In this document: positions 1-64,000 of the stretch, piece by piece
How the letters are laid out: every line of letters begins with the position of its first letter
Numbering within the stretch: position 1 is the first letter of the stretch
NCBI GenBank assembly: GCA_963743355.1
Contig: CAVUPM010000001.1
Coordinates: 849,736 to 913,735 of the forward strand
DNA length: 64,000 bases
From: an uncultured Candidatus Rokubacteria bacterium
GTDB lineage: Bacteria; Methylomirabilota; Methylomirabilia; Rokubacteriales; CSP1-6
Reading direction: 5' to 3'
Made by a program: the position numbers and the translations under genes
Notes under the pieces: generated by a model
Seen by the model: the letters and a program-made list of their open reading frames with translations, nothing else
Databases searched by the model: none
Told to the model about the DNA's origin: nothing

Positions 1-275
1 CCGCCAGCGGCCCCGAAGGCCTCGCGCGTCTCGCCGACGGCGTCAAGGTGGACGTCGTCTTCACCGACCTCGGCATGCCGGAGATGACCGGCTGGGACGT
101 CGCCCGCGCCGTGCGCACGCGGTACCCCGGGCTGCCGGTCGGGCTCATCACCGGCTGGGCAGTGGCGCTGGAGATCAGCGACGAGGAGCGCCGCGCCGTC
201 AATTTCGTCATCGCCAAGCCCTACACGACGGAAGCGTTGCGGTCCGTGCTGGCCGCCATCCAGCCCGGGCACTGA
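1..275 (+). CDS. C-terminal response-regulator receiver domain (5'-partial)
   Basis: DVVFTDLGMPEMTG...LITGW...AKP receiver motifs; the frame runs off the left edge of the window. Confidence 0.8.
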   Translation, partial: ASGPEGLARLADGVKVDVVFTDLGMPEMTGWDVARAVRTRYPGLPVGLITGWAVALEISDEERRAVNFVIAKPYTTEALRSVLAAIQPGH

Positions 276-345
276 TCGACGACGAGGAGACCCGCAGCCC
301 CGTCCCTCCGCGGACGACCTGGTCCGCGCGGTCAGAGGCGCGCGC

Positions 346-1149
346 GTGTTCGACCTCTCGTTCACCTGGAACGAGCAGGCGCCGGTGCTGAGCCTGAACC
401 CGCCCTACGCCTTCGCGCTCAACCGCACGCACAAGATGACGCACGAGATCTTCGGGCAGGTGCCGGGCAGCCGCGTGTCGTGGGCCTCGGACATCATGTA
501 CTTCAGCGGGCAGCACGGCTCGCCCACGCTCGACGCCATCGGCCACATTGGCCGTGATCTCAAGCTGCACGGCGGTGTCGACGCGACGGCCGCCACCGCC
601 ATGCCGGGCGGGATCGGCGCCAGCCTCGGGATCGAGGCGTTCCCCGTCGACCTGATGCTCAACCGCGTGGTGATCCTCGACGTGGCCCGCCAGCTCGCCG
701 GCGGTCGCCCCGAGCCGCTGCCGCCGGGCTTCGAGATCACCGGTGCCCACTTCGAGCAGACGGCGAAGGCCCAGGGCGTGGAGGTGCGGCCGGGCGACTC
801 GCTGCTGATCCGCACCGGCTGGGGGCAGTTCTTCGGCAAGGACAATGCGAAGTTCCTCGGCGAGCAGTCGCCCGGCCCCGGGCAGGACGCCGCGCGCTGG
901 ATCATCGACCGCAAGGTGCGCCTGGCCGGCAACGACACCGCCACCTTCGAGAAGCGGCCGGCCGCCTACGGCAAGGAGCTGTTCAGCGTCCACATGATGC
1001 TGCTGGCCGACAACGGCATCTACATCATGGAGAACGCGAATCTGGAGCCGGTCGGCGACGCCCGGGTCGGCGTGGCGCTGCTGGTGGTGACGCCGCTCAA
1101 GATCGCGGGCGCGACCGGCTCGCCGCTGCGCGTGCTCGCGATCGCCTGA
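346..1149 (+). CDS. Cyclase family (kynurenine formamidase-like) metal-dependent hydrolase
   Basis: FDLS start, QHGSPTLDAIGH (variant of HxGTHxDxxxH), GDSLLIRTGW, GIYIMEN, TPLKIAGATGSPLRVLA; true start uncertain. Confidence 0.85.
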   Translation: MFDLSFTWNEQAPVLSLNPPYAFALNRTHKMTHEIFGQVPGSRVSWASDIMYFSGQHGSPTLDAIGHIGRDLKLHGGVDATAATAMPGGIGASLGIEAFPVDLMLNRVVILDVARQLAGGRPEPLPPGFEITGAHFEQTAKAQGVEVRPGDSLLIRTGWGQFFGKDNAKFLGEQSPGPGQDAARWIIDRKVRLAGNDTATFEKRPAAYGKELFSVHMMLLADNGIYIMENANLEPVGDARVGVALLVVTPLKIAGATGSPLRVLAIA

Positions 1150-1155
1150 CGCCGG

Positions 1156-1911
1156 TCAGCGCGGGCGGGCGGGCGCCGGCGCCGCGGGCCGGGCCGGCGC
1201 CGCACCGGGCTTGGCGTCGTCCACGCGCAGCTCGACGCGCCCGGTCGGTGTCTTGAGCACCACGCTCCACTCGCCGATCGTCTCCACCACCGCGTTGCCG
1301 ATCGTGTCGCCCGCCGCGTAGCGACGCACCTGCCGGGTGGTGGGATCGAAGATGTAGGCGTGCTTCTGTTCGTCCAGCACGACGATGCCGTAGACCAGCG
1401 GCTCCTTCGACGGCGGCCGGGGTCCGGGCGCCGGCGGCGGCGCCACGCGCGCTCCCGGCGCCGGGGGCCCCTGGCTCTCGGGCGCCGGGCGCGGCGGCGG
1501 CGGCGCGGCGGCCACGCCGTCCGCTCGCGGCAGCACGATGCGAAGCCCCTCGCGGTCCTGCTCGATCACGTAGGCGACCTTGCGCCGCAGCTCGATCACC
1601 AGCCGGGCCACGCCCTTGCGGAACTGGCTGCCGCGCAGCTCGCGCACGGGGTCGGCGCCCACCGGCAGCGGGCGCGCGGTCCAGCGGTACGCCGTGTCCT
1701 CGAAGTCGAGCACCAGGCGCCACGGGCTGTCCATCAGCTCGCCCTGGTACTTCACGGGCCGGCTCAACCGCACCCACACCTCGACGGCCGCGTCGCGCTC
1801 GACGATCGTCGCCTCGGTCAGCTCGGACGTCGGCTCCCCCTGGGCCCGCACGGCGGCCGGCAGCGCCACCAGCACGGCCAGGAGCACCAGCAAGGCGCGA
1901 GCGGGGGTCAC
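1156..1911 (-). CDS. Secreted AMIN-domain protein with Pro-rich linker and a PilP/GspC-HR-like C-terminal domain
   Basis: GTG at 1911 with AGGAG RBS; signal peptide; PWRLVLDF...LRGSQF...ARLVIEL (AMIN); C-terminal VYGIV...AYI...YAAGDTIGNAVVETI. Confidence 0.7.
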   Translation of the reverse strand: MTPARALLVLLAVLVALPAAVRAQGEPTSELTEATIVERDAAVEVWVRLSRPVKYQGELMDSPWRLVLDFEDTAYRWTARPLPVGADPVRELRGSQFRKGVARLVIELRRKVAYVIEQDREGLRIVLPRADGVAAAPPPPRPAPESQGPPAPGARVAPPPAPGPRPPSKEPLVYGIVVLDEQKHAYIFDPTTRQVRRYAAGDTIGNAVVETIGEWSVVLKTPTGRVELRVDDAKPGAAPARPAAPAPARPR

Positions 1912-1916
1912 GCTCC

Positions 1917-3080
1917 TCAGCGACCGGCCGCCAGCGGGTAGAGCCGTGCGCAATTGTCCCAGAGGATCTTGGCCTTGGTCTTGTCGCTCACGCCCTCGAG
2001 CGCCACGAATTCGTTCATGGCGTCGGGGAAGAGGCCGTCGGAGTGCGGGTAGTCGGTGGACACGACGATGTTGTCGTCGCCGATGGCCTCCACGACCTGG
2101 GGCAGCACGCGCTCGTCGGCGTCGGTGGCCACGAAGCACTGGCGGAAGAAGTACTCGCTCGGGCGCGCCGAGACCTTGACCTCGGAGCCGGGGCCGAACT
2201 TCTCCCACGCCTCGTCCAGGCGCCAGAGCCACCACGGCAGCCAGCCGCACGTGCCCTCCAGGAACGCGCAGCGCAGCCCGGGGTGACGCTCCAGCACGCC
2301 GCCGGCCGCCAGGCTGGCGAAGGCCAGCATCAGCTCCATCGGGTTGCGCGCGGCGCTGCCGATCAGGCGGCCGTTGGGATGATCGAGCATGCGGCGGGCG
2401 ATGTCGTCGCGCAGCGACGACTGCCCGGTCGGGTGGAAGCCGACGGGGACGCCCAGCTCCTCGACCGCCTCCCACAGCGGCTCGAACTCGGGGTCGTGGA
2501 TGTGGCGACCGTTGATGGGGTTGGGGTTGCCGATCACGGCCACCGCCCCCAGCTCGCGCACGGCGCGCCGCGCCTCCGTCACGGCCGAGGACACGTCGTG
2601 GAACGCGAGCTGGGCGGCGAACTTCAGCCGCCCGGGGTCGAGGGCGCAGTAGTCGCGCGTCCAGTCGTTGTGCGCCCGCGCCAGCGCGGCCGCCACCCGG
2701 GGATCGAGGTCGTCGTGCATCAGCACCTGGCGGCCGCGGGTGCCGTAGAGAACGCCGACGTCGATGCCCTCGATGTCCATCGCCATCAGGTGCGACCCGG
2801 CGTCGTAGCGGCGGGCGGCGGCCACCGCGTTGTGCGGGTGCCTGGCCACGCTGCGACGGTGCAGGTCGGCGCCGACCGCCGCCGAGGCCGGCCGCAGGCT
2901 CATCTCACCGATGGTGAGGCCGTCGACCTGGATGGTCGGCTGGTTGGGCGCGCGCTCGCCGCCGCGCGTGAAGGCCGGGGCCGCCTTGCGGAACGGCTCC
3001 TCCAGGTACTTCTCCCAGAGGTCGTCCGGCTCCATCGTGTGCAGATCGCTGTCCATGATGCGGAAACCGCGCTTGGCCAT
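1917..3080 (-). CDS. Amidohydrolase_2 family protein
   Basis: IMDSDLH, HP motif, FLEG..GW, STDYPHSD, ILWDNCARLY. Confidence 0.9.
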   Translation of the reverse strand: MAKRGFRIMDSDLHTMEPDDLWEKYLEEPFRKAAPAFTRGGERAPNQPTIQVDGLTIGEMSLRPASAAVGADLHRRSVARHPHNAVAAARRYDAGSHLMAMDIEGIDVGVLYGTRGRQVLMHDDLDPRVAAALARAHNDWTRDYCALDPGRLKFAAQLAFHDVSSAVTEARRAVRELGAVAVIGNPNPINGRHIHDPEFEPLWEAVEELGVPVGFHPTGQSSLRDDIARRMLDHPNGRLIGSAARNPMELMLAFASLAAGGVLERHPGLRCAFLEGTCGWLPWWLWRLDEAWEKFGPGSEVKVSARPSEYFFRQCFVATDADERVLPQVVEAIGDDNIVVSTDYPHSDGLFPDAMNEFVALEGVSDKTKAKILWDNCARLYPLAAGR

Positions 3081-3209
3081 CGGACGCCTCCCTGCCCGCC
3101 CGCCGCGGGCGCGTCACGCGGAGCATACCGCGCGCGCCCGGCCGGAGGCCAGCCGAGAGCGCGCGGCGGGGAGATCACGAACGCCCGGCCGGCGGGCGCC
3201 CGAGCAGCC

Positions 3210-3857
3210 CTACGGGAGGGTGACCGGGATCACCACGCGGCCCAGTGTCTCGCCGGTCCGCGCATCGACCAGCCGCGCGGTGAACTCGACCCGACCGGCG
3301 GGCGCGGGGCCTCGCTCGACGTACACGAAGCCGCTCGCCGTCTGACCAGCCTCCAGCACGCCCTCGTGGAGGGCGCGGCTCAGCACGTCGGGGGACGGCA
3401 GCGAGAACTGCTCGCCCACGCGCGCCACCGGATCGGCCGACGCCCCCAGCGCTGGCCCGCCCAACGCCCAGTCCTGCGCACGGGGATAGGCTTCTGCGCC
3501 CAGCGAGAACCCGGCGCTCGGCAGCGCCGCCGGCGGCGGATTGTACACGACGCCGCGCACCTCCTGCGGCAGCACCGCGGCCAGCCGTCGGCCGTCCGCC
3601 CGGACCAGCGCGAAGTCGTCGTGGTGCACGCGGACCGGCGTGGCGCCTCGGTTGGTGATGCTCACGTGGACCGGCGTCACGAAGCGTGAGAGATCGGAAG
3701 GCCACCAGCGCCACGCCCTGGTGCCGACCGCGACCTGGATGTCGGCCACCACCGCCGCGGCCGCATCGCCCGCGGCCGCATCGGACGCCCGGCGGGCCTC
3801 GGTGGCGGCACAACCGGCGAGCACCAGCAGGCCGAGGGTGGCAACCAGACGACGCAT
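3210..3857 (-). CDS. Hypothetical lipoprotein
   Basis: MRRLVATLGLLVLAGC lipobox; start at 3857 lies inside the longer listed ORF. Confidence 0.75.
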   Translation of the reverse strand: MRRLVATLGLLVLAGCAATEARRASDAAAGDAAAAVVADIQVAVGTRAWRWWPSDLSRFVTPVHVSITNRGATPVRVHHDDFALVRADGRRLAAVLPQEVRGVVYNPPPAALPSAGFSLGAEAYPRAQDWALGGPALGASADPVARVGEQFSLPSPDVLSRALHEGVLEAGQTASGFVYVERGPAPAGRVEFTARLVDARTGETLGRVVIPVTLP

Positions 3858-3947
3858 CGGGCCGCCGTCCATGCACGCGCGGTGCCGTCGAGGCCGCCTC
3901 CGCCCCGATTTACCGGCTCCGGCAGCGGTGTGAGAGCATGGAGCGGC

Positions 3948-5735
3948 ATGCTGAATGACGTTCGGGCGTGCCTGGGGTTGCTGTCGCCGCAGGCGCGCTG
4001 GCGCTGGGCCGCGTTGATCCCGCTCGCGCTGGCCTCGGCCGCGGCGGAGGCGGTCGGCGCCGGGGCGGCGTTCGGGTTGATCACGATCCTGGGCGATCCC
4101 GCGCGGGCCGCGACCCTGCCGGTCGCCTCGTGGATCTTCCCCCACCTGCCCTCGCACGACGCCTCGACGGTCATCCTGGCCTTCACGCTGCTGGTCATGG
4201 CGTTCTACATCGCCCGCAACGCGCTGCTGGCCGTGGTGACCTGGGTGCAGGAGCAGGCGCTGAGCGTCTCCGTGCAGCAGCTCTCCCACCGCCTGCTCGC
4301 CGCCTACCTGGCCGCCCCGTACGCGTTTCACGTTCGCCACAACTCGGCGGGGCTCATCCACCGGGTGACCGACGCCGCGCACAGCGTCTTCCGCGGCGTG
4401 CTCGGCTCGCTGGTCAGCGTGACGTGCGAGGCGCTGGTCGTGGCCGGCATCGTCGTCATCCTCGCGCTGACGGCACCGGGCGTGACCCTGGTGGCGGTCG
4501 TCGTGGTGGGCGGGCTACTGCTGCTGCCGCTGACGCTGTCGCGCCACGCCACCGCGCGCTGGGGGCAGGCGGTCGCGCGGCTCGACGGCGAGACGCTGCA
4601 GACGCTGCAGCAGAGCCTGGGCGGCGTGAAGGAGGTCAAGCTCAGCGGGCGCGAGAGCTTCTTCCTCGCCCAGTTCGACGAGCGGGTGGCGGGCGCGGCG
4701 CGCCTGCGCACGCGGTACGCCGCCGTCGCCTCCACCCTGAGGATGGGGGTCGAGACCGTCTTCGTGTGCGGCCTGCTCGCGGTGAGCCTGCTCCTCACCC
4801 TCGAGAGCGGCGCCGCCGCCCTGCCGCTGCTGGGCCTCTACGCGTACGCCGGCTTCCGGGTGATCCCATCGGCCAACCGCATCATGATGTACGTCAGCGA
4901 GCTGCGCTACAGCCGTGCCTGGATCCACGACCTGCGCGACGACCTCGCCGCCCTGCCCCCGCCGGCGCCGCCGACCGGCCCCGGCGCGCCCGAGCCGATC
5001 CGCTTCACCCGCGCCGTCGCGCTCGAGGGGGTGTCCTACACCTACGCGGACGAGGCGGACCCAGTGCTGGTCGACGTGAACCTCACGATCGCCCGAGGCG
5101 AGTCGATCGGGATCGTCGGGCCGTCGGGCGCCGGCAAGAGCACGCTGGTGGACCTGCTCCTCGGCCTGCTGACGCCGACGTCCGGGCGGATCACCGTCGA
5201 CGGGCGCGCCATCACCGGCGCGCTGCGCTCGTGGCAGCGGCACATCGGCTACGTCGCCCAGGAGCCGTTCGTCCTCGACGACACGCTGCGCCGCAACGTC
5301 GCCTTCGGCGTCGCCGACGCCGAGATCGACGACCGCCGGGTGGGCGCGGCGCTGCGGCTGGCCCAGCTCGCCGACTTCGTGACGGGCCTGCCGCAGGGGA
5401 TCGACACCATGCTCGGCGAGCGCGGCACGCGGCTGTCGGGCGGGCAGCGCCAGCGGGTGGCGATCGCCCGCGCGCTCTACGACGAGCCGGAGGTGCTGGT
5501 CTTCGACGAGGCCACCTCCGCGCTCGACACGCCCACCGAGCGGGAGCTGATCGCGGCGCTGGAGGCCCTGCGCGGCGTGAAGACGCTGGTGGTCATCGCG
5601 CACCGGCTCACGACCGTGCGCCGCTGCGACCGCCTGGCCGTGCTGCGCGACGGGCGGCTGGCGGCGGTCGGGCCCTACGACGAGCTGCTCGAGCGCGACG
5701 CCGGCTTCCGCGCCATGGCCGGCTCAGCCCCGTGA
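3948..5735 (+). CDS. ABC exporter (TMD+NBD), PglK/HetA-like lipid-linked oligosaccharide flippase
   Basis: 6 TM segments; Walker A GPSGAGKST, LSGGQRQR, VFDEATSALD; GGVKEVKL and YAGFRVIPSANRI segments typical of the PglK-like subfamily; adjacent to glycosyltransferases. Confidence 0.8.
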   Translation: MLNDVRACLGLLSPQARWRWAALIPLALASAAAEAVGAGAAFGLITILGDPARAATLPVASWIFPHLPSHDASTVILAFTLLVMAFYIARNALLAVVTWVQEQALSVSVQQLSHRLLAAYLAAPYAFHVRHNSAGLIHRVTDAAHSVFRGVLGSLVSVTCEALVVAGIVVILALTAPGVTLVAVVVVGGLLLLPLTLSRHATARWGQAVARLDGETLQTLQQSLGGVKEVKLSGRESFFLAQFDERVAGAARLRTRYAAVASTLRMGVETVFVCGLLAVSLLLTLESGAAALPLLGLYAYAGFRVIPSANRIMMYVSELRYSRAWIHDLRDDLAALPPPAPPTGPGAPEPIRFTRAVALEGVSYTYADEADPVLVDVNLTIARGESIGIVGPSGAGKSTLVDLLLGLLTPTSGRITVDGRAITGALRSWQRHIGYVAQEPFVLDDTLRRNVAFGVADAEIDDRRVGAALRLAQLADFVTGLPQGIDTMLGERGTRLSGGQRQRVAIARALYDEPEVLVFDEATSALDTPTERELIAALEALRGVKTLVVIAHRLTTVRRCDRLAVLRDGRLAAVGPYDELLERDAGFRAMAGSAP

Positions 5736-6878
5736 CGTAGCCGCCGCCGCGATCACCGCCCGGAACTCCCGCACGAAGGTCTCGGTCGAGAAGCGGCGCG
5801 CCTGGACGGCGAGGCGCCCGCGCAGGTCCGCCTCCTCGCCGGGATCGCGCATGGTACGCAGGATGCTGGCCGCCGCGCTCTCCACCGTGTCGTAGCGCAG
5901 CCGCGGATCGCCCACGATCTCCACCTGGCCGCCGTCGTTGGGCACCCACACGATGCAGCCGGCGTGCACCATCTCGGCCACGACCATGCCGTAGTGCTCG
6001 TTGAGGTGGCCGTGGATGCCGTAGCGGTGCCGCGCCATCAGCGCCGCCAGCGCCTCGCGCGACAGCCCCGACTCCAGCGTGATCCACGGCCCCTCGGCGC
6101 GGACCCGGGCGGCGATGCGCTCGGCGTAGGCGCCCTCCGGCGTGCCGACGATGCGCAGCCGGGTGTCGGGGATCTCGGCCCGCACGCGGGCGAGGATGTC
6201 GATCACGCGGTCGAGCTGCTTGTCGGGCGCGATCCGGCCGACGCAGAGGAACGTGCGCTCCCGTGCCGGCCAGTCCACCGCGGGGAAGCTCCCCATGACC
6301 GGCGGGTACAGCGTGCGGGGGACGAGGCCGTAGCGCTGGTCGACGAGGCGGCCGACGTAGTCGGAGCTCACCAGCGCGGGTGTCTGGCGCATCCGCTCGT
6401 CCGAGAACTCCGCCAGCCGGATGCACAGCTCGCGGTACGCGGTAACGAGGCCCCGCCAGTGATACCAGCGTGTCTCCAGCGCCGGCCGTGGCAGCAGGTC
6501 CCATGGGTAGTTGATGTACTGCACGCCTTGGGGGCCGAAGTCGGCCTCGTTGTCGCCGGTCAGCAGCACGTCGAAGTCGCGCGCCCGGCGCTTGGCCAGG
6601 CGCAGCAGGATGGCGGTGCGCAAGAGATAGATCGGAGCCGGGATCGCCTCGATCAGCATGCGCAGCGCCGGCGCCGGCCGGGCCAGCGTGAAATCCTGGG
6701 GGCGCAGGGTGGTGCCGAAGAATTGGTTGAGGGCGTTGAGGTCCGGCCGGTGCCAGGACAGCAGCGTGACCGCGTGGTCATCCTTGAGCGCCTCGACCAT
6801 CCAGGCGGCGACGCCGGCCGAGCCGCCCGGCGGCGCCAGCTCGCGCTGCACGAGCAGGACGCGCGGCCGGCGCGTCAC
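5724..6878 (-). CDS. GT4 glycosyltransferase, ALG11-like (putative alpha-1,2-mannosyltransferase)
   Basis: GTG start overlaps the upstream TGA; QYINYP, LYPP, VGRIAPDK, GIHGHLNEHYGMVVAEMVHAG..PNDGG resemble ALG11 YVHYP / GLHxMWNEHFGIxVVExMAAG. Confidence 0.7.
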   Translation of the reverse strand: MTRRPRVLLVQRELAPPGGSAGVAAWMVEALKDDHAVTLLSWHRPDLNALNQFFGTTLRPQDFTLARPAPALRMLIEAIPAPIYLLRTAILLRLAKRRARDFDVLLTGDNEADFGPQGVQYINYPWDLLPRPALETRWYHWRGLVTAYRELCIRLAEFSDERMRQTPALVSSDYVGRLVDQRYGLVPRTLYPPVMGSFPAVDWPARERTFLCVGRIAPDKQLDRVIDILARVRAEIPDTRLRIVGTPEGAYAERIAARVRAEGPWITLESGLSREALAALMARHRYGIHGHLNEHYGMVVAEMVHAGCIVWVPNDGGQVEIVGDPRLRYDTVESAAASILRTMRDPGEEADLRGRLAVQARRFSTETFVREFRAVIAAAATSRG

Positions 6879-7822
6879 CGCACGCGCAGGGTCGTGAGCG
6901 CCAGCAGCGAGAAGGAGATCGAGACGCCGTAGAGCAGCAGCACGGCCTTGCGGTGCGACAGGCCGAGGCCGAGCAGGCGGTGGTGCACGTGCTGCTGGTC
7001 GGCGAGGAACACGTGGCGCAGCCCCTGCCCGCGCAGGCGGCGCACCACCGAGTGCAGCGTCTCGGAGATCGGAAGGGCGAAGAGCAGCAGCGGTCCGATC
7101 ACCACCAGCGCGGTCGCGCCCTTCTGGAAGCTGGTGATGGCGGTCACCGCCAGCACGTAGCCGACCACGAGGCTGCCGGAGTCGCCGAGGAAGATGGTCG
7201 CGGGGTTGAAGTTGTAGGGCAGGAAGCCGCACAGCGCCCCCAGCAGCACCACGAGCAGCATCCCGCCCTGGACGTCGTCGCGCGCCAGCGAGACCACCGC
7301 GCACGTCGCCGCCGCGATGATGGCCAGGCCGGTGGCGAGGCCGTCGAGCCCGTCCATGACGTTGAAGGCGTTGGTGAGCCCGACGAGCCACAGGATGGTC
7401 AGCGGCACCGCGAGCAGGCCGAGCCCGAGCGTCGAGCCGAAGAACGTGACGTGCTCGATGCGGACGCCGAGGGCAACGGTGACGCCGGCGCCGGCGAGCT
7501 GGACCGCGAGCTTCACCCGCGCCGGCAGCGGCCGCACGTCGTCCCAGAGCCCGATCCCGAAGACGAGCGCGCCACCGAGCAGGACGGGCAGCCATGACTG
7601 CACGTCGGCGGCACTCGCGTGGCCGGTGGCGGCGGTCGCCGCCAGCACGAGCACCATGGCGAGGACGACGCCGACGCCCCCGACGCGCGGGATCGAGACG
7701 GTGTGGATCTTGCGCCCGCCCGGCGCGTCGACCAGGTTGAAGCGGCGCGCGAGCGCGCGCACGACCGGCGTGAGGGCGAGCGCCAGCAGCGCCGCCGCCC
7801 CGATCAGCAGCAGGTGGATCAC
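6875..7822 (-). CDS. Polyprenyl-phosphate GlcNAc-1-phosphate transferase (WecA/TagO type, PNPT family; ALG7-equivalent step)
   Basis: DAPGGRKIH..PRVGG, GLWDD, NAFNVMDGLDGLA, FLPYNFNPATIFLGDSGS, DQQHVHHRL; multi-TM. Confidence 0.9.
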   Translation of the reverse strand: MIHLLLIGAAALLALALTPVVRALARRFNLVDAPGGRKIHTVSIPRVGGVGVVLAMVLVLAATAATGHASAADVQSWLPVLLGGALVFGIGLWDDVRPLPARVKLAVQLAGAGVTVALGVRIEHVTFFGSTLGLGLLAVPLTILWLVGLTNAFNVMDGLDGLATGLAIIAAATCAVVSLARDDVQGGMLLVVLLGALCGFLPYNFNPATIFLGDSGSLVVGYVLAVTAITSFQKGATALVVIGPLLLFALPISETLHSVVRRLRGQGLRHVFLADQQHVHHRLLGLGLSHRKAVLLLYGVSISFSLLALTTLRVR

Positions 7823-8919
7823 CAGCGGTCCGTCATCAAGATCTCGCAGTCGGCCACGATGCGCGCCGCGGCGTCCGGCCGCGCGAGCCGCCGCGCGGCG
7901 GCAGCGGCAGCCGTCCAGCCCGCCTCGCCGAGGAGCGCGGCCACCCGGGCGGCGAGCGGGTCGCGCCGCCACTCGGCTTCGCGGACGACGACCCCGGCAC
8001 CGGCGGCGGCGAAGGCGACCGCGTTGGCGGCCTGGTGATCGCCGGGGGCATCGGTCAGCGGCACCAGCAACGCGGGCACGCCGGCGGCGGCGACCTCGGC
8101 AATCGTACCCGCGCCCGAGCGGGCGACGACGAGGTCGGCCCAGCGATACGCGCTGGCGATCTCGTCGAGGTACGGCGCCACCGTCGCCTTCACGCCGGCC
8201 AGCCGGTACGCGTGGGCCACCCAGTCCGCGGCGAGCTGCCCCGACTGGTGCAGCACCTCGACGGCGACGCCGCGCCGCTCGACAGCGGCCAGCAGGTCAG
8301 GGACGCGCTCGGCCAGGAACCGCTCGCCGCGCGTGCTGCTCAGCACCAGCACGCGCGCGAGGCGATCGCGGTCGGGCGCCGCCCGCCGCTCGCCGGCCAG
8401 CGCGGCGATGTCGGCGCGCACGGGGTGGCCGGTCACCAGCGGGTCGCGGGCCGCCAACGCCGGCGCGGCGGCGGCGAACCCCAGGTAGACGCGGTGCGCG
8501 AATGGCGCGAGCAGGCGGTTGGCGAGGCCGGGAACGACGTTCGCCTCGTGGATCACGACCCGCGCCCCCAGCGTGCGCGCGGCCAGCAGGATCGCGCCCG
8601 ACGCGTAGCCGCCGACACCGAGGACCAGCCGGGTGTGCCGCGCCCGCAGCACCCGTCGCGCCTGGAGCAGGCCGGTCACGACCCGGCCCGCCGCGGCGAG
8701 CCGGGCGCCGGGCCCCACGTTCACGAGCGGCGAGGCGCTCACCGGCTCCAGCGCGTAGCCGGAGCGGCCGAGCAGTCGCGCCGCCAGCGGATCGAGCGCC
8801 CCGGCGAAGCGCACCTCCACGTCGGCATACCGTGCGCGATAGGCCTCGGCGATCGCGAGGGCCGGGTACACGTGGCCGGCGGTGGGACCGACGGCGATCA
8901 GGAGGCGTCGGCGCGGTAT
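7819..8919 (-). CDS. MurG-like GT28 GlcNAc transferase outside a dcw cluster (putative ALG13/14-equivalent)
   Basis: GPTAGHVYPALA, GGYAS, HEANVVPGLANR, RSGAGTIAE, DHQAANA; start inferred at an ATA codon 6 nt after GAGGAG. Confidence 0.8.
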   Translation of the reverse strand: MPRRRLLIAVGPTAGHVYPALAIAEAYRARYADVEVRFAGALDPLAARLLGRSGYALEPVSASPLVNVGPGARLAAAGRVVTGLLQARRVLRARHTRLVLGVGGYASGAILLAARTLGARVVIHEANVVPGLANRLLAPFAHRVYLGFAAAAPALAARDPLVTGHPVRADIAALAGERRAAPDRDRLARVLVLSSTRGERFLAERVPDLLAAVERRGVAVEVLHQSGQLAADWVAHAYRLAGVKATVAPYLDEIASAYRWADLVVARSGAGTIAEVAAAGVPALLVPLTDAPGDHQAANAVAFAAAGAGVVVREAEWRRDPLAARVAALLGEAGWTAAAAAARRLARPDAAARIVADCEILMTDRW

Positions 8920-8949
8920 GGTAGGCTCCTCGTGGCTTCGCAGCGTTCT

Positions 8950-10173
8950 ATGCGCGTCACCACGGTGGTTCTCGGCGATCTCGGGCGCAGTCCCCGCATG
9001 CAGTACCATGCGGAAGCCCTCGCGGCCCATCACGTCGACGTGGACGTCGTCGCCTGCGGGGGCAGTGCCGTTCACGCGGAGCTGCGCGTCCATCCGCGGA
9101 TCACCTGTCACTTGCTGCCTCCGGCACGCGAGCGATCCCTGCCCCGCGGGCTGCTCTTGCCGGCCGCCATCTGGAGGGCCGTCGTCCAAGCACTCTGGCT
9201 AGTCTGGATGTTCGTGGCCGTTTTGCGCAAGCCTGACGTGATCCTCGTCCAGAACCCACCGGCCATCCCGACCCTCCTGGTGGTTCTGACCGCCGCCCGG
9301 CTCAGGGGCGCGCGCCTCGTCGTGGACTGGCACAACCTCGCGTGGGCGGTGCTGGCCCTCGGCATCGGCGCCCGCCACCCGGGCGTGACCCTGGCCCGCT
9401 GGTACGAGGGCGTCCTCGGCCGCCGCGCCGACGCCCACCTGTGCGTGTCGGACGCGCTCGCGGCCGAGCTGACGCGCTGGGGCATGCGCCCGGTCAGCGT
9501 CCTGCGCGACCGTCCAGCCGCGCGCTTCGCGCCGCTCGACGCCGCCGCCCGGCACGTCGTGCGCCGCCGGCTCGTGGCCACGCTCGGCCTGGGAGACCGG
9601 GAGCCGGCAATCGTCGTGAGCCCGACCTCGTGGACGCGCGACGAGGACTTCGAGCTGCTGCTCGAGGCGGTTCGACGGTGCGAGGCGCTGGTGCAGGGTC
9701 GCGCGTTTCCCGAGGTGCTCGTGCTGCTCACCGGACGCGGCGCCCGGCGGGCGGGTTTCGAGGCGAGGGCGGCCGCGCTGGCCGGCCGGCGCATCCACGT
9801 GCGGACCACGTGGCTCGAGCCCGACGACTACCCGCGCGTGCTGAGCGCCGCCGACCTCGGCCTCTGCCTGCATCGCTCGGCCTCGGGTCTCGATCTGCCG
9901 ATGAAGATCGTCGACCTGCACGGGGCCGGGCTGCCGGTGTGCGCGCTCGACTACGGGCCGTGCCTGGACGAGATGCTCCGCCACGACGACACCGGCCTGC
10001 GCTTCGCCGACGCCGAGACGCTGGCCCGCCAGTGGGTGGCCCTGCTGGCGACGTTCCCCGGCCCCACGCCGGAGCTCGACCGGCTGCGCGCCAACGTGGA
10101 GAAGGCCCGCGGCACCACGTGGCGCGCGGGCTGGGAGGCCGAGGCCCGGGAGATCCTGCTCGCGCATGCGTGA
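8950..10173 (+). CDS. alg1: ALG1-like GT33 beta-1,4-mannosyltransferase
   Basis: VLGDLGRSPRMQYHA, LVQNPPAIPTL, VDWHN, VSPTSWTRDEDF, WLEPDDYP..LSAADLGLCLHRSASGLDLPMKIVD match eukaryotic ALG1 signature blocks. Confidence 0.92.
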   Translation: MRVTTVVLGDLGRSPRMQYHAEALAAHHVDVDVVACGGSAVHAELRVHPRITCHLLPPARERSLPRGLLLPAAIWRAVVQALWLVWMFVAVLRKPDVILVQNPPAIPTLLVVLTAARLRGARLVVDWHNLAWAVLALGIGARHPGVTLARWYEGVLGRRADAHLCVSDALAAELTRWGMRPVSVLRDRPAARFAPLDAAARHVVRRRLVATLGLGDREPAIVVSPTSWTRDEDFELLLEAVRRCEALVQGRAFPEVLVLLTGRGARRAGFEARAAALAGRRIHVRTTWLEPDDYPRVLSAADLGLCLHRSASGLDLPMKIVDLHGAGLPVCALDYGPCLDEMLRHDDTGLRFADAETLARQWVALLATFPGPTPELDRLRANVEKARGTTWRAGWEAEAREILLAHA

Positions 10174-12421
10174 GCGCCTGGCCGCGCGGGGCCACTGGTG
10201 GCTGGTGGCCGCCCTCGTCGTCGTCGCCTTCCTGGCCCGCACGGTGTTCCTCTTCGGCGCGGTGTTCACCAGCGCCGGCGTGAACTACCAGGACAGCGAC
10301 GCCTGGTACCACATGCGCCTCATCGAGAACCTCACGCGCAACTTCCCGCACCGCGCGAGCCTCGATCCGTACCTCGGCGCCGACGCGCCGGTGGTCGCGG
10401 TGCCGCTGCTCTTCGATCTCGCGGTCGGCGGGCTCGCGTGGGTGCTCGGGCTGGGCGCGCCGTCCACGCGAACGGTGGAGGTGGTGGGCGCACTGGTGCC
10501 GCCGATCCTCGGCGCGCTGACGCTCGTGCCGGTCTTTCTCATCGGCGAGCGGCTCTTCGACCGCCGCACCGGTCTGCTGGCCGCCGGCCTGCTGGCGATC
10601 ATGCCCGGCCAGTTCCTGGCGCGCTCCGTCCTCGGCTTCGCCGACCATCACGTGGCCGAGGCCTGCCTCACCGCGCTCACCGTGCTCGCGTGTCTGTACG
10701 CGCTCGACGCCCAGACACCGCGCCGGCGGCTCCTCGGGGCGGCGCTGACCGGCGTGGCGCTCAGCACCTACCTCATGGCCTGGAGCGGCGGCGCCTTGCT
10801 CGTCTTCGTGCTGTGCGCGTGGGGGGCGACGCAGTACATCCTGGACGACTTCCATCGCGTGGCCGACGACCGCGTGCTGCCGGTGCTGCTGCCGGCGCTG
10901 GCGATCGCGGTGGTCGTCCTGCTCGGATTGCAAGATCGCAATCTCTGGCGCTTCGCCATCCAGGTGACCTCGGTCGTGGCCGGCCTGGTGTTCGTCGTGG
11001 CGATGGCGGCCGGCCGCCGCCTCCTGCGCGCGCTGTCGGCCCCGCGCGGCGCGCTGCTGGCGTGCGCGGTCGTCATCGCCGTCGTGGGTACGGTGCTCTT
11101 CACCCTCGTGGCGCGCGATCTGACGGCACGCATCCTGTCCGACCTGCAGCGCTTCCGGCCCGGCCACACCGGGTTCACCGTGAGCGAGGTGCGCCCGCTG
11201 CTGCTCATGACGGGCTCGCTGTCCTTCGCGGTCCCCTTCGGCGTGTTCGGGCCGGCGTTCTTCGTCAGCCTGCCCGCGCTCGGCTGGCTCGCCTGGACGG
11301 CCGCGCGCACGGCCCGGCCCCCGCTGGTGCTCCTGGTGATCTGGAGCGTGCTGATGTACGCCGCCACGCTCGGGCAAAACCGCTTCGGCTACTACCTGAA
11401 CCTCGACCTCGCGCTGCTGGCCGGCTGGGCGTGCGGGATGGCGCTGGCCTGGGGCTGGGCGCCGCCGGCCGCCGCCCGCTCGCGCGCCGACGCGCGACGC
11501 GCGCGCGATCGCGCCGGCGCGCTCCCCGGCGGCTCCTGGGGGCTGCTGCGCCGCCGCATCGCGGCGGTGGCGGCCGTCGTCGCGGTCGTGTTCGCGCCCA
11601 GTGCCCTGGTCGCGCGCCCGATGGCCAGCAACAACCTGGGGCTCAGCGACGGCTACCGCGCCTCGCTCGAGTGGCTGCGCCGCAACACGCCGGAGCCGTT
11701 CCCCGATCCGGACTACTACTACGCGCGCTATCGCGCCGGCCAGACGCTGGCCCCGGCCTACACGGTGATGTCCTGGTGGGACTACGGCTACGAGATCATC
11801 CGCCTGGGGCGGCGGGTGCCGGTCGCCAACCCCACCCAGGCCGGCGCCGACGTCGCCGGGCGCTTCTTCACGGCGACCGACGAGGCGGAGGCGGCGAAGA
11901 TCCTCGACGAGCACAAGGCGCGCTACGTGGTCGCCCACGGTGAGGTGCCGATCCTGCCGCGCGGCGGGCTCGTGCAGGGCAAGTTCGAGACGCTGGCGGC
12001 GTGGGCGGGCAAGGACATCAACCGGTACTGGGAGACGTTCCTCACCAAGGACGCCAAGGGCGCACTCGGCCCGCTGGTCCTGTTCCACCCGGAGTACTAC
12101 CGGACACTGGCCGTGCGCCTCTACGTGTACGGCGGCGCCGCGGCGGTCCCCCAGGACACGACGTACGTCGTCGCCTACGTCGAGCGGCAGATGCCGGACG
12201 GCACGCGCGGCAAGGAGATCCTGGAATCGCGGCGGTTCAAGACCTACGAGGGGGCCGTCGCCTATCTCGACCGCTTCGGTCACACCGGGCGCACCATCGT
12301 CGGCCTCGATCCCAAGCAGACGCCGGTCCCGATCGAGCGGCTGACGCGCTTTCGCTTCCTGCACGAGTCGCCGGGCGCGGCGCCGGCTGTGCGCATCTTC
12401 GAATACCCCGGCCGCAGCTGA
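10166..12421 (+). CDS. aglB: STT3/AglB family oligosaccharyltransferase (archaeal AglB-like)
   Basis: DSDAWYH, GFADHH, TVSE, QNRFGYY, SWWDYG, VANPTQAG; polytopic N-terminal region and soluble C-terminal domain. Confidence 0.93.
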   Translation: MRERLAARGHWWLVAALVVVAFLARTVFLFGAVFTSAGVNYQDSDAWYHMRLIENLTRNFPHRASLDPYLGADAPVVAVPLLFDLAVGGLAWVLGLGAPSTRTVEVVGALVPPILGALTLVPVFLIGERLFDRRTGLLAAGLLAIMPGQFLARSVLGFADHHVAEACLTALTVLACLYALDAQTPRRRLLGAALTGVALSTYLMAWSGGALLVFVLCAWGATQYILDDFHRVADDRVLPVLLPALAIAVVVLLGLQDRNLWRFAIQVTSVVAGLVFVVAMAAGRRLLRALSAPRGALLACAVVIAVVGTVLFTLVARDLTARILSDLQRFRPGHTGFTVSEVRPLLLMTGSLSFAVPFGVFGPAFFVSLPALGWLAWTAARTARPPLVLLVIWSVLMYAATLGQNRFGYYLNLDLALLAGWACGMALAWGWAPPAAARSRADARRARDRAGALPGGSWGLLRRRIAAVAAVVAVVFAPSALVARPMASNNLGLSDGYRASLEWLRRNTPEPFPDPDYYYARYRAGQTLAPAYTVMSWWDYGYEIIRLGRRVPVANPTQAGADVAGRFFTATDEAEAAKILDEHKARYVVAHGEVPILPRGGLVQGKFETLAAWAGKDINRYWETFLTKDAKGALGPLVLFHPEYYRTLAVRLYVYGGAAAVPQDTTYVVAYVERQMPDGTRGKEILESRRFKTYEGAVAYLDRFGHTGRTIVGLDPKQTPVPIERLTRFRFLHESPGAAPAVRIFEYPGRS

Positions 12422-12446
12422 GCTCGACCGGACTACTCTCATGACG

Positions 12447-12543
12447 CGTGAGCCGAGCGGGTGGCGCCGGGTGCGGCCCCTCCCCCGGCGCGCCATCGGA
12501 AAGCGCGCCGGGGGGAGGGGCCGCACCCGGCGCCACCCGCCCG
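12447..12543. repeat. Long hairpin (~37-bp arms), short derivative of the 32.8-kb MITE-like element; possibly a bidirectional terminator
   Basis: GCGGGTGGCGCCGGGTGCGGCCCCTCCCCCGGCGCGC and its near-perfect reverse complement, between convergent aglB and alg2. Confidence 0.8.
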
Positions 12544-12582
12544 GGGATACGCCTACGTTCTTGTAGCAGTCTCGGTGAGCAG

Positions 12583-13779
12583 CTACCGCGGGCGAGTGAG
12601 GGCGCGCAGCGAGGTTTCGAGGCGGTCGCCGAATGCGCGGCGAGAGAAGCGCTTGCGCACGTGCGTCCAGCCGGCCTGGCCCATGCGCTGGGCGGCGGCG
12701 GGATCGCCGAGCGCTTTGGCCAGGGCGTCGGCGAACGCTTCGGGACGCGGGTCCGCGAGCCAGCCGGTTTCGCCGTGCACGATCGTCTCCGTCGGGCCAC
12801 CGCGGTTCACGGCGATCACGGGCCGGGCGGCGGCCATCGCCTCCAGCGGCACGAGGCCGAAGTGCTCGGCCAGCGGCGTGTAGACGACGCAGGCCGCGCG
12901 GGCGAGCAGCGCGCGCCGCTCGGCGTCGGATGGTGAGCGCACGAGCGAGACGTGGCCCTCGAGGCCGAGCCCAGCCGCGCGGGCCTCGAGGTCGCGCGCC
13001 AGCGCCTGGGACTCGCCCAGGCGCGGGTCGACGTGGCCGGCCAGCACGAGACGGACGGCGGCGAACGCCGCCGGCGCCAGGCGCGCGCGCAGCGCGGCCA
13101 CGGCGTCGATCGCGAGCGCCAGGTTCTTGCCGGGATCGAACCGGTTGACGGACAGCACCAGCGCCTCGCCCGCGGGCGCCGGCGGCGGCGTGTCGGCGAC
13201 CGCCACGCCCGGATACACCACCTCGATGCCCCCGATCGGCAGCCGCGGGAACGTCGCCCGCACGACGGAGGCGCTGAAGCGGCTGTTGACCAACACGCGG
13301 TCGGCGGCCTGCAGCCCGGCCGCTTCCAGGCGGTCGATCGGCGCCCGGTAGAGCGCGTAGAGCCCGCGCCGGCGCGGCGCCAGCAACAGGTCGGGAAAGT
13401 TGCAGTAGACGGCGACCGGCACCCGCACGAGGCGTCGCAGGAGCGGGATCACGTGCGGCACGAGGTCGCACAGAACGATGTCGGGCGTCGGCACCGTCCG
13501 GGCCAGCGCGCGCGCCACCCACGCGGCGCGCACGATCGCCGCCGGCGCCCGCAGCCGCTGGACGAGCTGCGTCGGCAGCAACCGCCCGACGGCGACGACG
13601 CGCACGAGCCCCGCGCGAACCTCGTCGAGCTGCGCTTCCTTGCGGTCCCCCACGAATAGTGTGACCGCGTGACCGCGGGCGCCAAGCTCGAGCGCGGCGT
13701 CCACCACGAGGCGCTCGGCCCCACCGATGCCCAGGGCGGGTCGCAGGAAGGCGATGTTGAGCGGTCGATCGCGGGTCAT
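12583..13779 (-). CDS. alg2: ALG2-like GT4 alpha-1,3/1,6-mannosyltransferase
   Basis: FLRPALGIGGAERLVVDAA, YCNFPDLLL, LYRAPIDRLE, VNSRFS, SVNRF..KNL, YTPLAEHFGLVPLEAM..PVIAVNRGGPTETI are collinear with eukaryotic ALG2. Confidence 0.9.
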   Translation of the reverse strand: MTRDRPLNIAFLRPALGIGGAERLVVDAALELGARGHAVTLFVGDRKEAQLDEVRAGLVRVVAVGRLLPTQLVQRLRAPAAIVRAAWVARALARTVPTPDIVLCDLVPHVIPLLRRLVRVPVAVYCNFPDLLLAPRRRGLYALYRAPIDRLEAAGLQAADRVLVNSRFSASVVRATFPRLPIGGIEVVYPGVAVADTPPPAPAGEALVLSVNRFDPGKNLALAIDAVAALRARLAPAAFAAVRLVLAGHVDPRLGESQALARDLEARAAGLGLEGHVSLVRSPSDAERRALLARAACVVYTPLAEHFGLVPLEAMAAARPVIAVNRGGPTETIVHGETGWLADPRPEAFADALAKALGDPAAAQRMGQAGWTHVRKRFSRRAFGDRLETSLRALTRPR

Positions 13780-13971
13780 CGAGTCGTCGGAGCCCGGTAC
13801 GAGCTTATCCGCAGCCCGCTCGGCCACCGTCGATATTCGGTAGTTCCAGCGGATAGTTAAGCTTTGGCGGGATCGGCGGGGTCGCCTGCTACGATGAAGT
13901 GTTCTTCGTCCTGAACACGGCGACGCCTTCCCGGGTCGCAGGGCCGGTACGTCCGGCGGGAGCGACTGATC

Positions 13972-16900
13972 TTGGGGGGTGTCGTGGGACCGGTCCTTCC
14001 ACGCGTCGCGTACGTCGTCCTCATCCTCGCCGTCCTCGCGAGCGCCGGCTTGGCCGACGCCGGCGTCACCCCGTTCTGGCCGGAGCTCGGCGGCTCGGGC
14101 AGCGGCACCGGGGTGAGCCAGACGCCCAGCCCCAAGGGGGTCTTCGACGGCTCGATGGCCGTGGGCGGCGACGGCCGGCCGGTGATCGTGTACACCGAGT
14201 ATCCGGACGGGACGTCGGCCCAGGGCCCCATCATCGTGAAGCGATGGACGGGCTCGACGTGGGAGACTCTCGGCGGGTCGGGCCTCGGGCCGGGGTACGA
14301 GCCGCAGGTGCAGATTTCGTCGAGCGGCTCGATCTATGTCGCCTGGCTCACCGATGACGTCGACGGCAACACCGAGGTTCGCCTGCGCGTGCGGACAGGC
14401 TCGACCTTCGACGAGCTCGACGACTCCGACTCGCCCGGCGGCGTCTCGGGGCCCAACGGCGGCATCACGCCTCCCTTCTCGCTCGCCCTCAACGCGTCGG
14501 GCAACCCGATCGTGGCGTTCCTCGGCGTCGCGGAGACGGGCATCCTGGAAATGACGACACCCGCGATCGTCGACTCGACCTTCCAGGTCTACGTGCGGCG
14601 GTGGACAGGCACCGCGTGGGAGTTCGTGGGCGGCGGCTTCGCGGGTGACGACGGCTTCTCGGGCGGCGGCGCCAGCAACGCCCGCAGCTTCACGAGCCCT
14701 CTCGGGGACATCATCCACGACGCCGACACGCCCTCGCTGGCCGTGGACGAACACGGCGAGCCGGTCGTGGCGTTCACCTACTACACGTCGATCGCCGGCT
14801 CGCCGGTGGCCAACACGGACGTCTACGTCACCCGCTGGAACGGCTCGGCGTGGGTGCCGGTCGGTCCCGCGGTGCCGGCCGCGGACGGAGCGATCGGGCG
14901 CGGCGGCGCCGGCGGAATCAGCGCCAGCACCAGCGGCTCCTTCAACCCCTCGCTCGCCGCCGATGCGACGGGCAAGCTCGCGCTGGCCTGGGAAGAGGAG
15001 CCGCTGAGCGGCGGCGTCTACATCTGGGTGCGCACGTGGAACGGCACGACCTGGGTGCAGCTCGCCAACTCGGCGGCCGGCGGCGGCCTCACCCAGGTCG
15101 ATACGTTCAACAATCTGCCCCGGATCGCCATCGACACGAACGGACGTCCCATCGTCACCTGGGCGGCGCTCGTCGCGATCGAGAACCCCACGCAGATCTT
15201 CGTCCGCCGCTGGAATGGGACCAATGCATGGGACGAGCTCGGCTTCCACTCCGCCCGCGACGCCGGCGTCAGCGACGCTGCCGTTGACGCGCTCGCGCCC
15301 GCGTTGGCCCTCACACCGCCCGGTGGCACGGTGGACGCCGGCATCCCGACGATCGCCTGGCTCGACCTGCAGGAGGGCTCCTTCCAGGTCTTCCTGAGGC
15401 AGTTCTTCTCGGGGCCGAGCTTTCCGCTGACGACGCGAGTCAGCGGCAGCGGCACGCTGACTAGCGACCCGATCGGGGTGGAGTGCTCGACCAACGCGTG
15501 CGCGGCGTCGTTCCCGAGCGGGACCAGCGTCACCCTCCTGCCCGAGGCCGGATCCGGATCGGCCTTCACCGGGTGGGCAGGCGGGTGCACGGGCAGCGGC
15601 CCCTGCAGCGTGGCCATGACGGCCGCGCGCAGCGTGAACGCGAGCTTCGTCGGGGTCCGCGGCTTGACGCTCGCCGTCGCGGTTCCGGCGGGCACCCCCG
15701 TGCAGGGCACGGTCGGCAGCGTCGTCGGGCCCGCGGGCACCTGCCTCTTCGGCGGCAGTGCCGCGTGCGTCTCCGACGTGCTGCACGGCACGCGCGTGAT
15801 CCTGCAGGCGACGCCGCCGGCGGGCAATCGGTTCCTCAACTGGACGGGCGGGCCGTGCAACGGCCGCACGAACGCCACCTGCGATTTCGTCATGAACGCC
15901 AACGTGAGCACGACGGCGCTCTTCCGGGCCGTCACCGGCGTGGCCGTGGTCAAGGTGGGCAACGGCGTCGGGACCGTCACCGGGACGGGCATCAGCTGCG
16001 GCACCGATTGCTTCCAGGAAGTCTTCACGGGCACCAGCGTGACCCTGACGCCGGTGGCGGCCACGGGCAGCAGCTTCCTCGGCTGGACGGGTGACGTCTG
16101 CAACGGCCAGGTGGCCGGCGCCTGCGTGGTCCCGACCGTCGGGCAGTTGAACCGGAGCGTCACCGCGACGTTCCAGCTCAAGAGACACGCGCTGGCGGTC
16201 ACGGCTGCCAGTACCGGCGCGGCGGTCGGCTTTGCGACCAGCAGCCCCGCCGGTATCAACTGCGGCGGTCCCGACCATACACAGTGCTCGGTCGACTACA
16301 ACTACGGGACCACCGTGGTGCTGACGCCCTCCCCGGGTGCGGACAGCAAGCTGACGTCGTGGACCGGCTGCACGAGCCTGAACGGCTCGGTCTGCAACGT
16401 GCTCTTGACGGCCAACCGTACCGTCACCGCGCGCTTCGGGGAAGCGCGCACCCTGGATGTCCAGGCCTCCGGCAACGGCAGCGGCCGCATCGTGTCGGCA
16501 ACAGCACCCGGCCTGACCTGCGTCAGCAACTGCTCGGTGTCCCAACTCTATGCCGTCAACACCTCGGTCATCCTCACGCCGCAGGCGGCGGTTGGCACCA
16601 CCTTCCAGTGGGTGGGCGGCATCTGCAGCGGCAAGGCGAGCTGCACCGCTCTCATGAGTCAGAACCGCACGGCCACCGGCCAGTTCACGCTGAACCGCCA
16701 CTCGCTGGCCGTGTTCAACCGGCCCAGCGGGAGCGTCGTCAACCTCCCGCCGTTGCCGGGCGGCACGATCAACTGCGGCAGCGGCATCTCCGTCTGCGCG
16801 GGGGTTTTCGACTACGGCACGCCGGTCACCCTGCGGGCCGCGCCGAACGACGGGTTCATCTTCGTCAACTGGACCGGCGTCACGTGCGCGGGGGGGGCGA

Positions 16901-19395
16901 CCAATGCGACGTGCGCGTTCCCGCTGCGCGCCAACGTCACCGTGACGCCCAACTATCGAGCCCGTACACTGCTCACGATCGTCAAGGACGGCACCGGCGC
17001 CGGTACGGTCTCCGGGCCCGGCATCAGCTGCGGCGCCGACTGCTCGGAGGCGGCGTTCGACGGCCGCGCGGTAACGCTGCGGGCCACGCCCGCCGTGGGA
17101 TCACGTTTCCTCGACTTCGGCGGCGCCTGCGTGTCGAACACCTCGGCGTGCACCTTCCTGCCGGCCGGGAACAATCAGACCGTCACCGCAACGTTCCAGC
17201 TGATCTCCTACACCGTGACCATGCTGTCCAGGGCCAACGGAGGCGCCGTCTCCACCAACACGCTGCCGGACCCCATCGCCTGTGGCGCCGGCAGCGGCGA
17301 CTGCCTGGCGACGCTCGACTTCGGCACCCAGGTGGTGCTGCAGGCCACGCCCATCACCGGCAGCCGGTTCGTCAACTGGACCGGCACCGTCTGCAACGGC
17401 TCGACGAACGCGACCTGTTCCTTCCGCATCCCGGCCGCCAACGTGTCGGTGTCGCCCAACTTCAAGGACGTCACCGCCCTCACCCTGACCAAGAGCGGCG
17501 CCGGCGGCACGATCGTGTCCACGCCGGCCGGTATCAGCTGCGCCGGCGCGGCGTGCACCACCAGGACGTTCGACTTCGCGCGGGGCATCCTGGTCAGGCT
17601 CACGCCGACGACGGCGGTCGGCTGGAACTTCGACGGGTTCTCCGGCGACTGCTCGGGCGCCACCTGCGCGGTCAACGCGAGCGCGCCGACCGCGCTGGTC
17701 GCCGCCAGCTTCTCGATCCAGCAGCGGCGGCTCACGGTCACCGTGGTCGGCCAGGGCGGCGTGAGCGGCCCCGGCGCTGCCTGTGACACGGGGAGCACGC
17801 CCTGCGCCCTGGACTTCGACTACGGCACCAACCTGACGCTGACCGCCACCGCCGCCGCCGGCCATCGCTTCACCGGCTGGACGCAGAACTGCGCGGGCGT
17901 TCTCGTCTGCAACAACCTCATGACCGTCAACCGCTCGGTCACGGCGACGTTCAAGCCCCAGTTCGGGCTCACGGTCACCAAGCCGGGCAACAGCACCGGC
18001 ACCATCACGGCCGCGGCCAGCCCGGCCGGGATCCCCCCATTCAGTTGCGGTGTCGGCACCAACCTGTGCAGCAGCACCTACCTGGGCGGCCAGGTCGTCA
18101 CGCTGACGCGCAGCGCGCCGATCGTCTCGACGACGTTCCGCTGGGGCGGTGACTGCGCGCTCCGCGGCACCAACGCGACCTGCGCGCTGCCGCTGAACGC
18201 CAACGCCTCGGTGATCGCCGACTACAGCCTGAAGCAGCTCGGCCTCACCGTCGTCAAGGTCGGCGCGCCGCTCGGCACCGTCACCGGCCTGGCGGGCGGG
18301 ATCGCCTGCGGCAGCGACTGCACCGACGTGGTGAACTACGGCACGCTCGTGACGCTGACCGCGATCCCGAACACGCCGCCAAATCCAAACCCCGCATCCG
18401 AGTTCGTGTCGTGGGCGGGCTGTGCGACCGCCGCCACCAACGCGTCGTGCTCCTTCACGATGACCGCGAACAAGACGGTGACGGCCACGTTCCGGCCCCT
18501 CGTGAGCAGCGTCGCCCTGGACACGCTGAGCCCCAGCACGACGCTGGCCGCGGGTGGCGTCCGGCAAGTTTCGGCCACCGCGACGTTCACGGATGACACT
18601 CAGCAGGACGTCACGACTCAGGCAGCGTGGGTCTCGCTGACGCCGACGATCGCCACGGTGAACACCACCGGGCTCGTCACGGGCAAGCTCGCCGGCAACG
18701 CCAGCGTCCGGGCGACGTTCCGGTCGATCCAGAGCGCCCCCATGACGATCCCGGTGGACTCGCTGCAAGCGCTCACCGTATCGTGCGTCCCCTACGGGCA
18801 GGACGGTGGGCTGACCTGCCTGCCGAGCGCTGTGAACTTCAGCGTCCAGTGCGAGGCGCGTGGCAGGTTTCCGAGCACGGGGGTGCAGGACATCGACATC
18901 ACGGACCAGGCCACGTGGGTCTCGAGCCACCCCACGATCGCGCGGTCAACTGGTTTCGTCGGATTCAACGGGCCGATTCGCCAATCGTTCCGGATCGTGG
19001 GGAACGGGACGGCAACCCTGCGGGCCACGCAGAGCGGCAAGACCTCGCCGACGACCGGTGCGCTCGGCACCGATGCCTGGGTCGTGCAGGGCGTGGCATC
19101 GACGGTGACCAGCATCCAGGTCACACCACCGACGGGACAGGTGAGCGTCGGCGCGAATCCGCTGCTATTGAAGGCAACCGCCGCCCTGAGCAGCGTGGCG
19201 CCCGGGTGTACGTCACCGCCCTCGCGTGACTTCTCGACGGTGGTGAGCTGGGAGAGCAGCGACGAGGATCGCGCGGACGTCAGCTTCTTCGGCGAGGTCA
19301 CGGGTCTCGACCCCGGCCCCGTGACCATCACCGCGACCTACGGGAACGGCATCGTGGTCCCTCCCGACACCGCCTCCATCACCGTTGCGCCGTAG
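13972..19395 (+). CDS. Large secreted surface/adhesin-like protein: beta-propeller-like N-terminus, ~12 Cys-containing InlB-B-like repeats, ~3 Big_2-like domains; sequon-rich
   Basis: Signal peptide ending ..LADA; repeated xxRWNG/WTG blades; repeats of type G.V...GI.C...C....GT.V.L.A.P..G..F..W.G.C......C........V.A.F; C-terminal DVT..A.W.S..P.IATV..G.V. Confidence 0.85.
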   Translation: MGGVVGPVLPRVAYVVLILAVLASAGLADAGVTPFWPELGGSGSGTGVSQTPSPKGVFDGSMAVGGDGRPVIVYTEYPDGTSAQGPIIVKRWTGSTWETLGGSGLGPGYEPQVQISSSGSIYVAWLTDDVDGNTEVRLRVRTGSTFDELDDSDSPGGVSGPNGGITPPFSLALNASGNPIVAFLGVAETGILEMTTPAIVDSTFQVYVRRWTGTAWEFVGGGFAGDDGFSGGGASNARSFTSPLGDIIHDADTPSLAVDEHGEPVVAFTYYTSIAGSPVANTDVYVTRWNGSAWVPVGPAVPAADGAIGRGGAGGISASTSGSFNPSLAADATGKLALAWEEEPLSGGVYIWVRTWNGTTWVQLANSAAGGGLTQVDTFNNLPRIAIDTNGRPIVTWAALVAIENPTQIFVRRWNGTNAWDELGFHSARDAGVSDAAVDALAPALALTPPGGTVDAGIPTIAWLDLQEGSFQVFLRQFFSGPSFPLTTRVSGSGTLTSDPIGVECSTNACAASFPSGTSVTLLPEAGSGSAFTGWAGGCTGSGPCSVAMTAARSVNASFVGVRGLTLAVAVPAGTPVQGTVGSVVGPAGTCLFGGSAACVSDVLHGTRVILQATPPAGNRFLNWTGGPCNGRTNATCDFVMNANVSTTALFRAVTGVAVVKVGNGVGTVTGTGISCGTDCFQEVFTGTSVTLTPVAATGSSFLGWTGDVCNGQVAGACVVPTVGQLNRSVTATFQLKRHALAVTAASTGAAVGFATSSPAGINCGGPDHTQCSVDYNYGTTVVLTPSPGADSKLTSWTGCTSLNGSVCNVLLTANRTVTARFGEARTLDVQASGNGSGRIVSATAPGLTCVSNCSVSQLYAVNTSVILTPQAAVGTTFQWVGGICSGKASCTALMSQNRTATGQFTLNRHSLAVFNRPSGSVVNLPPLPGGTINCGSGISVCAGVFDYGTPVTLRAAPNDGFIFVNWTGVTCAGGATNATCAFPLRANVTVTPNYRARTLLTIVKDGTGAGTVSGPGISCGADCSEAAFDGRAVTLRATPAVGSRFLDFGGACVSNTSACTFLPAGNNQTVTATFQLISYTVTMLSRANGGAVSTNTLPDPIACGAGSGDCLATLDFGTQVVLQATPITGSRFVNWTGTVCNGSTNATCSFRIPAANVSVSPNFKDVTALTLTKSGAGGTIVSTPAGISCAGAACTTRTFDFARGILVRLTPTTAVGWNFDGFSGDCSGATCAVNASAPTALVAASFSIQQRRLTVTVVGQGGVSGPGAACDTGSTPCALDFDYGTNLTLTATAAAGHRFTGWTQNCAGVLVCNNLMTVNRSVTATFKPQFGLTVTKPGNSTGTITAAASPAGIPPFSCGVGTNLCSSTYLGGQVVTLTRSAPIVSTTFRWGGDCALRGTNATCALPLNANASVIADYSLKQLGLTVVKVGAPLGTVTGLAGGIACGSDCTDVVNYGTLVTLTAIPNTPPNPNPASEFVSWAGCATAATNASCSFTMTANKTVTATFRPLVSSVALDTLSPSTTLAAGGVRQVSATATFTDDTQQDVTTQAAWVSLTPTIATVNTTGLVTGKLAGNASVRATFRSIQSAPMTIPVDSLQALTVSCVPYGQDGGLTCLPSAVNFSVQCEARGRFPSTGVQDIDITDQATWVSSHPTIARSTGFVGFNGPIRQSFRIVGNGTATLRATQSGKTSPTTGALGTDAWVVQGVASTVTSIQVTPPTGQVSVGANPLLLKATAALSSVAPGCTSPPSRDFSTVVSWESSDEDRADVSFFGEVTGLDPGPVTITATYGNGIVVPPDTASITVAP

Positions 19396-19429
19396 ACGCC
19401 CCCGGACGTGGAGTAGGATAGGAGCCGCC

Positions 19430-19711
19430 ATGCGCATCGTGATCGCCCTGCTCGTGCTCGGAACCCTGGCCGGCTGCAGCACCAAGTACGATCTCTCCGG
19501 TGCTGGCTGGACGAAGCCCGGCGCGCTGTTCCAGGACACTACCTACGACGAGATGGAGTGCGTCCGCGCCGCCCGCGAGGCCGGGCACACGCCCAACCTC
19601 ATCGTGGGTGGGCTCGCGGACGTCGGCCGGTACTTCGTCGAAGAGCGCCAGCGGAGCGGCGAGTTCCACGGCTGCATGCACACCCGGGGCTACCAGCCGA
19701 GCGGCTCCTAG
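19430..19711 (+). CDS. Small lipoprotein
   Basis: AGGAG RBS; MRIVIALLVLGTLAGC lipobox; W.KPG...D..EC...CM..RGY pattern. Confidence 0.75.
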   Translation: MRIVIALLVLGTLAGCSTKYDLSGAGWTKPGALFQDTTYDEMECVRAAREAGHTPNLIVGGLADVGRYFVEERQRSGEFHGCMHTRGYQPSGS

Positions 19712-20388
19712 CGGCCGCCGGCGAGGACGTCGACACCCGGCAGCGGCTCGTTGCTGACACCGCGGACCAGCAGGGCCACGCCGCCGACCGTCAGCAGGAT
19801 CCCCGGCAGGTCCAGCCGCCGCACCCCCCACAACGCCATCGCCGCCCCGGCGAGTCCCGCGAACAGCCGGGCGCTGGGCGACCGGTTGGTCTGCGGAAGC
19901 TCGAAGACCTCGCCCCCGCGGGGCGGTCGCCGCCGCCCTTGCAGCCCCGGCACGCCACTCGGCTCGTCGTGGATGTCGAGCTGGTTGATGACCTCGCGCA
20001 CGCCCGGCACGCTGCGCACGCGCCGCACGAGCCGGTCGACGTCGTCGGCCAGGACCGGCCCCCGCAAGCTCACGCGCCCGTCGACGACACCGGCCTCGAT
20101 CGCCCCCGCGTGCCCGACGGCCGAGGCGATCCGCGCCCGCACGCGCTCGTGCAGGACCCCGTCGCTGACCTCCACGTTCACCAGCCGGCTGCGCAGCTCG
20201 GCCACGACCCCACGCGCCCGGTTGCCGACGTCGCGCGAGGTGGCATCGACGGCGTCGCCGGTGCGGTGGGCCGCGCGCACGAGCTGATCGCGCACGAGCG
20301 CACGGCGGCCCCGGCCGCGGTCGGGATCGAGCAGGAACATGAGGCCGGCACCGGCCGCCGCCGTCGTCACCAGTCGCAACAGCAGCAT
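19708..20388 (-). CDS. BON-domain membrane protein
   Basis: GAGLMFLLDPDRGRGRRA; D..L.ERVRA...G.V.L.G.V...VPGVREVINQL. Confidence 0.8.
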   Translation of the reverse strand: MLLLRLVTTAAAGAGLMFLLDPDRGRGRRALVRDQLVRAAHRTGDAVDATSRDVGNRARGVVAELRSRLVNVEVSDGVLHERVRARIASAVGHAGAIEAGVVDGRVSLRGPVLADDVDRLVRRVRSVPGVREVINQLDIHDEPSGVPGLQGRRRPPRGGEVFELPQTNRSPSARLFAGLAGAAMALWGVRRLDLPGILLTVGGVALLVRGVSNEPLPGVDVLAGGR

Positions 20389-20391
20389 GGC

Positions 20392-20634
20392 TCAGGCGGC
20401 TTCGGCGCGGTCGCGGACCGACTGCACGCCCGAGTGTCGCGCGCAGTGCGCGCAGCAGAAGACGCGGCCGGACGCCTCCACGCCGTGGCCGACGACCTTG
20501 CAGCCGCAGTGCTCGCATACCGGCGCCAGGCGATGGATGGCGCATTCGAACGAGTCGAAGGTGTGTGTCGCGCCGGCGGCGGTGATCTGAAACGCCTTGT
20601 CGTAATCGTTACCACAGACGTCGCATCGAGGCAT
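20392..20634 (-). CDS. Small Cys-rich prokaryotic metallothionein-like protein
   Basis: CDVCGNDYDKAF..HTFDSFECAIH.LAP.CEHCGC..GHG..FCCAHCA. Confidence 0.8.
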   Translation of the reverse strand: MPRCDVCGNDYDKAFQITAAGATHTFDSFECAIHRLAPVCEHCGCKVVGHGVEASGRVFCCAHCARHSGVQSVRDRAEAA

Positions 20635-20709
20635 GGGCCCGGCCCTCCCTTGTCCTTCTGGCTCCTGCAAGGCGTCCGCCAGCGAGTCGGCACCCCGTAG
20701 AATGCTCCG

Positions 20710-21432
20710 GTGACTCTCGCCTGGGCCGCGAGTGCCCTCGTGATCTTCCTCGCCAGCTTCGTGATGGGCCTGGCCGGCTTCGGTATCGCGCTGGTCGCCA
20801 TGGCGTTCCTGCCATGGCTGATGTCGACGGTGACGGCGATCGTCGTGCTGACCGTCTACGCGTTCGTGTTCTCGATCGTCGTCGTCGTCCAGCTCCGGCG
20901 GGATCTCACCCCGCGTGCGCTCGGGGATCTGTTCATGGGCACCGTGGCCGGCACCCCGATCGGCGTCTGGGTGCTGGCGACGTTGCCGGTCACCGCGCTC
21001 AACCGACTGATCGGGCTCGTGCTGGTGGTCGTGGTCGCGCTGGAGCTGCGCGGCGTGATGCCCCGGCACCTGGAGGGACGCGGGTGGGGCCTCGTCACCG
21101 GCTTCCTCTCGGGCGTGATCGGCGGCGCCGTCGGCACCCCGGGCCCGCCGGTCATCGTGTACGCGACCACGCAGGGCTGGAGCCCGCGCACGATGAAGGC
21201 CAACACGATGGGGTTCTTCGTCGTCAACCAGGGCGTGATCCTGCTCGGCTACTGGTGGGCGGGGCTGCTGACCCCCGAGGTGGCCGGCGTCGCGGCGTCG
21301 TTCGCGCTCCCAGCGCTGGCGGGCGTCGGCGCCGGGGTCGCGCTCTTCGGCCGCCTCGACCCCGTGCGCTTCCGCCGCCTCGTCTTTGCGCTCCTGCTGA
21401 TCTCCGGCCTGGTCCTGCTGATCCGGGGCTGA
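20710..21432 (+). CDS. TauE/SafE sulfite exporter family protein
   Basis: GLAGFG, GTPGPP repeats, ~8 TM. Confidence 0.85.
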   Translation: MTLAWAASALVIFLASFVMGLAGFGIALVAMAFLPWLMSTVTAIVVLTVYAFVFSIVVVVQLRRDLTPRALGDLFMGTVAGTPIGVWVLATLPVTALNRLIGLVLVVVVALELRGVMPRHLEGRGWGLVTGFLSGVIGGAVGTPGPPVIVYATTQGWSPRTMKANTMGFFVVNQGVILLGYWWAGLLTPEVAGVAASFALPALAGVGAGVALFGRLDPVRFRRLVFALLLISGLVLLIRG

Positions 21433-21504
21433 CAATGCCGACGCCGCGGGGTCGACTCGCCACTGGGGGGCAATCGGGGGGAGCCGGGCTCCCCCCGATC
21501 TCGA

Positions 21505-22692
21505 TCAGCTACACGCCTCGAACAAACCCGCCGCGCCCTGGCCGCCACCGATGCACATCGTGACGACGCCGTAGCGCGCCTTGCTGCGCAGCATCTCGTT
21601 GGCGAGGGTGCCGACCATCCGGGAGCCGGTCATGCCGAACGGATGGCCGATCGAGATCGACCCGCCGTTCTTGTTCAGCTTCGCCGGGTCGAGGCCCAGC
21701 CGGTCGCGGCAGTAGACGACCTGGGAGGCGAATGCCTCGTTCAGCTCCCACACGTCGATGTCCTCGACCTTGAGGCCGTGGCGCTTCAGCAGCTTGGGCA
21801 CCGCGAACACGGGGCCGATGCCCATCTCGTCCGGCTCGCAGCCGGCGATGGCGAAGCCGCGGAAGAGCAGCTTGGGCCGGATTCCGAGCGCCTCCGCGCG
21901 GGCGCGCGACATCAGCAGCGTGGCCGAGGCGCCGTCGGAGAGCTGCGAGGAGTTGCCGGCGGTGACGGTGCCCTTCCCGCTCGTCTTGTCGAAGTGGGGC
22001 TGCAGCGAGAGCAGGCCCTCGAGCGTCGTGTCGGCGCGGTTGCACTCGTCCTTGTCGACGTAGTAGTCCTCCTCGCCGACCTTCTCGCCCGTCTTCCGGT
22101 CGAGGACCGCGCGCTTGACCTGCATGGGCGCCATCTCTTCCTTGAAGAAGCCCTCCTGCTGGGCGCGGGCCGTGCGCTGCTGGCTGGACAGCGCGTACTC
22201 GTCCTGGGCCTGGCGGGTGACGTTGTAGCGCTTGGCCACGACCTCGGCGGTGTCGCCCATGACCATGTAGATGCCGGGGAAGTGCTCCTTCACCCATGGA
22301 TTGGGGCTCGAGTCCCGCTGCATCATCGTGATCGACTCCACCCCGCCGCCGATCGCCGCCTCCACGCCCTCGTTGATGATGAGGTGGGCGGCCATGGAGA
22401 TGGCCTGCAGCCCCGACGAGCAGAAGCGGTTGACGGTCGTGCCGGCCACGGTCACCGGCAGACCCGCCCGGATGGCCGCCACCCGCGCGATGTTGTGGCC
22501 CTGCGGCCCGTGCGGCTGGCCGCAGCCCAGGATGACGTCCTCGACCTCTTTACCGTCGAGCTGGGGCGCCTTGCCGAGCACGTCGCGGATCGCGTGGCCG
22601 GCGATATCGTCGGGCCGGGTGATGTTGAAGGAGCCGCGCTGCGACTTGGCCAGGGGCGTGCGGGAACTGGCGACGACGACCGCTTCTCTCAT
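21505..22692 (-). CDS. Acetyl-CoA C-acyltransferase (thiolase)
   Basis: NRFCSSG, NEAF, GHPFG, MCIGGGQG. Confidence 0.95.
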   Translation of the reverse strand: MREAVVVASSRTPLAKSQRGSFNITRPDDIAGHAIRDVLGKAPQLDGKEVEDVILGCGQPHGPQGHNIARVAAIRAGLPVTVAGTTVNRFCSSGLQAISMAAHLIINEGVEAAIGGGVESITMMQRDSSPNPWVKEHFPGIYMVMGDTAEVVAKRYNVTRQAQDEYALSSQQRTARAQQEGFFKEEMAPMQVKRAVLDRKTGEKVGEEDYYVDKDECNRADTTLEGLLSLQPHFDKTSGKGTVTAGNSSQLSDGASATLLMSRARAEALGIRPKLLFRGFAIAGCEPDEMGIGPVFAVPKLLKRHGLKVEDIDVWELNEAFASQVVYCRDRLGLDPAKLNKNGGSISIGHPFGMTGSRMVGTLANEMLRSKARYGVVTMCIGGGQGAAGLFEACS

Positions 22693-22715
22693 GGCTGATC
22701 CTCTCCTCTTGCGGG

Positions 22716-22824
22716 CTAGCCTCGCCCCGCGGCGGGGCTGCGGCGTCGCACTTCCTCGAGTCGGGTGCCCAGATATTGCGGCCCTTTGTGGCGGCAGGCA
22801 AGCCCCGCCGGGGCCGCCGGCTAG
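22716..22824. repeat. Imperfect inverted-repeat element bounded by CTAG
   Basis: CTAGCC..CCCCGCGGCGGGGCT ... AGCCCCGCCGGGG..GGCTAG. Confidence 0.45.
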
Positions 22825-24275
22825 CGCGGCAGGCGCGGGGGCTCGGCGCAGGTGCGCTCGACCTCCTCGACGGTCTTCGGGGTGCCGGCGGTCAGGTTCT
22901 CGATGCCGCCGCCGGTGACGAGGATGTCGTCCTCGATACGGACGCCGATCCCCCGGAACTCCTGCGGGATGGCGTGGGTGACCGTCGTGGCCTTGGCCTT
23001 CTCGTCGTCCTCGAGCTTCTTGGCCGCTGCCACGCCCAGGCGCAGGCGCCGCTCCCACATCTCCTCCTCGCTGTACTCCCGGAGGTGGAACGTCGTGCTC
23101 TCCCGCTCGGGGTCGATGTAGATGCCCGGCTCGACGGTGAAGACCATGCCCGGCTCGAGCGCGCGCGACTGCCGCTGCAACCGGTAGTCGCCGACGTCGT
23201 GGACGTCCATGCCCAGCCAGTGGCCGGTGCCGTGCATGAAGAACTCGCGGTAGTGATGCATGGCCAGCGAGTCGGCGACGCTCCGCGGGAGCAGCTTCAG
23301 GTCGACCAGGCCCTCGGCGATCACGCGGCGGGCGGCGTCGTGGATCGCCTCGTAGGGCACGCCCGGACGGGCCGCGGCGATCGACGCGAGCTGGGCCTGC
23401 AGGACGACCTCGTAGACCGCGCGCTGCGGCCCCGTGAAGCGCCCGTTGACCGGGAAGGTGCGCGTGATGTCGGAGGCGTGGTAGCCGTACTCGCAGCCGG
23501 CGTCGATCAGCAGCAAATCGCCGTCGGCCATCCGCCGCTGGTTCTCGACGTAGTGCAAGATGCACGCGTTCGGTCCCGAGGCGACGATCGAGGGGTAGGC
23601 GTCGCGCGACGAGCCCTCCGAGCGGAAGACGAACTCGACGGCGGCCTGCACCTGGTACTCGTGCATGCCGGGCCGGGCGTAGCGCATCGCCTCGATGTGG
23701 GCGTCGCGGCTGATCTGGCAGGCGCGCCGCTGCCGCGCCAGCTCGGCCGGCGATCGGCGCAGGCGCAGCTCGTGGACGATCGGGCCGGGGTCCTCGATGC
23801 GGACGGGGGTGGCGAACCCGCGGCTGCGGGCGGCCCGCAGCTCCACGGCCAGCCGGATCACCCGCGAGTCGAACGCGGCGTTGCCGAGCCGGTAGAACAC
23901 CGTCGAGCGGTCGATGGCGTACTCGCGCAGCTTGGCGTCGAGCTGGTCGACCGGGTAGGCCACGTCGGCGCCGTAGTGGGCCACCGCGCCCTCCACGCCC
24001 GCCCGGTGACCGGTCCAGATCTCCATCTCGCGATCCCGCGGGCGGACGAACAGGACGTAGCGCTCCTTGGCGTGGGCGGGATTGAACACCGCTACCGCGT
24101 CCGGCTCGTCGAAGCCCGTGAGGAAGAAGAAGTCGGAGCCCTGCCGGAAGGCGTGGTGGACGTCGTTGTTGCGCACGGTCTCGGCGGCCGCCGGGACGAT
24201 GGCCAAACCGTCCCCGATGGCCTCGACGAACCGCCGCCGCCGCTCGATGAACGTCGCGAGATCCTCGTTCGCCAT
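22821..24275 (-). CDS. pepP: Xaa-Pro aminopeptidase
   Basis: FRQGSDFFFLTG, LIDAG..SDITRT, HGTGHWLGMDVHD, EPGIY, GVRIEDD; AAGGAG RBS. Confidence 0.93.
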   Translation of the reverse strand: MANEDLATFIERRRRFVEAIGDGLAIVPAAAETVRNNDVHHAFRQGSDFFFLTGFDEPDAVAVFNPAHAKERYVLFVRPRDREMEIWTGHRAGVEGAVAHYGADVAYPVDQLDAKLREYAIDRSTVFYRLGNAAFDSRVIRLAVELRAARSRGFATPVRIEDPGPIVHELRLRRSPAELARQRRACQISRDAHIEAMRYARPGMHEYQVQAAVEFVFRSEGSSRDAYPSIVASGPNACILHYVENQRRMADGDLLLIDAGCEYGYHASDITRTFPVNGRFTGPQRAVYEVVLQAQLASIAAARPGVPYEAIHDAARRVIAEGLVDLKLLPRSVADSLAMHHYREFFMHGTGHWLGMDVHDVGDYRLQRQSRALEPGMVFTVEPGIYIDPERESTTFHLREYSEEEMWERRLRLGVAAAKKLEDDEKAKATTVTHAIPQEFRGIGVRIEDDILVTGGGIENLTAGTPKTVEEVERTCAEPPRLPR

Positions 24276-24493
24276 GCTCCTTGGTAGCATACCAGGTCAA
24301 ATTCCGCAGGAGTTTAGACGGCGAGCCTTGTCAAAACCCACCCTGAACGCTGCAGGACGCAACACAGCCTTGCGCTCGACAAGTACGTGAGCGCCGAGTA
24401 GCTCTCGCCACACGCCACGCCCGGCGCTGCCTGCCTGGGCGTCGGCATCTCGGGACGTGCGCCCTTCCAGGCGGCGACGCGCCGACCAAGAGA

Positions 24494-25075
24494 TCAGAGA
24501 AGGGCGTCGTGGTAGGACGTGACCAGAACGCACGTGCAGCCGGTCTCGCTCCAGACACGATAGTCGACGCTGCCGGACTCGGCCCGGTTGTAGTCGCCGG
24601 GATAGAGCTTCCGGTCGCCGATCATCAACTCGCCGTGAAGCAGATGCAGCTCTTCAACGCCGCCATGGCGGTGGGGCGGATACTCGGTTCCCGGCGCGAG
24701 GCGCACCAACATGCTGACGCGGTTCTTCTCCGTATCGGTCGCAAGCAGCTTGCAGGAGATCCCCGGCGCCGCCACTTTCCATTCCGGTTCCGCCCATCGC
24801 TGTGGCGCTGGCAACACCGGCTCCCCGCCCGTCTCTGCGGCGATACGCTGCGCGAGACGTTCCCATAGCGGTACCGATGGGCGCAGCACGTCGGTAGGCC
24901 AGGAGACAAAGGAGTCGACGATAGGACGAAGCGTCTCCATCTCCTGCCGGCATTCCGCACACCCGGCGATATGCGCTCCGACGAGGGCCACCTCGCTCGA
25001 AGGAAGGGCCTGCAAGGCGTACAGGAACACCCGTTCGGCGTAGTCCTGACCGTGCTGGTCCGACGCTGGACTCAT
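24494..25075 (-). CDS. ChrR-like anti-sigma factor (HxxxCxxC zinc finger + cupin)
   Basis: HIAGCAEC; LVRLAPG..YPPHRHGGVEE; overlaps the sigma stop codon. Confidence 0.85.
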   Translation of the reverse strand: MSPASDQHGQDYAERVFLYALQALPSSEVALVGAHIAGCAECRQEMETLRPIVDSFVSWPTDVLRPSVPLWERLAQRIAAETGGEPVLPAPQRWAEPEWKVAAPGISCKLLATDTEKNRVSMLVRLAPGTEYPPHRHGGVEELHLLHGELMIGDRKLYPGDYNRAESGSVDYRVWSETGCTCVLVTSYHDALL

Positions 25076-25725
25076 GGTTCGTTCACTGTCTTGGCGAGCG
25101 CCTGTCGGAGTTTCAGCAATCCCGCGCGGACTCGTGTCTTGACGGTTCCGAGCGGCTGATTCAGCCGTGCCGCCACTTCGTCATACGTCAACTCGGAAAA
25201 GAATGCGGTCTCGATCACCTGTCGCTCTTCCGGCCTCAGGAGTGTCAGGGCCTTTCGCAGGAGGCGGCCCTGCTCCTTGAGATCGCAGATCTCATGGGGA
25301 TCACTCGTAGCAGCCACCGGAAGCGGGTCCTCCGCACCCTGGTTGACTCGCTTCTTCCGTTGGTCGAACCGCAACCGATCGATCGCTCTGGATCGCGCCT
25401 GGTTCATGATCCATCCGACAACGGATCCGCCCGCAGCATCGTACGTCGATGCTCGTCGCCACACGTCGTGAAACACGTCTAACGTCAGTTCTTCGGCGGT
25501 TTCCCGGTTGTTGGTGATCCGCACGATCAAGGTAAACACCATTCGATGCATGCGTTCGTACAGCGCATGCAGAGCACGCTGATCGCCCGCGGCGATCGAT
25601 TGAACGAGCCCGACCCATTCCTTCTCGGATACGGGAGTCTTTGCCCTGTCGGCATAGAGCAGATCGCCGAGGGTTCCCCTCGGGCCTTCATGTGGGTCCT
25701 GGCGCGGAGGGCTGGACGAAGGCAC
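25072..25725 (-). CDS. ECF RNA polymerase sigma factor
   Basis: LYERM, AEELT.DVF..VW, ARSRAIDR, PLGTVKTRVR. Confidence 0.9.
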   Translation of the reverse strand: MPSSSPPRQDPHEGPRGTLGDLLYADRAKTPVSEKEWVGLVQSIAAGDQRALHALYERMHRMVFTLIVRITNNRETAEELTLDVFHDVWRRASTYDAAGGSVVGWIMNQARSRAIDRLRFDQRKKRVNQGAEDPLPVAATSDPHEICDLKEQGRLLRKALTLLRPEERQVIETAFFSELTYDEVAARLNQPLGTVKTRVRAGLLKLRQALAKTVNEP

Positions 25726-25759
25726 AACGCAAAATCATGCCGTCATCCGATGGGTGCTG

Positions 25760-26197
25760 TCAAGGCCGGCGCCGGCCAAGGCGCGGCCGGCTGTCCTTGA
25801 TCGGAATGTAATCCCTGCCGATCCGCTGGGCCTCGCCAATCGCCTCCTGGCTCTTCCCACGCAGGCGTTCCGACTCCTGTTGCGCTCCCCGTGTCTGGTC
25901 GGGGGATTTGGGATCGTGAGGCCCGGTACCGTTCGGCGTGGTGCCGTTAGACGCCGTCTCCCGCGCCGGCGCGCGGGCCTCGCGCGCCTGAACCCGCTTC
26001 AAGGTGCATTCGGCGAGATGTTTGAGCACGGCGGTAGTTAGATCGGCTCGGCACTTCGGGCAAAAGTCGCGCTTGCCCATAATGATATCCGCACCGATTT
26101 GTTCGAAGGCCAGAACCTCGGAGCATTGAGGGCACACCGCAACCGGATGATCGGTGCAGTGCATCACGAGCAACGCTCGCTGGTCTGGCATCAGCAT
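25760..26197 (-). CDS. Hypothetical zinc-ribbon protein
   Basis: C..H....CPQC...CPKC...H...C; start codon uncertain. Confidence 0.55.
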   Translation of the reverse strand: MLMPDQRALLVMHCTDHPVAVCPQCSEVLAFEQIGADIIMGKRDFCPKCRADLTTAVLKHLAECTLKRVQAREARAPARETASNGTTPNGTGPHDPKSPDQTRGAQQESERLRGKSQEAIGEAQRIGRDYIPIKDSRPRLGRRRP

Positions 26198-26396
26198 GAA
26201 ATGGGTGGATCTACTCCCTAAACAATAAAACGTCAAATCGGTCCGTCCGGATTTGGTGACCGGGAGATGCCGATGCACCAGGTGGGGTAAGGCGCCGGGC
26301 ACGCGGCGCAACGCGACAATTCCCTGTCAGGGCGCAGGATTCTCACGCCAATCCGGCAGCTATGACTGGCTCCTTGATAGCATAGTCGCTACACCA

Positions 26397-27431
26397 ATGC
26401 TTCGTCTCAGCGCCCTCGACCAGTCGCCCGTCCGCAGCACCGCCACGCCCGCCGACGCGATCCGCGAGACCCTGGAGCTGGCCCGGGCCACCGATCGCCT
26501 GGGCTATCACCGCTACTGGCTGGCGGAGCATCACTCCACGCCGGCGCTGGCCGGGCCGAGCCCCGAGGTCCTCATCCCCCAGATCGCCGCCACCACCTCC
26601 GGCATCCGCGTGGGCTCGGGCGGGGTGATGCTCCAGCACTACAGCGCCCTCAAGGTGGCGGAGCAGTTTCGCGTGCTGGAAACCTTGCACCCGGGGCGCA
26701 TCGATCTCGGCATCGGCCGGGCCCCCGGCAGCGACCAGCTCACCGCCCGCGCACTGGCCGGGCCGGCCGGCGTCGGTGTCGACGATTTCGTCGGCAAGGT
26801 GGCCGACGTGCTCGGCTTCCTGCACGGCGACCTGCCGGCCGAGCACCCCTTCGGCAGCGTGCTCGCCATGCCCACCGGGCCGACGGCGCCCGAGGTCTGG
26901 CTGCTGGGCTCCAGCGACCAGTCGGCGATGCTCGCGGCCCACTTCGGCGTCGGCTTCTCGTTCGCCCACTTCATCAACGCCGACGGCGGCGCCGAGGTGA
27001 TGCGCGCCTACACGCGCGCGTTCAAGCCGTCGGCGGCGATGGCCGAGCCGCGCGGCAGCGTGGCCGTGTTCGTGGTGTGCGCGCCGACCGAGGAGGAGGC
27101 GGTGCGGCTGGCCCAGAGCCGCGATCTCTTCATCGTGCGGCTCTACACGGGCCGCAGCAGCCGCTATCCCAGCGTGGCCGAGGCGGAGGCGTACACGTAC
27201 AACCCGCGCGAGTGGATGATCGTCGAGCACGCCCGCCGCCGTCGCGTCGTCGGCACCCCGGCCCAGTGCCGCGAGCGGCTGGAGGCCCTGGCCGCGGAGT
27301 ACGGCGTGGACGAGGCGGTCGTCGTGACGATCACCGAGACGTGGGAGACGCGCCTCAGATCGTACGATCTGCTGGCGGAGGCGTTCGAGCTCACACCCCG
27401 GGGAAGCAGCGATCGTCTAGATCGCGGATGA
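26397..27431 (+). CDS. LLM-class flavin-dependent oxidoreductase
   Basis: LSALDQSP, RYWLAEHH, GSGGVML, RIDLGIGRAPG, WLLGSS. Confidence 0.92.
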   Translation: MLRLSALDQSPVRSTATPADAIRETLELARATDRLGYHRYWLAEHHSTPALAGPSPEVLIPQIAATTSGIRVGSGGVMLQHYSALKVAEQFRVLETLHPGRIDLGIGRAPGSDQLTARALAGPAGVGVDDFVGKVADVLGFLHGDLPAEHPFGSVLAMPTGPTAPEVWLLGSSDQSAMLAAHFGVGFSFAHFINADGGAEVMRAYTRAFKPSAAMAEPRGSVAVFVVCAPTEEEAVRLAQSRDLFIVRLYTGRSSRYPSVAEAEAYTYNPREWMIVEHARRRRVVGTPAQCRERLEALAAEYGVDEAVVVTITETWETRLRSYDLLAEAFELTPRGSSDRLDRG

Positions 27432-27614
27432 TCTTTTGCACCGCCTCGTTGTTCTTGCGCAGCTGCTCAGCGATGCGCCGAAGCTCGGCGCACAACTCGT
27501 CCCGGGCGGCGTCGATGCCCTGACAAAATCCTGGAGAGCATCCGGTGTGGACATTGTCAGGGGTGATCTCCTATTGTGACAGGGCCTACTATCCCCCAGA
27601 ACGAGGTGCCATCC

Positions 27615-27956
27615 ATGAGCGTGAAGCGTCTGAACGCGGGACCCCGCATGAGCGGGGCGGTTGTGAACGGCAACACCGTCTACCTCGCCGGCCAGGTCGC
27701 CGAGGGCGCCAACGTCAAGGCCCAGACCGAGGCGATCCTCAAGAAGATCGACGACCTGCTGGGCGCGGCCGGCAGCGGCAAGGCCAATCTGCTGTCGACC
27801 GTGATCTACCTGTCCGACATCCGCACCTTCGACGAGATGAACGCGGTGTGGGACGCGTGGGTGTCGCCGGGCAACACGCCGGCCCGGGCCACGGTGGAGG
27901 CGCGGCTGGCGAACCCGAAGTACCTGGTGGAGATCATGGTCACCGCGGCGGTGTAG
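27615..27956 (+). CDS. RidA/YoaB family protein
   Basis: RMS.AV..G..VYLAGQV, MNAVWDAW, PARATVEA, VEI. Confidence 0.92.
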   Translation: MSVKRLNAGPRMSGAVVNGNTVYLAGQVAEGANVKAQTEAILKKIDDLLGAAGSGKANLLSTVIYLSDIRTFDEMNAVWDAWVSPGNTPARATVEARLANPKYLVEIMVTAAV

Positions 27957-27980
27957 AGTCGAATCGAGGGAGAGTCATCC

Positions 27981-29169
27981 ATGGCTGACGCCGTCATCGT
28001 CTCCACCGCCCGCACCCCGATCGGCCGGGCCTACCGCGGCGCCTTCAACAACACGCACGGCGCCGTGCTGGGCGGCCACGTGATCCAGCACGCCGTGCAG
28101 CGCGCCGGCCTCGAGCCGGGCGAGGTCGAGGACGTCATCCTCGGCTGCGCGCTGCCCGAGGGCGCCACCGGGCAACAACATCGCGCGGCAGTCGGCGCTC
28201 CGCGCCGGCCTGCCGGTCACCACCGCCGGCGTCACCGTCAACCGGTTCTGCTCGTCGGGCATGCAGGCCATCGCCATGGCCGCCCAGCGCGTGATCGTCG
28301 ACCGGGTGCCGGTCATGGTGGCCGGCGGCCTGGAGTCGATCAGCCTGGTGCAGACCGAGCACATGAACCTGCACCGGTTCCGCGAGACGTGGCTGGAAGA
28401 GCACAAGCCCGAGATCTACATGTCGATGATCGAGACGGCCGAGGTCGTGGCCAAGCGCTACTACATCACCCGCGAGACGCAGGACGAGTACGCGCTGGCC
28501 AGCCAGCAGCGCACCGCGGCGGGCCAGCGCGAGGGGCGCTTCGACCGCGGAGATCGTCCCGCTGCCGACCACGAAAGCTCGTCCAGGACAAGGCCAGCGG
28601 CGAAACGCGCGAGGAGGCGGTGACGCTCACGAAGGACGAGGGCAACCGGGCCGACACCACCGCCGCGGGGCTGGCCGCGCTCAAGCCGGTGGCCGGGCGA
28701 GAAGGGCGTCATCACCGCGGGCAACGCCAGCCAGCTCTCCGACGGCGCCTCCGCCTGCGTGGTCATGGACGCCAAGCTCGCCGAGCGCCGCGGGCTGTCG
28801 CCGCTCGGCATCTTCCGCGGCTACGCGGTGGCGGCGTGCGAGCCCGACGAGATGGGCATCGGCCCGGTCTTCGCGGTGCCGCGGCTGCTCGAGCGCACCG
28901 GCCTGCGCATGGACCAGATCGATCTGTGGGAGCTGAACGAGGCCTTCGCCGTCCAGGTCGTCTACTGCCGCGACAGGCTGGGAATCCCCATGGAGCGGCT
29001 GAATGTCGACGGCGGCGCAATCTCCATCGGGCATCCCTACGGGATGAGCGGCGCCCGCATGGTCGGCCACGCCCTCATCGAGGGCAAGCGCCGCGGCGCC
29101 CGCTACGTCGTCTGCACCATGTGCATCGGCGGCGGCATGGGCGCCGCCGGCCTCTTCGAGGTGGCGTAA
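27981..29169 (+). pseudogene. Thiolase interrupted by four +1 frameshifts (pseudogene or sequencing error)
   Basis: Thiolase motifs distributed over frames; single-base insertions near 28171, 28547, 28574 and 28696. Confidence 0.8.
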
Positions 29170-29248
29170 GGCTTCATCCGTCCCGGCCGGCCATCCCTTC
29201 CGTTTCGCCCTGGACCCCGACCAGCGTAGAGTCTCGCGGGGAGGATCG

Positions 29249-30682
29249 ATGCCCGACCAGGTGCTGACCCATGCGGACCCCCAGGCCGGCCCGGGCCGGA
29301 TCGCGGTCGAGATCGGCCGGGCGATGGTACGCAACGACGACCTGATCGACCGGGCGCTCATCCGCGGGTGGCTGTCGTGGGGCTTCTTCTGGCTGATGTT
29401 CGCGCCGACGGTCGGCGTCCTCGTCTCCACCAAGTTCAACTATCCCGACTTCCTCGGCACGCAGGCGTGGTCGACCTTCGGTCGCCTGCGCCCCGTGCAC
29501 GTCAACGGCGTGATCTGGGGCGCGTTCTCCACCCTGTTCATCGGCCTCGCCTACTACGTCACGCCCCGCCTGGCCGGCGTGCGCGTGTGGAACGAGCGGT
29601 GGGCGTATCCGCTGCTGTGGGTGTGGAACCTCAACCTGGTCGCCGCCTTCATCGGCATCACCGTCTTCGGCACCAACCGGGGCTGGGAGGCCGGTGAGCT
29701 CGCGCTGCCCAACGTGCTCGTGCTGACCGTCGCGGTGCTGATGATCTCGCTGCAGCTGCTGATGACCATCGCCCGCCGGGTGCAGCGCGACCTCTACGTC
29801 AGCCTCTGGTACCTGATCGGCGCGCTCGTGTGGACCGACATCAACCTCCTGTTGCTGATCATCGGGCCGTACTGGACGGTGCCGGGGATCAACAACGCCG
29901 CCCTCCACGGCCTGTTCATTCACTATGTCGTCGGGCTGTGGATCACTCCAGCTGGTTATGTCTTGATCTACTACTTTCTCCCGGCGTCGGTCCGGGCGCC
30001 GATCTACAGCCACAAGCTCTCGCTGATCGGCTTCTGGTCGCTGGCTTTCTTCTACCCGTTCGTCGGCATCCACCACTACCTCTACAGCCCCATCGCCGAC
30101 TGGGCCGAGACGATCGCGATCGTGTCATCGATGATGCTCATCATCCCGGTGTGGACCGTGCTCCAGAATTTCTTCGGCACGATGAGGGGGCACTGGGACG
30201 GCTTCTCGCGGAACCTGACGGCCAAGTTCCTGATCATGGGCTCGCTCATGTACCTCGTCGGCTGCTTCCAGGGCTCGGTGGAGGCCCTCCGCTCACTGCA
30301 GGAGCCCACCCACTTCACCGATTTCGTGATCGCGCACTCACACCTCACCGTGTTCGGGACGTTCGTGGTCTGGGCCATCGCCGGCTCCATCCACGTGTGG
30401 CCGCGGATCGTCGGCCGCGAGCTGTGGAGCTTCCGGCTCGGCAACTGGAGCTTCTGGCTCATCACGCTGGGGATCTCCACCATGGGTCTCGTGCTGTCGG
30501 CGCAGGGGCTCCAGCAGGGCTACATGCTGATGGCCCGCGCGGAGTGGGTGGACACGGTGGTCGCGATGAAGCCGTTCTGGTTCGTCCGCACGCTGTCCGG
30601 GCTCTCGATGGACATCGGCATCTCGCTGCTGGTCTACAACTTCATGCAGACCGCGCTGGCCCCGGCCCCGGTGACGCGATGA
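29249..30682 (+). CDS. ccoN: cbb3-type heme-copper oxidase subunit I
   Basis: FGRLRPVHVN, IHYVVG, FYPFVGIHHY, HFTD..IAHSH; ~12 TM. Confidence 0.88.
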   Translation: MPDQVLTHADPQAGPGRIAVEIGRAMVRNDDLIDRALIRGWLSWGFFWLMFAPTVGVLVSTKFNYPDFLGTQAWSTFGRLRPVHVNGVIWGAFSTLFIGLAYYVTPRLAGVRVWNERWAYPLLWVWNLNLVAAFIGITVFGTNRGWEAGELALPNVLVLTVAVLMISLQLLMTIARRVQRDLYVSLWYLIGALVWTDINLLLLIIGPYWTVPGINNAALHGLFIHYVVGLWITPAGYVLIYYFLPASVRAPIYSHKLSLIGFWSLAFFYPFVGIHHYLYSPIADWAETIAIVSSMMLIIPVWTVLQNFFGTMRGHWDGFSRNLTAKFLIMGSLMYLVGCFQGSVEALRSLQEPTHFTDFVIAHSHLTVFGTFVVWAIAGSIHVWPRIVGRELWSFRLGNWSFWLITLGISTMGLVLSAQGLQQGYMLMARAEWVDTVVAMKPFWFVRTLSGLSMDIGISLLVYNFMQTALAPAPVTR

Positions 30683-32268
30683 AGACCTACGCGCTCGGCG
30701 CCGGCTTCCTGTGCATCTCGCTGGCGATCTTCGTCCAGGGCCTGCTGCCCATCGCGATCCCGGAATCGCGCGAGACCCGCACGACGCGGGCGGTTCGCAC
30801 CGAGCTCGGCGAGATCAAGTGGGTCTGGCACGAGGCGACGCCCTACACGCCGCTGGAGCAGCTGGGGCGCAACGTGTACCAGCGCGAGGGGTGCTGGTAC
30901 TGCCACAGCCAGTTCGTGCGTCCCGTGGCCGGCGAGGACCAGCGCTGGGGCCCCGTGGCCGAGGTCGGCGAGTACGCCTACGACTGGCCGCACCTGCTCT
31001 CCACGCGCCGCATCGGGCCCGACCTCTCGCGGGTGGGGCTCAAGTTCTCCGACCACTGGCACTTCGCCCACCACTGGGAGCCGCGCATGCTGGTACCGGA
31101 CTCGGTGATGCCGAATTTCCAGTGGCTCTACCGCACCGTCCCGGTGCCCGTCGTCGAGCGTGAGGGCGTCCCCGCGCTGGGCGACAGCCCGGCGCTGAAG
31201 GCGCTCTTCAGCTTCAAGCCGGAGCCGCGGATCCCGCTCTATCCGAGCCCGGAGGGCCTGGCGTTCGTCGCCGTCACCGACGGGACGCCGATGCTCGAGG
31301 TCGAGAACTTGCCGGAGCCGTTCGACAAGCCCGCGACCTGGAAGGGCAAGACGCTCACCGTGGTGGTGCCGTCGGAGGAGCTGCGCGGGCTGGTCGCCTA
31401 CACCCAGAAGCTGGGCACCAACCGGGGGGCGTGGCGCGAGGCGTTCGAGCCCCAGGCGGTCTCGGTCAGCGTCATGACGCTGCCCAACACGCCCGAGCAG
31501 GCGGCGCGCGGGAAGCTCGTCTACGAGCGGCGGTGCGTCGGCTGCCATGGCGACAAGGGCGACGGCAACGGGCCGGCCGCCACCTTCCTCGATCCGCGCC
31601 CGCGGAATTTCACGCTCGGCTCCTTCAAGTTCCGGACGACGCCGTCGGGCTCGCTGCCGACCGACGGCGATCTCTATCGCACGCTGACGCGCGGCGTCCG
31701 CTGGACGGCGATGCCCACATGGCACGAGCTGCCGGAGAAGGACCGGATCGCGGTGATCGCCTACATCAAGACCTTCTCGACCCGCTGGAAGGACGAGAGG
31801 CCGGAGCCGCCGATCGTGATCGGCGATCCCCCCCGGCCGACGCCGGAGCTGCTGGCCCGAGGCAAGGAGCTCTACACGCAGGCGAAGTGCTTCCAGTGTC
31901 ACGGCGACGGTGGCAAAGGCGACGGCCCCTCGGCGCACGAGCTTCGCGACGATCTGAAGTTCCCCATCCGGCCCGCCGACTTCACGAAGGGCCAGTTCAA
32001 GGGCGGCGGCGAGGTCGCCGACATCTACCGCGCGATGACGACCGGCCTCGACGGCACGCCGATGCCGTCGTTCGCCGACTCCATGAAGGACGACGAGCGC
32101 TGGGCCATCAGCTACCACGTGCTCTCGCTCTCGGCGTTCAACGACCCGCTGACCGGCCAGAAGCTGAAGCTCGATCCGGCCGCGCGGGCCGCGCTGAACT
32201 CGACCGGCGCCGAGTCGCCCCGGGCGCTCGTCCGCTTCTACAAGGGCATCCTCGGGGAAGGACGCTAG
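30679..32268 (+). CDS. ccoO: CcoO-like subunit fused to two extra cytochrome c domains (3 CxxCH)
   Basis: YQREGCWYCHSQFVRP..RRIGPDL..SVMP, then CVGCH and CFQCH; ATGA-coupled to ccoN. Confidence 0.85.
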   Translation: MKTYALGAGFLCISLAIFVQGLLPIAIPESRETRTTRAVRTELGEIKWVWHEATPYTPLEQLGRNVYQREGCWYCHSQFVRPVAGEDQRWGPVAEVGEYAYDWPHLLSTRRIGPDLSRVGLKFSDHWHFAHHWEPRMLVPDSVMPNFQWLYRTVPVPVVEREGVPALGDSPALKALFSFKPEPRIPLYPSPEGLAFVAVTDGTPMLEVENLPEPFDKPATWKGKTLTVVVPSEELRGLVAYTQKLGTNRGAWREAFEPQAVSVSVMTLPNTPEQAARGKLVYERRCVGCHGDKGDGNGPAATFLDPRPRNFTLGSFKFRTTPSGSLPTDGDLYRTLTRGVRWTAMPTWHELPEKDRIAVIAYIKTFSTRWKDERPEPPIVIGDPPRPTPELLARGKELYTQAKCFQCHGDGGKGDGPSAHELRDDLKFPIRPADFTKGQFKGGGEVADIYRAMTTGLDGTPMPSFADSMKDDERWAISYHVLSLSAFNDPLTGQKLKLDPAARAALNSTGAESPRALVRFYKGILGEGR

Positions 32269-32270
32269 CC

Positions 32271-32438
32271 ATGCAGGAGCTGCAATACCTGATCCTCGGA
32301 CAGTTCATCGTCGCGACGCTGATGGGGCTGGCCGCCCTCTGCCTGTTCCTGTGGGCGGCCGCGGCCGGCCTCTTCCGCGACGTCGAGCCCGTGAAGTACC
32401 AGGTGCTCGACTGCGAGGGCATCGACCATGGCCGATGA
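32271..32438 (+). CDS. CcoS-like cbb3 maturation peptide (55 aa)
   Basis: TM segment followed by FLWAAAAGLFRD. Confidence 0.65.
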   Translation: MQELQYLILGQFIVATLMGLAALCLFLWAAAAGLFRDVEPVKYQVLDCEGIDHGR

Positions 32439-32595
32439 GCACGACGAGGTCGAGGAGTTCGCCGGCGGCGAGATCCGCAGCTACCACGGCCGCGTGAACG
32501 CCTGGTTACTGGCCGTCTACGCGGTGCTCGCGGTGTGGGGCGTGTACTACCTCTTCAAGTTCTGGGGCGGGCTGGGCCCGGGGCTGGCGCGATGA
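32428..32595 (+). CDS. Small membrane protein resembling a stand-alone CcoP N-terminal helix (55 aa)
   Basis: MADEHDEVEEFAGGEIRSYHGRVNAWLLAVYAVLAVWGVYYLFKFWGG..; overlaps the previous gene. Confidence 0.6.
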   Translation: MADEHDEVEEFAGGEIRSYHGRVNAWLLAVYAVLAVWGVYYLFKFWGGLGPGLAR

Positions 32596-32699
32596 CGGGC
32601 ATCCGGCTGCTCCGGGCGCTGGCGCTCGCCAACCTCCTCATCCTGCTCGGCGACATCCTCTACAACGTCTTCGGCAGCCTGCTGCCGATGATCCGGTGA
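32592..32699 (+). CDS. 35-aa hydrophobic micro-protein
   Basis: MTGIRLLRALALANLLILLGDILYNVFGSLLPMIR; ATGA coupling; GC3-rich codons. Confidence 0.5.
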   Translation: MTGIRLLRALALANLLILLGDILYNVFGSLLPMIR

Positions 32700-32791
32700 T
32701 GAGCGGGATCGAGCGGCTGGCGTTCGCGATCTTCCTGGTGGGGACGGTGGCGTTCTTCGTCTGGGTGGCGCTCCTCTCCTTCCGCAAGTAG
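32699..32791 (+). CDS. 30-aa single-TM micro-protein (CcoQ-like)
   Basis: MSGIERLAFAIFLVGTVAFFVWVALLSFRK; TGATG coupling. Confidence 0.5.
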   Translation: MSGIERLAFAIFLVGTVAFFVWVALLSFRK

Positions 32792-32800
32792 GAGCGCGGC

Positions 32801-33105
32801 CTAGCGCGGAGTATTCCTGAACGTGAGCGCGGCACGGGCGGGTGGCGCCGGGTGCGACCCCTCCCTCCGGCGCGCCTTCCGATGGCGAGCCGTCGCCGCC
32901 GCGCTCGCGCACGGCGCGGCGAAGCGCGCCGCCGACGATTCGATTGGCCTGGCGCCAGCCCCCGCGGGGCATGGGGGGCCGCGCGAGCCACGCCCGGAGC
33001 GAGCAGCGGCGGCAGGCGAGCCATCGTGGCGCGCCGGGGGGAGGGGTCGCACCCGGGGCCACCCGCCCGGCTCACGCGACGTCGTTCAGGAAGACTCCGC
33101 GCTAG
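32801..33105. mobile_element. MITE-like non-coding element, 305 bp, with nested inverted repeats
   Basis: Ends CTAGCGCGGAGTATTCCTGAAC / GTTCAGGAAGACTCCGCGCTAG (1 mismatch), plus an inner ~40-bp IR shared with 12447-12543. Confidence 0.7.
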
Positions 33106-34145
33106 GTCGCCCGGGCCTGCACGATCGTCCAGCCGGCGTCGGCGAGCGGCCGGGCCCGCTCGCCCCGCATCCGCGCGTCCGGGTCGTTGGCGGTGCCGGA
33201 CACGACGCGGCCCATGATGCCCTGGGCGATCGCGGCGAGCCGGAACATCGCGAAGACGATGTACCAGTCCCAGTCCTGGATCGGCGGGCGCCCGACCCGC
33301 CGGCAATAGTCGGCCACGAAATCCTTCTCGCTCGGGATGCCGAGGGCCTTCAAGTCCTTGCCGCGGAACCCGTCCCACTCCGACCCCAGCCGGTACGGCA
33401 TGCAGAAGTAGGCGAGGTCGCCGAGCGGGTGGCCGAGCGTGGACAGCTCCCAGTCGAGCACGGCGGCGACCCGGGGCTCGGCCGGGTGCATGACGAGATT
33501 GCCCGGCCGGTAGTCGCCGTGCACCAGCGTCGTCGTCTCGTCGGAGGGCAGGTGCGCGGGGAGCCACGCGATCAGGTGCTCCATCGACTCGAACCGCTCG
33601 GTCTCGGAGGCGCGGTACTGTTGCGTCCAGCGATGGATCTGGCGGCTGAAGTAGTTGCCCGGCCGGCCGAAGTCGCCGAGTCCGACCGCCTGGGCGTCGA
33701 CGGTGTGCAGGCGCGCCAGCACGACGTTCATCGAGTCGTACATCGCCGTCCGCTCGGCCGGGGTCACGTCCAGCAGCGCCGGATCGGAGAACACGCGCCC
33801 ATGCACGCAGTCCATCACGAAGAACGCGGTGCCGATGACGGCGTCGTCCTCGCACAGCACGAACGTGCGCGGCACCGGCACGTCGGTGCCTCCCAGCGCG
33901 GTGATCACGCGGTACTCGCGATCCACGGCATGCGCCGACGGCAACAGTTTACCGGGCGGCTTGCGACGCAGTACATACTCGCGGGCACCGGCCCGCAGAT
34001 GATAGGTTGGATTCGACTGACCGCCGCGGAACTGGCTCACCTCGAGTGGGCCGCTGAAGCCCGCCACGCGGTCGCGCAGGTAGCGCTCCAGCGCGGCCAC
34101 GTCGAACCGGTGCTGCTCGCGAACCTCGGCGGTCTGCGCGATCAT
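33102..34145 (-). CDS. APH-family phosphotransferase (ACAD10/11 N-terminal-like)
   Basis: GGQSNPTY, LRRKPPG, HAVDREY, HGDYR..N, LDWELSTLG. Confidence 0.92.
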   Translation of the reverse strand: MIAQTAEVREQHRFDVAALERYLRDRVAGFSGPLEVSQFRGGQSNPTYHLRAGAREYVLRRKPPGKLLPSAHAVDREYRVITALGGTDVPVPRTFVLCEDDAVIGTAFFVMDCVHGRVFSDPALLDVTPAERTAMYDSMNVVLARLHTVDAQAVGLGDFGRPGNYFSRQIHRWTQQYRASETERFESMEHLIAWLPAHLPSDETTTLVHGDYRPGNLVMHPAEPRVAAVLDWELSTLGHPLGDLAYFCMPYRLGSEWDGFRGKDLKALGIPSEKDFVADYCRRVGRPPIQDWDWYIVFAMFRLAAIAQGIMGRVVSGTANDPDARMRGERARPLADAGWTIVQARAT

Positions 34146-34205
34146 GCCGTCTCCCTCACGGTCAAAAACTCCCTGGCAGTCGTATTGCATATCACGGTTC
34201 TTTCG

Positions 34206-35252
34206 ATGCGTATCGCCCAGGTTGCTCCGCTCTTCGAATCAGTCCCGCCGCGATTCTACGGGGGGACAGAGCGGATCGTTTCCTACGTGACCGACGAGCT
34301 CGTGCGCCGCGGCCACGACGTGACCCTGTTCGCGAGCGGCGATTCCCGCACCACGGCCCGGTTGGTCCCGGTCGTCGAGCGTGCCACCCGCTTCGAGAGT
34401 GACACGCACGCGATCCTGGGCGCCGAGTTCATCCGCGAGCTGGGCATGGTTTTTTCGCGCGCGAGCGACTTCGACGTGATCCACTGCCACGTGGACTACC
34501 TCGCCTTTCCCTTCGACGGTCTGACGGCGACGCCGACCGTGCACACGATCCACGGGCGACTCGACCTGCCGCACCTGATTCCGGTCTACCGGCAGTTCAG
34601 CACGGTGCCGCTCGTGTCGATCAGCGACGCGCAGCGGGCCCCGCTCGAGCCGCTCGGCGTGCGATGGGCGGGGACGGTGTACCACGGTCTGCCGGTCGAG
34701 CGCTACGCCTTCGCGCCCGAGGACCGCGGCTATCTCGCGTTCCTGGGACGGATCGCGCCGGAGAAGCAGGCCGACCTCGCCATCGAGATCGCCCGGCGCG
34801 TCGGCCTGCCGCTCAAGATCGCGGCCAAGGTGGACGCGACCGACCGGGAGTACTTCAACCAGGTCGTGGCGCCGCTGCTCGACGATCCGCTCGTGGAGTT
34901 TCTGGGCGAGATCGGCGAGGACGACAAGCCCGCCTTCCTCGGCGGCGCCAGGGCGCTGCTGTTCCCGATCGACTGGCCGGAGCCGTTCGGGCTGGTGATG
35001 ATCGAGGCCATGGCGTGCGGCACGCCGGTCGTCGCGCGGCCCTGCGGCTCGGTGCCCGAGGTCGTCGTCCACGGCCGGACGGGCTTCCTCGCCTCCTCGC
35101 TGGTCGAGATGGCGGAGGCGGTCAATCGGATCGACGAAATCGATCGCGCCGAGTGCCGCCGCCACGTCGAGCAACGCTTCTCGGTCGCCCGCATGGCCGA
35201 GGACTACGAGAGGATCTACCGCCGGCTCGCCATCCGGCGCCGCGCCGCATGA
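34206..35252 (+). CDS. GT4 glycosyltransferase (AviGT4-like)
   Basis: MRIAQVAP..VPP..YGGTER, FPIDWPEPFGLVMIEAMACGTPV. Confidence 0.92.
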   Translation: MRIAQVAPLFESVPPRFYGGTERIVSYVTDELVRRGHDVTLFASGDSRTTARLVPVVERATRFESDTHAILGAEFIRELGMVFSRASDFDVIHCHVDYLAFPFDGLTATPTVHTIHGRLDLPHLIPVYRQFSTVPLVSISDAQRAPLEPLGVRWAGTVYHGLPVERYAFAPEDRGYLAFLGRIAPEKQADLAIEIARRVGLPLKIAAKVDATDREYFNQVVAPLLDDPLVEFLGEIGEDDKPAFLGGARALLFPIDWPEPFGLVMIEAMACGTPVVARPCGSVPEVVVHGRTGFLASSLVEMAEAVNRIDEIDRAECRRHVEQRFSVARMAEDYERIYRRLAIRRRAA

Positions 35253-37450
35253 GCAGCGAGCGTCCCGGGGGCGAGGTGGCGCCGGAGGCGCCCCACGGTG
35301 ACGTCCTCGTCGGCGAGCAGTACTACATCCTCGCCTCCGAGGTCGCCGCCGACCTGCCCAAGCTCGTCCTCAAGCACGACGAGGCGTTCCTGGTCGCCAA
35401 CCGCCGTGGCGACCTGCCCAACCTGCCCCACACCGAGTTCGGCTTCTACGTGGACGGCACCCGGTTCCTGCGTCGGCTCGAGGTGCGCCTGCACGGGCAC
35501 CGGCCGCTCGTGCTCAGCGCCGGCGTCTCCGAGGACGCGGTGCAGGCCGCCGTCGACCTCACGAACCCCGACGTCGCGCTGGGGCCGCAGGTGCGGCTGC
35601 CGGGCCGGTCGCTGCGGATCGCCCGGCGGCTGACCGTGCATGGCTCGCAGCTCTACCAGCAGCTCATCGTCGAGGCCTTCAACCGGGACCCGCTCGACAT
35701 CTCGCTCACGCTGCACTTCGCCGCGGACTTCGTGGACGTCTTCGAGGTCCGCGGTCATCCGCGCGAGCAACGCGGCCGTGTCCTGCCGCCCGTGGTGGAC
35801 ACGGCCGCCGTGCGGCTGGCGTATCGCGGCCTCGACGACGTGACGCGGACCGCCACGTTGTCGTTCTCCCCGCGGCCCGACCGGCTGGACGAGACCGGCG
35901 CCGAGTACCACCTCACCCTGGCCCCGGGGGCCAGCGCCGAGCTGACCCTCGTGGTCAACGCGGCCGTCGAGCCGGAGCCGCCGCCGCCGGTGCTCGGCTA
36001 CGGCGAGGCGCTGCGTCGGCGCCGCGCCGTCACCGAGCGCCTGGATGGCGCCGAGGTCCGGAGCAATCACGACCTGTTCGAGGTGTGGGTCCAGCGCTCG
36101 CGCCGCGACCTCCACCTGCTCCTCACCGAGACGCCGGACGGCTTCGTGCCCTACGCCGGGATCCCCTGGTACGTGGCGGCGTTCGGGCGGGACGCGCTCA
36201 TCACGGCGCTGCAGGTGCTGCCCTTCGAGCCGGCCATCGCCGCCGGAACGCTGCGGTTCCTCGCCCGCCACGTCGGCCGTGTCGACGACGCCTTCACCGA
36301 TCAGGAGCCCGGCAAGATCATCCACGAGCTGCGCCGCGGCGAGATGGCCGCCTGCCGCGAGATCCCGTTCATCCCCTACTACGGCAGCGTCGACGCCACG
36401 CCGCTCTTCCTGATCTTGTTGTCCGAGTACTGGAAGTGGACGGCCGACGTCGCCCTGGCCCGGGAGCTGTGGCCGACGGCCGAGCGCGTGCTCGACTGGA
36501 TGCTGAGGTCGGCGGACGCCCACGGCGGCTACCTCACCTACGCCCGCCGCTCGGCGCGCGGCCTCGTCAACCAGGGCTGGAAGGACTCGCACGACGCGAT
36601 CATGCACGCCTCCGGGCACCTGGCCGAGCCGCCGATCGCGCTGGCCGAGGTGCAGGGCTACCAGTACGCGGCGCTGCTGGCCGCCGCCGAGATGGCCGAC
36701 GCGCTCGCCATCCGCGATCGGGGCCCCGCCTTGCGTGAGCGCGCCCGGCGGCTGCGCGACCGGTTCGAAGCCGACTTCTGGCTGCCCGACGAGGCGTACT
36801 ACGCCCTCGCGCTCGATCGCGCGGGGCAGCCCTGCCGCGTCATCACGTCGAACGCGGGCCACTTGCTGTGGACCCGCATCGTGAGCGACAGCCGCGCCCA
36901 CATCGTCGCCCGCCGGCTCATGGCCGACGACATGTTCACCGGCTGGGGCGTGCGCACGCTGGCCAGCGGCGAGCGCCTCTACAACCCGATGAGCTACCAC
37001 AACGGCTCGGTGTGGCCGCACGACACCGCCATCGCCGCGGTGGGCATGCGGCGCTACGGGCTGGTCGATCCCTTCATCACGCTGAGCACCGGCCTGTTCG
37101 AGGCGGTGCTGCAGTTCGAGAACATGCGCATGCCCGAGCTGTTCTGCGGCTTCTCGCGCGTGGACGGCTACGGCCCGACGCAGTATCCGGTGGCCTGCTC
37201 GCCCCAGGCGTGGGCGGCCGGCGTCGTCTTCATGCTGATCGCCTCGATGCTCGGCCTCAGCCCCGACGCCGCCGACAACCAGCTCACGCTCAACCGCCCC
37301 CGCCTCCCCGCCTGGCTCTCCTGGATCGAGCTCCGCAATCTCCAGCTCCGCTCCTCCCGCATGTCCCTCCGCGCCTCCCAGGGCCAGGACGGCGCCGCGA
37401 TCGAGATGCTCTCGCGCTCCGGAGACGCGGAGTTGGTCGTTCGTCGCTAG
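35249..37450 (+). CDS. Amylo-alpha-1,6-glucosidase/glycogen-debranching-like glycoside hydrolase
   Basis: AGIPWY..FGRD, PGKIIHE, YYGSVDATPLF, NQGWKDS, YHNGSVWPHD, PQAWA. Confidence 0.92.
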   Translation: MSSERPGGEVAPEAPHGDVLVGEQYYILASEVAADLPKLVLKHDEAFLVANRRGDLPNLPHTEFGFYVDGTRFLRRLEVRLHGHRPLVLSAGVSEDAVQAAVDLTNPDVALGPQVRLPGRSLRIARRLTVHGSQLYQQLIVEAFNRDPLDISLTLHFAADFVDVFEVRGHPREQRGRVLPPVVDTAAVRLAYRGLDDVTRTATLSFSPRPDRLDETGAEYHLTLAPGASAELTLVVNAAVEPEPPPPVLGYGEALRRRRAVTERLDGAEVRSNHDLFEVWVQRSRRDLHLLLTETPDGFVPYAGIPWYVAAFGRDALITALQVLPFEPAIAAGTLRFLARHVGRVDDAFTDQEPGKIIHELRRGEMAACREIPFIPYYGSVDATPLFLILLSEYWKWTADVALARELWPTAERVLDWMLRSADAHGGYLTYARRSARGLVNQGWKDSHDAIMHASGHLAEPPIALAEVQGYQYAALLAAAEMADALAIRDRGPALRERARRLRDRFEADFWLPDEAYYALALDRAGQPCRVITSNAGHLLWTRIVSDSRAHIVARRLMADDMFTGWGVRTLASGERLYNPMSYHNGSVWPHDTAIAAVGMRRYGLVDPFITLSTGLFEAVLQFENMRMPELFCGFSRVDGYGPTQYPVACSPQAWAAGVVFMLIASMLGLSPDAADNQLTLNRPRLPAWLSWIELRNLQLRSSRMSLRASQGQDGAAIEMLSRSGDAELVVRR

Positions 37451-37454
37451 GCGG

Positions 37455-37621
37455 CGGCTTGCGTCGCGGGCGGCGGGGGTCAGGGGTCCCCTGAGGTTCC
37501 GCGTGAGACCACCGGGTACGCGCAGGCGCGGTCGGAGCCTGGTCCTAGCCGGGGCGCTACACGATCGAAGCCAACGGAACCTCAGAAGACCCCTGACCCC
37601 CGCCGCCCGCGACGCGAGCCG
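37455..37621. repeat. Inverted-repeat element A (~47-bp arms)
   Basis: CGGCTTGCGTCGCGGGCGGCGGGGGTCAGGGGTC..CTGAGGTTCCG and its complement at 37575-37621. Confidence 0.75.
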
Positions 37622-37771
37622 GGAACGCCCGCAACGCGACCAACGACGCGCCAGCATCGGAGACGCGCCAGCATCGGCGGGCTTTGCCCGCCGCGTAAGA
37701 GGGGACACTGCCACGCAGCGGGACAGCGTCGATCGTCGTTGGGCGATGACCTACGCAAGATCGCGCGGGGA

Positions 37772-37928
37772 GGCGGAGACGGGGCGGGGTGTGGGGGTCG
37801 GCCGAGAGTCCGTTGGCCCGATCGTGGTTACGGCCCCGGCCCGGACCAGGCTCCGGCCTCGGCAGGCGCTGCGGGTCGTATCTCGCGGAATGGAGGCCGA
37901 CCCCCCACAGCCCGCCCCCGTCCCCGCC
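37772..37928. repeat. Inverted-repeat element B (~32-bp arms)
   Basis: GGCGGAGACGGGGCGGGGTGTGGGGGTCGGCC ... GGCCGACCCCCCACAGCCCGCCCCCGTCCCCGCC. Confidence 0.7.
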
Positions 37929-38024
37929 GTTTGAGGTGAACCGTGGTCGAGCGGAGGCTGGCGACGATTGACGGCTTGGGGGGTGGAGGCTAATCTCGGC
38001 AGCAGCGGGGGGAGGAGAGCGGAG

Positions 38025-39158
38025 ATGCATGTTGGGATGGCGGCGGTGTTTCAGAATCCGCAGCGGGGGCGGACGGATCGCGAGGTGTATCGGAGCGAGC
38101 TGAGGCTCGCGGATCTGGCGGAGCCGCTGGGGTTCGAGTCGGTCTGGGGGGTGGAGCATCACTTCACGGACTACACGATGTGCCCCGACGTGCTGCAGTT
38201 CCTCACGTACATGGCGGGGCGGACGCAGCGCGCGCAGCTCGGGTCCATGGTCGTCGTGCTGCCCTGGCACGATCCGATGCGGGCGGCCGAAGAGATCGCG
38301 ATGCTCGACAACATCTGCGACGGGCGGCTGATCCTGGGGCTCGGGCGTGGCGCCGCCAAGCTGGAGTTCGACGGCTTCCGGCTGTCGATGGACGAATCGC
38401 GCGCGCGCTTCGTGGAGTGCGCGGAGACGGTGCTGGGCGGGCTCGAGACCGGCTACTGCGAGTACGACGGCGCCTACGTGAAGCAGCCGCGCGCGGCCAT
38501 CCGGCCGGCGCCGTTCAAGTCGTTCCGCGGCCGCACCTACGCGGCGGCCGTCTCGCCCGAGTCGCTGCCGATCATGGCCAAGCTCGGCGTCGGCATCCTC
38601 ATCATCCCGCAGAAGCCGTGGCACGAGGTGGCCAAGGAGCTCGAGACCTATCGCGCCGTCTACCGCCAGGTGAACGGCGTCGACGCGCCACCGCCGATCT
38701 CGGCCGGCTGGACCTTCTGCGATCCGAGCGCCGAGCGGGCCAAGGCGATGGCGCGCCGCTACATCGGCGGCTACTACCAGACGGTGCTCGATCACTACCA
38801 GTTCGCCGGCGACCACCTGGCCAAGACCAAGGGCTACGAGTACTACGGCAAGATGACCGAGAAGATCGCCGAGTACGGCACCGACGCCGTCATCGACTAC
38901 TTCGTCAACCTCCAGGTCTCGGGCACGCCCGAGCAGTGCTACGAGCGCGTCGTCGACATCCACCGGCGCACCGGCAACAGCCACTACGTCGGCGTCTTCT
39001 CCTACGCCGGCATGCCGTACGACGAGGCCGAGCGCAACATGCGGCTCTTCGCGGCCGAAGTGATGCCGGCGCTGCGCACGCTCGCGCCGACACCGGCCGC
39101 CGCCCCCGAGCCCGTCGCCGCGACCGCCGGCAACGACGTCCGGGCGCTGGGCTTCTGA
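38025..39158 (+). CDS. LLM-class flavin-dependent oxidoreductase
   Basis: GFESVWGVEHHF, LPWHDPMRAAEE..MLD, GRL.LG.GRG; GGAG RBS. Confidence 0.92.
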   Translation: MHVGMAAVFQNPQRGRTDREVYRSELRLADLAEPLGFESVWGVEHHFTDYTMCPDVLQFLTYMAGRTQRAQLGSMVVVLPWHDPMRAAEEIAMLDNICDGRLILGLGRGAAKLEFDGFRLSMDESRARFVECAETVLGGLETGYCEYDGAYVKQPRAAIRPAPFKSFRGRTYAAAVSPESLPIMAKLGVGILIIPQKPWHEVAKELETYRAVYRQVNGVDAPPPISAGWTFCDPSAERAKAMARRYIGGYYQTVLDHYQFAGDHLAKTKGYEYYGKMTEKIAEYGTDAVIDYFVNLQVSGTPEQCYERVVDIHRRTGNSHYVGVFSYAGMPYDEAERNMRLFAAEVMPALRTLAPTPAAAPEPVAATAGNDVRALGF

Positions 39159-39159
39159 C

Positions 39160-40002
39160 ATGGCCTTCGAGACGCTGCTCTACGATCAGGCCGACGGCGT
39201 GGCCACCATCACCCTCAACCGCCCCGAGCGGCTCAACGCCGTCAACACGGCCGTCATTCGCGAGCTGGTGGCGGCCTTCGATCAGGCCGACGGCGACGAC
39301 GGCGTGCGCGCGGTGATCGTCACCGGCGCCGGTCGCGCGTTCTGCGCGGGCGCCGACCTCGGGGGCGGCGGCCAGACCTTCGCCGGCGGCGGCGGCCGGA
39401 GCGAGCGCCCCGAGGACCATCGCGACGCCGGTGGGCTCGTCACGCTGCGGATCTTCGAGATGAAGAAGCCGGTGATCGGCGCCATCAACGGCCCCGCCGT
39501 CGGCTTCGGCGCCACCCTGACGCTCGCGATGGACGTCCGCCTCGCCTCCAGCGCGGCGAAGATCGGCTTCGTCTTCGCTCGGCGCGGTGTCGTGCCCGAG
39601 GCGTGTAGCACCTGGTTCCTGCCACGGCTGGTCGGCATCGCCCAGGCGGCCGAGTGGGCCTACACCGGCCGCGTGTTCTCGGCCGAGGAGGCGCGCGCGG
39701 GCGGGCTGGTCAGCCGTGTCGTGGCGCCCGACGCGCTGCTGCCGGCGGCGCGCGAGCTGGCGCGCGAGATCGCGGACAACACCTCGGCCGTCTCGGTGGC
39801 GCTGATCAGGCAGATGCTGTGGCGCATGCTCGGCGCCGATCATCCGCGGGAGGCGCATCGCCTCGACTCGCTCGGGATGTGGCACACCGGCCGCTCCGCC
39901 GACGCCCACGAGGGCGTCACCTCGTTTCTCGAGAAGCGGCCGCCGCGCTTCACAGGGAGGCCCAGCAAGGACATGCCGCCGTTCTATCCGTGGTGGTCAT
40001 GA
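39160..40002 (+). CDS. Enoyl-CoA hydratase/isomerase
   Basis: LNRPERLNA, AFCAGADL, AINGPAVG. Confidence 0.93.
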   Translation: MAFETLLYDQADGVATITLNRPERLNAVNTAVIRELVAAFDQADGDDGVRAVIVTGAGRAFCAGADLGGGGQTFAGGGGRSERPEDHRDAGGLVTLRIFEMKKPVIGAINGPAVGFGATLTLAMDVRLASSAAKIGFVFARRGVVPEACSTWFLPRLVGIAQAAEWAYTGRVFSAEEARAGGLVSRVVAPDALLPAARELAREIADNTSAVSVALIRQMLWRMLGADHPREAHRLDSLGMWHTGRSADAHEGVTSFLEKRPPRFTGRPSKDMPPFYPWWS

Positions 40003-40859
40003 TGACGACGCCGCTCAGCGTGCACCTGCCGTTCAATCGCGACATCCTCGGCGCCGAGTTCTCGCCGGCCAAGCGGGGCGACAAGCCCGCGAGCGAGCGG
40101 GGGCACTGGCTGCTCGTCCAGGGACAGAACCTCCTGGTCGTCCCCGACGGCGCCGGCTTCCGGTTGCCGAACGGCGACTGCCCCATCGCGCTCGGCGACG
40201 CGGCGCCGTTCTGGCTCGGTACCTACCGCGAGCAGCCGTGCTGGGTGGTCCCGGTCGCCGCCGACGCCGCGGTGCCCGAGGGGCTGGCCCGCGAGACGCT
40301 GATCCCCATGCGCGGCGCGCGCATTCCCGACGAGTTCCTCTCGCTGGGCGGCATGGCCATGCAGGCCCTCTGGTGGGAATCGACGAGCGGCCACTGCCCG
40401 CGCTGCGGCACGCCCACCACCCGCATCGAGAACGAGTGGGGCAAGCAGTGCCCGGGCTGCCGCTACGAGCACTATCCCCACCTGCACCCGGCCACCATCG
40501 TGCTGGTGCGCGACGGCGACCGCGTGCTGCTGACCCGCAAGGCCGACTGGGCGCCCGGACGCTACGCGCTGGTCGCCGGCTTCGTCGACAACGGCGAGTC
40601 GCTGGAGGGCTGCGTGGCGCGCGAGATCAAGGAAGAGGTCGGCGTGGACGTGAAGGACATCCGCTACGTCGGCAGCCAGAACTGGCCCTTCCCGAGCCAG
40701 ATGATGATCGGCTTCGTCGCCACCTACGCCGGCGGCGACGTCGTGGTCGACCGCGAGGAGCTGGACGACGCGCGGTGGTTCCCGTGCGGCGCGCTGCCGA
40801 ACCTACCGAGCCGTCACTCCATTTCGCGCTACATCATCGACCACTACGGGCAGCCCTGA
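39999..40859 (+). CDS. nudC: NAD(H) diphosphatase NudC
   Basis: CPRC..CPGC zinc finger, Nudix box GFVDNGESLEGCVAREIKEEVG, SQNWPFPSQ. Confidence 0.92.
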   Translation: MMTTPLSVHLPFNRDILGAEFSPAKRGDKPASERGHWLLVQGQNLLVVPDGAGFRLPNGDCPIALGDAAPFWLGTYREQPCWVVPVAADAAVPEGLARETLIPMRGARIPDEFLSLGGMAMQALWWESTSGHCPRCGTPTTRIENEWGKQCPGCRYEHYPHLHPATIVLVRDGDRVLLTRKADWAPGRYALVAGFVDNGESLEGCVAREIKEEVGVDVKDIRYVGSQNWPFPSQMMIGFVATYAGGDVVVDREELDDARWFPCGALPNLPSRHSISRYIIDHYGQP

Positions 40860-40871
40860 TCGGCGACGCCG

Positions 40872-41852
40872 CTACTCGATGACCTGGTCCGCTCGCAGGA
40901 GGAATGCCGGCGGGATCTTCAGGCCGAGGGCTCGGGCCGCCCTGAGGTTGACGACCAGCTCGAACGTCGTCGGCTGCTCGATGGGCAGATCAGCGGGCCG
41001 GACGCCCTTGAGGACCTTGTCGACGTAGAGGGCGGCGCGCCGGTACATGTGCACCAAGCTCGCGCCATAGAACATCAGACCACCGGCATCCACGAACTGC
41101 CGGTCGAAGTAGACGGCCGGCAGACGACGACGGGCCGCCAGCTCGACGATCGCCCTCCGCTCGGTGATGAACAGGACGTCCGTGAGCACCATGACCGCCT
41201 CGGCGCGCTCGTGGGCCATGGTGGCGAAGGCCGCCTCGAGCTCGCCAGGGCTGCGGGCTTCCAACACCTGGATCTTCAGTCCGAGATCTCGCGCGACACC
41301 CTCCCGCTCGGCCAGGAAGGGCCGCGTGTACGGCGCCCCCGGGTTCACGAGGACGGCGACGCGCTGGACACCCGGCACGGCCCCCTTGAGCGCCTCCAGT
41401 CGCTTCGCGCTCAGCTCCCAACCGAGCGCGGTCACGCCGGTCAGGTTGCCGCCGGGATGGGCGAGGCTGGTGACGATCCCGCCGCCGATCGGGTCACCGG
41501 TCGTCACCATCACGATCGGAATGGTCGTCGTCGCGTGCTTGGCGGCCAGGGCGCCGGGATTCGATCCGGTCAGGAGGACGTCGACCCCGTCCCGGACCAG
41601 CGAAGCCGCGAGCTGGGGCAGTCGATCGGCCCTGCCTTCGGCGAACCGACTGACGAGGCTGAAGCTCTGCCCCTCGACCCAGCCCAGCTCCTGCAGCGCC
41701 TGGCGAAACGCGTTCATGAACGGAGCGTCGACCTCGGCCGACAGCGGCGACAGCCGGCCGATCCGCGCCGTCTTCCCGGGCAGCTGCGCCCGGCCGACGT
41801 GCGGAGTGGCGAAGAGCGCGGCGGCGCCGGCGACAAAGGCCCGACGGAGCAT
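40872..41852 (-). CDS. ABC transporter substrate-binding protein (ABC_sub_bind family)
   Basis: IPIVM..DP..G.V.SLAHPGGN.TG, DLPIEQPTTFELVVNLRAARALGL. Confidence 0.9.
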   Translation of the reverse strand: MLRRAFVAGAAALFATPHVGRAQLPGKTARIGRLSPLSAEVDAPFMNAFRQALQELGWVEGQSFSLVSRFAEGRADRLPQLAASLVRDGVDVLLTGSNPGALAAKHATTTIPIVMVTTGDPIGGGIVTSLAHPGGNLTGVTALGWELSAKRLEALKGAVPGVQRVAVLVNPGAPYTRPFLAEREGVARDLGLKIQVLEARSPGELEAAFATMAHERAEAVMVLTDVLFITERRAIVELAARRRLPAVYFDRQFVDAGGLMFYGASLVHMYRRAALYVDKVLKGVRPADLPIEQPTTFELVVNLRAARALGLKIPPAFLLRADQVIE

Positions 41853-41856
41853 GGCG

Positions 41857-42381
41857 CTAAGCGCCGGCCGGAACGGGGAGCACGGCCCCGCAGCGCCGGC
41901 ACGTGCGCAGCGACTCGCTGGCGTTGAAGTGCTCGATGATGGCCTTCAGCTCCCGCTCGATGTCGGCGCAGGCGAAGCGCTCCTCGTAAAGAGTGGAACC
42001 ACAGCCCTCGCAGAACCACGCCAGCGCGTCCAGCTCGTCGGCGCGGCGCTTGCGCTCGATCACGAGCCCCCACGTGCCGGCCGGCCGGATCGGGCAGTGC
42101 GGGGTGCCGGCGCGTACCAGCATGGCCTCGCCCTCGCGCACGCGGACGTCGCGCATCCGGCCGTCGGCCTCGCGGCAGCGCACCGTGATGTCGCCCTGGA
42201 GCTGATAGAAGATCTCGTCGCCGGGATCGAGGTGAAAGTCGTTGCGCGCGTTGGGGCCGCGCACGATCTGGTAGATGAACTCGCTTTCGGGAAACACCTC
42301 CTTGTTCGCGACCGGGGGCACGAACACCGAGCGGTTCTGCTCGATCCAGCGCATCAGGTGAACAGGCTCCAGCTCGGCCAT
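41857..42381 (-). CDS. nbaC: 3-hydroxyanthranilate 3,4-dioxygenase
   Basis: PPVANK, GPNARNDFH, E.FYQ, PHCP.R, GLVIERKR, CEGC..CRRC. Confidence 0.88.
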   Translation of the reverse strand: MAELEPVHLMRWIEQNRSVFVPPVANKEVFPESEFIYQIVRGPNARNDFHLDPGDEIFYQLQGDITVRCREADGRMRDVRVREGEAMLVRAGTPHCPIRPAGTWGLVIERKRRADELDALAWFCEGCGSTLYEERFACADIERELKAIIEHFNASESLRTCRRCGAVLPVPAGA

Positions 42382-42401
42382 GGCGTGCGGCCTCCGGGCG
42401 C

Positions 42402-43523
42402 TCAGTGTACGCCGGGGCGCCGGGCGGCGAACGGCCACACGAGCTGTCGCAGCCAGCCATCCGGCACCGGCGGGCCCGCCAGTCCGTACGCCTCCGGCCA
42501 CCGCCCGTCCGGAAAGTAGCTGGTCCCGAACAGCCGGTCGATGATCGGCAGGTGAACGGCGAAGTTGCGGTCGACCGCTTCGGGGGCGGCGGCGTGGTGC
42601 CAGTGGTGGAAGCGCGGCGTGACGACCAGCCACTCGATCGGGCGGAACCGGAAGCGCACGTTGGCGTGGATGAACACCGCGTGGAACGACACGAACACGA
42701 GGTACGCGTAGACCGCCGGCGGCGAGAAGCCCAGGACGTACAGCGGAATGAACGACAGCCCGCGCGTCACCACGATGTCGACCAGGTGCAGCCGCGAGGA
42801 GGCCAGCCAGTCCAGAGCCGCCGCCGAGTGGTGGATCTCGTGGAAGCGCCAGAGCCAGGGCACCCGGTGGAACGCCCGGTGCACGACGTACTCGGCCAGG
42901 TCGGCGACGACGACGATCTCGACGAACTGCACGATGAGCGGCTGGGCCTGCACCGCCTGCTGCAGCCCCGGCCGCGCCGCCCACGCGAAGAACAGCGTCG
43001 CCGGCGCCAGCGTGAGCAGGACCGTCACCTGCACGAGCAGGTGGCTGGCCGCGAAGTGCGCCAGGTCGGTCGGCCAGCCGGGCCGGAAGATCGGCTGCGC
43101 GGGCAGCCGGGCGAACAGCCGTTCCATGGGCACGAAGAGCAGCGCCAGCACGAGCACGTTGAGGAGGAACCAGTCGAGGCCGAGATAGGCGGCGCCGCCG
43201 TCGGCATCGCCGACGGTGGCGCCGGAGCCGCCCAGCAGCGTCGCCGACGTCGCCAGCGCGAGCGCGGTAGTGCCGAGCTTCTTGGAGCGGCGCAGCAGCA
43301 CCGAGAGCGTCCCGAGCCCGAACCCGCCCACCAGGAAGGCGTAGATCAGGAAGCGCACGGCGCCGAGCGGGTAGTGGCCCCGCGCGTCGGGCGTGGTGAG
43401 CAGCCACGGAAAGAGCAGGCACAGCACGCCGCCGAAGGCGAGGGCGGCGAACGTCACCGCCAGCACGCCACTGATCCACCCCGCGCCGAACCGGGTGCCG
43501 GTGCCCTGGCCGAGCCCGCTCAC
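42402..43523 (-). CDS. Sterol desaturase/fatty-acid hydroxylase family protein
   Basis: HRAFH, HEIHH, HAN, HHWHH histidine boxes; multi-TM. Confidence 0.9.
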   Translation of the reverse strand: MSGLGQGTGTRFGAGWISGVLAVTFAALAFGGVLCLLFPWLLTTPDARGHYPLGAVRFLIYAFLVGGFGLGTLSVLLRRSKKLGTTALALATSATLLGGSGATVGDADGGAAYLGLDWFLLNVLVLALLFVPMERLFARLPAQPIFRPGWPTDLAHFAASHLLVQVTVLLTLAPATLFFAWAARPGLQQAVQAQPLIVQFVEIVVVADLAEYVVHRAFHRVPWLWRFHEIHHSAAALDWLASSRLHLVDIVVTRGLSFIPLYVLGFSPPAVYAYLVFVSFHAVFIHANVRFRFRPIEWLVVTPRFHHWHHAAAPEAVDRNFAVHLPIIDRLFGTSYFPDGRWPEAYGLAGPPVPDGWLRQLVWPFAARRPGVH

Positions 43524-44263
43524 GCGGCCGTATATCCTCCGTCCACCGGCAGCGCGACGCCGGTGACGAACGAGGCCTCGTCGCTCGCGAGGTACAGGAT
43601 GGCGGCGGCCACGTCGTCGACGTGGCCGAAGCGGCCGAGCGGATAGCGGGTGACCATCCGCGCGCGCCACGCCGGATCGGCCATCACCGACGCGGTCAGG
43701 GCCGTCTCGACGTGGCCGGGGCACACGCAGTTGACGCGGATGGCCGGCGCCCACTGCATGGCGAGCTGCCGCGTGAGGTTGGCGACGCCGCCCTTGGACG
43801 CCGCGTAGGCGGGCGACATCGAGCCGCCGACGACGCCGTAGATCGAGGCCAGGTTGGTGACGGTGCCGTGGCCGCCGGCGGCCAACGCCGCGCGGGCGGC
43901 GCGGGCCGGCAGCCAGGTGCCGGTGAGGTTGACGTCGACGACGCGACGCCACTCCTCCGCTGGCGGCAGCTCGCCGGCGGCGCTCGACACCCCCGCCGAG
44001 TTCACGAGTGTCGTCAGCGCCCCGAAGCGGGCGAGCGCGGCCTCCACCATCCGGGTGCAGGCCGCCTCGTCGGTGACGTCCGCCTGCAGCGCGAGCGCCT
44101 CACCGCCGGCGGCCGCGATGGCCTTCGCCGTCGCCTCCGCGTGGTCGCCGGCGCGATCGACGCACGCCACCCGCGCGCCCTCGGCGGCCAGGCGCAACGC
44201 CGTCGCCCGTCCGAGGCCCGAGCCGGCGCCCGTCACGATCGCGGTCTTGCCCCGCATACGCAT
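43520..44263 (-). CDS. SDR oxidoreductase
   Basis: [17 protein letters not shown]. Confidence 0.92.
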
Positions 44264-44347
44264 CGAATCGCGCCTCCCACCGCCTGGAAATCGCCGGCCC
44301 GAGCCAGCCGCGACGAGGATACAATCCCGGGTGGCACGCACGCCAGG

Positions 44348-44428
44348 TGGCCGTGCGAGCCGCAGCCGAAGGCAAGGCGAGCCTGCAAACATGGCCGTGC
44401 GAGCCGGAGGCAAGGCGAGCCCGCAAAC
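44348..44428 (+). repeat. Two-copy tandem direct repeat upstream of the acyl-CoA dehydrogenase
   Basis: TGGCCGTGCGAGCCG..AGGCAAGGCGAGCCYGCAAAC twice. Confidence 0.7.
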
Positions 44429-44441
44429 GAGGAGACCGGCG

Positions 44442-45650
<1,209 letters not shown>

Positions 45651-45660
45651 AAAACCCGGC

Positions 45661-45735
45661 GGGGGCCTCGACGGCCCCCTCCGATGCCTCCCCCAGAGCA
45701 AAGACAGGATTGCGCCGGCCAAGCCGACGCTCGAA
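45661..45735 (+). repeat. REP-like dispersed repeat, copy 1
   Basis: GGGGGCCTCGACGGCCCCCTCCGATGCCTCCCCC..AGGATTGCGCCGGC..CGCTCGAA; inverted copy at 53917-53987. Confidence 0.75.
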
Positions 45736-45772
45736 GCGACGTGATTCCGGTAGACGGCGAGGAGGAGTTTCA

Positions 45773-47404
45773 ATGCGGATGACGGGTGGCGAGGCGCTCG
45801 CGAAGCAGCTCCAGCGTGAAGGGGTCCGCGTGGTCTTCGGGTTGCCCGGCGTCCAGCTGTACGGGGCCATGGCCGCCCTGCGCGAGGAGAAGGACATCCG
45901 CTTCATCCTGACCCGCCACGAGCAGGCCACGACCTACATGGCCGACGGCTACGCCCGCGCGGGCGGCGGTGTCGGCGTGGCGCTGGTGGTGCCGGGGCCG
46001 GGCGTGCTCAACGCCGGCGCCGGCCTCAGCACGGCGTATTCGTGCTCGTCACCGGTCTTCCTGGTGGCCGGCCAGGTCCCCAAGCGCTATCTCGGCAAGG
46101 ACGTCGGCGTGCTGCACGAGATCAACGAGCAGCTCGACGTCGTCAAGCCGATCACCAAGTGGCGCAAGCGCGTGCTGGAGGTCTCCGAGATCCCGGCCGC
46201 CGTTCAGGAAGCCTTCCGCCAGCTCAAGACCGGTCGTCCCCGCCCGGTGCATCTCGAGATTCCGCCCGACACGCTGGAAGACGAGGGCGAGGCGGAGCTG
46301 CTGCCGCCCGTCACCGTGGCGCGCACGGCGGCGCCCGCCGCCGACATCGAGCGCGCGGCGCGCCTGCTGCTCGATGCCACGCGCCCGATCATCTACGCGG
46401 GCGGCGGCGTGCACGCCTCCGGCGCCCACGAGGCCCTCACCGCGGTCGCCGAGTACATCCAGGCCGGCGTCGTGCAATCCGCGGAGGGCAAGGGATCGGT
46501 GAGCGACCAGAGCGACCACGCGCTCGGCGCCGCGCTCTGGGCCAAGAACCCGCTGCGCGAGTACCTCGACGCCGCCGACACGATCCTGGTCGTCGGCTCC
46601 CGGTGCGCGCTGGCCGCCTTCCAGCCGCACCAGAAGATCGTCCAGGTCGACGTGGACGCCGAGGAGATCGGCCGCAACCACCCCGTGGCGGTCGGGCTCG
46701 TCGGCGACGCTCGGCTGACGCTCGAGCGCCTGCTGGAGCGCCTGCGGACGGACGCGCCGCCGCGGCCGTCCCGGAAGAGAGAGCGCGAACAGCTTCGAGA
46801 GGCGCTGGCGGCGCTGGACACGCAGGAGCCCAACCATTCGATCCTGGCCTCACTGCGGGCCGGCACCCCCGAGGACGCCATCGTGATCGCCGGCATGACC
46901 CAGATCGGCTATTACTCCAGGCCGTTCTGGCCGGTCTACCGGCCGCGGACGTACCTGACCTCGTCGTACTCCGGCAATCTCGGCTTCGAGGTGCCGACCG
47001 CGCTCGGCGCCAAGGTCGCCCGCCCGGAGCGCGCCGTCGTGTGCATCACCGGCGACGGCGGCTTCATGTACAACTCGCAGGAGCTCTCGACCGCCGCCCG
47101 CGAGAAGATCAACGCGGTGATCGTGCTCTTCAACGACGAGGCCTACGGCAACGTCGCCCGCGATCTCGACGAGTCCTGGGGCGGCACCCACGGCGCCACC
47201 GTGACCAACCCCGACTTCATGAAGCTCGCCGACGCCTACGGCGTCGTCGGGATGCGCGCAACGAAGCCGACCGACGTGGGCGACCTCGTGCGCAAGGCGG
47301 TCGGGATGGACCGGCCGGTCCTGATCGAGGTGCGGGTCGGCCGCATGGCGCGCCCGGCCTTCTTCGCGCCCCTGAAGTCGCCGGAGAAGTACCAGAAGCG
47401 GTGA
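45773..47404 (+). CDS. Thiamine pyrophosphate-binding enzyme (acetolactate synthase-like)
   Basis: FGLPG, RHEQ..MADGYAR, TGDGGFMY..N. Confidence 0.9.
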   Translation: MRMTGGEALAKQLQREGVRVVFGLPGVQLYGAMAALREEKDIRFILTRHEQATTYMADGYARAGGGVGVALVVPGPGVLNAGAGLSTAYSCSSPVFLVAGQVPKRYLGKDVGVLHEINEQLDVVKPITKWRKRVLEVSEIPAAVQEAFRQLKTGRPRPVHLEIPPDTLEDEGEAELLPPVTVARTAAPAADIERAARLLLDATRPIIYAGGGVHASGAHEALTAVAEYIQAGVVQSAEGKGSVSDQSDHALGAALWAKNPLREYLDAADTILVVGSRCALAAFQPHQKIVQVDVDAEEIGRNHPVAVGLVGDARLTLERLLERLRTDAPPRPSRKREREQLREALAALDTQEPNHSILASLRAGTPEDAIVIAGMTQIGYYSRPFWPVYRPRTYLTSSYSGNLGFEVPTALGAKVARPERAVVCITGDGGFMYNSQELSTAAREKINAVIVLFNDEAYGNVARDLDESWGGTHGATVTNPDFMKLADAYGVVGMRATKPTDVGDLVRKAVGMDRPVLIEVRVGRMARPAFFAPLKSPEKYQKR

Positions 47405-47437
47405 CGGGCGGGCGGAGGGGCTCGAACAGCCGCGGCG

Positions 47438-47752
47438 CTACGACCCGGGAGCGGTTCGAGCCGCGGCGCGCCCCGCGCGACGTCGAGAGCCACCGGTCAC
47501 CGTCGAGGCCGTCACGCCGTCCCGGCTATGTACCAGCTGGCACCAGCGTCGATTATCGTCGCCGCCCGCCTCGGTGCTGCCCGACAGAAACGCCTCGGCC
47601 CGCACCGCGCCATCGTCGGTGCCGTTCCACGCCGGCGTGTGCGCCGCGCACCACCGGACGTCGAGGATTTCACGGCTCGGATCGGCATCGGGCTCGCAAT
47701 CGGGGCAGTAGGGGCGAGCGACAGCGGGGGTGTCGGGCAAGAAGTCCGTCAC
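47438..47752 (-). CDS. Small hypothetical Cys/His protein
   Basis: YCPDC..WC..H..WC..H; GTG coupled to a 10-codon upstream ORF. Confidence 0.5.
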   Translation of the reverse strand: MTDFLPDTPAVARPYCPDCEPDADPSREILDVRWCAAHTPAWNGTDDGAVRAEAFLSGSTEAGGDDNRRWCQLVHSRDGVTASTVTGGSRRRAGRAAARTAPGS

Positions 47753-47961
47753 CGGTCGATAGCGCGGAATGCCGTCGCCATCTCCGCCTCCCACTCTACG
47801 GCATGGCGGACGCCAGACACGAAACCTTTTCGCTGCTGAGCGTCCTTACACGGTGAACTCGCCTCGGCGGAGTCCCGTTCCCCGTCCGCGCCGGCGCCGC
47901 GGTTGGTCGGACGATCAGGCCCGGGGGCAGCGGCGGCCCGGCATGCTATCGTGCCCGCGCC

Positions 47962-49902
47962 ATGGCCGGGGATCCGATCTTCTTCCGCGATCTCGCGCTG
48001 GTCCTGCTGGCGGCCGTCATCGGCGGCGCGCTCGCCTGGTACACGGGCCAGCCGCTCGTGCTCGGCTACGTCCTCGGCGGCATGGCCGTGAGCCCCTTCA
48101 CGCCCGGCCCCGCGGTGGCCTCCACCCACAACTTCGAGGCCTTCGCCGAGATCGGCGTCGTGCTGCTGATGTTCTGCATCGGGCTGGAGTTCTCGCTGAA
48201 GGATCTCCTCCGCGTGAAGTGGGTGGCGCTGGTCGGCGGCCCGCTCGGCATCCTGCTGTCCATCGGGCTGGCCGTGGCGACGGGCGCGGCGCTGGGCTGG
48301 CCCTGGCTGCAGGGGCTGATGGTCGGGATCGTGACCTCGGTGGCCAGCACGATGGTGCTGGCGCGCCTGCTGCTCGACCGCGGCGAGCTCCACACGCGCC
48401 ACGGCCGGGTCCTGATCGGCATCAGCCTGGTGGAAGACCTCGCGGTGGTCGTGCTGGTGGCGCTCATGCCGGCCCTGGGTGCGCTGGCGCCCGACCGGGT
48501 GTTCGCCATCGGCAGCGGGCTCGGGACCGCCGCGCTCGTCCTGGTGCCGTTCCTGGCGCTGGCCGCGCGCGTCGTCTCGCCGGTGCTCACGCGAGTGGCC
48601 CGCACGCGCAACCAGGAGCTGTTCCTGCTGGTCGCGCTCGCGATCGGACTCGGCACCGCCGCGCTCACGCAGGCCGTCGGCCTGTCGCTCGCCCTCGGGG
48701 CGTTCCTGGCCGGCCTGCTCATCAGCACGTCGGACTTCGCCCACGAGACGCTCGCCCGCCTCCTGCCGCTGCGCGACACCTTCGGCGCCTTCTTCTTCGT
48801 CACCATCGGCGCCCTCATCGATCCGGCCCGGGTGTTCGACAACCTCCCGCTGCTCGGCGCGATGGTGGCGCTGGTGGTCGTGGGGAAGCTCGTGGTGCGC
48901 GCCGGCGTGGTCTGGCTCTTCGGCGAGACGCCGTGGACGGCGCTCCTGGCCGGGATCGGCCTGGCCCAGATCGGCGAGTTCTCGTTCGTCCTCGTGCAGG
49001 CTGCGCGGCAGGAGGAGCACATCGGCGCCGACGTCTACCAGGCGACGCTGGCCGCCTCCCTGCTGACGATCCTGATCAACGCCGCGCTGGTGCGGGTGGT
49101 GCCCCGCTACCTGGGCGCGCTCCGGCTCGCCGGGCGGGCGATGCCAGAGAGCGCGCCGCCCCCCGAGGAGCTGGCGGGGCACGTCATCCTCTGCGGGTAC
49201 GGCCGGGTCGGCAGCGCGGTCGCCGAGGCGCTCGACACGTTCCGCGTGCCCTGGCTCGCCATCGAGAACGATCCCGACATCGTGCGGGGGCTGCGCGAGC
49301 GCGGCATTCCGAGCCTGTTCGGCGACGCCGGCCAGCGCGGGCTCCTCGAGACCGCCGGCGCCGGCCGCGCCGCGCTCGTCGTGGTGGCGCTGCCGGAGCT
49401 CGAGCGCACGCGCCAGGCGGTCAGGCATCTCCGCGCGCTGAGCCCGACGCTGCCGATCCTCGCCCGCACGCATCAGCGCGCGGAGCACGAGCGACTGCGC
49501 CAGGCGGGCGCCACCGAGATCATCCAGCCGGAGCTCGAGGCCGCCTCGACGCTGATCCGCCACGCGCTGCGCCGCCTCGACCTGCCCCGTGAGCGCGTGC
49601 TGGCCTATCTGGAGCAGTACCGTGAGGCCATGGACTCGGCCGGTGCCCTTCCGGTGGAGAGCGGACTGCCCCGGCTCGCGGAGGTCACGCTCGACGAGGG
49701 GAACCTCACCGACCGCACGCTGCACGACGCGCGCGTGCGGGAGCGCTTCGGTGTGTCGGTGATGTCGATCACACGCGCCGACGGCAGCGTGGTGCCCCAC
49801 CCGTCCGCCGACACCGTGCTCCGCACGGGCGACCGGGTGCGACTCTTCGGCCTGCCCGAGCAGATCGACGCGCTGCTGGCCTACTCCGACCGCGGCGGGT
49901 GA
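47962..49902 (+). CDS. CPA2 cation:proton antiporter with TrkA-N and TrkA-C domains
   Basis: AEIGVVLLMF.IGLEFS, VED, AQIGEFSF, GYGRVG. Confidence 0.92.
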   Translation: MAGDPIFFRDLALVLLAAVIGGALAWYTGQPLVLGYVLGGMAVSPFTPGPAVASTHNFEAFAEIGVVLLMFCIGLEFSLKDLLRVKWVALVGGPLGILLSIGLAVATGAALGWPWLQGLMVGIVTSVASTMVLARLLLDRGELHTRHGRVLIGISLVEDLAVVVLVALMPALGALAPDRVFAIGSGLGTAALVLVPFLALAARVVSPVLTRVARTRNQELFLLVALAIGLGTAALTQAVGLSLALGAFLAGLLISTSDFAHETLARLLPLRDTFGAFFFVTIGALIDPARVFDNLPLLGAMVALVVVGKLVVRAGVVWLFGETPWTALLAGIGLAQIGEFSFVLVQAARQEEHIGADVYQATLAASLLTILINAALVRVVPRYLGALRLAGRAMPESAPPPEELAGHVILCGYGRVGSAVAEALDTFRVPWLAIENDPDIVRGLRERGIPSLFGDAGQRGLLETAGAGRAALVVVALPELERTRQAVRHLRALSPTLPILARTHQRAEHERLRQAGATEIIQPELEAASTLIRHALRRLDLPRERVLAYLEQYREAMDSAGALPVESGLPRLAEVTLDEGNLTDRTLHDARVRERFGVSVMSITRADGSVVPHPSADTVLRTGDRVRLFGLPEQIDALLAYSDRGG

Positions 49903-49979
49903 GCACGACCGGTCCCGGTCCTCGGGTGGATGGCGATACGCGAGGGAGCCCGTGTACACGCCCAGCCCGAGCGGCTTCG

Positions 49980-51446
49980 CTAGGCCGGCGGAGCCCCTCC
50001 CGGTGAGGGCGGTGCGCCGGATCCTCCGCGGCGGCCTCGACGGCGACGCCGGCTGGCCGCCCCCGGCGGCGCCGCGCCGGGCGCCGCCGGGGGCGGCGGC
50101 GCCCCGGCCGGCGGGCCTTCGCGTCGGGGCTCTCCGCCCGGCCGGCGCTCGCCCTGACGGGGCGCGCGGTCGCGACCTCCGCCTCCGCCTCCGCCCCGGC
50201 GGCCGCCGCCGCGATCGTCGCGGCCTCGGCGGGCGTCGAGCCGGGCCCGGCGCTCCTCGGCGTAGCGGCGGCGCTCCTCGGCGGTGGGCCTGATCTCGGG
50301 CAGGATGAGGTCGTCCTCGGGCCACTCCACGGTGATCTTCTGGCCGATGAACTTCTCGATCGGCTCCAGGTAGAGCGCGCTCGCCTCGTCGATGAGCGCG
50401 ATGGCCTTGCCGCCAGCGCCGGCTCGCGCCGTGCGGCCGATGCGATGGACGTAATCCTCCACGTCTTGCGGCAGGTCCCAGTTGATGACGTGCGTGACCG
50501 CCTCGATGTGCAGGCCGCGCGAGGCGACGTCCGTCGCCACCAGCACCGGCAGCTGCCCGTCCTTGAAGTCGTTCAGAATACGCAGCCGGCGCTTCTGGTC
50601 CACGTCGCCGGTCAGCGCGCGCGCATCCCACCCGTTACGGGTGAGGCGATCCTCGAGTCGGCGGGCCTCCTCACGGGTGTTGGCGAAGATCAGGATGCGG
50701 TCGCCGCCCTCGCGCCGCAGCAAGCCCAGCAGGAGCCCGAATTTCTCCTCGCGGCCGACGTGGTACAGCATCTGCTCGACGCGCTCGGCGGTCTTCTGCT
50801 GGGGCATGATCGTGATCTGGCTGGGGTTGTTCATGAACTCCCAGGTCAGCTCCAGCACGCGGAACGACAGCGTCGCCGAGAAGAGGAACGACTGGCGCCG
50901 CTCGGGCGGCGGCAGCCGGCGCAGGATGAAGCGCAGGTCGGCGATGAAGCCCATGTCGAACATCCGGTCGGCCTCGTCGATCACCAGCACCTCGACCCTG
51001 CGCGGCGACCACACGTGCTGCTTCAGATAGTCGATCAGGCGCCCCGGGGTGCCCACCAGCACGTCGCAGCCGGCGGCCAGCGTGTCCCGCTGCTTGGCGT
51101 AGTCGATGCCGCCGTAGACCGCCTGGATCTTGAACGGCGTGAACCGCCCGAGCTGGAGCGCGTCGGACTCGATCTGCACGACCAGCTCGCGGGTGGGCCC
51201 GATGATCAGCACGCGCGGCGCGCTGGGCATCGTCGGCGGTGGCGCCGGCGTGCGCAGCAGGCGGGTGAAGGCGGCGATCAGGAAGGCGGCCGTCTTGCCG
51301 GTGCCCGTCTGTGACTGGCCCGCCAGGTCCTTGCCCTTGAGCGCCAGCGGCAGCGCGGCTTCCTGGATCGGCGTGGTGGTGACGAAGCCGGCCTCGCGGA
51401 TGCCCCGCAAGACCGGCTCCGGCAGATCGAGACTGATGAAGTCCAC
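49980..51446 (-). CDS. DEAD-box RNA helicase (RhlB-like)
   Basis: QTGTGKT, PTREL, TPGR, DEAD, SAT, HRIGRTAR. Confidence 0.93.
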   Translation of the reverse strand: MDFISLDLPEPVLRGIREAGFVTTTPIQEAALPLALKGKDLAGQSQTGTGKTAAFLIAAFTRLLRTPAPPPTMPSAPRVLIIGPTRELVVQIESDALQLGRFTPFKIQAVYGGIDYAKQRDTLAAGCDVLVGTPGRLIDYLKQHVWSPRRVEVLVIDEADRMFDMGFIADLRFILRRLPPPERRQSFLFSATLSFRVLELTWEFMNNPSQITIMPQQKTAERVEQMLYHVGREEKFGLLLGLLRREGGDRILIFANTREEARRLEDRLTRNGWDARALTGDVDQKRRLRILNDFKDGQLPVLVATDVASRGLHIEAVTHVINWDLPQDVEDYVHRIGRTARAGAGGKAIALIDEASALYLEPIEKFIGQKITVEWPEDDLILPEIRPTAEERRRYAEERRARLDARRGRDDRGGGRRGGGGGGGRDRAPRQGERRPGGEPRREGPPAGAPPPPAAPGAAPPGAASRRRRRGRRGGSGAPPSPGGAPPA

Positions 51447-51465
51447 GGTTATCGGCTCACCTCCG

Positions 51466-52224
51466 TCACGCGGTCTCCGACGGCGTGGGCGCGGTGACCG
51501 CCGCCGCCTTGCGTCCGAAGATACGCGCGGACACGATGCCGACCTCGTAGAGCACGATGAGCGGTCCGGCCATCAGCGCCTGGTTGAAGGCGTCGGGCGT
51601 CGGCGTGAGGACCGCCGAGACCACGAAGGCGCCGAGGACGGCGTACTTGCGGTGCTTGGCCAGCGTCCGGGGGGTCACCACCCCCATGCGGGCCAGCAAC
51701 GTGAGCGCCAGCGGCAGCTCGAAGACGAGCCCGAAGGCCAGCGTGAACTTCAGCAGGAAGTCGATGTGGTTCTGAATCGTGATCATCGGCCTGAGCCCGG
51801 GGCGGGCGTAGCCGAGCAGGAAGGTCAGGGCATACGGCGTCACGACGTACAGGGCGAAGGCGCCACCCAGAAGGAACATGAGCGAGCCCACGATCACGAA
51901 CGGCGCCGCGTACTTCCGCTCGTGCCCGTGCAGGCCGGGGGCGATGAAGGCCCACACCTGCCACAGGATGACCGGCGCCGAGAGGAACAGGCCGGCGAAC
52001 AGGCCGACCTTCATCTGCACCCAGAACGCCTCGGCCGGCGCCGTGAACACCAGCTCGTAGCCGAGCCGGGTTATCGGCACGGCCAGCCAGTCCACGATCT
52101 TCTGGCTGAACGGCAGCGCGATGGCCGCGCCGGCCAGCACCCCGTACAGGCTGCGGACGATGCGCACCCGCAACTCGCCGAGGTGCTCCATGAACGGCAT
52201 CTTGTCGTCGACGGAGCGGGCCAT
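51466..52224 (-). CDS. tatC: Twin-arginine translocase subunit TatC
   Basis: MPFMEHLGELR, W.FIAPGL..HE, FELP, TPTPD. Confidence 0.95.
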   Translation of the reverse strand: MARSVDDKMPFMEHLGELRVRIVRSLYGVLAGAAIALPFSQKIVDWLAVPITRLGYELVFTAPAEAFWVQMKVGLFAGLFLSAPVILWQVWAFIAPGLHGHERKYAAPFVIVGSLMFLLGGAFALYVVTPYALTFLLGYARPGLRPMITIQNHIDFLLKFTLAFGLVFELPLALTLLARMGVVTPRTLAKHRKYAVLGAFVVSAVLTPTPDAFNQALMAGPLIVLYEVGIVSARIFGRKAAAVTAPTPSETA

Positions 52225-52226
52225 CG

Positions 52227-53015
52227 TTACCAGGCACTGACGAAGTGGCGGAGGACACCGACCCCGCGGCCGGCCGGAAAGCCCTCGCGGATCGCGGCGG
52301 TGACGTAGGCCTTGGCCTCGCCGATGGCCGCGGCCAGGGCGACGCCGTGCGCGAGCCCGGCGGCGATCGCGGCCGAGTACGTGCAGCCGGTGCCGTGCGT
52401 GTTGTGGGAATCGAGCCGGGGCGCCGAAAAGCGCGTGAAGCCTCGCCCGTCGTACAGGATGTCGGTGGCGGAGTCCTTCAGGTGGCCGCCCTTGACCAGC
52501 ACGTGCCGCGGCCCCAGGGCGTGGATGCGCCGGGCGGCCTCCTCCATGTCGGCTTCGGTGGCGACCGCCATGTCGGCGAGGACCGCGGCCTCGTGGAGGT
52601 TGGGCGTCACCACCTCGGCCAGCGGCAGCACGGCCTCGATCAGGGCGGCGCGGGCGTCGGGTTGCAGCAGCGGGGCGCCCGACTTGGCCACCATCACGGG
52701 ATCGAGGACGATGCGGGTCTGACCGTGCGCGCTCAGCCGGCCGGCGACGGCCCGGATGATACCGGCGTTGGAGAGCATGCCGACCTTCACGGCGTCGGCC
52801 CCGAAGTCGTCGAGCACCGCGTCGATCTGCAGCGCGACGAACGGCGGCGGCAAGTCGTGGACGCCGGTAACGCCGACCGAGTTCTGTGCCGTCACCGCGG
52901 TGAGCACGGACATGCCGAACACCCGGAACGCCGAGAACGTCTTGAGGTCAGCCTGGATACCGGCGCCACCGCCGGAGTCCGAGCCGGCAACGGTCAGCGC
53001 CTTGGGAACGCCCAT
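52227..53015 (-). CDS. thiD: Hydroxymethylpyrimidine/phosphomethylpyrimidine kinase
   Basis: [31 protein letters not shown]. Confidence 0.95.
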
Positions 53016-53116
53016 ATGACCCACGCAGTATACGCGCGGGACGCCGGGGTCACAACGCAGCGAGAGCCTGTGAACGAATCGCGGTGTCGAGGAGCGCCAC
53101 GGCTGTGCCGGGGCGC

Positions 53117-53233
53117 GACGAACGTTGGGGGCTTGGGGGCCATGTCGAGGCCCCCATGTGAAACAAGCGAGCGCCCCGGGTTTCCCTGGGCGTGACGAGC
53201 GTTGGGGGCTTGGGGGCCAGGTCAGGGCCCCCA
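53117..53233. repeat. Two tandem ~40-bp REP-like units
   Basis: GACGA(A/G)CGTTGGGGGCTTGGGGGCCA......GGCCCCCA at 53117-53156 and 53194-53233. Confidence 0.7.
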
Positions 53234-53238
53234 ATCAC

Positions 53239-53910
53239 TCAAGCGGCCGGGATCACGAGCGTGAACTCGCCGCGCACGCCGGCGGCGGTCAGGCGCTCGC
53301 GGTGGGCGGCCGGCGTGGCCCGGACGATCTCCTCGAACTGCTTGGTCAGCTCGCGGGCGACGACGATCTCACGCTCGCCGAACACCTCGCCGATCGCCTC
53401 GAGCGTGGCGAGGATGCGGTGGGGCGACTCGTAGAGGACGAGCGTCGTCTCGAGCTCGCGCAGCGCGGCCAGGCGATTGCGACGGCGGCCCGGCTTCACG
53501 GGCGGGAAGCCGTCGAACACGAACCGGTCGGCGGGCACCCCGGCCGCCGAGAGCGCGGCCGCCACCGCCGAGGGCCCGGCGACGGGTACCACCGGTACCC
53601 CGGCCGCCCGGGCGTCGCGCACGAGCAAGAAGCCGGGGTCCGAGATCCCCGGCGTGCCGGCGTCGGTGACCAGCGCCACCGACCGGCCCTCCAGGAGCTG
53701 TCGGATGATGTGCGGCCCCCGCGCCAGCTTGTTGTGCTCGAAGTACGACAGGGTCGGCGAGTGAATGTCGAAGTGCGACAGCAGCGCCCGCGTCCGCCGC
53801 GTGTCCTCGCAAGCCACGACGTCGACCTCGCGCAGGATGCGGAGCGCCCGCAGCGTGATGTCTTCCAGGTTCCCGATGGGGGTGGCGACGACGAACAATG
53901 TTCCGCTCAC
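53239..53910 (-). CDS. rsmI: 16S rRNA (C1402-2'-O)-methyltransferase
   Basis: VATPIGNLEDIT, CEDTR, DAGTPGISDPG, YESPHR, RELTK.FEE. Confidence 0.93.
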   Translation of the reverse strand: MSGTLFVVATPIGNLEDITLRALRILREVDVVACEDTRRTRALLSHFDIHSPTLSYFEHNKLARGPHIIRQLLEGRSVALVTDAGTPGISDPGFLLVRDARAAGVPVVPVAGPSAVAAALSAAGVPADRFVFDGFPPVKPGRRRNRLAALRELETTLVLYESPHRILATLEAIGEVFGEREIVVARELTKQFEEIVRATPAAHRERLTAAGVRGEFTLVIPAA

Positions 53911-53916
53911 GCCATG

Positions 53917-53987
53917 TTCGAGCGCCGGCGGTGCCGGCGCAATCCTCGTTCGAGGGGGAGGCATCGGAGGGGGCCGTCGAGGCCCCC
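53917..53987 (-). repeat. REP-like dispersed repeat, copy 2
   Basis: Near reverse complement of 45661-45735. Confidence 0.75.
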
Positions 53988-53996
53988 TCCGAGTGG

Positions 53997-55244
53997 CTAC
54001 GCCGTCTGTTCTTTGGCCTCGGACACCAGGACGGGCCGCTCCCGGTTGAGGATGACCTCGCGGGTGATGACGCACTCCTTGAGGCCCTGGATCGACGGCA
54101 GCTCGTACATGATCTCGAGCATGACCTCTTCCAGGATGGCCCGCAGGCCCCGGGCGCCGGTGCCCCGCTTGAGCGCCTCGTGGGCGATGGCCGCCACCGC
54201 GTCGTCGGTGAACTTGAGCCGCACCTTCTCGAGGTCGAAGTACTTCTGGTACTGCTTGATGATCGCGTTCTTCGGCTCCTTGAGGATGCGCACCAGCGCC
54301 GGCTCGTCGAGGTCGTGCAGGGTGGCGATGACGGGCAGCCGGCCCACGAACTCGGGGATGAGCCCGTACTTCAGGAGGTCCTCGGGCTGGATCATGGCCA
54401 GCAGGTCGCCGACGCGTCGCTCGTCACGGCTCTTGATCTCGGCGCCGAAGCCCATGCCCGAGCGCCCCACCCGCGACTCGATGATCTTGTCCAGGCCCAC
54501 GAACGCGCCGCCGCAGATGAACAGCACGCTCGACGTATCGACCTGGATGAATTCCTGGTGGGGGTGCTTGCGGCCGCCCTGAGGAGGCACGTTGGCGATC
54601 GTGCCCTCCAGGATCTTCAGGAGGGCTTGCTGAACCCCCTCGCCCGACACGTCCCGGGTGATCGACGGGTTCTCCGATTTCCGGGCTATTTTATCGATCT
54701 CGTCGATGTACACGATCCCGCGCTCCGCTCGCTCGACGTCGTAGTCTGCCGCTTGAAGCAATCTCAGAATGATGTTTTCTACGTCTTCTCCCACATACCC
54801 CGCCTCGGTCAGCGTCGTGGCATCGGCGATGGTGAACGGGACCCGCAGCATCTTGGCCAGGGTCTGGGCCAGCAACGTCTTGCCGGAGCCGGTGGGGCCG
54901 ATCAGGAGGATGTTGGACTTCTGCAGCTCGACGTCGCCCGCGTCGCTACCGGATTCGATGCGTTTGTAGTGATTGTGGACCGCGACCGCGAGGATCTTCT
55001 TGGCCCGCTCCTGCCCGACGACATACTGATCGAGCGCGCTCTTGATCTCGGCCGGCTTGGGAAGGCTGCGGATCTCCCGCGACTTCTCCTCTTCCCACTC
55101 CTCGGCGATGATGTCGTTGCAGAGCTCGATGCACTCGTCGCAGATGTAGACCGTGGGACCCGCGATGAGCTTGCGGACATCATTTTGGCTCTTGCCGCAA
55201 AACGAGCACTTCAACGTCCCGTTACCTTCACGCGTCCGCGCCAT
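53997..55244 (-). CDS. clpX: ATP-dependent Clp protease ATPase subunit
   Basis: CSFCGK zinc finger, [15 protein letters not shown]. Confidence 0.98.
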
Positions 55245-55262
55245 CCTTCCGCTGACTCCTTC

Positions 55263-55898
55263 TTATCTCTGGATCTGGGCCGAGAGCGCCGCCTGCTCGC
55301 TGACCGCTCGGGTGGTCGGCTTGGAGGAGATCACTTCGTCAACGATCTTATATTCTTTGGCCTGCTCGGCCGTCATGAAAAAGTCCCGATCGGTGTCGCG
55401 CTGGATCTTCTCCATGCCCTGGCCGGTGTGGTGCACGAGGATGAGGTTGAGCTCCTCCCGCATGCGGAGGATCTCCCGGGCCTGGATGTCGATGTCGGTG
55501 GCCTGGCCCTGCACGCCGCCCAGCGGCTGGTGGATCATGATGCGGGCGTGCGGCAGCGCGAAGCGCTTGCCCCGGGCGCCGGCGCACAGCAGCAGAGCGC
55601 CCATGGAGGCGGCCTGGCCCATGCAGATCGTCGAGATGGCCGGCTTCACGTACTGCATCGTGTCGTAGATCGCCATCCCCGCCGTCACCGAGCCACCCGG
55701 CGAGTTGATGTACAGATAGATGTCCTTGTCGGGATCCTCGGCCTCCAGGAAGAGCATCTGGGCGATGACGAGGTTGGCCAGCTCGTCCTCGATGAACGTC
55801 GGCAGAAAGATGATCCGCTCCTTGAGCAACCGGGAAAAGATGTCGAACGCCCGTTCGCCGCGGGGCGTCTGCTCGATGACCATCGGAACCAGAGCCAT
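55263..55898 (-). CDS. clpP: Clp protease proteolytic subunit
   Basis: YINSPGG, GQAASMG, MIHQP. Confidence 0.98.
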
Positions 55899-55922
55899 TC
55901 CAAATTCTCCTTCGTGTGTGTG

Positions 55923-57191
55923 CTATGCCGTGACGCGTGTGTGTTCGATGAGCAGGTCGAGCGTCTTCCGCTCACGCAATCCGTGCCGCAGGGCGTCGAG
56001 ATCGCCGCTCTTCTCCATCATACGACGGACGGCCGGCGCCGGCCGCTGACTGGCTCGGGCGTACTTCTCGACCTCGGCGTCGAGCTCCTCGTCGCTGGTG
56101 GCCAGGGCCTCCTTGTCGGCGATGGCCTCCAGGAGCAGGGCCCGCCGCACGGCCTTCTCGGCCCCCGGCCGCAGCTCGCCCACGATCTTGGTGTAGTCCC
56201 ACTGGATGCCGTCGGGGTCCACGCCCTGGCGGCGCAGCCGCTCCCGGGTGTGCTCGACCTGGTGCGCGACCTGCCGCATCACCATGGTGTCCGGCACCCC
56301 GAACTCGTGGCGGGCGAGCAGCGTCTCCATGACCTTGTCCTCGAGCGCGCGCCGGGACTCGGCCTCCCGCTGCGCCTCCAATCCCCGGCGCAGCTCGGTC
56401 TTCACCGCGTCGAGGGTCTCGAACTCGCCGAGGACCTTGGCGAACTCGTCGTCGAGGGCGGGTAGCACCTTGTCCTTGACCTCGCCGAGCTTCAGGCTGG
56501 CGGTGCCCGGCTTGCCGCGCAACGACTCCATCCGGTGATCCTCGGCGAAGTGCAGGCTCACCTCGCGCGCCTCGCCGGCCCGCATGCCGACCACGGCCGT
56601 GTCGATCTCCGGCAGCACCGTGCCGCTGCCGACCAGGAAGTGATAGCCGTTGGCGGTGGTGGGCTCGTGGTCCTGGGGGGCGAGGGTGTAGTCGACGACG
56701 ACGAGGTCACCGGTGGCGGCGGCGCGCTCGACGCTGTTGAACTGCGCGTGCTGCTCGCGCATCCGCTCGAGCGCCTCGTCGACGTCGGCGTCGGTCACCG
56801 GGACGGGGGCGTGCTGGACCTCGAGGCCCCGGTAGTCGCCCAGCGCGATGGCCGGCTTGACCTCCACGACCGCCGTGAACGACAGCGGCGCGCCCTCTTC
56901 CAGCGTGAGATCCTGAAGATCCGGCTCGTTCACCGGGTCGATCTGGGCCTCGGAGAGCGCGCGGCGGTAGACGTCGGGAATCAGGTGCTCGGCCACCTCG
57001 CGCTTCACGTCGTCGGCGAAGTGCAGCTTGACGAGCGAGCGCGGGACGCGGCCGCGACGGAAGCCCGGCAGGCTGGCCCGCTTCTGCACGCGCCCGTAGG
57101 CCCGCTCCCACTCCTCGGTGACGACGTCGACCGGCGCCTCGACGGCGAGTTTGCGCTTGCAGCTCTCGATTTCCTCGACGGCGACCTTCAT
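55923..57191 (-). CDS. tig: Trigger factor
   Basis: PGFRRGRVP motif, FKBP-like domain, upstream of clpP. Confidence 0.95.
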   Translation of the reverse strand: MKVAVEEIESCKRKLAVEAPVDVVTEEWERAYGRVQKRASLPGFRRGRVPRSLVKLHFADDVKREVAEHLIPDVYRRALSEAQIDPVNEPDLQDLTLEEGAPLSFTAVVEVKPAIALGDYRGLEVQHAPVPVTDADVDEALERMREQHAQFNSVERAAATGDLVVVDYTLAPQDHEPTTANGYHFLVGSGTVLPEIDTAVVGMRAGEAREVSLHFAEDHRMESLRGKPGTASLKLGEVKDKVLPALDDEFAKVLGEFETLDAVKTELRRGLEAQREAESRRALEDKVMETLLARHEFGVPDTMVMRQVAHQVEHTRERLRRQGVDPDGIQWDYTKIVGELRPGAEKAVRRALLLEAIADKEALATSDEELDAEVEKYARASQRPAPAVRRMMEKSGDLDALRHGLRERKTLDLLIEHTRVTA

Positions 57192-57243
57192 GCGAGTCTC
57201 GTTTCCTCGAGCGTGTCGTTGACCAGGACGCGCTGTCCGAATG

Positions 57244-57331
57244 TGGTGCGAGAGGGGGGAGTTGAACCCCCAAGGGCTTTGGGCCCACTGGATCCTAAGT
57301 CCAGCGCGTCTGCCAGTTTCGCCACTCTCGC
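57244..57331 (-). tRNA. tRNA-Leu (anticodon TAG)
   Basis: GCGAGAG acceptor stem, CTGGA-CTTAGGA-TCCAG anticodon arm, long variable arm, GGTTCAA T-loop, CCA end. Confidence 0.97.
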
Positions 57332-57472
57332 GGAAGTCCGACCAGACCGACGACCCAGCATACCCAGGTCGCCCGGGCCTCGCAAGGCACCGGGAATGGG
57401 TGGCCGCCTCCTTGATACCGTCCGGTGCGGGCGCCGATTCGACACGAGACGCTCACAGGAGGAGAAGTACCG

Positions 57473-57901
57473 ATGGCAATCCTGACGCGCATGATCGCGC
57501 TCTCGGGCCTGGCGGTCGTCCTGGTCGCGACGCCATCCGGCGAGGCGCAGACCCAGGCCGACTTCGACGCGTGCAATCAGGCCGCGAGGGCCTCGAGCCC
57601 GAGCGCTTCACCCCGCACCTTGCCGGGCACGGCCGGCGGCGGCTCGACGATGACCTCACCGGGCAGCACCGACGCCAACCGCCAGCCGAACGCGACCGGC
57701 CGCATCAGCGGCAGCGCGGGCTCACCGGGAACCGGGGCGGGCACGACATCGGGCGGGGCGAGCGAGACGATCTCCAGCGGCTCGCGCGCCTCATCAGGAG
57801 CCGGGGCTGACGCTCAGCTACGCGGCAGGGCGGCGGCGGGCCTGGCGGACGAGGCCTACCAGCAGGCCTATCGCAACTGCATGACGAGCCGCGGGTTCTA
57901 G
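57473..57901 (+). CDS. Small secreted G/S/T-rich protein with a Cys pair
   Basis: AGGAGG RBS, signal peptide, DFDACN...AYRNCM..RGF. Confidence 0.7.
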   Translation: MAILTRMIALSGLAVVLVATPSGEAQTQADFDACNQAARASSPSASPRTLPGTAGGGSTMTSPGSTDANRQPNATGRISGSAGSPGTGAGTTSGGASETISSGSRASSGAGADAQLRGRAAAGLADEAYQQAYRNCMTSRGF

Positions 57902-57997
57902 GTAGATGGGGGGCCTCGAACGGGCCCCCCAAACCCGCGGGGCGTCCGGCTCCGCCGGGGCGCCCCTCGACCTTCCGACAGGCTCCCGGCGGGCGCC

Positions 57998-58210
57998 TCA
58001 GGCTGCTCTGCTGGGGACTGGGGGACCAGTGACGGCGACTGCTGATGGTTGCTTCTGCAGATAGCGGTGGTGCTCGGCACGGAAGCGCGCGAGGCACCTC
58101 TCGCAGATGCCATCGGTGAACCGTAGGTTCCAGCCGCGCCATGACGCGATCCCGTTGAGCAACGGATACCCCTGGTAGCCTCGATGCCATGCGCATCGAC
58201 AGATCAACAC
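57998..58210 (-). CDS. Small putative zinc-binding protein
   Basis: AGGGGAG RBS; CAWH...TDGICERC. Confidence 0.6.
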   Translation of the reverse strand: MLICRCAWHRGYQGYPLLNGIASWRGWNLRFTDGICERCLARFRAEHHRYLQKQPSAVAVTGPPVPSRAA

Positions 58211-58399
58211 GGCGCGCTCCCCTTTCGAGTGCTACCTCGACGGCGAGCAGCGGCAGTGCAAGCGATGTGCCCCACGCGGGCGGCCTGAGGCGATAAGGAC
58301 TTAAGTCCAGGTTGGCACCGCCTGCACAGAGTATTTCTCTGCGCATGTGGAAAAGTCTTCCGGGCGACGGACGTCGGACGCGACGGGCATAATTGGGCC

Positions 58400-60718
58400 A
58401 TGACGTGGCCGTGGCTCCTGTCGTGGCCCTCCGCCCGGCGTCTGCGGGTCGTCGGGCTGGTGGTCGCCACGCTCCTGGCCGTCCTTCTGCTCGTCCTCGT
58501 CGGCTATTCCGCCCTCGCGCTGTCGCGCTTCGAGCGCGTCGAGACGCGCCGCGCCACCTACGTGTACGCGGGGGCGCAGCCGCTCGTGGCCGGCGTGCAC
58601 GTACGGCGCGTTGACCTGGCGGGGACGCTGACCCGGCTCAAGTACGTCGAGGCGCGCGGCACCCCGGCGGCGCCGGGGCAGTATCGGCGGGCTGGCAACG
58701 CCTGGGACGTCTACCTGCGCGGCGGCGCGGGCGTGGCCGCCCAGCGGGTGCGGCTCGAGATCCACGACGATCGCATCACGCGCGTGACCCGCGACGGCAA
58801 CGACATCGGCGCCGCCACGCTCGAGCCCGAGATCCTGGCCAGCGCCGACGATCGCCGAGGCGAGGAGCACCGGCCGGTGCGGCTCGGCGACGTGCCGATC
58901 GTGCTGCTCAACGCCGTGCTGGCGGCCGAGGACCACCGCTTCTTCGAGCACGGCGGTCTCGACGCTCGCGGTCTGATCCGGGCCGCCTGGACCAATCTCC
59001 GGGCCGGGCGCGTGATGCAGGGCGGATCGACCATCACCCAGCAGCTCGTCAAGAACCGCCTGGTCGGAGCCCGGCGCACCTACACGCGCAAGCTGAACGA
59101 GGCGTGGCTGGCGACGCTGGTCGAGTGGCGGTACTCCAAGCAGCAGATCCTCGAGGCCTATCTCAACGAGATCTATCTCGGGTCGCGCGGCGGCCTCGCC
59201 ATCCGAGGCGTCGGCGCCGCCGCCCGCGCCTACTTCCGCAAGGAGATCCACCAGCTCACGCCGGCCGAGGCCGCGCTGCTGGCCGGCATGGTGCGCGCGC
59301 CCAACAGCTACTCGCCGGCCGTCAATCCCGAGCGGGCCCGAGCGCGCCGCGACGTCGTGCTGGCTCGGATGCGCGAGCTGGGCACGCTGTCGACCGCCGA
59401 CTGGGAGATCGCGCGCGCCCAGCCGGTGCGCGTGCCGCCGGCGGCCACCACCGGCCAACCGGCGCCCTACTTCACCGACTACGTGCGGCTCGAGCTCGAG
59501 CAGCGGTTCGGCGACGTCGGCGACAGCGTCGGCGGCTCCGTCTACACGACGCTCGATCTCGCCTTGCAGCGCTTCGCCGAGGCGGCGGTGGTGCGCGGCC
59601 TCGACCGGATCGAGACGCGGGTGCCGCGGTTGCGTCGCGAGGAGCCGGGCCGGCGGCTGCAGGCCGCGCTCGTCGCGCTCGACCCGGCCACCGGCGAGAT
59701 TCGCGCGCTCATCGGCGGCCGCGACTACCAGGCGAGCCAGTTCAACCGCGCGGCCCTGGCCCACCGCCAGCCGGGCTCGGCCTTCAAGCCGTTCGTCTAC
59801 CTCGCGGCGCTGCGCGCGCGCGGCGGCCCGCCGGCCCTGACCGCGGCCTCCATCGTGGAGGATTCGCCCATCACGCTGACGGTCGGCCGGGACACCTGGA
59901 GCCCGCGCAACTACAACGACCGCTACGAGGGCCGCGTGACGGTGCGCCGGGCGCTGGAGCAGTCGCTCAACGCCGCCACCGTCCGCGTCGCCGAGAGCGT
60001 GGGGCTCCCGGCGGTGATCGAGACCGCGCGCGCGCTGGGGCTGGCCGGCGAGCTGGCCCCGGTGCCGGCCATGGCGCTGGGGACGTTCGAGGCGACCCCG
60101 ATCGAGCTGGCCCGCGCGTACCTGCCGATCGTCAACGGCGGCGTGCGGCCGCCCGGCGTCGTGGCCGTGCGCGCGGTGCGCGACCGTGACGGCGCGGTCG
60201 ACGCGGGTGACGCCGACGAGCCGGCTGCGGTCATCACGCCGGCCGAGGCGTACCTGCTCACCTCGCTGCTGGAGGGCGTGATCACCTCGGGCACCGGCGC
60301 GTCCGCGCGCGCGCTCGGCGTGACGGGCTCGATCGCCGGCAAGACGGGCACGACCAACGACGGCCGCGACGCGTGGTTCGTGGGGTACGCGCCGCGCCTG
60401 CTGGTGGCCGTGTGGGTCGGGTTCGACGGCGGCGACGCGCACGGGCTGAGCGGGTCGGAGGCCGCACTGCCGATCTGGGCCGATTTCATGCGGCAGGCGC
60501 TCGACGCCTATCCGCAGCCGGCGTTCACCGTCCCGAGCGGCATCGCCTTCTCCGACATCGACATCACCACCGGGCAGCTCGCCAATCGGTTCTGCCCCGC
60601 GGTCGTCCGCGAGACGTTCCTCGCGGGCACCGAGCCACCGCCCTGCACGGACCACGGCGGCGTCGGCGACCAGATCCAGGACTGGTGGAAGCGCGTGCGT
60701 GAATGGTGGCGCCGGTGA
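58400..60718 (+). CDS. mrcB: Class A penicillin-binding protein (PBP1b-like)
   Basis: EDHRFFEH, GGSTITQQL, RQPGSAFKP, SLN, KTGT; UB2H-like segment. Confidence 0.9.
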   Translation: MTWPWLLSWPSARRLRVVGLVVATLLAVLLLVLVGYSALALSRFERVETRRATYVYAGAQPLVAGVHVRRVDLAGTLTRLKYVEARGTPAAPGQYRRAGNAWDVYLRGGAGVAAQRVRLEIHDDRITRVTRDGNDIGAATLEPEILASADDRRGEEHRPVRLGDVPIVLLNAVLAAEDHRFFEHGGLDARGLIRAAWTNLRAGRVMQGGSTITQQLVKNRLVGARRTYTRKLNEAWLATLVEWRYSKQQILEAYLNEIYLGSRGGLAIRGVGAAARAYFRKEIHQLTPAEAALLAGMVRAPNSYSPAVNPERARARRDVVLARMRELGTLSTADWEIARAQPVRVPPAATTGQPAPYFTDYVRLELEQRFGDVGDSVGGSVYTTLDLALQRFAEAAVVRGLDRIETRVPRLRREEPGRRLQAALVALDPATGEIRALIGGRDYQASQFNRAALAHRQPGSAFKPFVYLAALRARGGPPALTAASIVEDSPITLTVGRDTWSPRNYNDRYEGRVTVRRALEQSLNAATVRVAESVGLPAVIETARALGLAGELAPVPAMALGTFEATPIELARAYLPIVNGGVRPPGVVAVRAVRDRDGAVDAGDADEPAAVITPAEAYLLTSLLEGVITSGTGASARALGVTGSIAGKTGTTNDGRDAWFVGYAPRLLVAVWVGFDGGDAHGLSGSEAALPIWADFMRQALDAYPQPAFTVPSGIAFSDIDITTGQLANRFCPAVVRETFLAGTEPPPCTDHGGVGDQIQDWWKRVREWWRR

Positions 60719-61116
60719 CCCGGCGGGCAGGCTGGTGCGTCCTCGGGGCGGTCGTCACCCTCGGCATCGAGGGGTGCGTGTCCGCGCCCTCGGCACCGGT
60801 GACGCCGGCGCCGCACCTGCGGGCGGGAACCCAGACGGGGCGCGCGTCGTGGTATGGCAAGCCCCATCACGGCCGGTTGACCGCCAGCGGTGAGCGCTTC
60901 GACATGCACGCGCTGACCGCCGCGCACCCCACGCTGCCCTTCGGCACGCGGCTGCGCGTGGTGAATGTGGACAACGACCGGCAGGTGGAGGTGCGGATCA
61001 ATGACCGGGGGCCTTCCGTGCCCGGCCGCATCATCGACCTCTCCTACGCCGCCGCCCGTGCCCTCGGCGCCGTCGGGGCCGGGACCGTCCCCGTGAAACT
61101 GACCGTTCTGCCCTAG
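60703..61116 (+). CDS. rlpA: RlpA-like lytic transglycosylase (DPBB)
   Basis: ASWYG, TASGE, AAHPTLP, NDRGP, IIDLS. Confidence 0.92.
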   Translation: MVAPVTRRAGWCVLGAVVTLGIEGCVSAPSAPVTPAPHLRAGTQTGRASWYGKPHHGRLTASGERFDMHALTAAHPTLPFGTRLRVVNVDNDRQVEVRINDRGPSVPGRIIDLSYAAARALGAVGAGTVPVKLTVLP

Positions 61117-61874
61117 CCGCGCCCTTCCCGCCAGCCGCAGATGGTGCAGTACCAGCCGATCACCGAGCCGCGCTCCGTCTCGTAGAGGCCGCACTTCGGA
61201 CATTGACGCTTGCCGTCGGCGCGACCGGCGGGTGCGGAGACCGGCAGCGCCACGGGCTCCGACACCGCGACCGGCGCTGACGACGCGATGGGGGCCGGCG
61301 CGACCGGGAGCGGCTGGCTCACGACCGGCGCCGCCTCGAGGAGCCCCGGCGCGACGGGCAGCCCCGAGAGCTGAGCAACGGTCACCCTCGACATCGCCCA
61401 CCCCGTGGCCATCACCGTGACGATGAAGTTCGCCACGCCGAGCAGCGCCGTGAGCAGGTGGCCAAGCACGCCGAGCGCCGAATTCGGGTACGCCGACGAC
61501 AGGCTCAGCGCGACGAAGTTCGGCGGCGTGAAGATCACGGCGGCGACGAGCGCGGCGACCACGACGCGCCAGAAGACGCCCCACCAGACGCCCAGCAGGC
61601 CGCTCAACGCGTACCCGTAGCGCGCCTCGGCCCAGCGGCTGGTGAGCTGGGGGATGAGCACCAGGCCCCAGATGGTCGCCGCGGCGACACCGAGCGTGAT
61701 GAAGATCACGCCGACGACGGACATGCCGAGAGCGGTGAGCGCGCCACCGACCGCCCCGGCGCCGACGGCGACGAGCAGAACGCGAACGAGCTGTCGCCAG
61801 ACCAGGTACCAGCCGGCCCGGAGCGCGTCGAAGGTGAAGAACCCGAATGGCTCGACGGTGAGCGAGGCGTCCAT
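61113..61874 (-). CDS. Membrane protein with C-terminal zinc ribbon
   Basis: ~4 TM, Pro/Ala linker, CPKC..CTIC. Confidence 0.65.
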   Translation of the reverse strand: MDASLTVEPFGFFTFDALRAGWYLVWRQLVRVLLVAVGAGAVGGALTALGMSVVGVIFITLGVAAATIWGLVLIPQLTSRWAEARYGYALSGLLGVWWGVFWRVVVAALVAAVIFTPPNFVALSLSSAYPNSALGVLGHLLTALLGVANFIVTVMATGWAMSRVTVAQLSGLPVAPGLLEAAPVVSQPLPVAPAPIASSAPVAVSEPVALPVSAPAGRADGKRQCPKCGLYETERGSVIGWYCTICGWREGRG

Positions 61875-61968
61875 TCCGTCCTCCCCGAAGCGATTCTGAG
61901 GTGGCCGGGCGTCGCCTGTCAATTTTCCAGGGCTTTGCTATCCTCGCCTCTCGCCAGAGGAGGACACG

Positions 61969-63321
61969 GTGATCCGAGACCTGGGCAACGGCCTCGTGCT
62001 CCGAGCGGCCACCGCCGACGACTCCGAGCCGCTGGCGGCGTTCGTCGGCGACGTGCTGCGCGCCCAGGACAGCGACACGCCCAGCGCGCCGCTCACCGCC
62101 TGGACGCGCGACCTGATCCAGGGCCGCCATCCCTCGTTCGGGCCCGGCGACGCCACCGTGGTCGTCGACGGCCGCACCGGCGACATCGTCTCCTGCCTGC
62201 ACCTCATCTCGCAGACCTGGGCCTACGGCGGCGTGCCGATCCCCATGGGGCAGCCCGAGCTGATCGGCACCGTGGCGACGCGGCGCGGTGGCGGTCTCGT
62301 GCGCGCGCAGTTCGAGGTCGTGCACGGCTGGAGCGCCGCCCGCGGCCACCGGATGCTCGCCATCAGCGGCATCCCGTGGTTCTACCGCCAGTTCGGTTAC
62401 GAGCTGGCGATCGAGCGCGGCGGCGGCCCCCGCGCGCGCGTCGAGGCGCTGGCCCCGCTCCCGCCGCCGGCGGCGAGCTGGCGCGTGCGACCCGCCGGCG
62501 AGGCCGACATCCCGTTCCTCATCGACCTCACCGCGAGTGCCGCCGGCCGCGCCCAGGTCACCGTGCCCCGCGACGCCGCGCTGTGGCGCTACGAGCTGGC
62601 CGGCAAGCGCGACGAGAGCGCCGCCCGCCGCAAGATCCGGATCCTCGAGCGCGCCGGCGAGCGGGTCGGCTACCTCGCGCACACGGGCGAGCTGTGGGGT
62701 GACTACTTCAACGTCACCGCGTTCGAGGTCAGGGCCGGGGTGTCGTGGCGCGAGGCGTGGATCCCGGCGCTGCACTACCTCGTCGAGGCCGGCCACGCGC
62801 TGGCGAAGGCCGCCCCGGCCGCCTGCTACGCGGTCCTGAGCTTCTGGCTGCTGGGGATGGAGCACCCGCTCTATCGCGTGTCCGGGCTGCAGGAGCGCGA
62901 CCCCGGCTACGCCTGGTACGCGCGCGTTCCCGACGTCGCGGCCTTTCTCCAGGCGGTCGTCCCCGCGCTGGAGCGCCGGTTGGCCGGCTCACCCTGTGCC
63001 GGCCACACCGGCACGCTCACCCTCGGCTTCTACACCGACGGCGTGCGGCTGACGCTCGAGCGCGGCACGGTGACCCGCGTCGACGCCTGGCGGCCCGACC
63101 TCACGGTGCGCGGCATCGAGTTCGGGCGCCCGTCGAGCGACCCGCGCCGGCCGCTGGCGATGTTCCCCGACCGCACGTTCTTGCAGTTGCTGTTCGGCTT
63201 CCGCGCGCTGGAGGAGCTGGAGGCGACGTTCCCGGACTGCGTGGTGCGGACGAACGAGGCGCGTGCACTGCTCGGCGCGCTCTTCCCGAAGCTGCCCTCC
63301 GACGTGTGGCCCGTGCTGTGA
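61969..63321 (+). CDS. GNAT (Eis-like) acetyltransferase
   Basis: RRGGGLVR motif A, GIPWFYRQFGYE; GGAGG RBS. Confidence 0.8.
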   Translation: MIRDLGNGLVLRAATADDSEPLAAFVGDVLRAQDSDTPSAPLTAWTRDLIQGRHPSFGPGDATVVVDGRTGDIVSCLHLISQTWAYGGVPIPMGQPELIGTVATRRGGGLVRAQFEVVHGWSAARGHRMLAISGIPWFYRQFGYELAIERGGGPRARVEALAPLPPPAASWRVRPAGEADIPFLIDLTASAAGRAQVTVPRDAALWRYELAGKRDESAARRKIRILERAGERVGYLAHTGELWGDYFNVTAFEVRAGVSWREAWIPALHYLVEAGHALAKAAPAACYAVLSFWLLGMEHPLYRVSGLQERDPGYAWYARVPDVAAFLQAVVPALERRLAGSPCAGHTGTLTLGFYTDGVRLTLERGTVTRVDAWRPDLTVRGIEFGRPSSDPRRPLAMFPDRTFLQLLFGFRALEELEATFPDCVVRTNEARALLGALFPKLPSDVWPVL

Positions 63322-63324
63322 CGC

Positions 63325-63822
63325 TCAGGCCTGAACGCTGAGGGCCACGATCTGGACGCCCGGCAGGCGGCGCAGGGCCTCGGGCGACACCCGAACCTTC
63401 GACGAGCGGCTGCCGCTGCCGAGGATCGCCCAGTCGAGCGCCATCACCTTGTCGTCGACGTAGATCGGCAGCGCGGCCGGCAGCGCGAACACGGTGACGC
63501 CGCCGATCAGCATGCCGGTGAGCGCACGCGTCTCGTCGGCGGAGGCGAACGAGACCTTGGAGGCGTCCAGCAGGCGCCGGACCGCACGGTTGACGTCCAG
63601 GCGCGTGGTCGCCTTCACGACGCAGGCCGCGTACTGCCGCGGCTCCTTCTTGGAGGCGACGATGATCGTGTTGGCCGCGTGGTCCAGCGGCACGCCGTAG
63701 CGCTCGCAGTAGGCGGCGGTGTCGGCGAACGCCGGATCGATCGGCTGCAGCTCGTAGGGTACCCCGAGCCCGTCGAGGACCGCGGCGACCCGACGCTCGA
63801 TCTCGGCACCGTCGTCGCTCAC
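63325..63822 (-). CDS. YbaK/EbsC aminoacyl-tRNA deacylase family protein
   Basis: SFA..ET..LTGM.IGGV..F, GSGSR..K. Confidence 0.85.
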   Translation of the reverse strand: MSDDGAEIERRVAAVLDGLGVPYELQPIDPAFADTAAYCERYGVPLDHAANTIIVASKKEPRQYAACVVKATTRLDVNRAVRRLLDASKVSFASADETRALTGMLIGGVTVFALPAALPIYVDDKVMALDWAILGSGSRSSKVRVSPEALRRLPGVQIVALSVQA

Positions 63823-64000
63823 GGGACGCCCCGCCGGAAGCTCGTGCCGAGGGTCGAGGGCGGGGTGTCGGGCAGGCTCACCGGGCGCGGGCTCGAGAAC
63901 TCGACGGCGAGCGGCCCTTCCTCGGCGCCGGCGTCGACGTCCACCGTGATGCGCATCGGCGAGCCCGGCCAGCGATAGACGGGCCCGCCGCCGGCGCCGT
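63819..64000 (-). CDS. 3' end of an unidentified CDS (partial)
   Basis: GC3-rich open frame (..YRWPGSPMRITVDVD..) ending in TGA overlapping the ybaK GTG. Confidence 0.5.
   Translation of the reverse strand, partial: GAGGGPVYRWPGSPMRITVDVDAGAEEGPLAVEFSSPRPVSLPDTPPSTLGTSFRRGVP

Follow-up and report, generated by a model that had tools for sequence, protein, structure and literature searches.

What is an archaeal-type oligosaccharyltransferase (OST) doing in a bacterium, beside relatives of the eukaryotic enzymes ALG1 and ALG2, and where did these parts come from? The question is raised by a locus in a stretch of 64,000 nucleotides from an uncultured, soil-type Candidatus Rokubacteria bacterium (hereafter the window), and it bears on the origin of eukaryotic N-glycosylation, which is debated: STT3 looks archaeal, and ALG1 and ALG2 may be bacterial. 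Here, one rokubacterial cluster unites an archaeal-type OST with ALG1/ALG2-type parts (Table 1). In the reading that we favour, and consider rather probable, this OST, of the AglB-L type, moves a predicted mannose-chitobiose glycan to the N-X-S/T sequons of a few large exported proteins, chiefly the adjacent 1807-aa repeat protein. The gene content and its conserved order, the subtype and catalytic residues of the OST, and the excess of sequons with its link to the pathway are direct observations. New here is the candidate acceptor; bacterial ALG1/ALG2 enzymes, and OSTs of archaeal descent in bacteria (PMC4973528), are already known. A literature search found no description of a cluster of OST, WecA, MurG, ALG1, ALG2, GT4, and ABC genes. 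Contamination is unlikely, since the GC content of the cluster resembles that of its flanks and ten further genomes carry it too.

Table 1. Features of the locus, with window coordinates and strand
Feature	Position	Strand	Remarks
ABC exporter, HepA/MsbA/PglK kind, likely flippase	3948..5735	+	syntenic in relatives
Further GT4 glycosyltransferase	5724..6878	-	384 aa; absent from some cluster copies
WecA-like polyprenyl-phosphate HexNAc-1-phosphate transferase	6875..7822	-	315 aa; PF00953
Second MurG-like GT28, likely chitobiose-forming step	7819..8919	-	start codon uncertain
ALG1-like beta-1,4-mannosyltransferase	8950..10173	+	407 aa; most named relatives called beta-1,4-mannosyltransferase
Single-subunit oligosaccharyltransferase, AglB-L/TIGR04154 type	10166..12421	+	751 aa; profile, sequence, fold, tree
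ALG2-like GT4	12583..13779	-	398 aa; GIGGAER and EHFGLVPLE; Pfam GT4
Secreted-type repeat protein, candidate acceptor	13972..19395	+	1807 aa; PF18998, PF02368; start codon uncertain

The OST gene starts with ATG, is intact without an internal stop, and is the sole STT3-family gene found in the host genome. Its product belongs to GT66 (STT3/PglB/AglB) by two DXD-type motifs, a TIXE/SVSE motif, the conserved Arg, WWDYG, and a DK/MI-type Lys, and its AlphaFold model (pLDDT 94.9) fits the family fold, with a 13-helix membrane domain and a C-terminal globular core. The motifs are DSDAWYH (residue 43), GFADHH (157), TVSE (338), QNRFGYY (404), WWDYG (537), ANPTQAG (554), and E593...GKF (605-607). Among 51 aligned relatives D45, D160, H162, and R406 are invariant, and E341 (50/51), W538 (50/51), and D539 (48/51) nearly so. 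D45/D160/H162/E341/R406 align with D47/D161/H163/E360/R426 of Archaeoglobus fulgidus AglB-L (AfAglB; PDB 3waj, 3wak, 5gmy, 7e9s; most residue numbers from PMC8342417), and W537-D539/Q558/K606 with its WWD motif (including D552), Q571, and K618. E593 is kept in just 21 of the 51 relatives and lies 13 residues before K606, against a corresponding spacing of 5 in AfAglB, so that the E...K motif corresponds loosely at best. Where PglB has DGGK and STT3 has DNXT after WWDYG (PMC8342417), the window protein has ANPTQ, sharing ANPxQ with AfAglB; neither DNNT nor DGGK occurs in its sequence.

Profile, sequence, and fold comparisons agree. The protein scores 477.7 bits against TIGR04154, the euryarchaeal AglB-L type (curated cut-off 450), and has no match to the NCBIfam PglB model NF050801 at E<=1e-3. 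A sequence search of the PDB ranked A. fulgidus AglB-L (1e-50) before human STT3B (3e-8), with PglB absent from the matches; a profile of the 51 sequences returned AglB-L (1e-135) and STT3A (5e-26), and PglB was not matched at E<=10. Foldseek likewise placed AglB-L (1.5e-33; TMq 0.76) before STT3 (3e-20 to 2e-14) and PglB (9e-11 to 1.5e-9). We therefore rejected an identity as Campylobacter-type PglB, given the missing NF050801 match, the missing DGGK, and the last place of PglB in the fold ranking. The preliminary description, which had called the OST euryarchaeal AglB-like and distinct from both STT3 and PglB, is borne out on each count, and the motifs that it listed lie where it had placed them, E...GKF loosely.

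In both GT66 trees, which include no STT3, PglB, TACK, or Asgard rows, the OST nests in the Halobacteriota AglB radiation; yet the AU test, with a borderline p-AU of 0.056, does not reject a tree that keeps the 22 archaeal rows as one group, and a firm nesting inside Halobacteriota was dropped. The closest relatives form a bacterial clade (Vicinamibacterales, Dehalococcoidia), so the archaeal origin is old and indirect; a plasmid search returned as AglBs two distant haloarchaeal ones only. The OST lineage may have passed from Halobacteriota archaea to bacteria, spread among bacterial phyla, and then joined an older bacterial ALG1/ALG2/MurG/ABC module, which elsewhere is found paired with other OST types.

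The cluster that holds the OST is genus-wide. The OST is present in 10 of 13 genomes of the same genus versus 1 of 47 others, and the ALG1-like gene in 12 of 251 genomes of the phylum, 11 of them in this genus. Gene order is preserved in the stretches of eight relatives, within their reach and with some genes missing. Against the favoured reading, there are copies of the cluster (L019, L154, L181) with no ALG2 and WecA next to the OST; L022 has no further GT4 between WecA and ABC. A sigma-70 scan of the gap between the MurG and ALG1 genes gave no match. In a rival reading the OST is uncoupled from the module, drawing a monophosphate donor from elsewhere or standing idle, and the sequon excess described below would mirror repeat structure. 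It gains from the 8 of 21 non-rokubacterial ALG1 loci of at least 10 kb that have no OST in reach, and from most bacterial loci of AglB-L-type OSTs, which carry no ALG genes within 10 kb. Against it, the end of the ALG1-like gene and the beginning of the OST gene share 8 bases, the two genes adjoin in 22 of 23 rokubacterial-type contigs, and the catalytic residues of the OST are invariant; we hold it to be very unlikely.

The neighbours named in the preliminary description (WecA-like, MurG-like, PglK/MsbA-type ABC, ALG1-like, and ALG2-like) are all present, and a pathway can be proposed in which the enzyme activities, the glycan, and the lipid are predictions from sequence. WecA would form undecaprenyl-PP-GlcNAc, the spare MurG would add a beta-1,4-GlcNAc, the ALG1-like enzyme a beta-1,4-Man, and the ALG2-like enzyme alpha-1,3/1,6-Man; the further GT4 may extend the glycan, the ABC exporter would flip the lipid-linked product, and the OST would transfer it to protein outside the inner membrane. 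The glycan is thus likely, as a prediction, to be based on Man-chitobiose. The WecA-like protein has ECA_wecA as top NCBIfam model, under its cut-off, every match of the ABC exporter is under its cut-off, and the MurG-like protein scores 234 bits with TIGR01133 (cut-off 250). The latter is 35% identical to another MurG of the host (G000:C2:2558304), and retains PTAGH, the loop with the catalytic His, as well as GGY and HEAN (motifs as defined in PMC8993221). Searches with the further GT4 returned no name beyond generic ones and only GT4 clusters from bacteria or archaea, and an ALG11 identity, though tried, was not adopted. In PDB sequence searches the ALG2-like protein matched generic GT4s only and the ALG1-like protein nothing. 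A ManC-like gene, scoring below cut-off, lies elsewhere in the host genome.

The donor is a point against this pathway, because euryarchaeal AglBs take dolichol-monophosphate donors (PMC8342417) and WecA would give a diphosphate. His81 of AfAglB was rejected as a signature of a donor switch, as His occurs in just 16 of 41 archaeal rows. Compared with AfAglB, the window OST has a predicted diphosphate donor, a bacterial host, about 120 fewer residues, no His81, and a longer E...K spacing; an archaeosortase or exosortase partner was searched for, and neither archaeosortase A (TIGR04125) nor PF09721 was found in the host genome (95% complete), in which positive controls were detected. With the half of the eukaryotic dolichol pathway that runs in the cytosol (ALG7, ALG13/14, ALG1, ALG2, ALG11) and STT3, the cluster shares the predicted order of chemistry, a short sequon, and true ALG1/ALG2 relatives; it differs in having WecA for ALG7, a one-chain MurG paralogue for ALG13/14, an ABC flippase for RFT1, a single-subunit AglB-type OST, and a GT4 with generic rather than ALG11-specific matches. 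The Campylobacter pgl cluster (PglB, PglK) likewise combines an initiating transferase, GT4s, an ABC flippase, and a single-subunit OST in a bacterium, but its OST is PglB; bacillosamine genes were not seen among the window's cluster genes.

Homologues of ALG1 and ALG2 from the eukaryotic cytosolic ALG pathway are both present, ALG2 being recognised by its motifs GIGGAER and EHFGxVPLE, as defined in a preprint (bioRxiv 10.1101/2025.10.15.682550). The ALG1-like protein shares 53% identity with a Binatia homologue, 45% with that of Cyanophora, and 35-39% with those of three other named eukaryotes; in the ALG1 tree, which like the OST trees is unrooted so that the direction of transfer is not readable from it, the gene falls within a large bacterial clade apart from the eukaryotic one. 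A true three-domain mosaic, in which an early eukaryote supplied ALG1/ALG2 and an archaeon the OST to an otherwise bacterial cluster, would be compatible with our favoured reading, and fits the patchiness of bacterial ALG1-like genes, the closeness to eukaryotic proteins (up to 45% identity), and the short internal branch that separates the two groups. We regard it as unlikely: the window's side, with 91 of the 161 rows, most of them representatives at 50% identity, is old and diverse, the named eukaryotes, 5 of the 10 looked up, all lie on the opposite side, the window gene nests within no eukaryotic group, and the preprint argues that eukaryotes acquired ALG1/ALG2 from bacteria. The "three-domain mosaic" of the preliminary description is accordingly overstated, given the bacterial kin of the OST, the broad bacterial clade of ALG1, and the module's other OST partners; it is safer to see here a bacterial module for a lipid-linked glycan, eukaryote-like in its chemistry, into which an archaea-derived OST was recruited.

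Going further, Rokubacteria might possess a natural, complete eukaryote-type N-glycosylation, with Man3GlcNAc2-PP-undecaprenyl as donor, an archaea-derived single-subunit OST retuned to diphosphate, a dedicated surface protein modified at plain N-X-S/T sites, and an old bacterial cassette in which the OST was swapped at least twice. We give this slightly less than an even chance; if true, it would be a living model for a bacterial ALG1/ALG2 module meeting an archaeal OST at the origin of eukaryotes. A competing view, doubtful to us, is that the OST N-glycosylates the repeat protein with a non-eukaryotic core, the MurG, ALG1, or ALG2 homologues using other sugars or acceptors. The preprint reports bacterial ALG1 and ALG2 homologues with eukaryotic activities in vitro, including active ALG1 from Binatia, Polyangia, and Gammaproteobacteria; the Methylomirabilota ALG1 yielded no product in vitro, and the preprint reports neither a rescue of yeast by the Methylomirabilota ALG1 or ALG2 nor a product of that ALG2. 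This inactivity counts against a eukaryotic-core glycan, and the enzymes concerned may be close orthologues of the window's, since almost all ALG1-like genes of the phylum lie in this genus. Genus-specific substitutions near conserved ALG1 motifs, the generic assignment of the GT4 neighbour, and the putative nature of the MurG paralogue's activity point the same way. Yet the ALG2 signature motifs are intact, the window ALG1 shares the 53% identity given above with a Binatia homologue, MurG-ALG1-ALG2-ABC remain together on distant contigs, and assays in yeast or E. coli membranes can fail through misfolding or an absent partner. The preprint covers the same families, ALG2 motifs, and phylum; a word search of the text at hand found gene neighbourhood, OST, and acceptor not treated.

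Should the glycan be Man3GlcNAc2, evolution would have fitted a natural single-subunit OST to this donor and to short sequons, the pairing that limits the bacterial production of human-type glycoproteins. The cluster would then be the natural counterpart, equipped with a flippase and an OST of its own, of the engineered E. coli pathway (yeast Alg13, Alg14, Alg1, and Alg2 plus PglB; PMC6043479), whose glycan on undecaprenyl-PP is the one predicted here. The biotechnological use foreseen in the preliminary description holds, with less claim to uniqueness: Man3GlcNAc2 is already a substrate of C. jejuni PglB (transfer of about 40% in vitro and <5% in vivo; PMC6043479), and minimal sequons suffice for the PglB of D. 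marinus (PMC12229607).

The candidate acceptor combines Ig-like domains with 12 InlB-B-like repeats that contain Cys, and its orthologues were found in this genus only (10 of 251 genomes). It contains 36 sequons versus 16.1 +/- 3.6 expected (2000 shuffles, maximum 30), the top enrichment among 5284 called genes, and is likely, on this pattern, to be glycosylated by the OST pathway. Unlike acceptors of Campylobacter pgl, it has D/E at -2 in none of the 36 sequons (8 of 256 in nine orthologues, background about 6%), which argues, from the acceptor rather than the enzyme, against a PglB-like need for this residue. Against this, enrichment across exported proteins in general is weak: on rough gene calls, observed/expected is 1.10 for signal-peptide-like proteins versus 0.97, with 1.03 for the reversed motif as control. 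In genomes with the pathway, three paralogues of the repeat protein are likewise only weakly enriched (z 1.3-1.9). For an uncoupled OST speaks the beta-strand periodicity, which also lifts S/T at -2 (20/80) and +4 (24/80) from Asn, but +2 (38/80) exceeds other offsets, and the same repeat family is poor in sequons without the pathway: homologous repeats hold 217 sequons in 8765 aa beside it and 11 in 4247 aa in 12 genomes lacking it, these controls being paralogues, with 32 of the 56 control repeats from one genome. With such a control and a candidate acceptor, the system is directly testable. Nine orthologues from pathway-holding genomes or contigs have sequon z values of 3.2-7.2. In the natural control, the single genome G008 (84% complete), where OST, ALG1, ALG2, MurG paralogue, and ABC orthologue were all not found, the shorter orthologue has 7 sequons versus 5.0 expected (z 1.0) and 0.60 sequons per repeat against 1.77-2.50, with Arg or Lys at the positions of the window's sequon Asn.

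The oligosaccharyltransferase (OST) of the window carries all the motifs listed for it in the preliminary description and, as stated there, differs from STT3 and PglB by motif, both DNNT and DGGK being absent. Its assignment as AglB-like was borne out: the product passes TIGR04154 (score 477.7; cut-off 450) and gives no match to the NCBIfam PglB model; AglB-L of Archaeoglobus fulgidus (AfAglB) is its top PDB match by single sequence (1e-50); a profile search of the PDB returns AglB-L (1e-135), followed by STT3A (5e-26), and does not find PglB at E<=10; and a fold search with the predicted model (pLDDT 94.9) gives AglB at 1.5e-33, STT3 at 3e-20 to 2e-14, and PglB at 9e-11 to 1.5e-9. The residues aligned with AfAglB D47, D161, H163, and R426 (residue numbers and motif names from PMC8342417) are invariant across 51 relatives.

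Apart from three archaea and a few other bacteria, the best 80 GTDB loci with this OST belong to Rokubacteria, Dehalococcoidia, and Acidobacteriota, including Vicinamibacterales. Among the matches listed, ALG1 lies within 10 kb of the OST only in rokubacterial loci; it was located beyond 10 kb in two of five genomes checked. Trees were built with FastTree (110 rows, near-copies removed; 23 matches that were partial or without the WWD motif dropped, three of them restored) and as an IQ-TREE mixture tree (46 rows). Both assign the window OST to a single clade of bacterial proteins with support 100, as sister to Vicinamibacterales and among Dehalococcoidia, and nest this clade in the Halobacteriota AglBs, near Methanosarcinales-type rows. 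The OST subtype is firm; the exact nesting within archaeal AglBs is not, because a constraint keeping the archaea together was not rejected (p-AU 0.056) and the tree was made without STT3, PglB, TACK, and Asgard rows. Bacterial OSTs inside a euryarchaeal clade, by at least two transfers, are already described in PMC4973528. Vicinamibacterales-type loci, L029, L035, L039, L046, and L057 among them, form an OST subclade with WWDQG replacing WWDYG.

All the neighbours named earlier (WecA-, MurG-, ABC-, ALG1-, and ALG2-like) were found around the OST. The host genome has further MurG and WecA genes, to which the cluster's additional copies are about 35% identical; the close relatives of this genome bear the names Rokubacteria or Methylomirabilota. 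The OST was found in 10 of 13 same-genus genomes versus 1 of 47 other relatives. Of 251 genomes of the phylum, 13 give strong STT3-family matches (E<=1e-12), 55 more give weak short ones, and 12 have ALG1-like genes. Gene order is conserved in eight of nine fetched stretches, some without single genes; the ninth, from another family, holds MurG and a broken OST only.

Features of the cluster (window positions) and large exported-type proteins of the host genome (G000; C, contig)
Feature	Position	Strand	Remark
ABC exporter	3948-5735	+	
GT4	5724-6878	-	
WecA-like	6875-7822	-	
MurG-like	7819-about 8919	-	
ALG1-like	8950-10173	+	directly before OST in cluster order
OST	10166-12421	+	intact ORF, 751 aa
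ALG2-like	12583-13779	-	after OST in cluster order
Repeat protein	13972-19395	+	1807 aa; last in cluster order
Exported-type protein	G000:C1:1120919-1127188		>2000 aa; 27-33 sequons
Exported-type protein	G000:C1:1127819-1134646		>2000 aa; 27-33 sequons
Exported-type protein	G000:C2:1803672-1810691		>2000 aa; 27-33 sequons

At two loci of relatives the genes are defective, by either assembly error or decay: in L019 (G003:C34) the ALG1-like and repeat genes are frameshifted and the cluster is without WecA and ALG2, and in L023 (G047:C75) the OST spreads over three frames beside a MurG-like gene. The divergent MurG-like and ALG1-like genes stand about 30 bases apart (8920-8949; about 60 in relatives), and this gap holds a short element that resembles either an extended -10 box for the ALG1 strand or, on the MurG strand, a ribosome site preceding an ATA. 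The element is conserved in all 18 loci checked in relatives, though to a lesser degree in one of them.

Metagenomes yielded 80 loci around ALG1-like genes, 57 of them less than 65% identical to the window's. These 57 (mostly short contigs, near-copies kept) carry MurG-like genes in 37, ALG2 in 36, ABC in 20, OST in 19, and WecA in 16 cases; where the divergent locus is 10 kb or longer, 13 of 21 carry an OST (near-copies kept). The OSTs at ALG1-like loci are of three kinds, apart from each other in the OST tree: the AglB-L type; a long type that carries RRV..DGG and, in the PDB, is most similar to an archaeal STT3-related domain, though weakly (2zag and 5aza, from Pyrococcus); and a divergent type under the TIGR04154 cut-off. 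In L148 (11241-13871), L156 (15421-17985), and L165 (64-2607) the WWDYG of a divergent OST type is replaced by FWDFG, AWDLG, or NWSFG, and an ALG1-like gene adjoins every one; in L135 (3189-8830) two tandem long-type OST genes adjoin a single MurG/ALG1/ALG2/ABC module.

The ALG1-like protein is 53% identical to a Binatia protein and 45% to one of Cyanophora. An unrooted 161-row tree splits into 70 rows, where five of ten looked up are named eukaryotes, and 91 rows including the window's, where none of ten looked up has a taxon name and others are named Binatia; a smaller unrooted tree separates five named eukaryotes from 21 cluster-borne genes (support 100). The ALG2-like protein has both signature motifs given in bioRxiv 10.1101/2025.10.15.682550. 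That preprint argues for a bacterial origin of ALG1/ALG2 and reports several active bacterial homologues, with no activity for those of Methylomirabilota; in bioRxiv 10.1101/2024.10.30.621208, prokaryotic ALG1 matches are confined to bacteria. The extra GT4 was considered as ALG11, a link that could not be made. On this evidence, the "three-domain mosaic" of the preliminary description is fair as three affinities and not borne out as three donors. On the bacterial side of the ALG1 tree, the representatives P0248, P0296, P0351, and P0363 (718-798 aa) are possibly fusions with another cluster gene.

Alongside the observed gene content, gene order, OST subtype, residues, and sequon pattern, we infer the enzymatic steps of the pathway from family knowledge: WecA would load GlcNAc-1-P onto undecaprenyl phosphate, the MurG paralogue would form chitobiose, ALG1 and ALG2 would add mannose, the ABC exporter would flip the product, and the OST would transfer it. 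The chitobiose step is proposed for the MurG paralogue because MurG, Alg13/14, and archaeal Agl24 have in common a beta-1,4-GlcNAc chemistry and a His loop (PMC8993221). Two points qualify this scheme, the inactive Methylomirabilota homologues and the donor: PMC8342417 gives monophosphate carriers for euryarchaeal AglBs, though with a similar placement of the sugar-linked phosphate in AglB and PglB.

The candidate acceptor, a neighbouring protein with InlB-B-like repeats and a hydrophobic N-terminus, has 36 N-X-S/T sequons versus 16.1 +/- 3.6 expected (2000 shuffles), none with D/E at -2, and shows the largest excess of sequons in a rough gene call of 5284 genes. The three other very large exported-type proteins in the table are also in the top 21 and are possible extra acceptors; enrichment is barely present in the signal-peptide class overall (1.10 vs 0.97, roughly called genes). 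Since the repeats are not independent, controls were used for this excess. Homologous repeats adjoining the pathway (110 repeats, 8765 aa) hold 217 sequons; those from genomes with no strong OST match (12 genomes, 20 stretches, 56 repeats, 4247 aa) hold 11. A single genome supplies 32 of the 56, and weak STT3-family matches occur in four of the 12 genomes. The orthologue is confined to this genus. Sequon z is 3.2-7.2 in nine orthologues whose genome or contig has the pathway, and 8 of their 256 sequons have D/E at -2; in three paralogues z is 1.3-1.9. In the related genome G008 (84% complete), where five pathway genes were not found genome-wide, a 36-kb contig carries the orthologue, and the 12 kb preceding it are free of pathway genes; the orthologue has 7 sequons versus 5.0 expected, or 0.60 per repeat versus 1.77-2.50 in the pathway-associated orthologues, and Arg or Lys where the window protein has sequon Asn. 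This comparison, of one genome, points the predicted way. N-glycosylation of the repeat protein is, in our judgement, very probable; its N-glycosylation together with a mannose-chitobiose core we favour by a smaller degree.

Each individual part of the cluster is already known; neither the cluster nor the OST clade turned up in the literature covered, outside which most subscription journals lie. As for applications, PglB already transfers Man3GlcNAc2 weakly (PMC6043479), and D. marinus PglB accepts minimal sequons (PMC12229607). Elsewhere in the window, a second thiolase-like gene (27981-29169), apparently split over several frames, is a paralogue of one near 21509-22297, and 29249-32118 holds, by translations alone, a cbb3-type cytochrome oxidase-like gene pair.

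Follow-up and report, generated by a model that had tools for sequence, protein, structure and literature searches.

The stretch from 3.9 to 19.4 kb of the window (the whole 64,000-nucleotide stretch of Rokubacteria DNA analysed here) appears, on balance, to encode a self-contained pathway that assembles lipid-linked oligosaccharides for protein N-glycosylation, with an ALG2-family enzyme performing one of its steps. Resolved by GC-frame analysis and Pfam, the locus has nine parts and looks like a complete eukaryote- and archaea-style glycosylation machine for a giant surface protein:

3882..5735, plus strand: ABC exporter resembling MsbA, PglK and HepA (Pfam ABC_membrane and ABC_tran)
5724..6878, minus strand: GT4 glycosyltransferase of 384 aa, termed GT4a (Pfam Glycos_transf_1, 3.7e-14)
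6875..7822, minus strand: polyprenyl-phosphate HexNAc-1-phosphate transferase of the WecA/ALG7/AglH family, 315 aa (PF00953, 2.7e-40)
7819..9009, minus strand: MurG paralogue of family GT28, 396 aa (Pfam Glyco_transf_28 and Glyco_tran_28_C)
8950..10173, plus strand: ALG1-like glycosyltransferase, 407 aa (JGI names and Atlas neighbours)
10166..12421, plus strand: archaeal-type AglB/STT3 oligosaccharyltransferase (OST), 751 aa (NCBIfam TIGR04154)
12583..13779, minus strand: ALG2-family GT4 glycosyltransferase, 398 aa (homology, motifs and trees)
13780..13971: divergent intergenic region of 192 bp between the ALG2-like and surface-protein genes
13972..19395, plus strand: secreted repeat protein, 1807 aa (Pfam and sequon count)

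Start and stop codons overlap between neighbouring genes of the locus, an arrangement typical of operons. Two naive open reading frames (ORFs), 5724-7595 (minus strand) and 8035-10173 (plus strand), were discarded as chimeric by GC-frame analysis and Pfam. The ALG2-like gene lies at the 3′ end of a 1372-aa ORF (12583..16701, minus strand) that a preliminary description had called spurious, a judgement borne out by third-position GC content (GC3) and by orthologue lengths. Translation of 12586-13779 on the minus strand yields a 398-aa protein that starts with ATG at 13779, stops at 12583-12585 and contains no hydrophobic segment. GC3 is 0.92 within 12586-13779 and falls to 0.61 in the same frame upstream (13780-16701), where the opposite-strand gene (13972-19395) has a GC3 of 0.93, identifying the 1372-aa ORF as a high-GC artefact. 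Orthologues are 395-402 aa long and span 97-100% of the 398-aa protein.

Judged by its sequence, the gene at 12583..13779 (minus strand) is a genuine ALG2-family GT4 gene, as the preliminary description had proposed. Its product aligns end to end by BLASTP with ALG2 of Anolis (42% identity, 2e-90) and of Capsaspora (44% identity, 8e-99), and a reverse search of the whole genome with Capsaspora ALG2 returned the same gene at 1.3e-83, with the second-best match at 1.5e-12. The ALG2 motifs quoted earlier were all found in the translated protein and are collinear, in the order FLRPALGIGGAER, VYCNFPD, YRAPIDRLE, SVNRFDPGKN and YTPLAEHFGLVPLEA. In the G-loop GIGGAER (residues 17-23), G17, G19 and G20 are kept in 113 of 116 close sequences, the other three having gaps; the conserved Lys of NRF..KN, K218, occurs in all 116; and in EHFGLVPLE (residues 305-313), which carries the EX7E motif, E305 and E313 occur in 116/116 and V310 in 114/116. 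The accessible text of a 2025 preprint by Xu et al. (bioRxiv 10.1101/2025.10.15.682550) shows the GIGGAER G-loop and EHFG[IL]VPLE with its Val to be needed for ALG2 activity, and both are retained here.

Membership in the eukaryotic ALG2 clade itself did not survive phylogenetic analysis, which puts the protein outside that clade, within a grade whose unlabelled rows are presumably prokaryotic. The 14 labelled eukaryotic sequences form one clade (support 98) and in a second tree fall within a 22-row clade (support 97), while the Rokubacteria protein and its close matches form a separate clade with support of 99 and 95 in the two trees. A branch with SH-aLRT support of 97 splits all ALG2-like sequences from seven GT4 paralogues of the same genome. 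PDB sequence searches matched no ALG2 or ALG1 structure, and a complex prediction for the ALG1-like and ALG2-like proteins scored 0.00, which gives no verdict and counts neither way. The protein is best explained as an ALG2-family enzyme, a GT-B glycosyltransferase that is either soluble or peripheral. It resembles eukaryotic ALG2 in full-length collinearity at 42-44% identity, in the G-rich loop, Lys and EX7E with Val, and in having an ALG1-like partner nearby; it differs in its position outside the eukaryotic clade, in carrying RPA, CNFPD and DPGKN where eukaryotic ALG2 has HPD, CHFPD and ERKKN, and in lacking a hydrophobic C-terminal tail, which 5 of the 13 other sequences of the A1 alignment possess.

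The preliminary description had suggested that the HPD-to-RPA and CHFPD-to-CNFPD changes might alter the dual α-1,3/α-1,6 activity of ALG2. Conservation counts across three sequence sets establish these changes as real departures: the protein carries R13, A15 and N127 in place of the family-invariant His and Asp of HPD and His of CHFPD. The CHFPD His is present in all 125 representatives and all 116 rows of a eukaryote-centred set (241/241 together), whereas at this position the 116 close sequences have H in 73, N in 27, Y in 15 and S in 1. In the eukaryote-centred set, the His and the Asp of HPD are each kept in 114 of 116 rows; most close sequences have R-P-G/A instead. Loci L011 and L012 have H at the CHFPD position, and the window, L009, L010 and L014 have N; to judge from this pattern, the H-to-N change arose inside the genus. 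Because residues that are invariant elsewhere have been replaced in this clade, there may be a difference in acceptor, donor or second transfer.

This raises an alternative in which the cluster and the OST pathway are as proposed, and the specificity of the ALG2-like enzyme has shifted: it may be monofunctional, adding a single mannose, or use another acceptor core or another nucleotide sugar, and the glycan would not be branched Man3GlcNAc2. We regard such a shift as unlikely, if a serious contender. It is favoured by the loss of invariant N-domain residues specifically in this clade, by the origin of the His-to-Asn change within the genus, by the extra GT4 gene in the operon and by negative results for Methylomirabilota homologues on a eukaryotic-type acceptor in the accessible portion of the preprint (bioRxiv 10.1101/2025.10.15.682550). 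There, MeALG2 failed to rescue yeast alg2-delta and is missing from the list of homologues reported to give product, and MeALG1 shows neither yeast complementation nor product in vitro. Taken with the substitutions, this negative assay, the sole published one for an ALG2 homologue from Methylomirabilota, is a warning that something other than Man3GlcNAc2 may be made. MeALG2 and MeALG1 come from phylum-mates and, as far as the accessible preprint goes, may not belong to the Rokubacteria ALG2-like clade. Against a shift, the C-domain donor-binding motifs described above are unchanged, the ALG1-like and GT28 neighbours suit the canonical acceptor, and folding, temperature or lipid can explain negative heterologous assays.

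Returning to the full N-glycosylation pathway, we infer its course from the surrounding genes: the assignment of each to a family, their conserved order and the excess of sequons are observed, and the chemical steps, donors, linkages, lipid carrier and substrate protein are all predicted. A WecA/ALG7-like enzyme would load polyprenyl phosphate with GlcNAc-1-P, the MurG paralogue would add a second GlcNAc, and the ALG1-like enzyme a β-mannose. The ALG2-like enzyme would then contribute one or two α-mannoses and the second GT4 a further addition, after which the ABC exporter would flip the glycolipid and the archaeal-type AglB would move the glycan onto Asn in the N-X-S/T sequons of the 1807-aa protein, and possibly of others. 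The lipid carrier would presumably be a bacterial polyprenol rather than dolichol, and the precise structure of the glycan is a prediction only.

The PF00953 transferase, the predicted initiating enzyme, was concealed in a naive 623-aa ORF and exposed by a switch of GC frame. It has about 10 hydrophobic segments, is one of three PF00953 genes in the genome and is matched best in NCBIfam by WecA (120.9 bits, below the cut-off of 326). The GT28 gene of the locus scores 234.2 bits against the MurG model TIGR01133, below the equivalog cut-off of 250.25, while a second copy in the genome (G000:C2:2558292-2559386) passes with 266.4 bits, so the locus gene is a MurG paralogue; we propose it as a functional analogue of ALG13/ALG14 and candidate second-GlcNAc transferase. 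The ALG1-like protein, a putative β-1,4-mannosyltransferase, owes its label to JGI names, Atlas feature neighbours and a BLAST statement in the preprint. Many of the 120 orthologue matches listed bear the JGI name 'beta-1,4-mannosyltransferase', and eukaryotic clusters named 'Beta-1,4-mannosyltransferase' and 'Chitobiosyldiphosphodolichol beta-mannosyltransferase' are among those closest to it in the Atlas (0.98-0.99); a PDB sequence search gave 0 matches. The ALG2-like gene thus has as neighbours a GlcNAc-1-P transferase, a MurG-like GT28 and an ALG1-like enzyme, which together would produce precisely the acceptor of ALG2, as well as an OST; this setting makes a chitobiose-mannose core more plausible. 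Against the pathway, no gene exceeded the cut-off of TIGR01479, the model for GDP-mannose pyrophosphorylase, and two partial matches scored 97 and 91 bits.

GT4a is the last gene of the minus-strand operon (GC3 0.95), and its GTG start at 6878 overlaps the stop codon of the upstream gene. No NCBIfam family matched it above cut-off, and its sole match in a PDB sequence search was 2f9f, named wbaZ-1 mannosyltransferase (4.6e-4). An assignment as ALG11 was set aside: at E <= 0.01 Pfam did not detect ALG11_N, and GT4a shares just about 25% identity with the ALG2-like protein. The ABC exporter, a putative flippase for the lipid-linked oligosaccharide, is a half-transporter with a transmembrane domain and an ATPase, and is 79-87% identical and syntenic in L009, L010, L012 and L095.

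The genome has a single STT3 gene, which encodes the transferase at the end of the proposed pathway. This transferase passes the NCBIfam archaeo_STT3 model TIGR04154 (477.7 bits against a cut-off of 450, residues 12-747), and Pfam identifies STT3 and AglB_core-like regions in what is a multi-pass membrane protein with a periplasmic core domain. In the PDB it matches 3waj and 5gmy best, both chains bearing the name 'transmembrane oligosaccharyl transferase' (1.2e-50, residues 11-618); the 10 matches at E <= 0.01 include AglB and eukaryotic STT3 chains and no PglB chain. The motifs DSDAWY (aa 43), ADHH (159), TVSEV (338) and WWDYG (537) each align with the matching stretch of 3waj. We take WWDYG, the acidic loop motifs and the TIXE/SVSE-type Glu to be the catalytic motifs of OSTs, and, to our knowledge, characterised members of the AglB family are N-OSTs.

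The divergently transcribed 1807-aa protein is probably an N-glycosylation substrate, beyond being a co-regulated neighbour. Pfam detects nine InlB B-repeat/Flg_new_2 units, two Big_2 domains and a BNR-like N-terminus, and its sole hydrophobic segment is N-terminal and signal-like (residues 1-35). The protein contains 36 N-X-S/T sequons, occupying 45% of its 80 Asn residues, compared with 16.1 ± 3.6 (maximum 30) in 2000 shuffles. Orthologues at five loci contain 27-38 sequons (z 4.1-6.8), and this excess persists though the orthologues are just 39-49% identical. The divergent layout noted earlier stands, with the 192-bp gap at 13780-13971, while in the regulatory region that the two genes were suggested to share no promoter-like site was found: a scan of 12400-14100 gave no sigma-70-like promoter and no terminator match. 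Two intergenic blocks, CTTCATCGTAGCAG and GCGGATAAGCT, are common to the window, L009, L010 and L014 and absent from the more distant L011 and L012.

These features also bear on whether the glycosyltransferases instead serve a polysaccharide or other glycoconjugate (capsule, exopolysaccharide, an LPS-like molecule or a secondary cell-wall polymer), with the STT3-family protein acting as a ligase or transferase on O-linked sites or on an acceptor other than protein. Polysaccharide loci, too, typically contain WecA-type initiation, GT4 enzymes and MsbA-like exporters. In NCBIfam the ALG2-like protein comes closest to the exopolysaccharide GT4 EpsE, at 91 bits and far under its cut-off, and the ABC exporter matches HepA, MsbA and PglK best, each under cut-off, with HepA on top. 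In the window, however, no Wzx, Wzy, Wzz or polymerase-type gene was seen, the OST exceeds the cut-off of an AglB subfamily model with its WWDYG intact, and the sequon excess of the neighbouring protein is conserved. We therefore consider a polysaccharide role improbable and retain protein N-glycosylation as the preferred reading.

We then assessed how widely the locus is conserved. Its gene order is preserved in L009, L010, L011, L012, L014 and L095, and in two other Rokubacteria genomes the locus sits between the same flanks within contigs measuring 2.4 Mb and 0.63 Mb. Within the phylum the distribution is narrow, a point against the pathway: among 121 sampled genomes, the ALG2-like gene occurs in 3 and the OST in 6. 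A metagenome scan with the alignment, whose patterns were too general, returned 80 loci, among which only L014, L015 and L016 combine prokaryote-like DNA with a full-length ALG2-like match at 47% identity or more; L017-L019, L022, L029 and L033 gave split or weak ALG2-like matches. On the unrelated contig L016 (GC 0.56), genes for a Stealth protein, a GT28 enzyme, an 890-aa STT3/PglB-core protein, an ALG2-like protein of 48% identity and an ABC exporter stand side by side. ALG1-like, ALG2-like and ABC genes are consecutive on L015, the exporter directly follows the ALG2-like gene on both unrelated contigs, and GT28 genes adjoin the OST in L016 and L094. Among the representatives, ALG1-like and ALG2-like domains are fused in P0203 and P0141, and PF00953 and ALG2-like domains in P0132.

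In a further alternative, which we consider very improbable, the ALG2-like gene would be a relic that is inactive or in decay, or the locus would be DNA of archaeal or eukaryotic origin that was mis-binned with a bacterial genome. Loss of an otherwise invariant His, the negative assay of a phylum-mate in the accessible preprint text, and the presence in the assembly of at least one multiply frameshifted gene, a thiolase at about 27981-29267, could be read that way. Yet the ORF is intact, with dN/dS of 0.16-0.30 against five orthologues; the GC and GC3 (0.92-0.98) of the locus agree with those of flanking genes; the bacterial housekeeping genes for trigger factor, ClpXP and a class A PBP lie within the same window; and the locus recurs with its flanks in the two other Rokubacteria genomes.

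As such, ALG2 homologues in bacteria are already known. Orthologues carry the automatic JGI name 'alpha-1,3/alpha-1,6-mannosyltransferase', and bacterial ALG2 and ALG1 homologues (GaALG2, PoALG2 and BiALG1 among them) are described in the accessible text of Xu et al. (bioRxiv 10.1101/2025.10.15.682550). According to that text, homologues from Gammaproteobacteria, Polyangia and Binatia produced Man1-3GlcNAc2-PP-phytanyl in vitro and complemented yeast; ALG2 assays were positive for Gammaproteobacteria and Polyangia and weak for Deltaproteobacteria; and archaea lack ALG1 and have an inactive ALG2. The Rokubacteria protein shares family and signature motifs with the active homologues, which come from other phyla. 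In the main text of the preprint the terms 'gene cluster' and 'operon' are absent and AglB occurs in the reference list only, so a locus with OST, initiation, flippase and substrate genes is not described there. Apart from this preprint, literature searches, with subscription journals outside their scope, found nothing tying an oligosaccharyltransferase to Rokubacteria, Methylomirabilota or Binatia. A point against the N-glycosylation reading comes from Methylomirabilis lanthanidiphila, a cultured relative from another class, for which the accessible part of one report describes an S-layer protein without detected glycan (PMC8671808).

Compared with characterised systems, the locus is a composite. 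With archaeal AglB N-glycosylation (PDB 3waj/5gmy, TIGR04154) it shares the type of OST, the plain N-X-S/T sequon and a large surface protein as target, whereas its host is bacterial (MurG, class A PBP, trigger factor) and its glycan enzymes are ALG1- and ALG2-like. A link to archaeosortase A and PGF-CTERM substrates, which the name of the TIGR04154 model implies, was rejected: a search of the 95%-complete genome with PF09721 gave no match, so that no exosortase/archaeosortase family gene was found, and the surface protein lacks a C-terminal hydrophobic anchor. The Campylobacter pgl locus encodes PglC, PglA/J/H/I, PglK and PglB and builds a bacillosamine-based heptasaccharide. Both are bacterial operons with an initiating phosphoglycosyltransferase, GT4 enzymes, an ABC flippase and an STT3-family OST, and the PglK model matches the ABC exporter at 3e-77, below its cut-off. 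The Rokubacteria locus differs in the absence of PglB from the OST matches, in having an acidic residue (D/E) at position −2 in none of its 36 sequons (0/36), in PF00953-family initiation and in a predicted GlcNAc2-Man core. An engineered E. coli pathway for Man3GlcNAc2 glycoproteins combines yeast Alg13/14, Alg1 and Alg2 with a bacterial OST. The same logical set of activities would be joined here in one bacterium, making the Rokubacteria locus a natural counterpart that uses enzymes of bacterial type and an OST of AglB type.

In its strongest form, the proposal is that members of this Rokubacteria genus decorate a giant surface protein with native N-glycans of the eukaryotic type, GlcNAc2-Man(n), using a single operon that joins bacterial ALG1 and ALG2, a MurG-derived ALG13/14 analogue, a WecA/ALG7-type initiator and an archaeal AglB, a possibility that we advance tentatively and with some doubt. 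The origin of eukaryotic N-glycosylation is under active debate. Lombard is said in 2016 to have placed its origins mostly in archaea, and in the accessible text of Xu et al. (bioRxiv 10.1101/2025.10.15.682550) ALG1 and ALG2 are argued to be bacterial and to have merged with archaeal enzymes at eukaryogenesis. An operon that unites ALG1- and ALG2-like enzymes, an AglB-type OST and a sequon-rich substrate makes this question directly testable, and the locus would give the bacterial ALG homologues a physiological role, a point that the preprint leaves unaddressed. If the proposal is true, the chimeric enzyme set now ascribed to mixing at eukaryogenesis exists pre-assembled in a free-living bacterium, and the cytosolic half of the eukaryotic pathway could have come from such clusters or have a living model in them. 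The locus is also a compact, all-prokaryotic candidate toolkit for producing eukaryote-like core N-glycans in bacteria, and it hints that this abundant, uncultured lineage of soil bacteria bears a glycosylated surface protein.

The high G+C content of the window (70–75%) gives rise to many long spurious open reading frames (ORFs). One of them, 1,372 aa on the minus strand (12583..16701), had been described as concealing an ALG2-like gene at its 3′ end, and the evidence upholds this reading: the real gene is the last 398 codons, with an ATG start at 13779. GC3 is 0.92 within the gene versus 0.61 in the same frame upstream, in agreement with orthologues of 395–402 aa that cover 97–100% of the 398-aa protein, and the strand opposite the upstream part of the ORF carries a gene at 13972–19395 with a GC3 of 0.93. 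Pfam assigns Glyco_transf_4 to residues 18–193 and Glycos_transf_1 to residues 201–370 (1.3e-32), the domain layout of a GT4 protein of GT-B architecture. None of 25 matches in an NCBIfam scan reached cut-off, and ALG2 was absent among 31 matches in a PDB sequence search. The protein lacks hydrophobic segments (maximum KD19 of 1.38); a hydrophobic C-terminal tail occurs in 5 of the 13 other sequences of alignment A1. Values of dN/dS against five orthologues (0.16–0.30) indicate that purifying selection acts on the gene.

When 1.84 billion representatives were searched exhaustively with HMMER, the ALG2-like protein had 624 matches below 1e-30. A search with one of these, P0198, returned many proteins named ALG2 by NCBI or UniRef, their sources including animals, oomycetes, Capsaspora and stramenopile algae. 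Full-length BLASTP identity is 42% to Anolis ALG2 (2e-90) and 44% to Capsaspora ALG2 (8e-99). Searching the window's own genome with Capsaspora ALG2 gave the ALG2-like gene as top match (1.3e-83), the next of 21 scoring 1.5e-12. ESM Atlas neighbours fall into clusters automatically named ALG2, both bacterial (Acidobacteriota being the commonest phylum) and eukaryotic, and the JGI name on orthologues is ‘alpha-1,3/alpha-1,6-mannosyltransferase’. In a FastTree phylogeny of 149 rows, from which 25 of 150 representatives shorter than 340 or longer than 560 aa were left out and which was rooted on a single outgroup (GT4a, the second GT4 of the locus), 14 labelled eukaryotes lie inside one 64-row clade (support 98) and the ALG2-like protein in a different 14-row clade (support 99). 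A quick IQ-TREE run (72 rows, with seven GT4 paralogues from the same genome as outgroup) separated these paralogues with an SH-aLRT of 97; eukaryotes form part of a 22-row clade (97), apart from the ALG2-like protein among its close matches (clade support 95). GT4a sits on a very long branch in this tree (6.08), and its placement is unreliable. Both trees therefore place the protein in a broadly defined ALG2 family, outside the eukaryotic clade. Judged from its sequence, the gene encodes a real ALG2-family glycosyltransferase.

Residue conservation was counted in three alignments: a close set (n = 116; the ALG2-like protein and 115 of the 120 homologues listed, 330–560 aa), a representatives set (125 of 150) and a eukaryote-centred set (116 of 117 further proteins listed from the P0198 search).

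Conservation of ALG2 motif positions
G-loop (G17, G19, G20): close set 113/116 (3 gaps)
K218: close set 116/116
E305 and E313: close set 116/116
V310: close set 114/116
His of CHFPD: close set H 73, N 27, Y 15, S 1; representatives H 125/125; eukaryote-centred H 116/116
First residue of HPD: close set R 95, H 18; eukaryote-centred H 114/116
ERKKN region: close set DPGKN; eukaryote-centred ERKKN

The departures reported earlier at HPD and CHFPD are thus real, given the near-uniform histidines of the comparison sets. Among syntenic loci the CHFPD position is Asn in the window, L009, L010 and L014, and His in L011 and L012. These residues bear on the suggestion that the enzyme builds the branched trimannosyl core, for which it may be a candidate: the conservation of its donor-side motifs argues in favour, the loss of invariant N-domain residues specific to its clade against.

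The main result is the surroundings of the gene. Two naive ORFs, 5724–7595 (minus) and 8035–10173 (plus), at first appeared to encode oversized GT4 proteins and were rejected as single genes because the GC-frame profile changes frame or strand within both. Rescanning the frames shown by that profile revealed a GlcNAc-1-P-transferase-type gene (PF00953, 2.7e-40) and a GT28 MurG-like gene, and gene ends were set by start-codon mapping.

Genes flanking the ALG2-like gene
7819–9009, minus: MurG-like (GT28), first gene of the minus-strand operon
6875–7822, minus: PF00953 gene, same operon
5724–6878, minus: GT4a, same operon
8950–10173, plus: ALG1-like gene, paired with the oligosaccharyltransferase (OST)
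10166–12421, plus: OST, overlapping the ALG1-like gene by 8 nt

Every junction of the minus-strand operon is a GTGA start/stop overlap. If the sole canonical start codons present are used, the divergent MurG-like and ALG1-like 5′ ends overlap by ~60 nt (8950–9009), as they also do in L014 and L095; the actual MurG-like start may be a non-canonical codon. The MurG-like protein scores below the murG model cut-off (234.2 versus 250.25 bits) and another gene elsewhere in the genome exceeds it (266.4 bits), which makes the MurG-like gene of the locus a paralogue. The nearest NCBIfam model to the PF00953 protein is WecA, below cut-off. Many orthologues of the ALG1-like protein carry the JGI name beta-1,4-mannosyltransferase, and clusters of eukaryotic ALG1 are found near it in the Atlas. 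Having an ALG1-like gene as neighbour argues in favour of the trimannosyl core as product of the ALG2-like enzyme. Upstream lies an MsbA/PglK/HepA-like ABC exporter.

The OST exceeds the cut-off of NCBIfam TIGR04154 ‘archaeo_STT3’ (477.7 versus 450 bits), and carries WWDYG and acidic loop motifs. In the PDB its matches are the oligosaccharyltransferases 3waj and 5gmy at 1e-50 and eukaryotic STT3 chains at about 1e-7 to 1e-8; no PglB chain is among its PDB sequence matches. It is the sole STT3-family gene in its genome, and in 14 control genomes matches to the same Pfam model were confined to the 4 archaea among them.

The divergent gene at 13972–19395 encodes a 1,807-aa surface protein with a signal-like N terminus, nine InlB-type B-repeats and two Big_2 domains, in which no C-terminal anchor was found. 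It contains 36 N-X-S/T sequons, accounting for 45% of its Asn, versus 16.1 ± 3.6 in composition-preserving shuffles (maximum 30 in 2,000) and 0–2 in each of thirteen other window proteins; none of the 36 has D/E at −2. Five near-full-length orthologues (39–49% identical) hold 27–38 sequons (z of 4.1–6.8). Many sequons occupy equivalent repeat positions and so do not count as independent. In the intergenic region 13780–13971, the short blocks CTTCATCGTAGCAG and GCGGATAAGCT are kept in the four closest loci, not in L011 or L012; given few closely related sequences, this conservation may be neutral.

The remainder of the window holds ordinary bacterial housekeeping genes. At 24494–25725 (minus), ~5 kb downstream of the gene for the surface protein, a ChrR-like anti-sigma gene (zf-HC2 and Cupin_7) follows one for an ECF sigma factor. 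A thiolase gene at 27981–29267 (plus) appears to lie in pieces in different frames: translation from ATG 27981 gives a typical thiolase start, Arg/Pro/Gly-rich nonsense, sense at ~28590–28660 and nonsense again, and Pfam finds Thiolase_N and Thiolase_C on neighbouring stop-to-stop frames (28084–28623 and 28624–29169). It is either a pseudogene or the product of assembly indel errors.

The order ABC exporter, GT4a, PF00953, GT28, ALG1-like, OST, ALG2-like and surface protein recurs in L009, L010, L011, L012, L014 and L095, whole in some and interrupted by a contig end in others. Sampling 121 genomes across the phylum showed the ALG2-like gene (E ≤ 1e-40) in 3, all from the window's genus, and the OST in 6, including all four other genus genomes and G116. 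Two genus-mates without an ALG2-like match have contigs ending by the OST (219 nt past it in G043, at the match itself in G092), so these misses may reflect fragmentation. In G116, a second and more distant Methylomirabilota genome, the AglB-core OST is 39% identical; at its locus (L094, G116:C75, 8020–12974) it adjoins another, MurG-like GT28 gene, alongside an unassigned 534-aa ORF and a Mutator-family transposase, with ALG1- and ALG2-like genes absent from the neighbourhood. This appears to be a distinct or more compact OST locus. Outside the lineage, the metagenomic contig L016 (GC 0.56) carries at 5402–13016 a Stealth-family gene of the hexose-1-phosphoryltransferase type, GT28, an 890-aa STT3/PglB-core OST, and ALG2-like and ABC exporter genes whose products are 48% and 44% identical to those of the window; ALG1-like and PF00953 genes were not found in its 13 kb of contig. 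Upstream of this group are genes for a DDE transposase and for a protein with an FGE-sulfatase domain. L015 (GC 0.59), also outside the lineage, has ALG1-like, ALG2-like and ABC genes. Among the representatives, ALG1-like and ALG2-like halves share one protein in P0203 and P0141, and in P0132 an ALG2-like domain is linked to one of PF00953. Whether these are real fusions or separate genes called as one, the genes concerned lie side by side in the same orientation.

Bacterial occurrence of the ALG2 family is already known. A preprint (bioRxiv 10.1101/2025.10.15.682550) counts 3,676 ALG2 and 204 ALG1 bacterial homologues, and reports that Gammaproteobacteria and Polyangia ALG2 homologues complemented yeast and made Man2-3GlcNAc2 in vitro and that a Deltaproteobacteria homologue was weakly active. 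A Methylomirabilota ALG2 homologue did not complement yeast, a negative assay of a phylum-mate that speaks against the trimannosyl core. ALG1 activity was reported there for Gammaproteobacteria, Polyangia and Binatia homologues and not for those of Deltaproteobacteria or Methylomirabilota; the terms ‘gene cluster’ and ‘operon’ do not occur in its main text. For Methylomirabilis lanthanidiphila, of another class of the phylum, Gambelli et al. 2021 (PMC8671808) describe an S-layer protein on which no glycan was found. Our literature search, which covered sources other than subscription journals, found nothing besides the preprint tying an OST to Rokubacteria, Methylomirabilota or Binatia, and as far as we searched the combination of an ALG2-like gene, AglB and a sequon-rich surface protein in one locus is undescribed. 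It is because of this gene setting that we assign the ALG2-like gene a probable role in a lipid-linked oligosaccharide pathway: the enzyme very probably performs one predicted step toward a lipid-linked oligosaccharide of GlcNAc2-Man type, which the archaeal-type AglB would then move to the sequon-rich surface protein.

Follow-up and report, generated by a model that had tools for sequence, protein, structure and literature searches.

A giant repeat protein as the probable principal substrate for the archaeal-type N-glycosylation locus of a Rokubacteria genus

In a 64,000-nucleotide stretch of DNA from an uncultured Candidatus Rokubacteria bacterium (the window), a protein of 1807 amino acids, whose N-glycosylation sequons are about twice as many as expected, is encoded beside an oligosaccharyltransferase (OST) of the archaeal AglB type. 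Because this excess tracks the presence of the OST next door, the protein is probably the enzyme's main target. Judging from sequence, we favour, with somewhat better than even confidence, a model in which an archaeal-type N-glycosylation locus in this genus of Rokubacteria/Methylomirabilota has co-evolved with the protein as its principal substrate, though neither as its sole substrate nor as an obligatory one.

The protein is encoded by a stop-free open reading frame at 13972–19395 (+). A hydrophobicity scan detected a single hydrophobic stretch, at residues 1–35, in agreement with an earlier note that had seen no C-terminal anchor. This segment contains the predicted signal peptide (13972–14061, residues 1–30), which ends in A-D-A before a Gly; by this heuristic the protein is predicted to be exported to an extracytoplasmic location. 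The following region (14062–15420, residues 31–483) is a seven-bladed β-propeller with four sequons and no Cys. Its AF2 model has 28 strands (pLDDT 83, pTM 0.88), and the top Foldseek matches are GH145, PLL/PHL lectins, PL25 and sialidases, at a TM of about 0.5. The match to Pfam BNR_4 (PF15892) is weak (30.6 bits versus 27.3, with no single stretch above the cut-off). The stalk (15421–18492, residues 484–1507; 28 sequons) consists of 12 Flg_new_2 (divergent InlB B-repeat) domains, as counted with a purpose-built repeat HMM; PF18998 scores 234.1 bits against a gathering score of 23.6, in nine stretches, and repeats 6–8 were modelled by AF2 with a pLDDT of 87.8. The C-terminal region (18493–19395, residues 1508–1807 and the stop codon) lacks a membrane anchor, has four sequons and four Cys and matches PF02368 (Big_2; 51.1 bits against a gathering score of 22.8, two stretches). 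Each of the 12 repeats has four Cys, out of 52 in the whole protein, a pattern consistent with periplasmic disulfides. The architecture that had been proposed, a disulfide-rich stalk with a propeller head, is supported by these repeats and by the propeller model.

An exact count places 36 of the 80 Asn residues in N-X(not P)-S/T sequons (18 NXS and 18 NXT), matching the earlier manual estimate of about 36 of about 80. Shuffled sequences contained 16.06 ± 3.48 sequons (z 5.7) and none of 5000 reached 36; when shuffling was confined to segments of 20, 40 or 90 residues, z was 6.0, 5.8 and 5.7, and none of 3000 shuffles each reached that number. Control motifs were flat ([ST]-X-N, 18 versus 16.0 expected; Q-X-[ST], 11 versus 10.1; D-X-[ST], 17 versus 15.0) and N-X-[AG] was depleted (9 versus 18.1). 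The excess is located in the repeats (28 versus 12.1 expected, z 5.3); the C-terminal region is weakly enriched (4 versus 1.7) and the propeller is not enriched (4 versus 2.4). Among 3820 crude ORF calls, which make up 68% of the genome and have uncertain starts at its GC content of 72%, the protein has the highest absolute sequon count and ranks first for sequon excess (Poisson 1.3e-5), with a Bonferroni-corrected genome-wide P of only about 0.05. The proteome as a whole, by the same crude calls, has no sequon excess (2671 versus 2651 expected).

As had been noticed before, position −2 is non-acidic in all 36 sequons, and the protein hence contains no extended acceptor site of the PglB type (D/E-X-N-X-S/T). 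The use of this absence as an argument for the OST type did not hold up for the protein taken alone: with Asp and Glu at 101 of 1807 residues, about two acidic −2 sites are expected among 36 sequons, and finding none is not significant (P(0) about 0.13). Across 43 orthologue clusters, D/E occupies −2 in 20 of 1093 sequons.

Alignment of the 12 repeats bore out the impression that sequons recur at equivalent positions. F-x-N-W-T occurs in three repeats, about seven have N-A-[TS]-C or a close variant ahead of the fourth Cys, and N-x-[ST] lies six to seven residues ahead of the terminal F/Y in ten. The repeat sequons concentrate at four recurrent loop/turn columns, and the hot-spot Asn residues map to loops, turns or strand starts in the AF2 repeat model. 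The nine sequons of repeats 6–8 are in such positions in this model, with one inside a strand.

The OST (10166–12421, +) matches PF02516 and PF22627 above their cut-offs and is the only STT3 match in the source genome. Its assignment to the archaeal/eukaryote type, which the earlier note had judged to fit its neighbour's sequons, is supported by NCBIfam TIGR04154 (archaeo_STT3; 477.7 bits over residues 12–747, cut-off 450). The best solved relative is Archaeoglobus fulgidus AglB-L (PDB 3WAJ/5GMY, E 1e-50). SWWDYG, D-x-W-Y, G-F-x-D-H-H and T-x-x-E-V-x-P align with 3WAJ, stretches which we take to include the metal-binding residues. PglB chains gave no match at E ≤ 0.01 in a PDB sequence search.

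Upstream of the OST are genes expected of a lipid-linked glycan pathway. An ABC exporter of the half-transporter type (3882–5735, +; Pfam ABC_membrane and ABC_tran), conserved in the locus of relatives, is a candidate lipid-linked oligosaccharide flippase; its best NCBIfam matches are HepA, MsbA and PglK, all below equivalog cut-offs. Three genes follow on the reverse strand, each with an estimated start. The GT-B glycosyltransferase at 5724–6863 (−) has its Glycos_transf_1 match in the C-terminal half of a 623-residue ORF listed as extending to 7595, and tblastn matches in relatives start near residue 239–245. The polyprenyl-phosphate HexNAc-1-phosphate transferase at 6875–7741 (−; listed ORF to 7972, with relatives matching from residue about 78) is WecA/Alg7-like (PF00953, E 2.7e-40; TIGR02380 wecA, 120.6 bits, under the cut-off). 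The MurG/Alg13-14-type GT28 at 7819–8940 (−; PF03033 and PF04101; listed ORF to 9189) scores 233.6 bits with TIGR01133 (cut-off 250.25) and is additional to the canonical cell-wall murG, which is found elsewhere in the genome (G000:C2:2558292, 266.4 bits). A GT4-family glycosyltransferase at 8902–10173 (+), with its start estimated within an ORF listed from 8035, overlaps the OST start with its stop; the Pfam Glyco_trans_4_4/Glyco_transf_4 match spans residues 321–489 of the long ORF, identity is 78–81% in two same-genus relatives, and no PDB relative was found at E ≤ 0.001. A further GT4 glycosyltransferase (12583–13800, −; Glycos_transf_1, E 1.4e-32, and Glyco_transf_4) is transcribed divergently from the large gene, and the 171-bp spacer between them (13801–13971) presumably holds a shared promoter region. 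Compared with PDB sequences, the three GT-B transferases gave no match or generic GT4 matches only, with no ALG1/ALG2, and the GT41 family had no match among 22 ORFs scanned in positions 1–32 kb of the window.

In five genomes (G006, G007, G009, G012 and G003) the OST locus directly precedes the orthologue of the large gene, and it is upstream in seven metagenome contigs too. The divergent GT4 gene separates the two in G006, G007, G009 and G012 and also in contigs L177, L178, L181, L182 and L184; in G004 and G010 only the flanking GT4 is visible beside the large gene, at a contig edge. Among 40 relatives, the OST is confined to the source genus, except for one distant case. In G008, an 84% complete genome, neither an STT3 nor the linked GT4 was found, and none of the locus genes is present in the 22 kb upstream of the orthologue. 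One more distant relative (L196) has the same gene order with all genes broken into many frames; we suspect assembly errors and therefore excluded it from the counts.

Seven of eight genome orthologues are enriched in sequons (z 3.8–7.4) and the eighth, G008, is not (z 1.0). This whole-protein table omits the frameshift-split G003 orthologue, whose repeats are counted in class A, and the propeller matches G013:C589, G009:C191 and G003:C34:5279-6655; the nine Flg_new_2 repeats on the last of these are counted in class C. Counted per repeat, OST-adjacent orthologues have 186 sequons in 90 repeats in genomes (71 expected) and 81 in 45 in metagenome contigs (31.8 expected), the latter counts omitting L183, L189 and L192–L195 (short or cut) and L197–L202 (26–32% identity). 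Orthologues without the upstream locus have about 0.4 per repeat: three in five repeats (G008), two in five (L180; 5.0 kb of upstream sequence known) and none in three (L191; 8.6 kb known). These low-sequon cases represent two lineages, a short form of about 1,170–1,200 amino acids (G008/L180) and a form of 756 amino acids (L190/L191). Flg_new_2 proteins of the genus other than these orthologues carry 42 sequons in 49 repeats, and paralogues in OST-bearing genomes reach z 1.3–1.8 only. Repeat proteins from genomes without an OST match, the comparison that the earlier note had called for, have 15 sequons in 57 repeats (0.26, versus about two per repeat beside the OST). Over the 43 orthologue clusters, 1093 sequons compare with 508 expected, and the ratio exceeds 1.1 in every cluster; the OST-adjacent contig L187 has a ratio of 1.05 over 723 residues before it is cut, mostly propeller. 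Sequon Asn residues are also kept more often than other Asn residues in G007 (23/35 versus 12/43), G004 (16/28 versus 9/37) and G009 (14/23 versus 8/34), whereas there is no difference in G008 (7/21 versus 7/28).

The number of independent events behind these counts is small, since the enriched proteins are one orthologue family of one genus and the repeats are internally duplicated. A tree built from the propeller domain recovers the orthologue clade with 100/100 support and leaves its interior, including the position of G008, unresolved, so that sequon loss after loss of the OST is indistinguishable from gain after its acquisition. A scan of 868 ORFs of at least 250 residues beside related OSTs, at 80 loci (Dehalococcoidia, Planctomycetota and others), revealed a strong excess in four Rokubacteria orthologues only. 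The second OST-bearing family (G035) has no sequon-rich neighbour, and its seven Flg_new_2 repeats hold two sequons versus 2.1 expected; L091, with an OST 50% identical, has no comparable neighbour gene. The pattern is thus without an independent replicate among the loci scanned.

The motif could instead reflect structural Asx-turns of a single amplified repeat variant, a founder effect in an unglycosylated protein that is next to the OST by coincidence. This is unlikely in our view, even though it would accommodate several observations: the sequons sit at few equivalent columns of internally duplicated repeats, all enriched proteins fall in the one fully supported clade, and the S/T at +2 of the main hot-spot belongs to a terminal strand that is conserved also where no OST match exists (column 74: A18, T17 and S13 of 57). 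At the main hot column (72), however, repeats of relatives without an OST match read A28, D13 and N2 of 57, versus N in 66 and D in 3 of 90 OST-adjacent repeats. Asp is often found at this column in orthologues without the upstream locus, and L180 reads D-D-D-D-K there; the turn appears to tolerate Asp, with Asn retained where the OST adjoins. D-X-[ST] is itself not enriched, and Asn was gained at four different columns, including the Gly of F-x-G-W, which is near-invariant in repeats without an OST match (51/57) and replaced by Asn in 15 of 90 OST-adjacent ones. In the more divergent OST-linked orthologues X and S/T turn over and yet the motif persists, and orthologues in this clade that lack the locus show no enrichment.

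The earlier note had gone further than the substrate idea and called the protein the likely dedicated substrate. The covariation of sequon density with OST-locus adjacency favours a substrate; 'dedicated' did not stand. That OST, glycan pathway and large gene form one closed module with a sole client is suggested by the tight, conserved synteny, the divergent transcription from the 171-bp spacer, the first rank for sequon excess in the genome and the near-confinement of the OST to the genus. We consider it quite improbable nonetheless. Contig L095 carries the whole locus, from the ABC exporter through the OST to the GT4, followed directly by BON with no large gene in between, and G005 has the OST while the propeller query gave no match; the OST must therefore serve other targets too. 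Three further secreted giants have a mild sequon excess: an S8 protease with CARDB (33 versus 19.1), an M10 protease with CARDB (27 versus 17.7) and a Calx-beta/DUF11 protein (33 versus 21.8). Some paralogues show an excess as well, and several more distant homologues are also enriched (e.g. 41 versus 19.6 and 55 versus 30.7). It is very unlikely, finally, that the product of the locus is a different glycoconjugate, for instance a lipid-linked glycan or a polysaccharide of the cell surface, with an STT3-like protein that does not act on the large protein and an Asn-rich composition arising from other pressures. The glycosyltransferases and the exporter only loosely match polysaccharide-type families (EpsE, HepA, MsbA and PglK, below cut-offs), which would suit such a role, but the OST scores above the TIGR04154 cut-off with the catalytic stretches of AfAglB-L aligned, and why sequon density goes with the locus would be left unexplained.

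Under the favoured model of a principal substrate, the protein would be exported by the Sec pathway. From family membership, the WecA/Alg7-like phosphotransferase would start a glycan on polyprenyl phosphate, the second MurG/Alg13-14-like GT28 and the three GT-B transferases would extend it, and the ABC exporter would flip the lipid-linked product. AglB, encoded 1.5 kb upstream of the large gene, would then transfer the glycan en bloc, independently of an acidic −2 residue, to many of the 36 N-X-S/T sites as the protein emerges on the outer side of the cytoplasmic membrane. Selection may have placed Asn at a few loop/turn positions of each disulfide-bonded repeat, and the result would be a glycan-coated stalk of 12 repeats beneath a propeller head that resembles sugar-binding and sugar-processing propellers. 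We infer the transfer itself, the composition of the glycan and the final location of the protein, as well as a function of the coat in shielding, solubility or stiffness.

Archaeal AglB systems, of which N-glycosylation of the Haloferax volcanii S-layer glycoprotein is an example, provide the closest parallel. The OST belongs to the same TIGR04154 subfamily, aligns with AfAglB-L over 600 residues including WWDYG, and would use minimal N-X-S/T without an acidic −2 residue on a large, extracytoplasmic, surface-type protein. Unlike those systems, the host is a bacterium, OST and target adjoin and vary together, and the target combines a propeller with disulfide-bonded Flg_new_2 and Big_2 domains rather than forming an S-layer, without PGF-CTERM or another C-terminal anchor. 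The Campylobacter pgl locus likewise encodes a phosphosugar transferase, GT-B transferases, a PglK-like ABC flippase and a periplasmic-acting STT3-family OST. PglB requires D/E at −2, which the sequons described above almost entirely lack, and the OST has no PglB match; Campylobacter also has many N-glycosylation substrates genome-wide, not one sequon-dense neighbour. HMW1/HMW1C (NGT) of Haemophilus influenzae resembles the proposed pair in that a giant adhesin-like protein, glycosylated at dozens of N-X-S/T sites, has the gene of its transferase alongside. HMW1C, however, works in the cytoplasm as a GT41 enzyme and attaches single hexoses taken from nucleotide sugars, whereas the enzyme here is a membrane GT-C OST that would use a lipid-linked glycan, and the neighbouring ORFs include no GT41.

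To our knowledge, the N-linked glycosylation that has been characterised by experiment in bacteria essentially comes down to the PglB system with its extended acidic sequon. Full-text literature, with subscription journals outside coverage, yielded no description of such an archaeal-type OST and client in Rokubacteria/Methylomirabilota. Bacterial STT3 homologues of archaeal origin are noted in phylogenies only, as far as the text of PMC4973528 goes. A recent preprint (bioRxiv 10.1101/2025.10.15.682550) reports, in its main text, enzyme activities and phylogeny of ALG1/ALG2 homologues from several phyla, Methylomirabilota among them; 'STT3' and 'sequon' are absent from that main text. The bacteria it describes share the phylum of our source organism, whose locus has comparable WecA/Alg7-like, MurG/Alg13-14-like GT28 and GT4-type enzymes and would place the ALG-like transferases of Methylomirabilota in a native setting.

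An archaeal-type OST of an uncultured bacterial phylum is here paired with an identifiable candidate client whose sequon load tracks the presence of the enzyme. With this candidate in hand, the activity and targets of bacterial AglB enzymes become testable, and the disulfide-bonded repeat of 80–90 residues is a small domain that could act as acceptor in assays. We give an even chance to the broader scenario that the genus acquired an archaeal AglB together with a eukaryote-/archaea-like lipid-linked glycan pathway and evolved a giant client, with Asn at the turns of every repeat that reverts to Asp or Lys without the locus. If that scenario is true, the protein would be the first bacterial N-glycoprotein of the minimal-sequon, AglB type, its repeats would be a natural, readable record of substrate–enzyme co-evolution, and OST, pathway and repeat acceptor would form a compact cassette for glyco-engineering.

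The large protein (13972–19395, +; 1807 aa) contains 80 Asn residues, 36 of them within N-X(not P)-S/T sequons, exactly as counted in the earlier note. Composition alone predicts 16.1 ± 3.5 (z 5.7). The observed number was reached in 0 of 5000 shuffles, which bears out the claimed enrichment, and local-window shuffles gave z 5.7–6.0. Control motifs were flat (reversed motif, 18 vs 16.0 expected; Q-X-S/T, 11 vs 10.1; D-X-S/T, 17 vs 15.0) and N-X-A/G fell below expectation (9 vs 18.1). Among 3820 crude ORF calls, which span 68% of the source genome (G000; four contigs, 6.19 Mb), the protein ranks first both in sequon excess (Poisson 1.3e-5) and in absolute sequon number. Summed over the G000 proteome, sequons are not in excess (2671 vs 2651 expected); Asn makes up 4.4% of the large protein and 1.9% of the mean proteome protein.

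The only hydrophobic segment lies at residues 1–35, ending A-D-A, and the protein therefore lacks a C-terminal anchor, as suspected. Residues 31–483 are modelled as a seven-bladed β-propeller (AF2 pLDDT 83, pTM 0.88, 28 strands), whose closest folds are GH145, PLL/PHL lectins, PL25 lyase and sialidases (TM about 0.5). Twelve Flg_new_2 (PF18998) repeats of 77–91 aa apiece, each with four Cys, and a C-terminal Big_2 region make up the features identified in the remainder. The model of repeats 6–8 (AF2 pLDDT 87.8) weakly matched the fold of the stalk domains that Gram-positive pilins and adhesins carry in tandem. The propeller and the four-Cys repeats agree with the propeller head on a disulfide-rich stalk that had been proposed. 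The stalk holds the sequon excess (28 vs 12.1 expected, z 5.3), with none in the propeller region (4 vs 2.4). Sequons do recur at equivalent repeat positions: the excess is concentrated at four columns of a custom 79-column repeat model, namely 72 (the turn preceding the last strand), 62 (ahead of the fourth Cys), 53 (the Gly of F-x-G-W) and 11. None of the 36 sequons has D/E at −2, as had been stated, but about 2 would be expected (P about 0.13), so this is not significant alone; across 43 orthologue clusters D/E occurs at −2 in 20 of 1093 sequons. Near the start of its contig, G000:C1:9330-10991 carries another run of Flg_new_2 repeats across several short frames (106–233 aa); this repeat gene is either frameshifted or wrongly assembled.

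The genes upstream of the large gene form a glycosylation locus. It opens with an ABC exporter (3882–5735, +), followed by three minus-strand genes, for a GT-B transferase (5724 to about 6863), a WecA/Alg7-like phosphotransferase (6875 to about 7741) and a second MurG-like GT28 (7819 to about 8940, listed ORF to 9189). A GT4 (about 8902–10173, +), the OST (10166–12421, +) and a flanking GT4 (12583–13800, −) come next; 171 bp separate this last gene from the divergently oriented large gene. The GT28 falls just short of the equivalog cut-off for murG (233.6 against 250.25 bits), and a canonical murG is found on another contig (G000:C2:2558292-2559386, 266.4 bits). The WecA/Alg7-like and GT28 pair recalls the Alg7 and Alg13/14 start of the eukaryotic pathway. 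The OST is the single STT3 match in G000. Against TIGR04154, the model for archaeal STT3 proteins, it scores above the curated cut-off (477.7 vs 450 bits), and A. fulgidus AglB-L aligns with it over about 600 residues, WWDYG included (E 1e-50); no PglB chain matched at E ≤ 0.01. By sequence, these comparisons class the OST as archaeal-type, the earlier guess. Because of the 72% G+C of the window, antisense open frames of up to 1372 aa run over real genes (e.g. 12583–16701, −), and ORF lists need filtering by codon-position G+C. The region 5 kb downstream (24494–25725, −) encodes an ECF sigma factor and an anti-sigma factor of ChrR type (zf-HC2 and Cupin_7), and cbb3-type oxidase genes are at 29249–32268.

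Among 40 relatives searched, the OST was found in 10 of 13 same-genus genomes, in 0 of 11 from other genera of the family and in 1 of 16 from other families of the order. Many MAGs of Dehalococcoidia, Chloroflexota and Planctomycetota (contigs L097–L167) encode more distant homologues, at 29–37% identity; some of these MAGs hold two AglB-type copies, and several of the OSTs are themselves mildly sequon-enriched (e.g. L129, 8 vs 2.8). Bacterial STT3 genes are described as derived from archaea at least twice (PMC4973528). ALG1/ALG2 homologues have been reported in Methylomirabilota (bioRxiv 10.1101/2025.10.15.682550), in a preprint whose main text does not contain the terms ‘STT3’ or ‘sequon’. 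Full-text searches of openly accessible papers found no description of a Rokubacteria/Methylomirabilota AglB-type OST with a sequon-rich client.

Orthologues of the large protein have propellers 54–66% identical to its own. They follow the OST locus immediately in G006, G007, G009, G012 and G003, and adjoin the flanking GT4 at contig edges in G004 and G010. Whole-protein sequon z was 5.8 in G000, 3.8 in G010, 4.0 in G012, 5.3 in G006, 7.4 in G007, 5.7 in G004 and 5.1 in G009. The OST-adjacent genome orthologues carry 186 sequons in 90 repeats (71 expected), and seven metagenome contigs with the locus upstream carry 81 in 45 (31.8 expected). Other Flg_new_2 proteins of the genus have 42 in 49 (0.86 per repeat; 30 expected). 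Nine relatives without an OST match have 15 in 57 (11.4 expected); the Pfam STT3 family was unmatched in two of these (G018, G038) and matched only below threshold in a third (G036). Against repeats from relatives without an OST match, a comparison of the kind that the earlier note called for, the enrichment stands at 2.07 vs 0.26 sequons per repeat. The G008 orthologue is unenriched, with 7 sequons among 29 Asn (z 1.0) and 3 in five repeats (0.6 per repeat; 1.9 expected). In this 84% complete genome a protein query found no STT3, the Pfam match was sub-threshold and no linked GT4 was found; the 22 kb upstream of the orthologue contain no locus gene, and the downstream BON gene is conserved. 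Contigs L180 (2 sequons in five repeats) and L191 (0 in three) are without a locus gene over 5.0 kb and 8.6 kb upstream respectively. The low-sequon cases represent two lineages, and the enriched proteins all fall in one clade (100/100 support); its inner branching is not resolved, so the direction of sequon change in G008 is not readable from the tree.

The short orthologues, with few sequons and 3–5 repeats, comprise a 756-aa form (L190, L191), whose surroundings show no conserved flanking gene from the window locus, and forms of about 1,170–1,200 aa (L179, L180, G008). Asn positions of the long forms are K/R/D in L180 and G008. Gene order is kept in a more distant relative (L196:1-21365), whose OST is about 46% and whose propeller is about 42% identical: cyclase, ABC, GTs and OST come first, then the large repeat protein, TauE and thiolase. 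The genes on L196 are each broken over several frames, resembling assembly error and not decay.

A rival reading gives the sequon Asn a purely structural role in Asx turns. At column 72, L180 reads D-D-D-D-K across its five repeats, and relatives without an OST match have A28, D13 and N2 of 57; OST-adjacent repeats have N in 66 of 90 and D in 3. Asp can thus occupy this turn, and the preference for Asn is specific to repeats beside the OST, which argues against the structural reading. In the more divergent OST-linked orthologues, sequon Asn is kept above other Asn (G007, 23/35 vs 12/43; G004, 16/28 vs 9/37; G009, 14/23 vs 8/34), and the motif persists while its X and S/T residues turn over. 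G008 shows no difference (7/21 vs 7/28).

The earlier note called the large protein the dedicated substrate of the OST. Sequon density does covary with the OST locus, but the relationship is not exclusive. L095:1970-12931 keeps the whole locus (ABC, GT1, WecA-like, GT28, GT4, OST, GT4) without the large gene: the BON gene comes straight after the locus, only about 700 bp from the GT4. G005 has the OST, and the propeller query was unmatched there. The OST must therefore have other work. Three G000 proteins are candidate further clients: one S8 protease with CARDB repeats has 33 sequons (19.1 expected), one CARDB-bearing M10 protease has 27 (17.7 expected) and one Calx-beta/DUF11 protein has 33 (21.8 expected). 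At G000:C1:1114567-1135279, giant secreted proteins form a cluster (an S8 protease with nine CARDB, an M10 protease with 13, and proteins of 1846 and 1962 aa) whose sequon counts follow that of the large protein as the next highest in G000, and they may be clients of the OST. Some distant homologues of the large protein are enriched (e.g. 41 vs 19.6 and 55 vs 30.7), and paralogues in OST-bearing genomes reach z 1.3–1.8 only. No comparably sequon-rich neighbour was found beside related OSTs of other phyla or beside the G035 OST. The covariation largely supports the large protein as the predicted principal, not exclusive, substrate of the OST.

We propose that the WecA-like enzyme, the MurG paralogue and three GT-B transferases assemble a glycan on polyprenyl phosphate and that the ABC exporter flips it. 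The AglB-type OST would then move it en bloc onto sequon Asn as the Sec-exported large protein emerges; transfer would not need D/E at −2. The enzyme type and the lack of acidic residues at −2 are the observed parts of this scheme. The pgl system is defined by a rule on the −2 position; its locus logic is alike, but that rule does not hold here. HMW1/HMW1C likewise couples a single giant adhesin-like substrate to an enzyme encoded next to it, but that enzyme belongs to a different class. The proposed mode of surface-protein modification resembles archaeal AglB glycosylation, although here the host is a bacterium. The resulting stalk would have 12 disulfide-stapled repeats, each with about two glycans, and be topped by a propeller head whose fold is like that of lectins or glycosidases.
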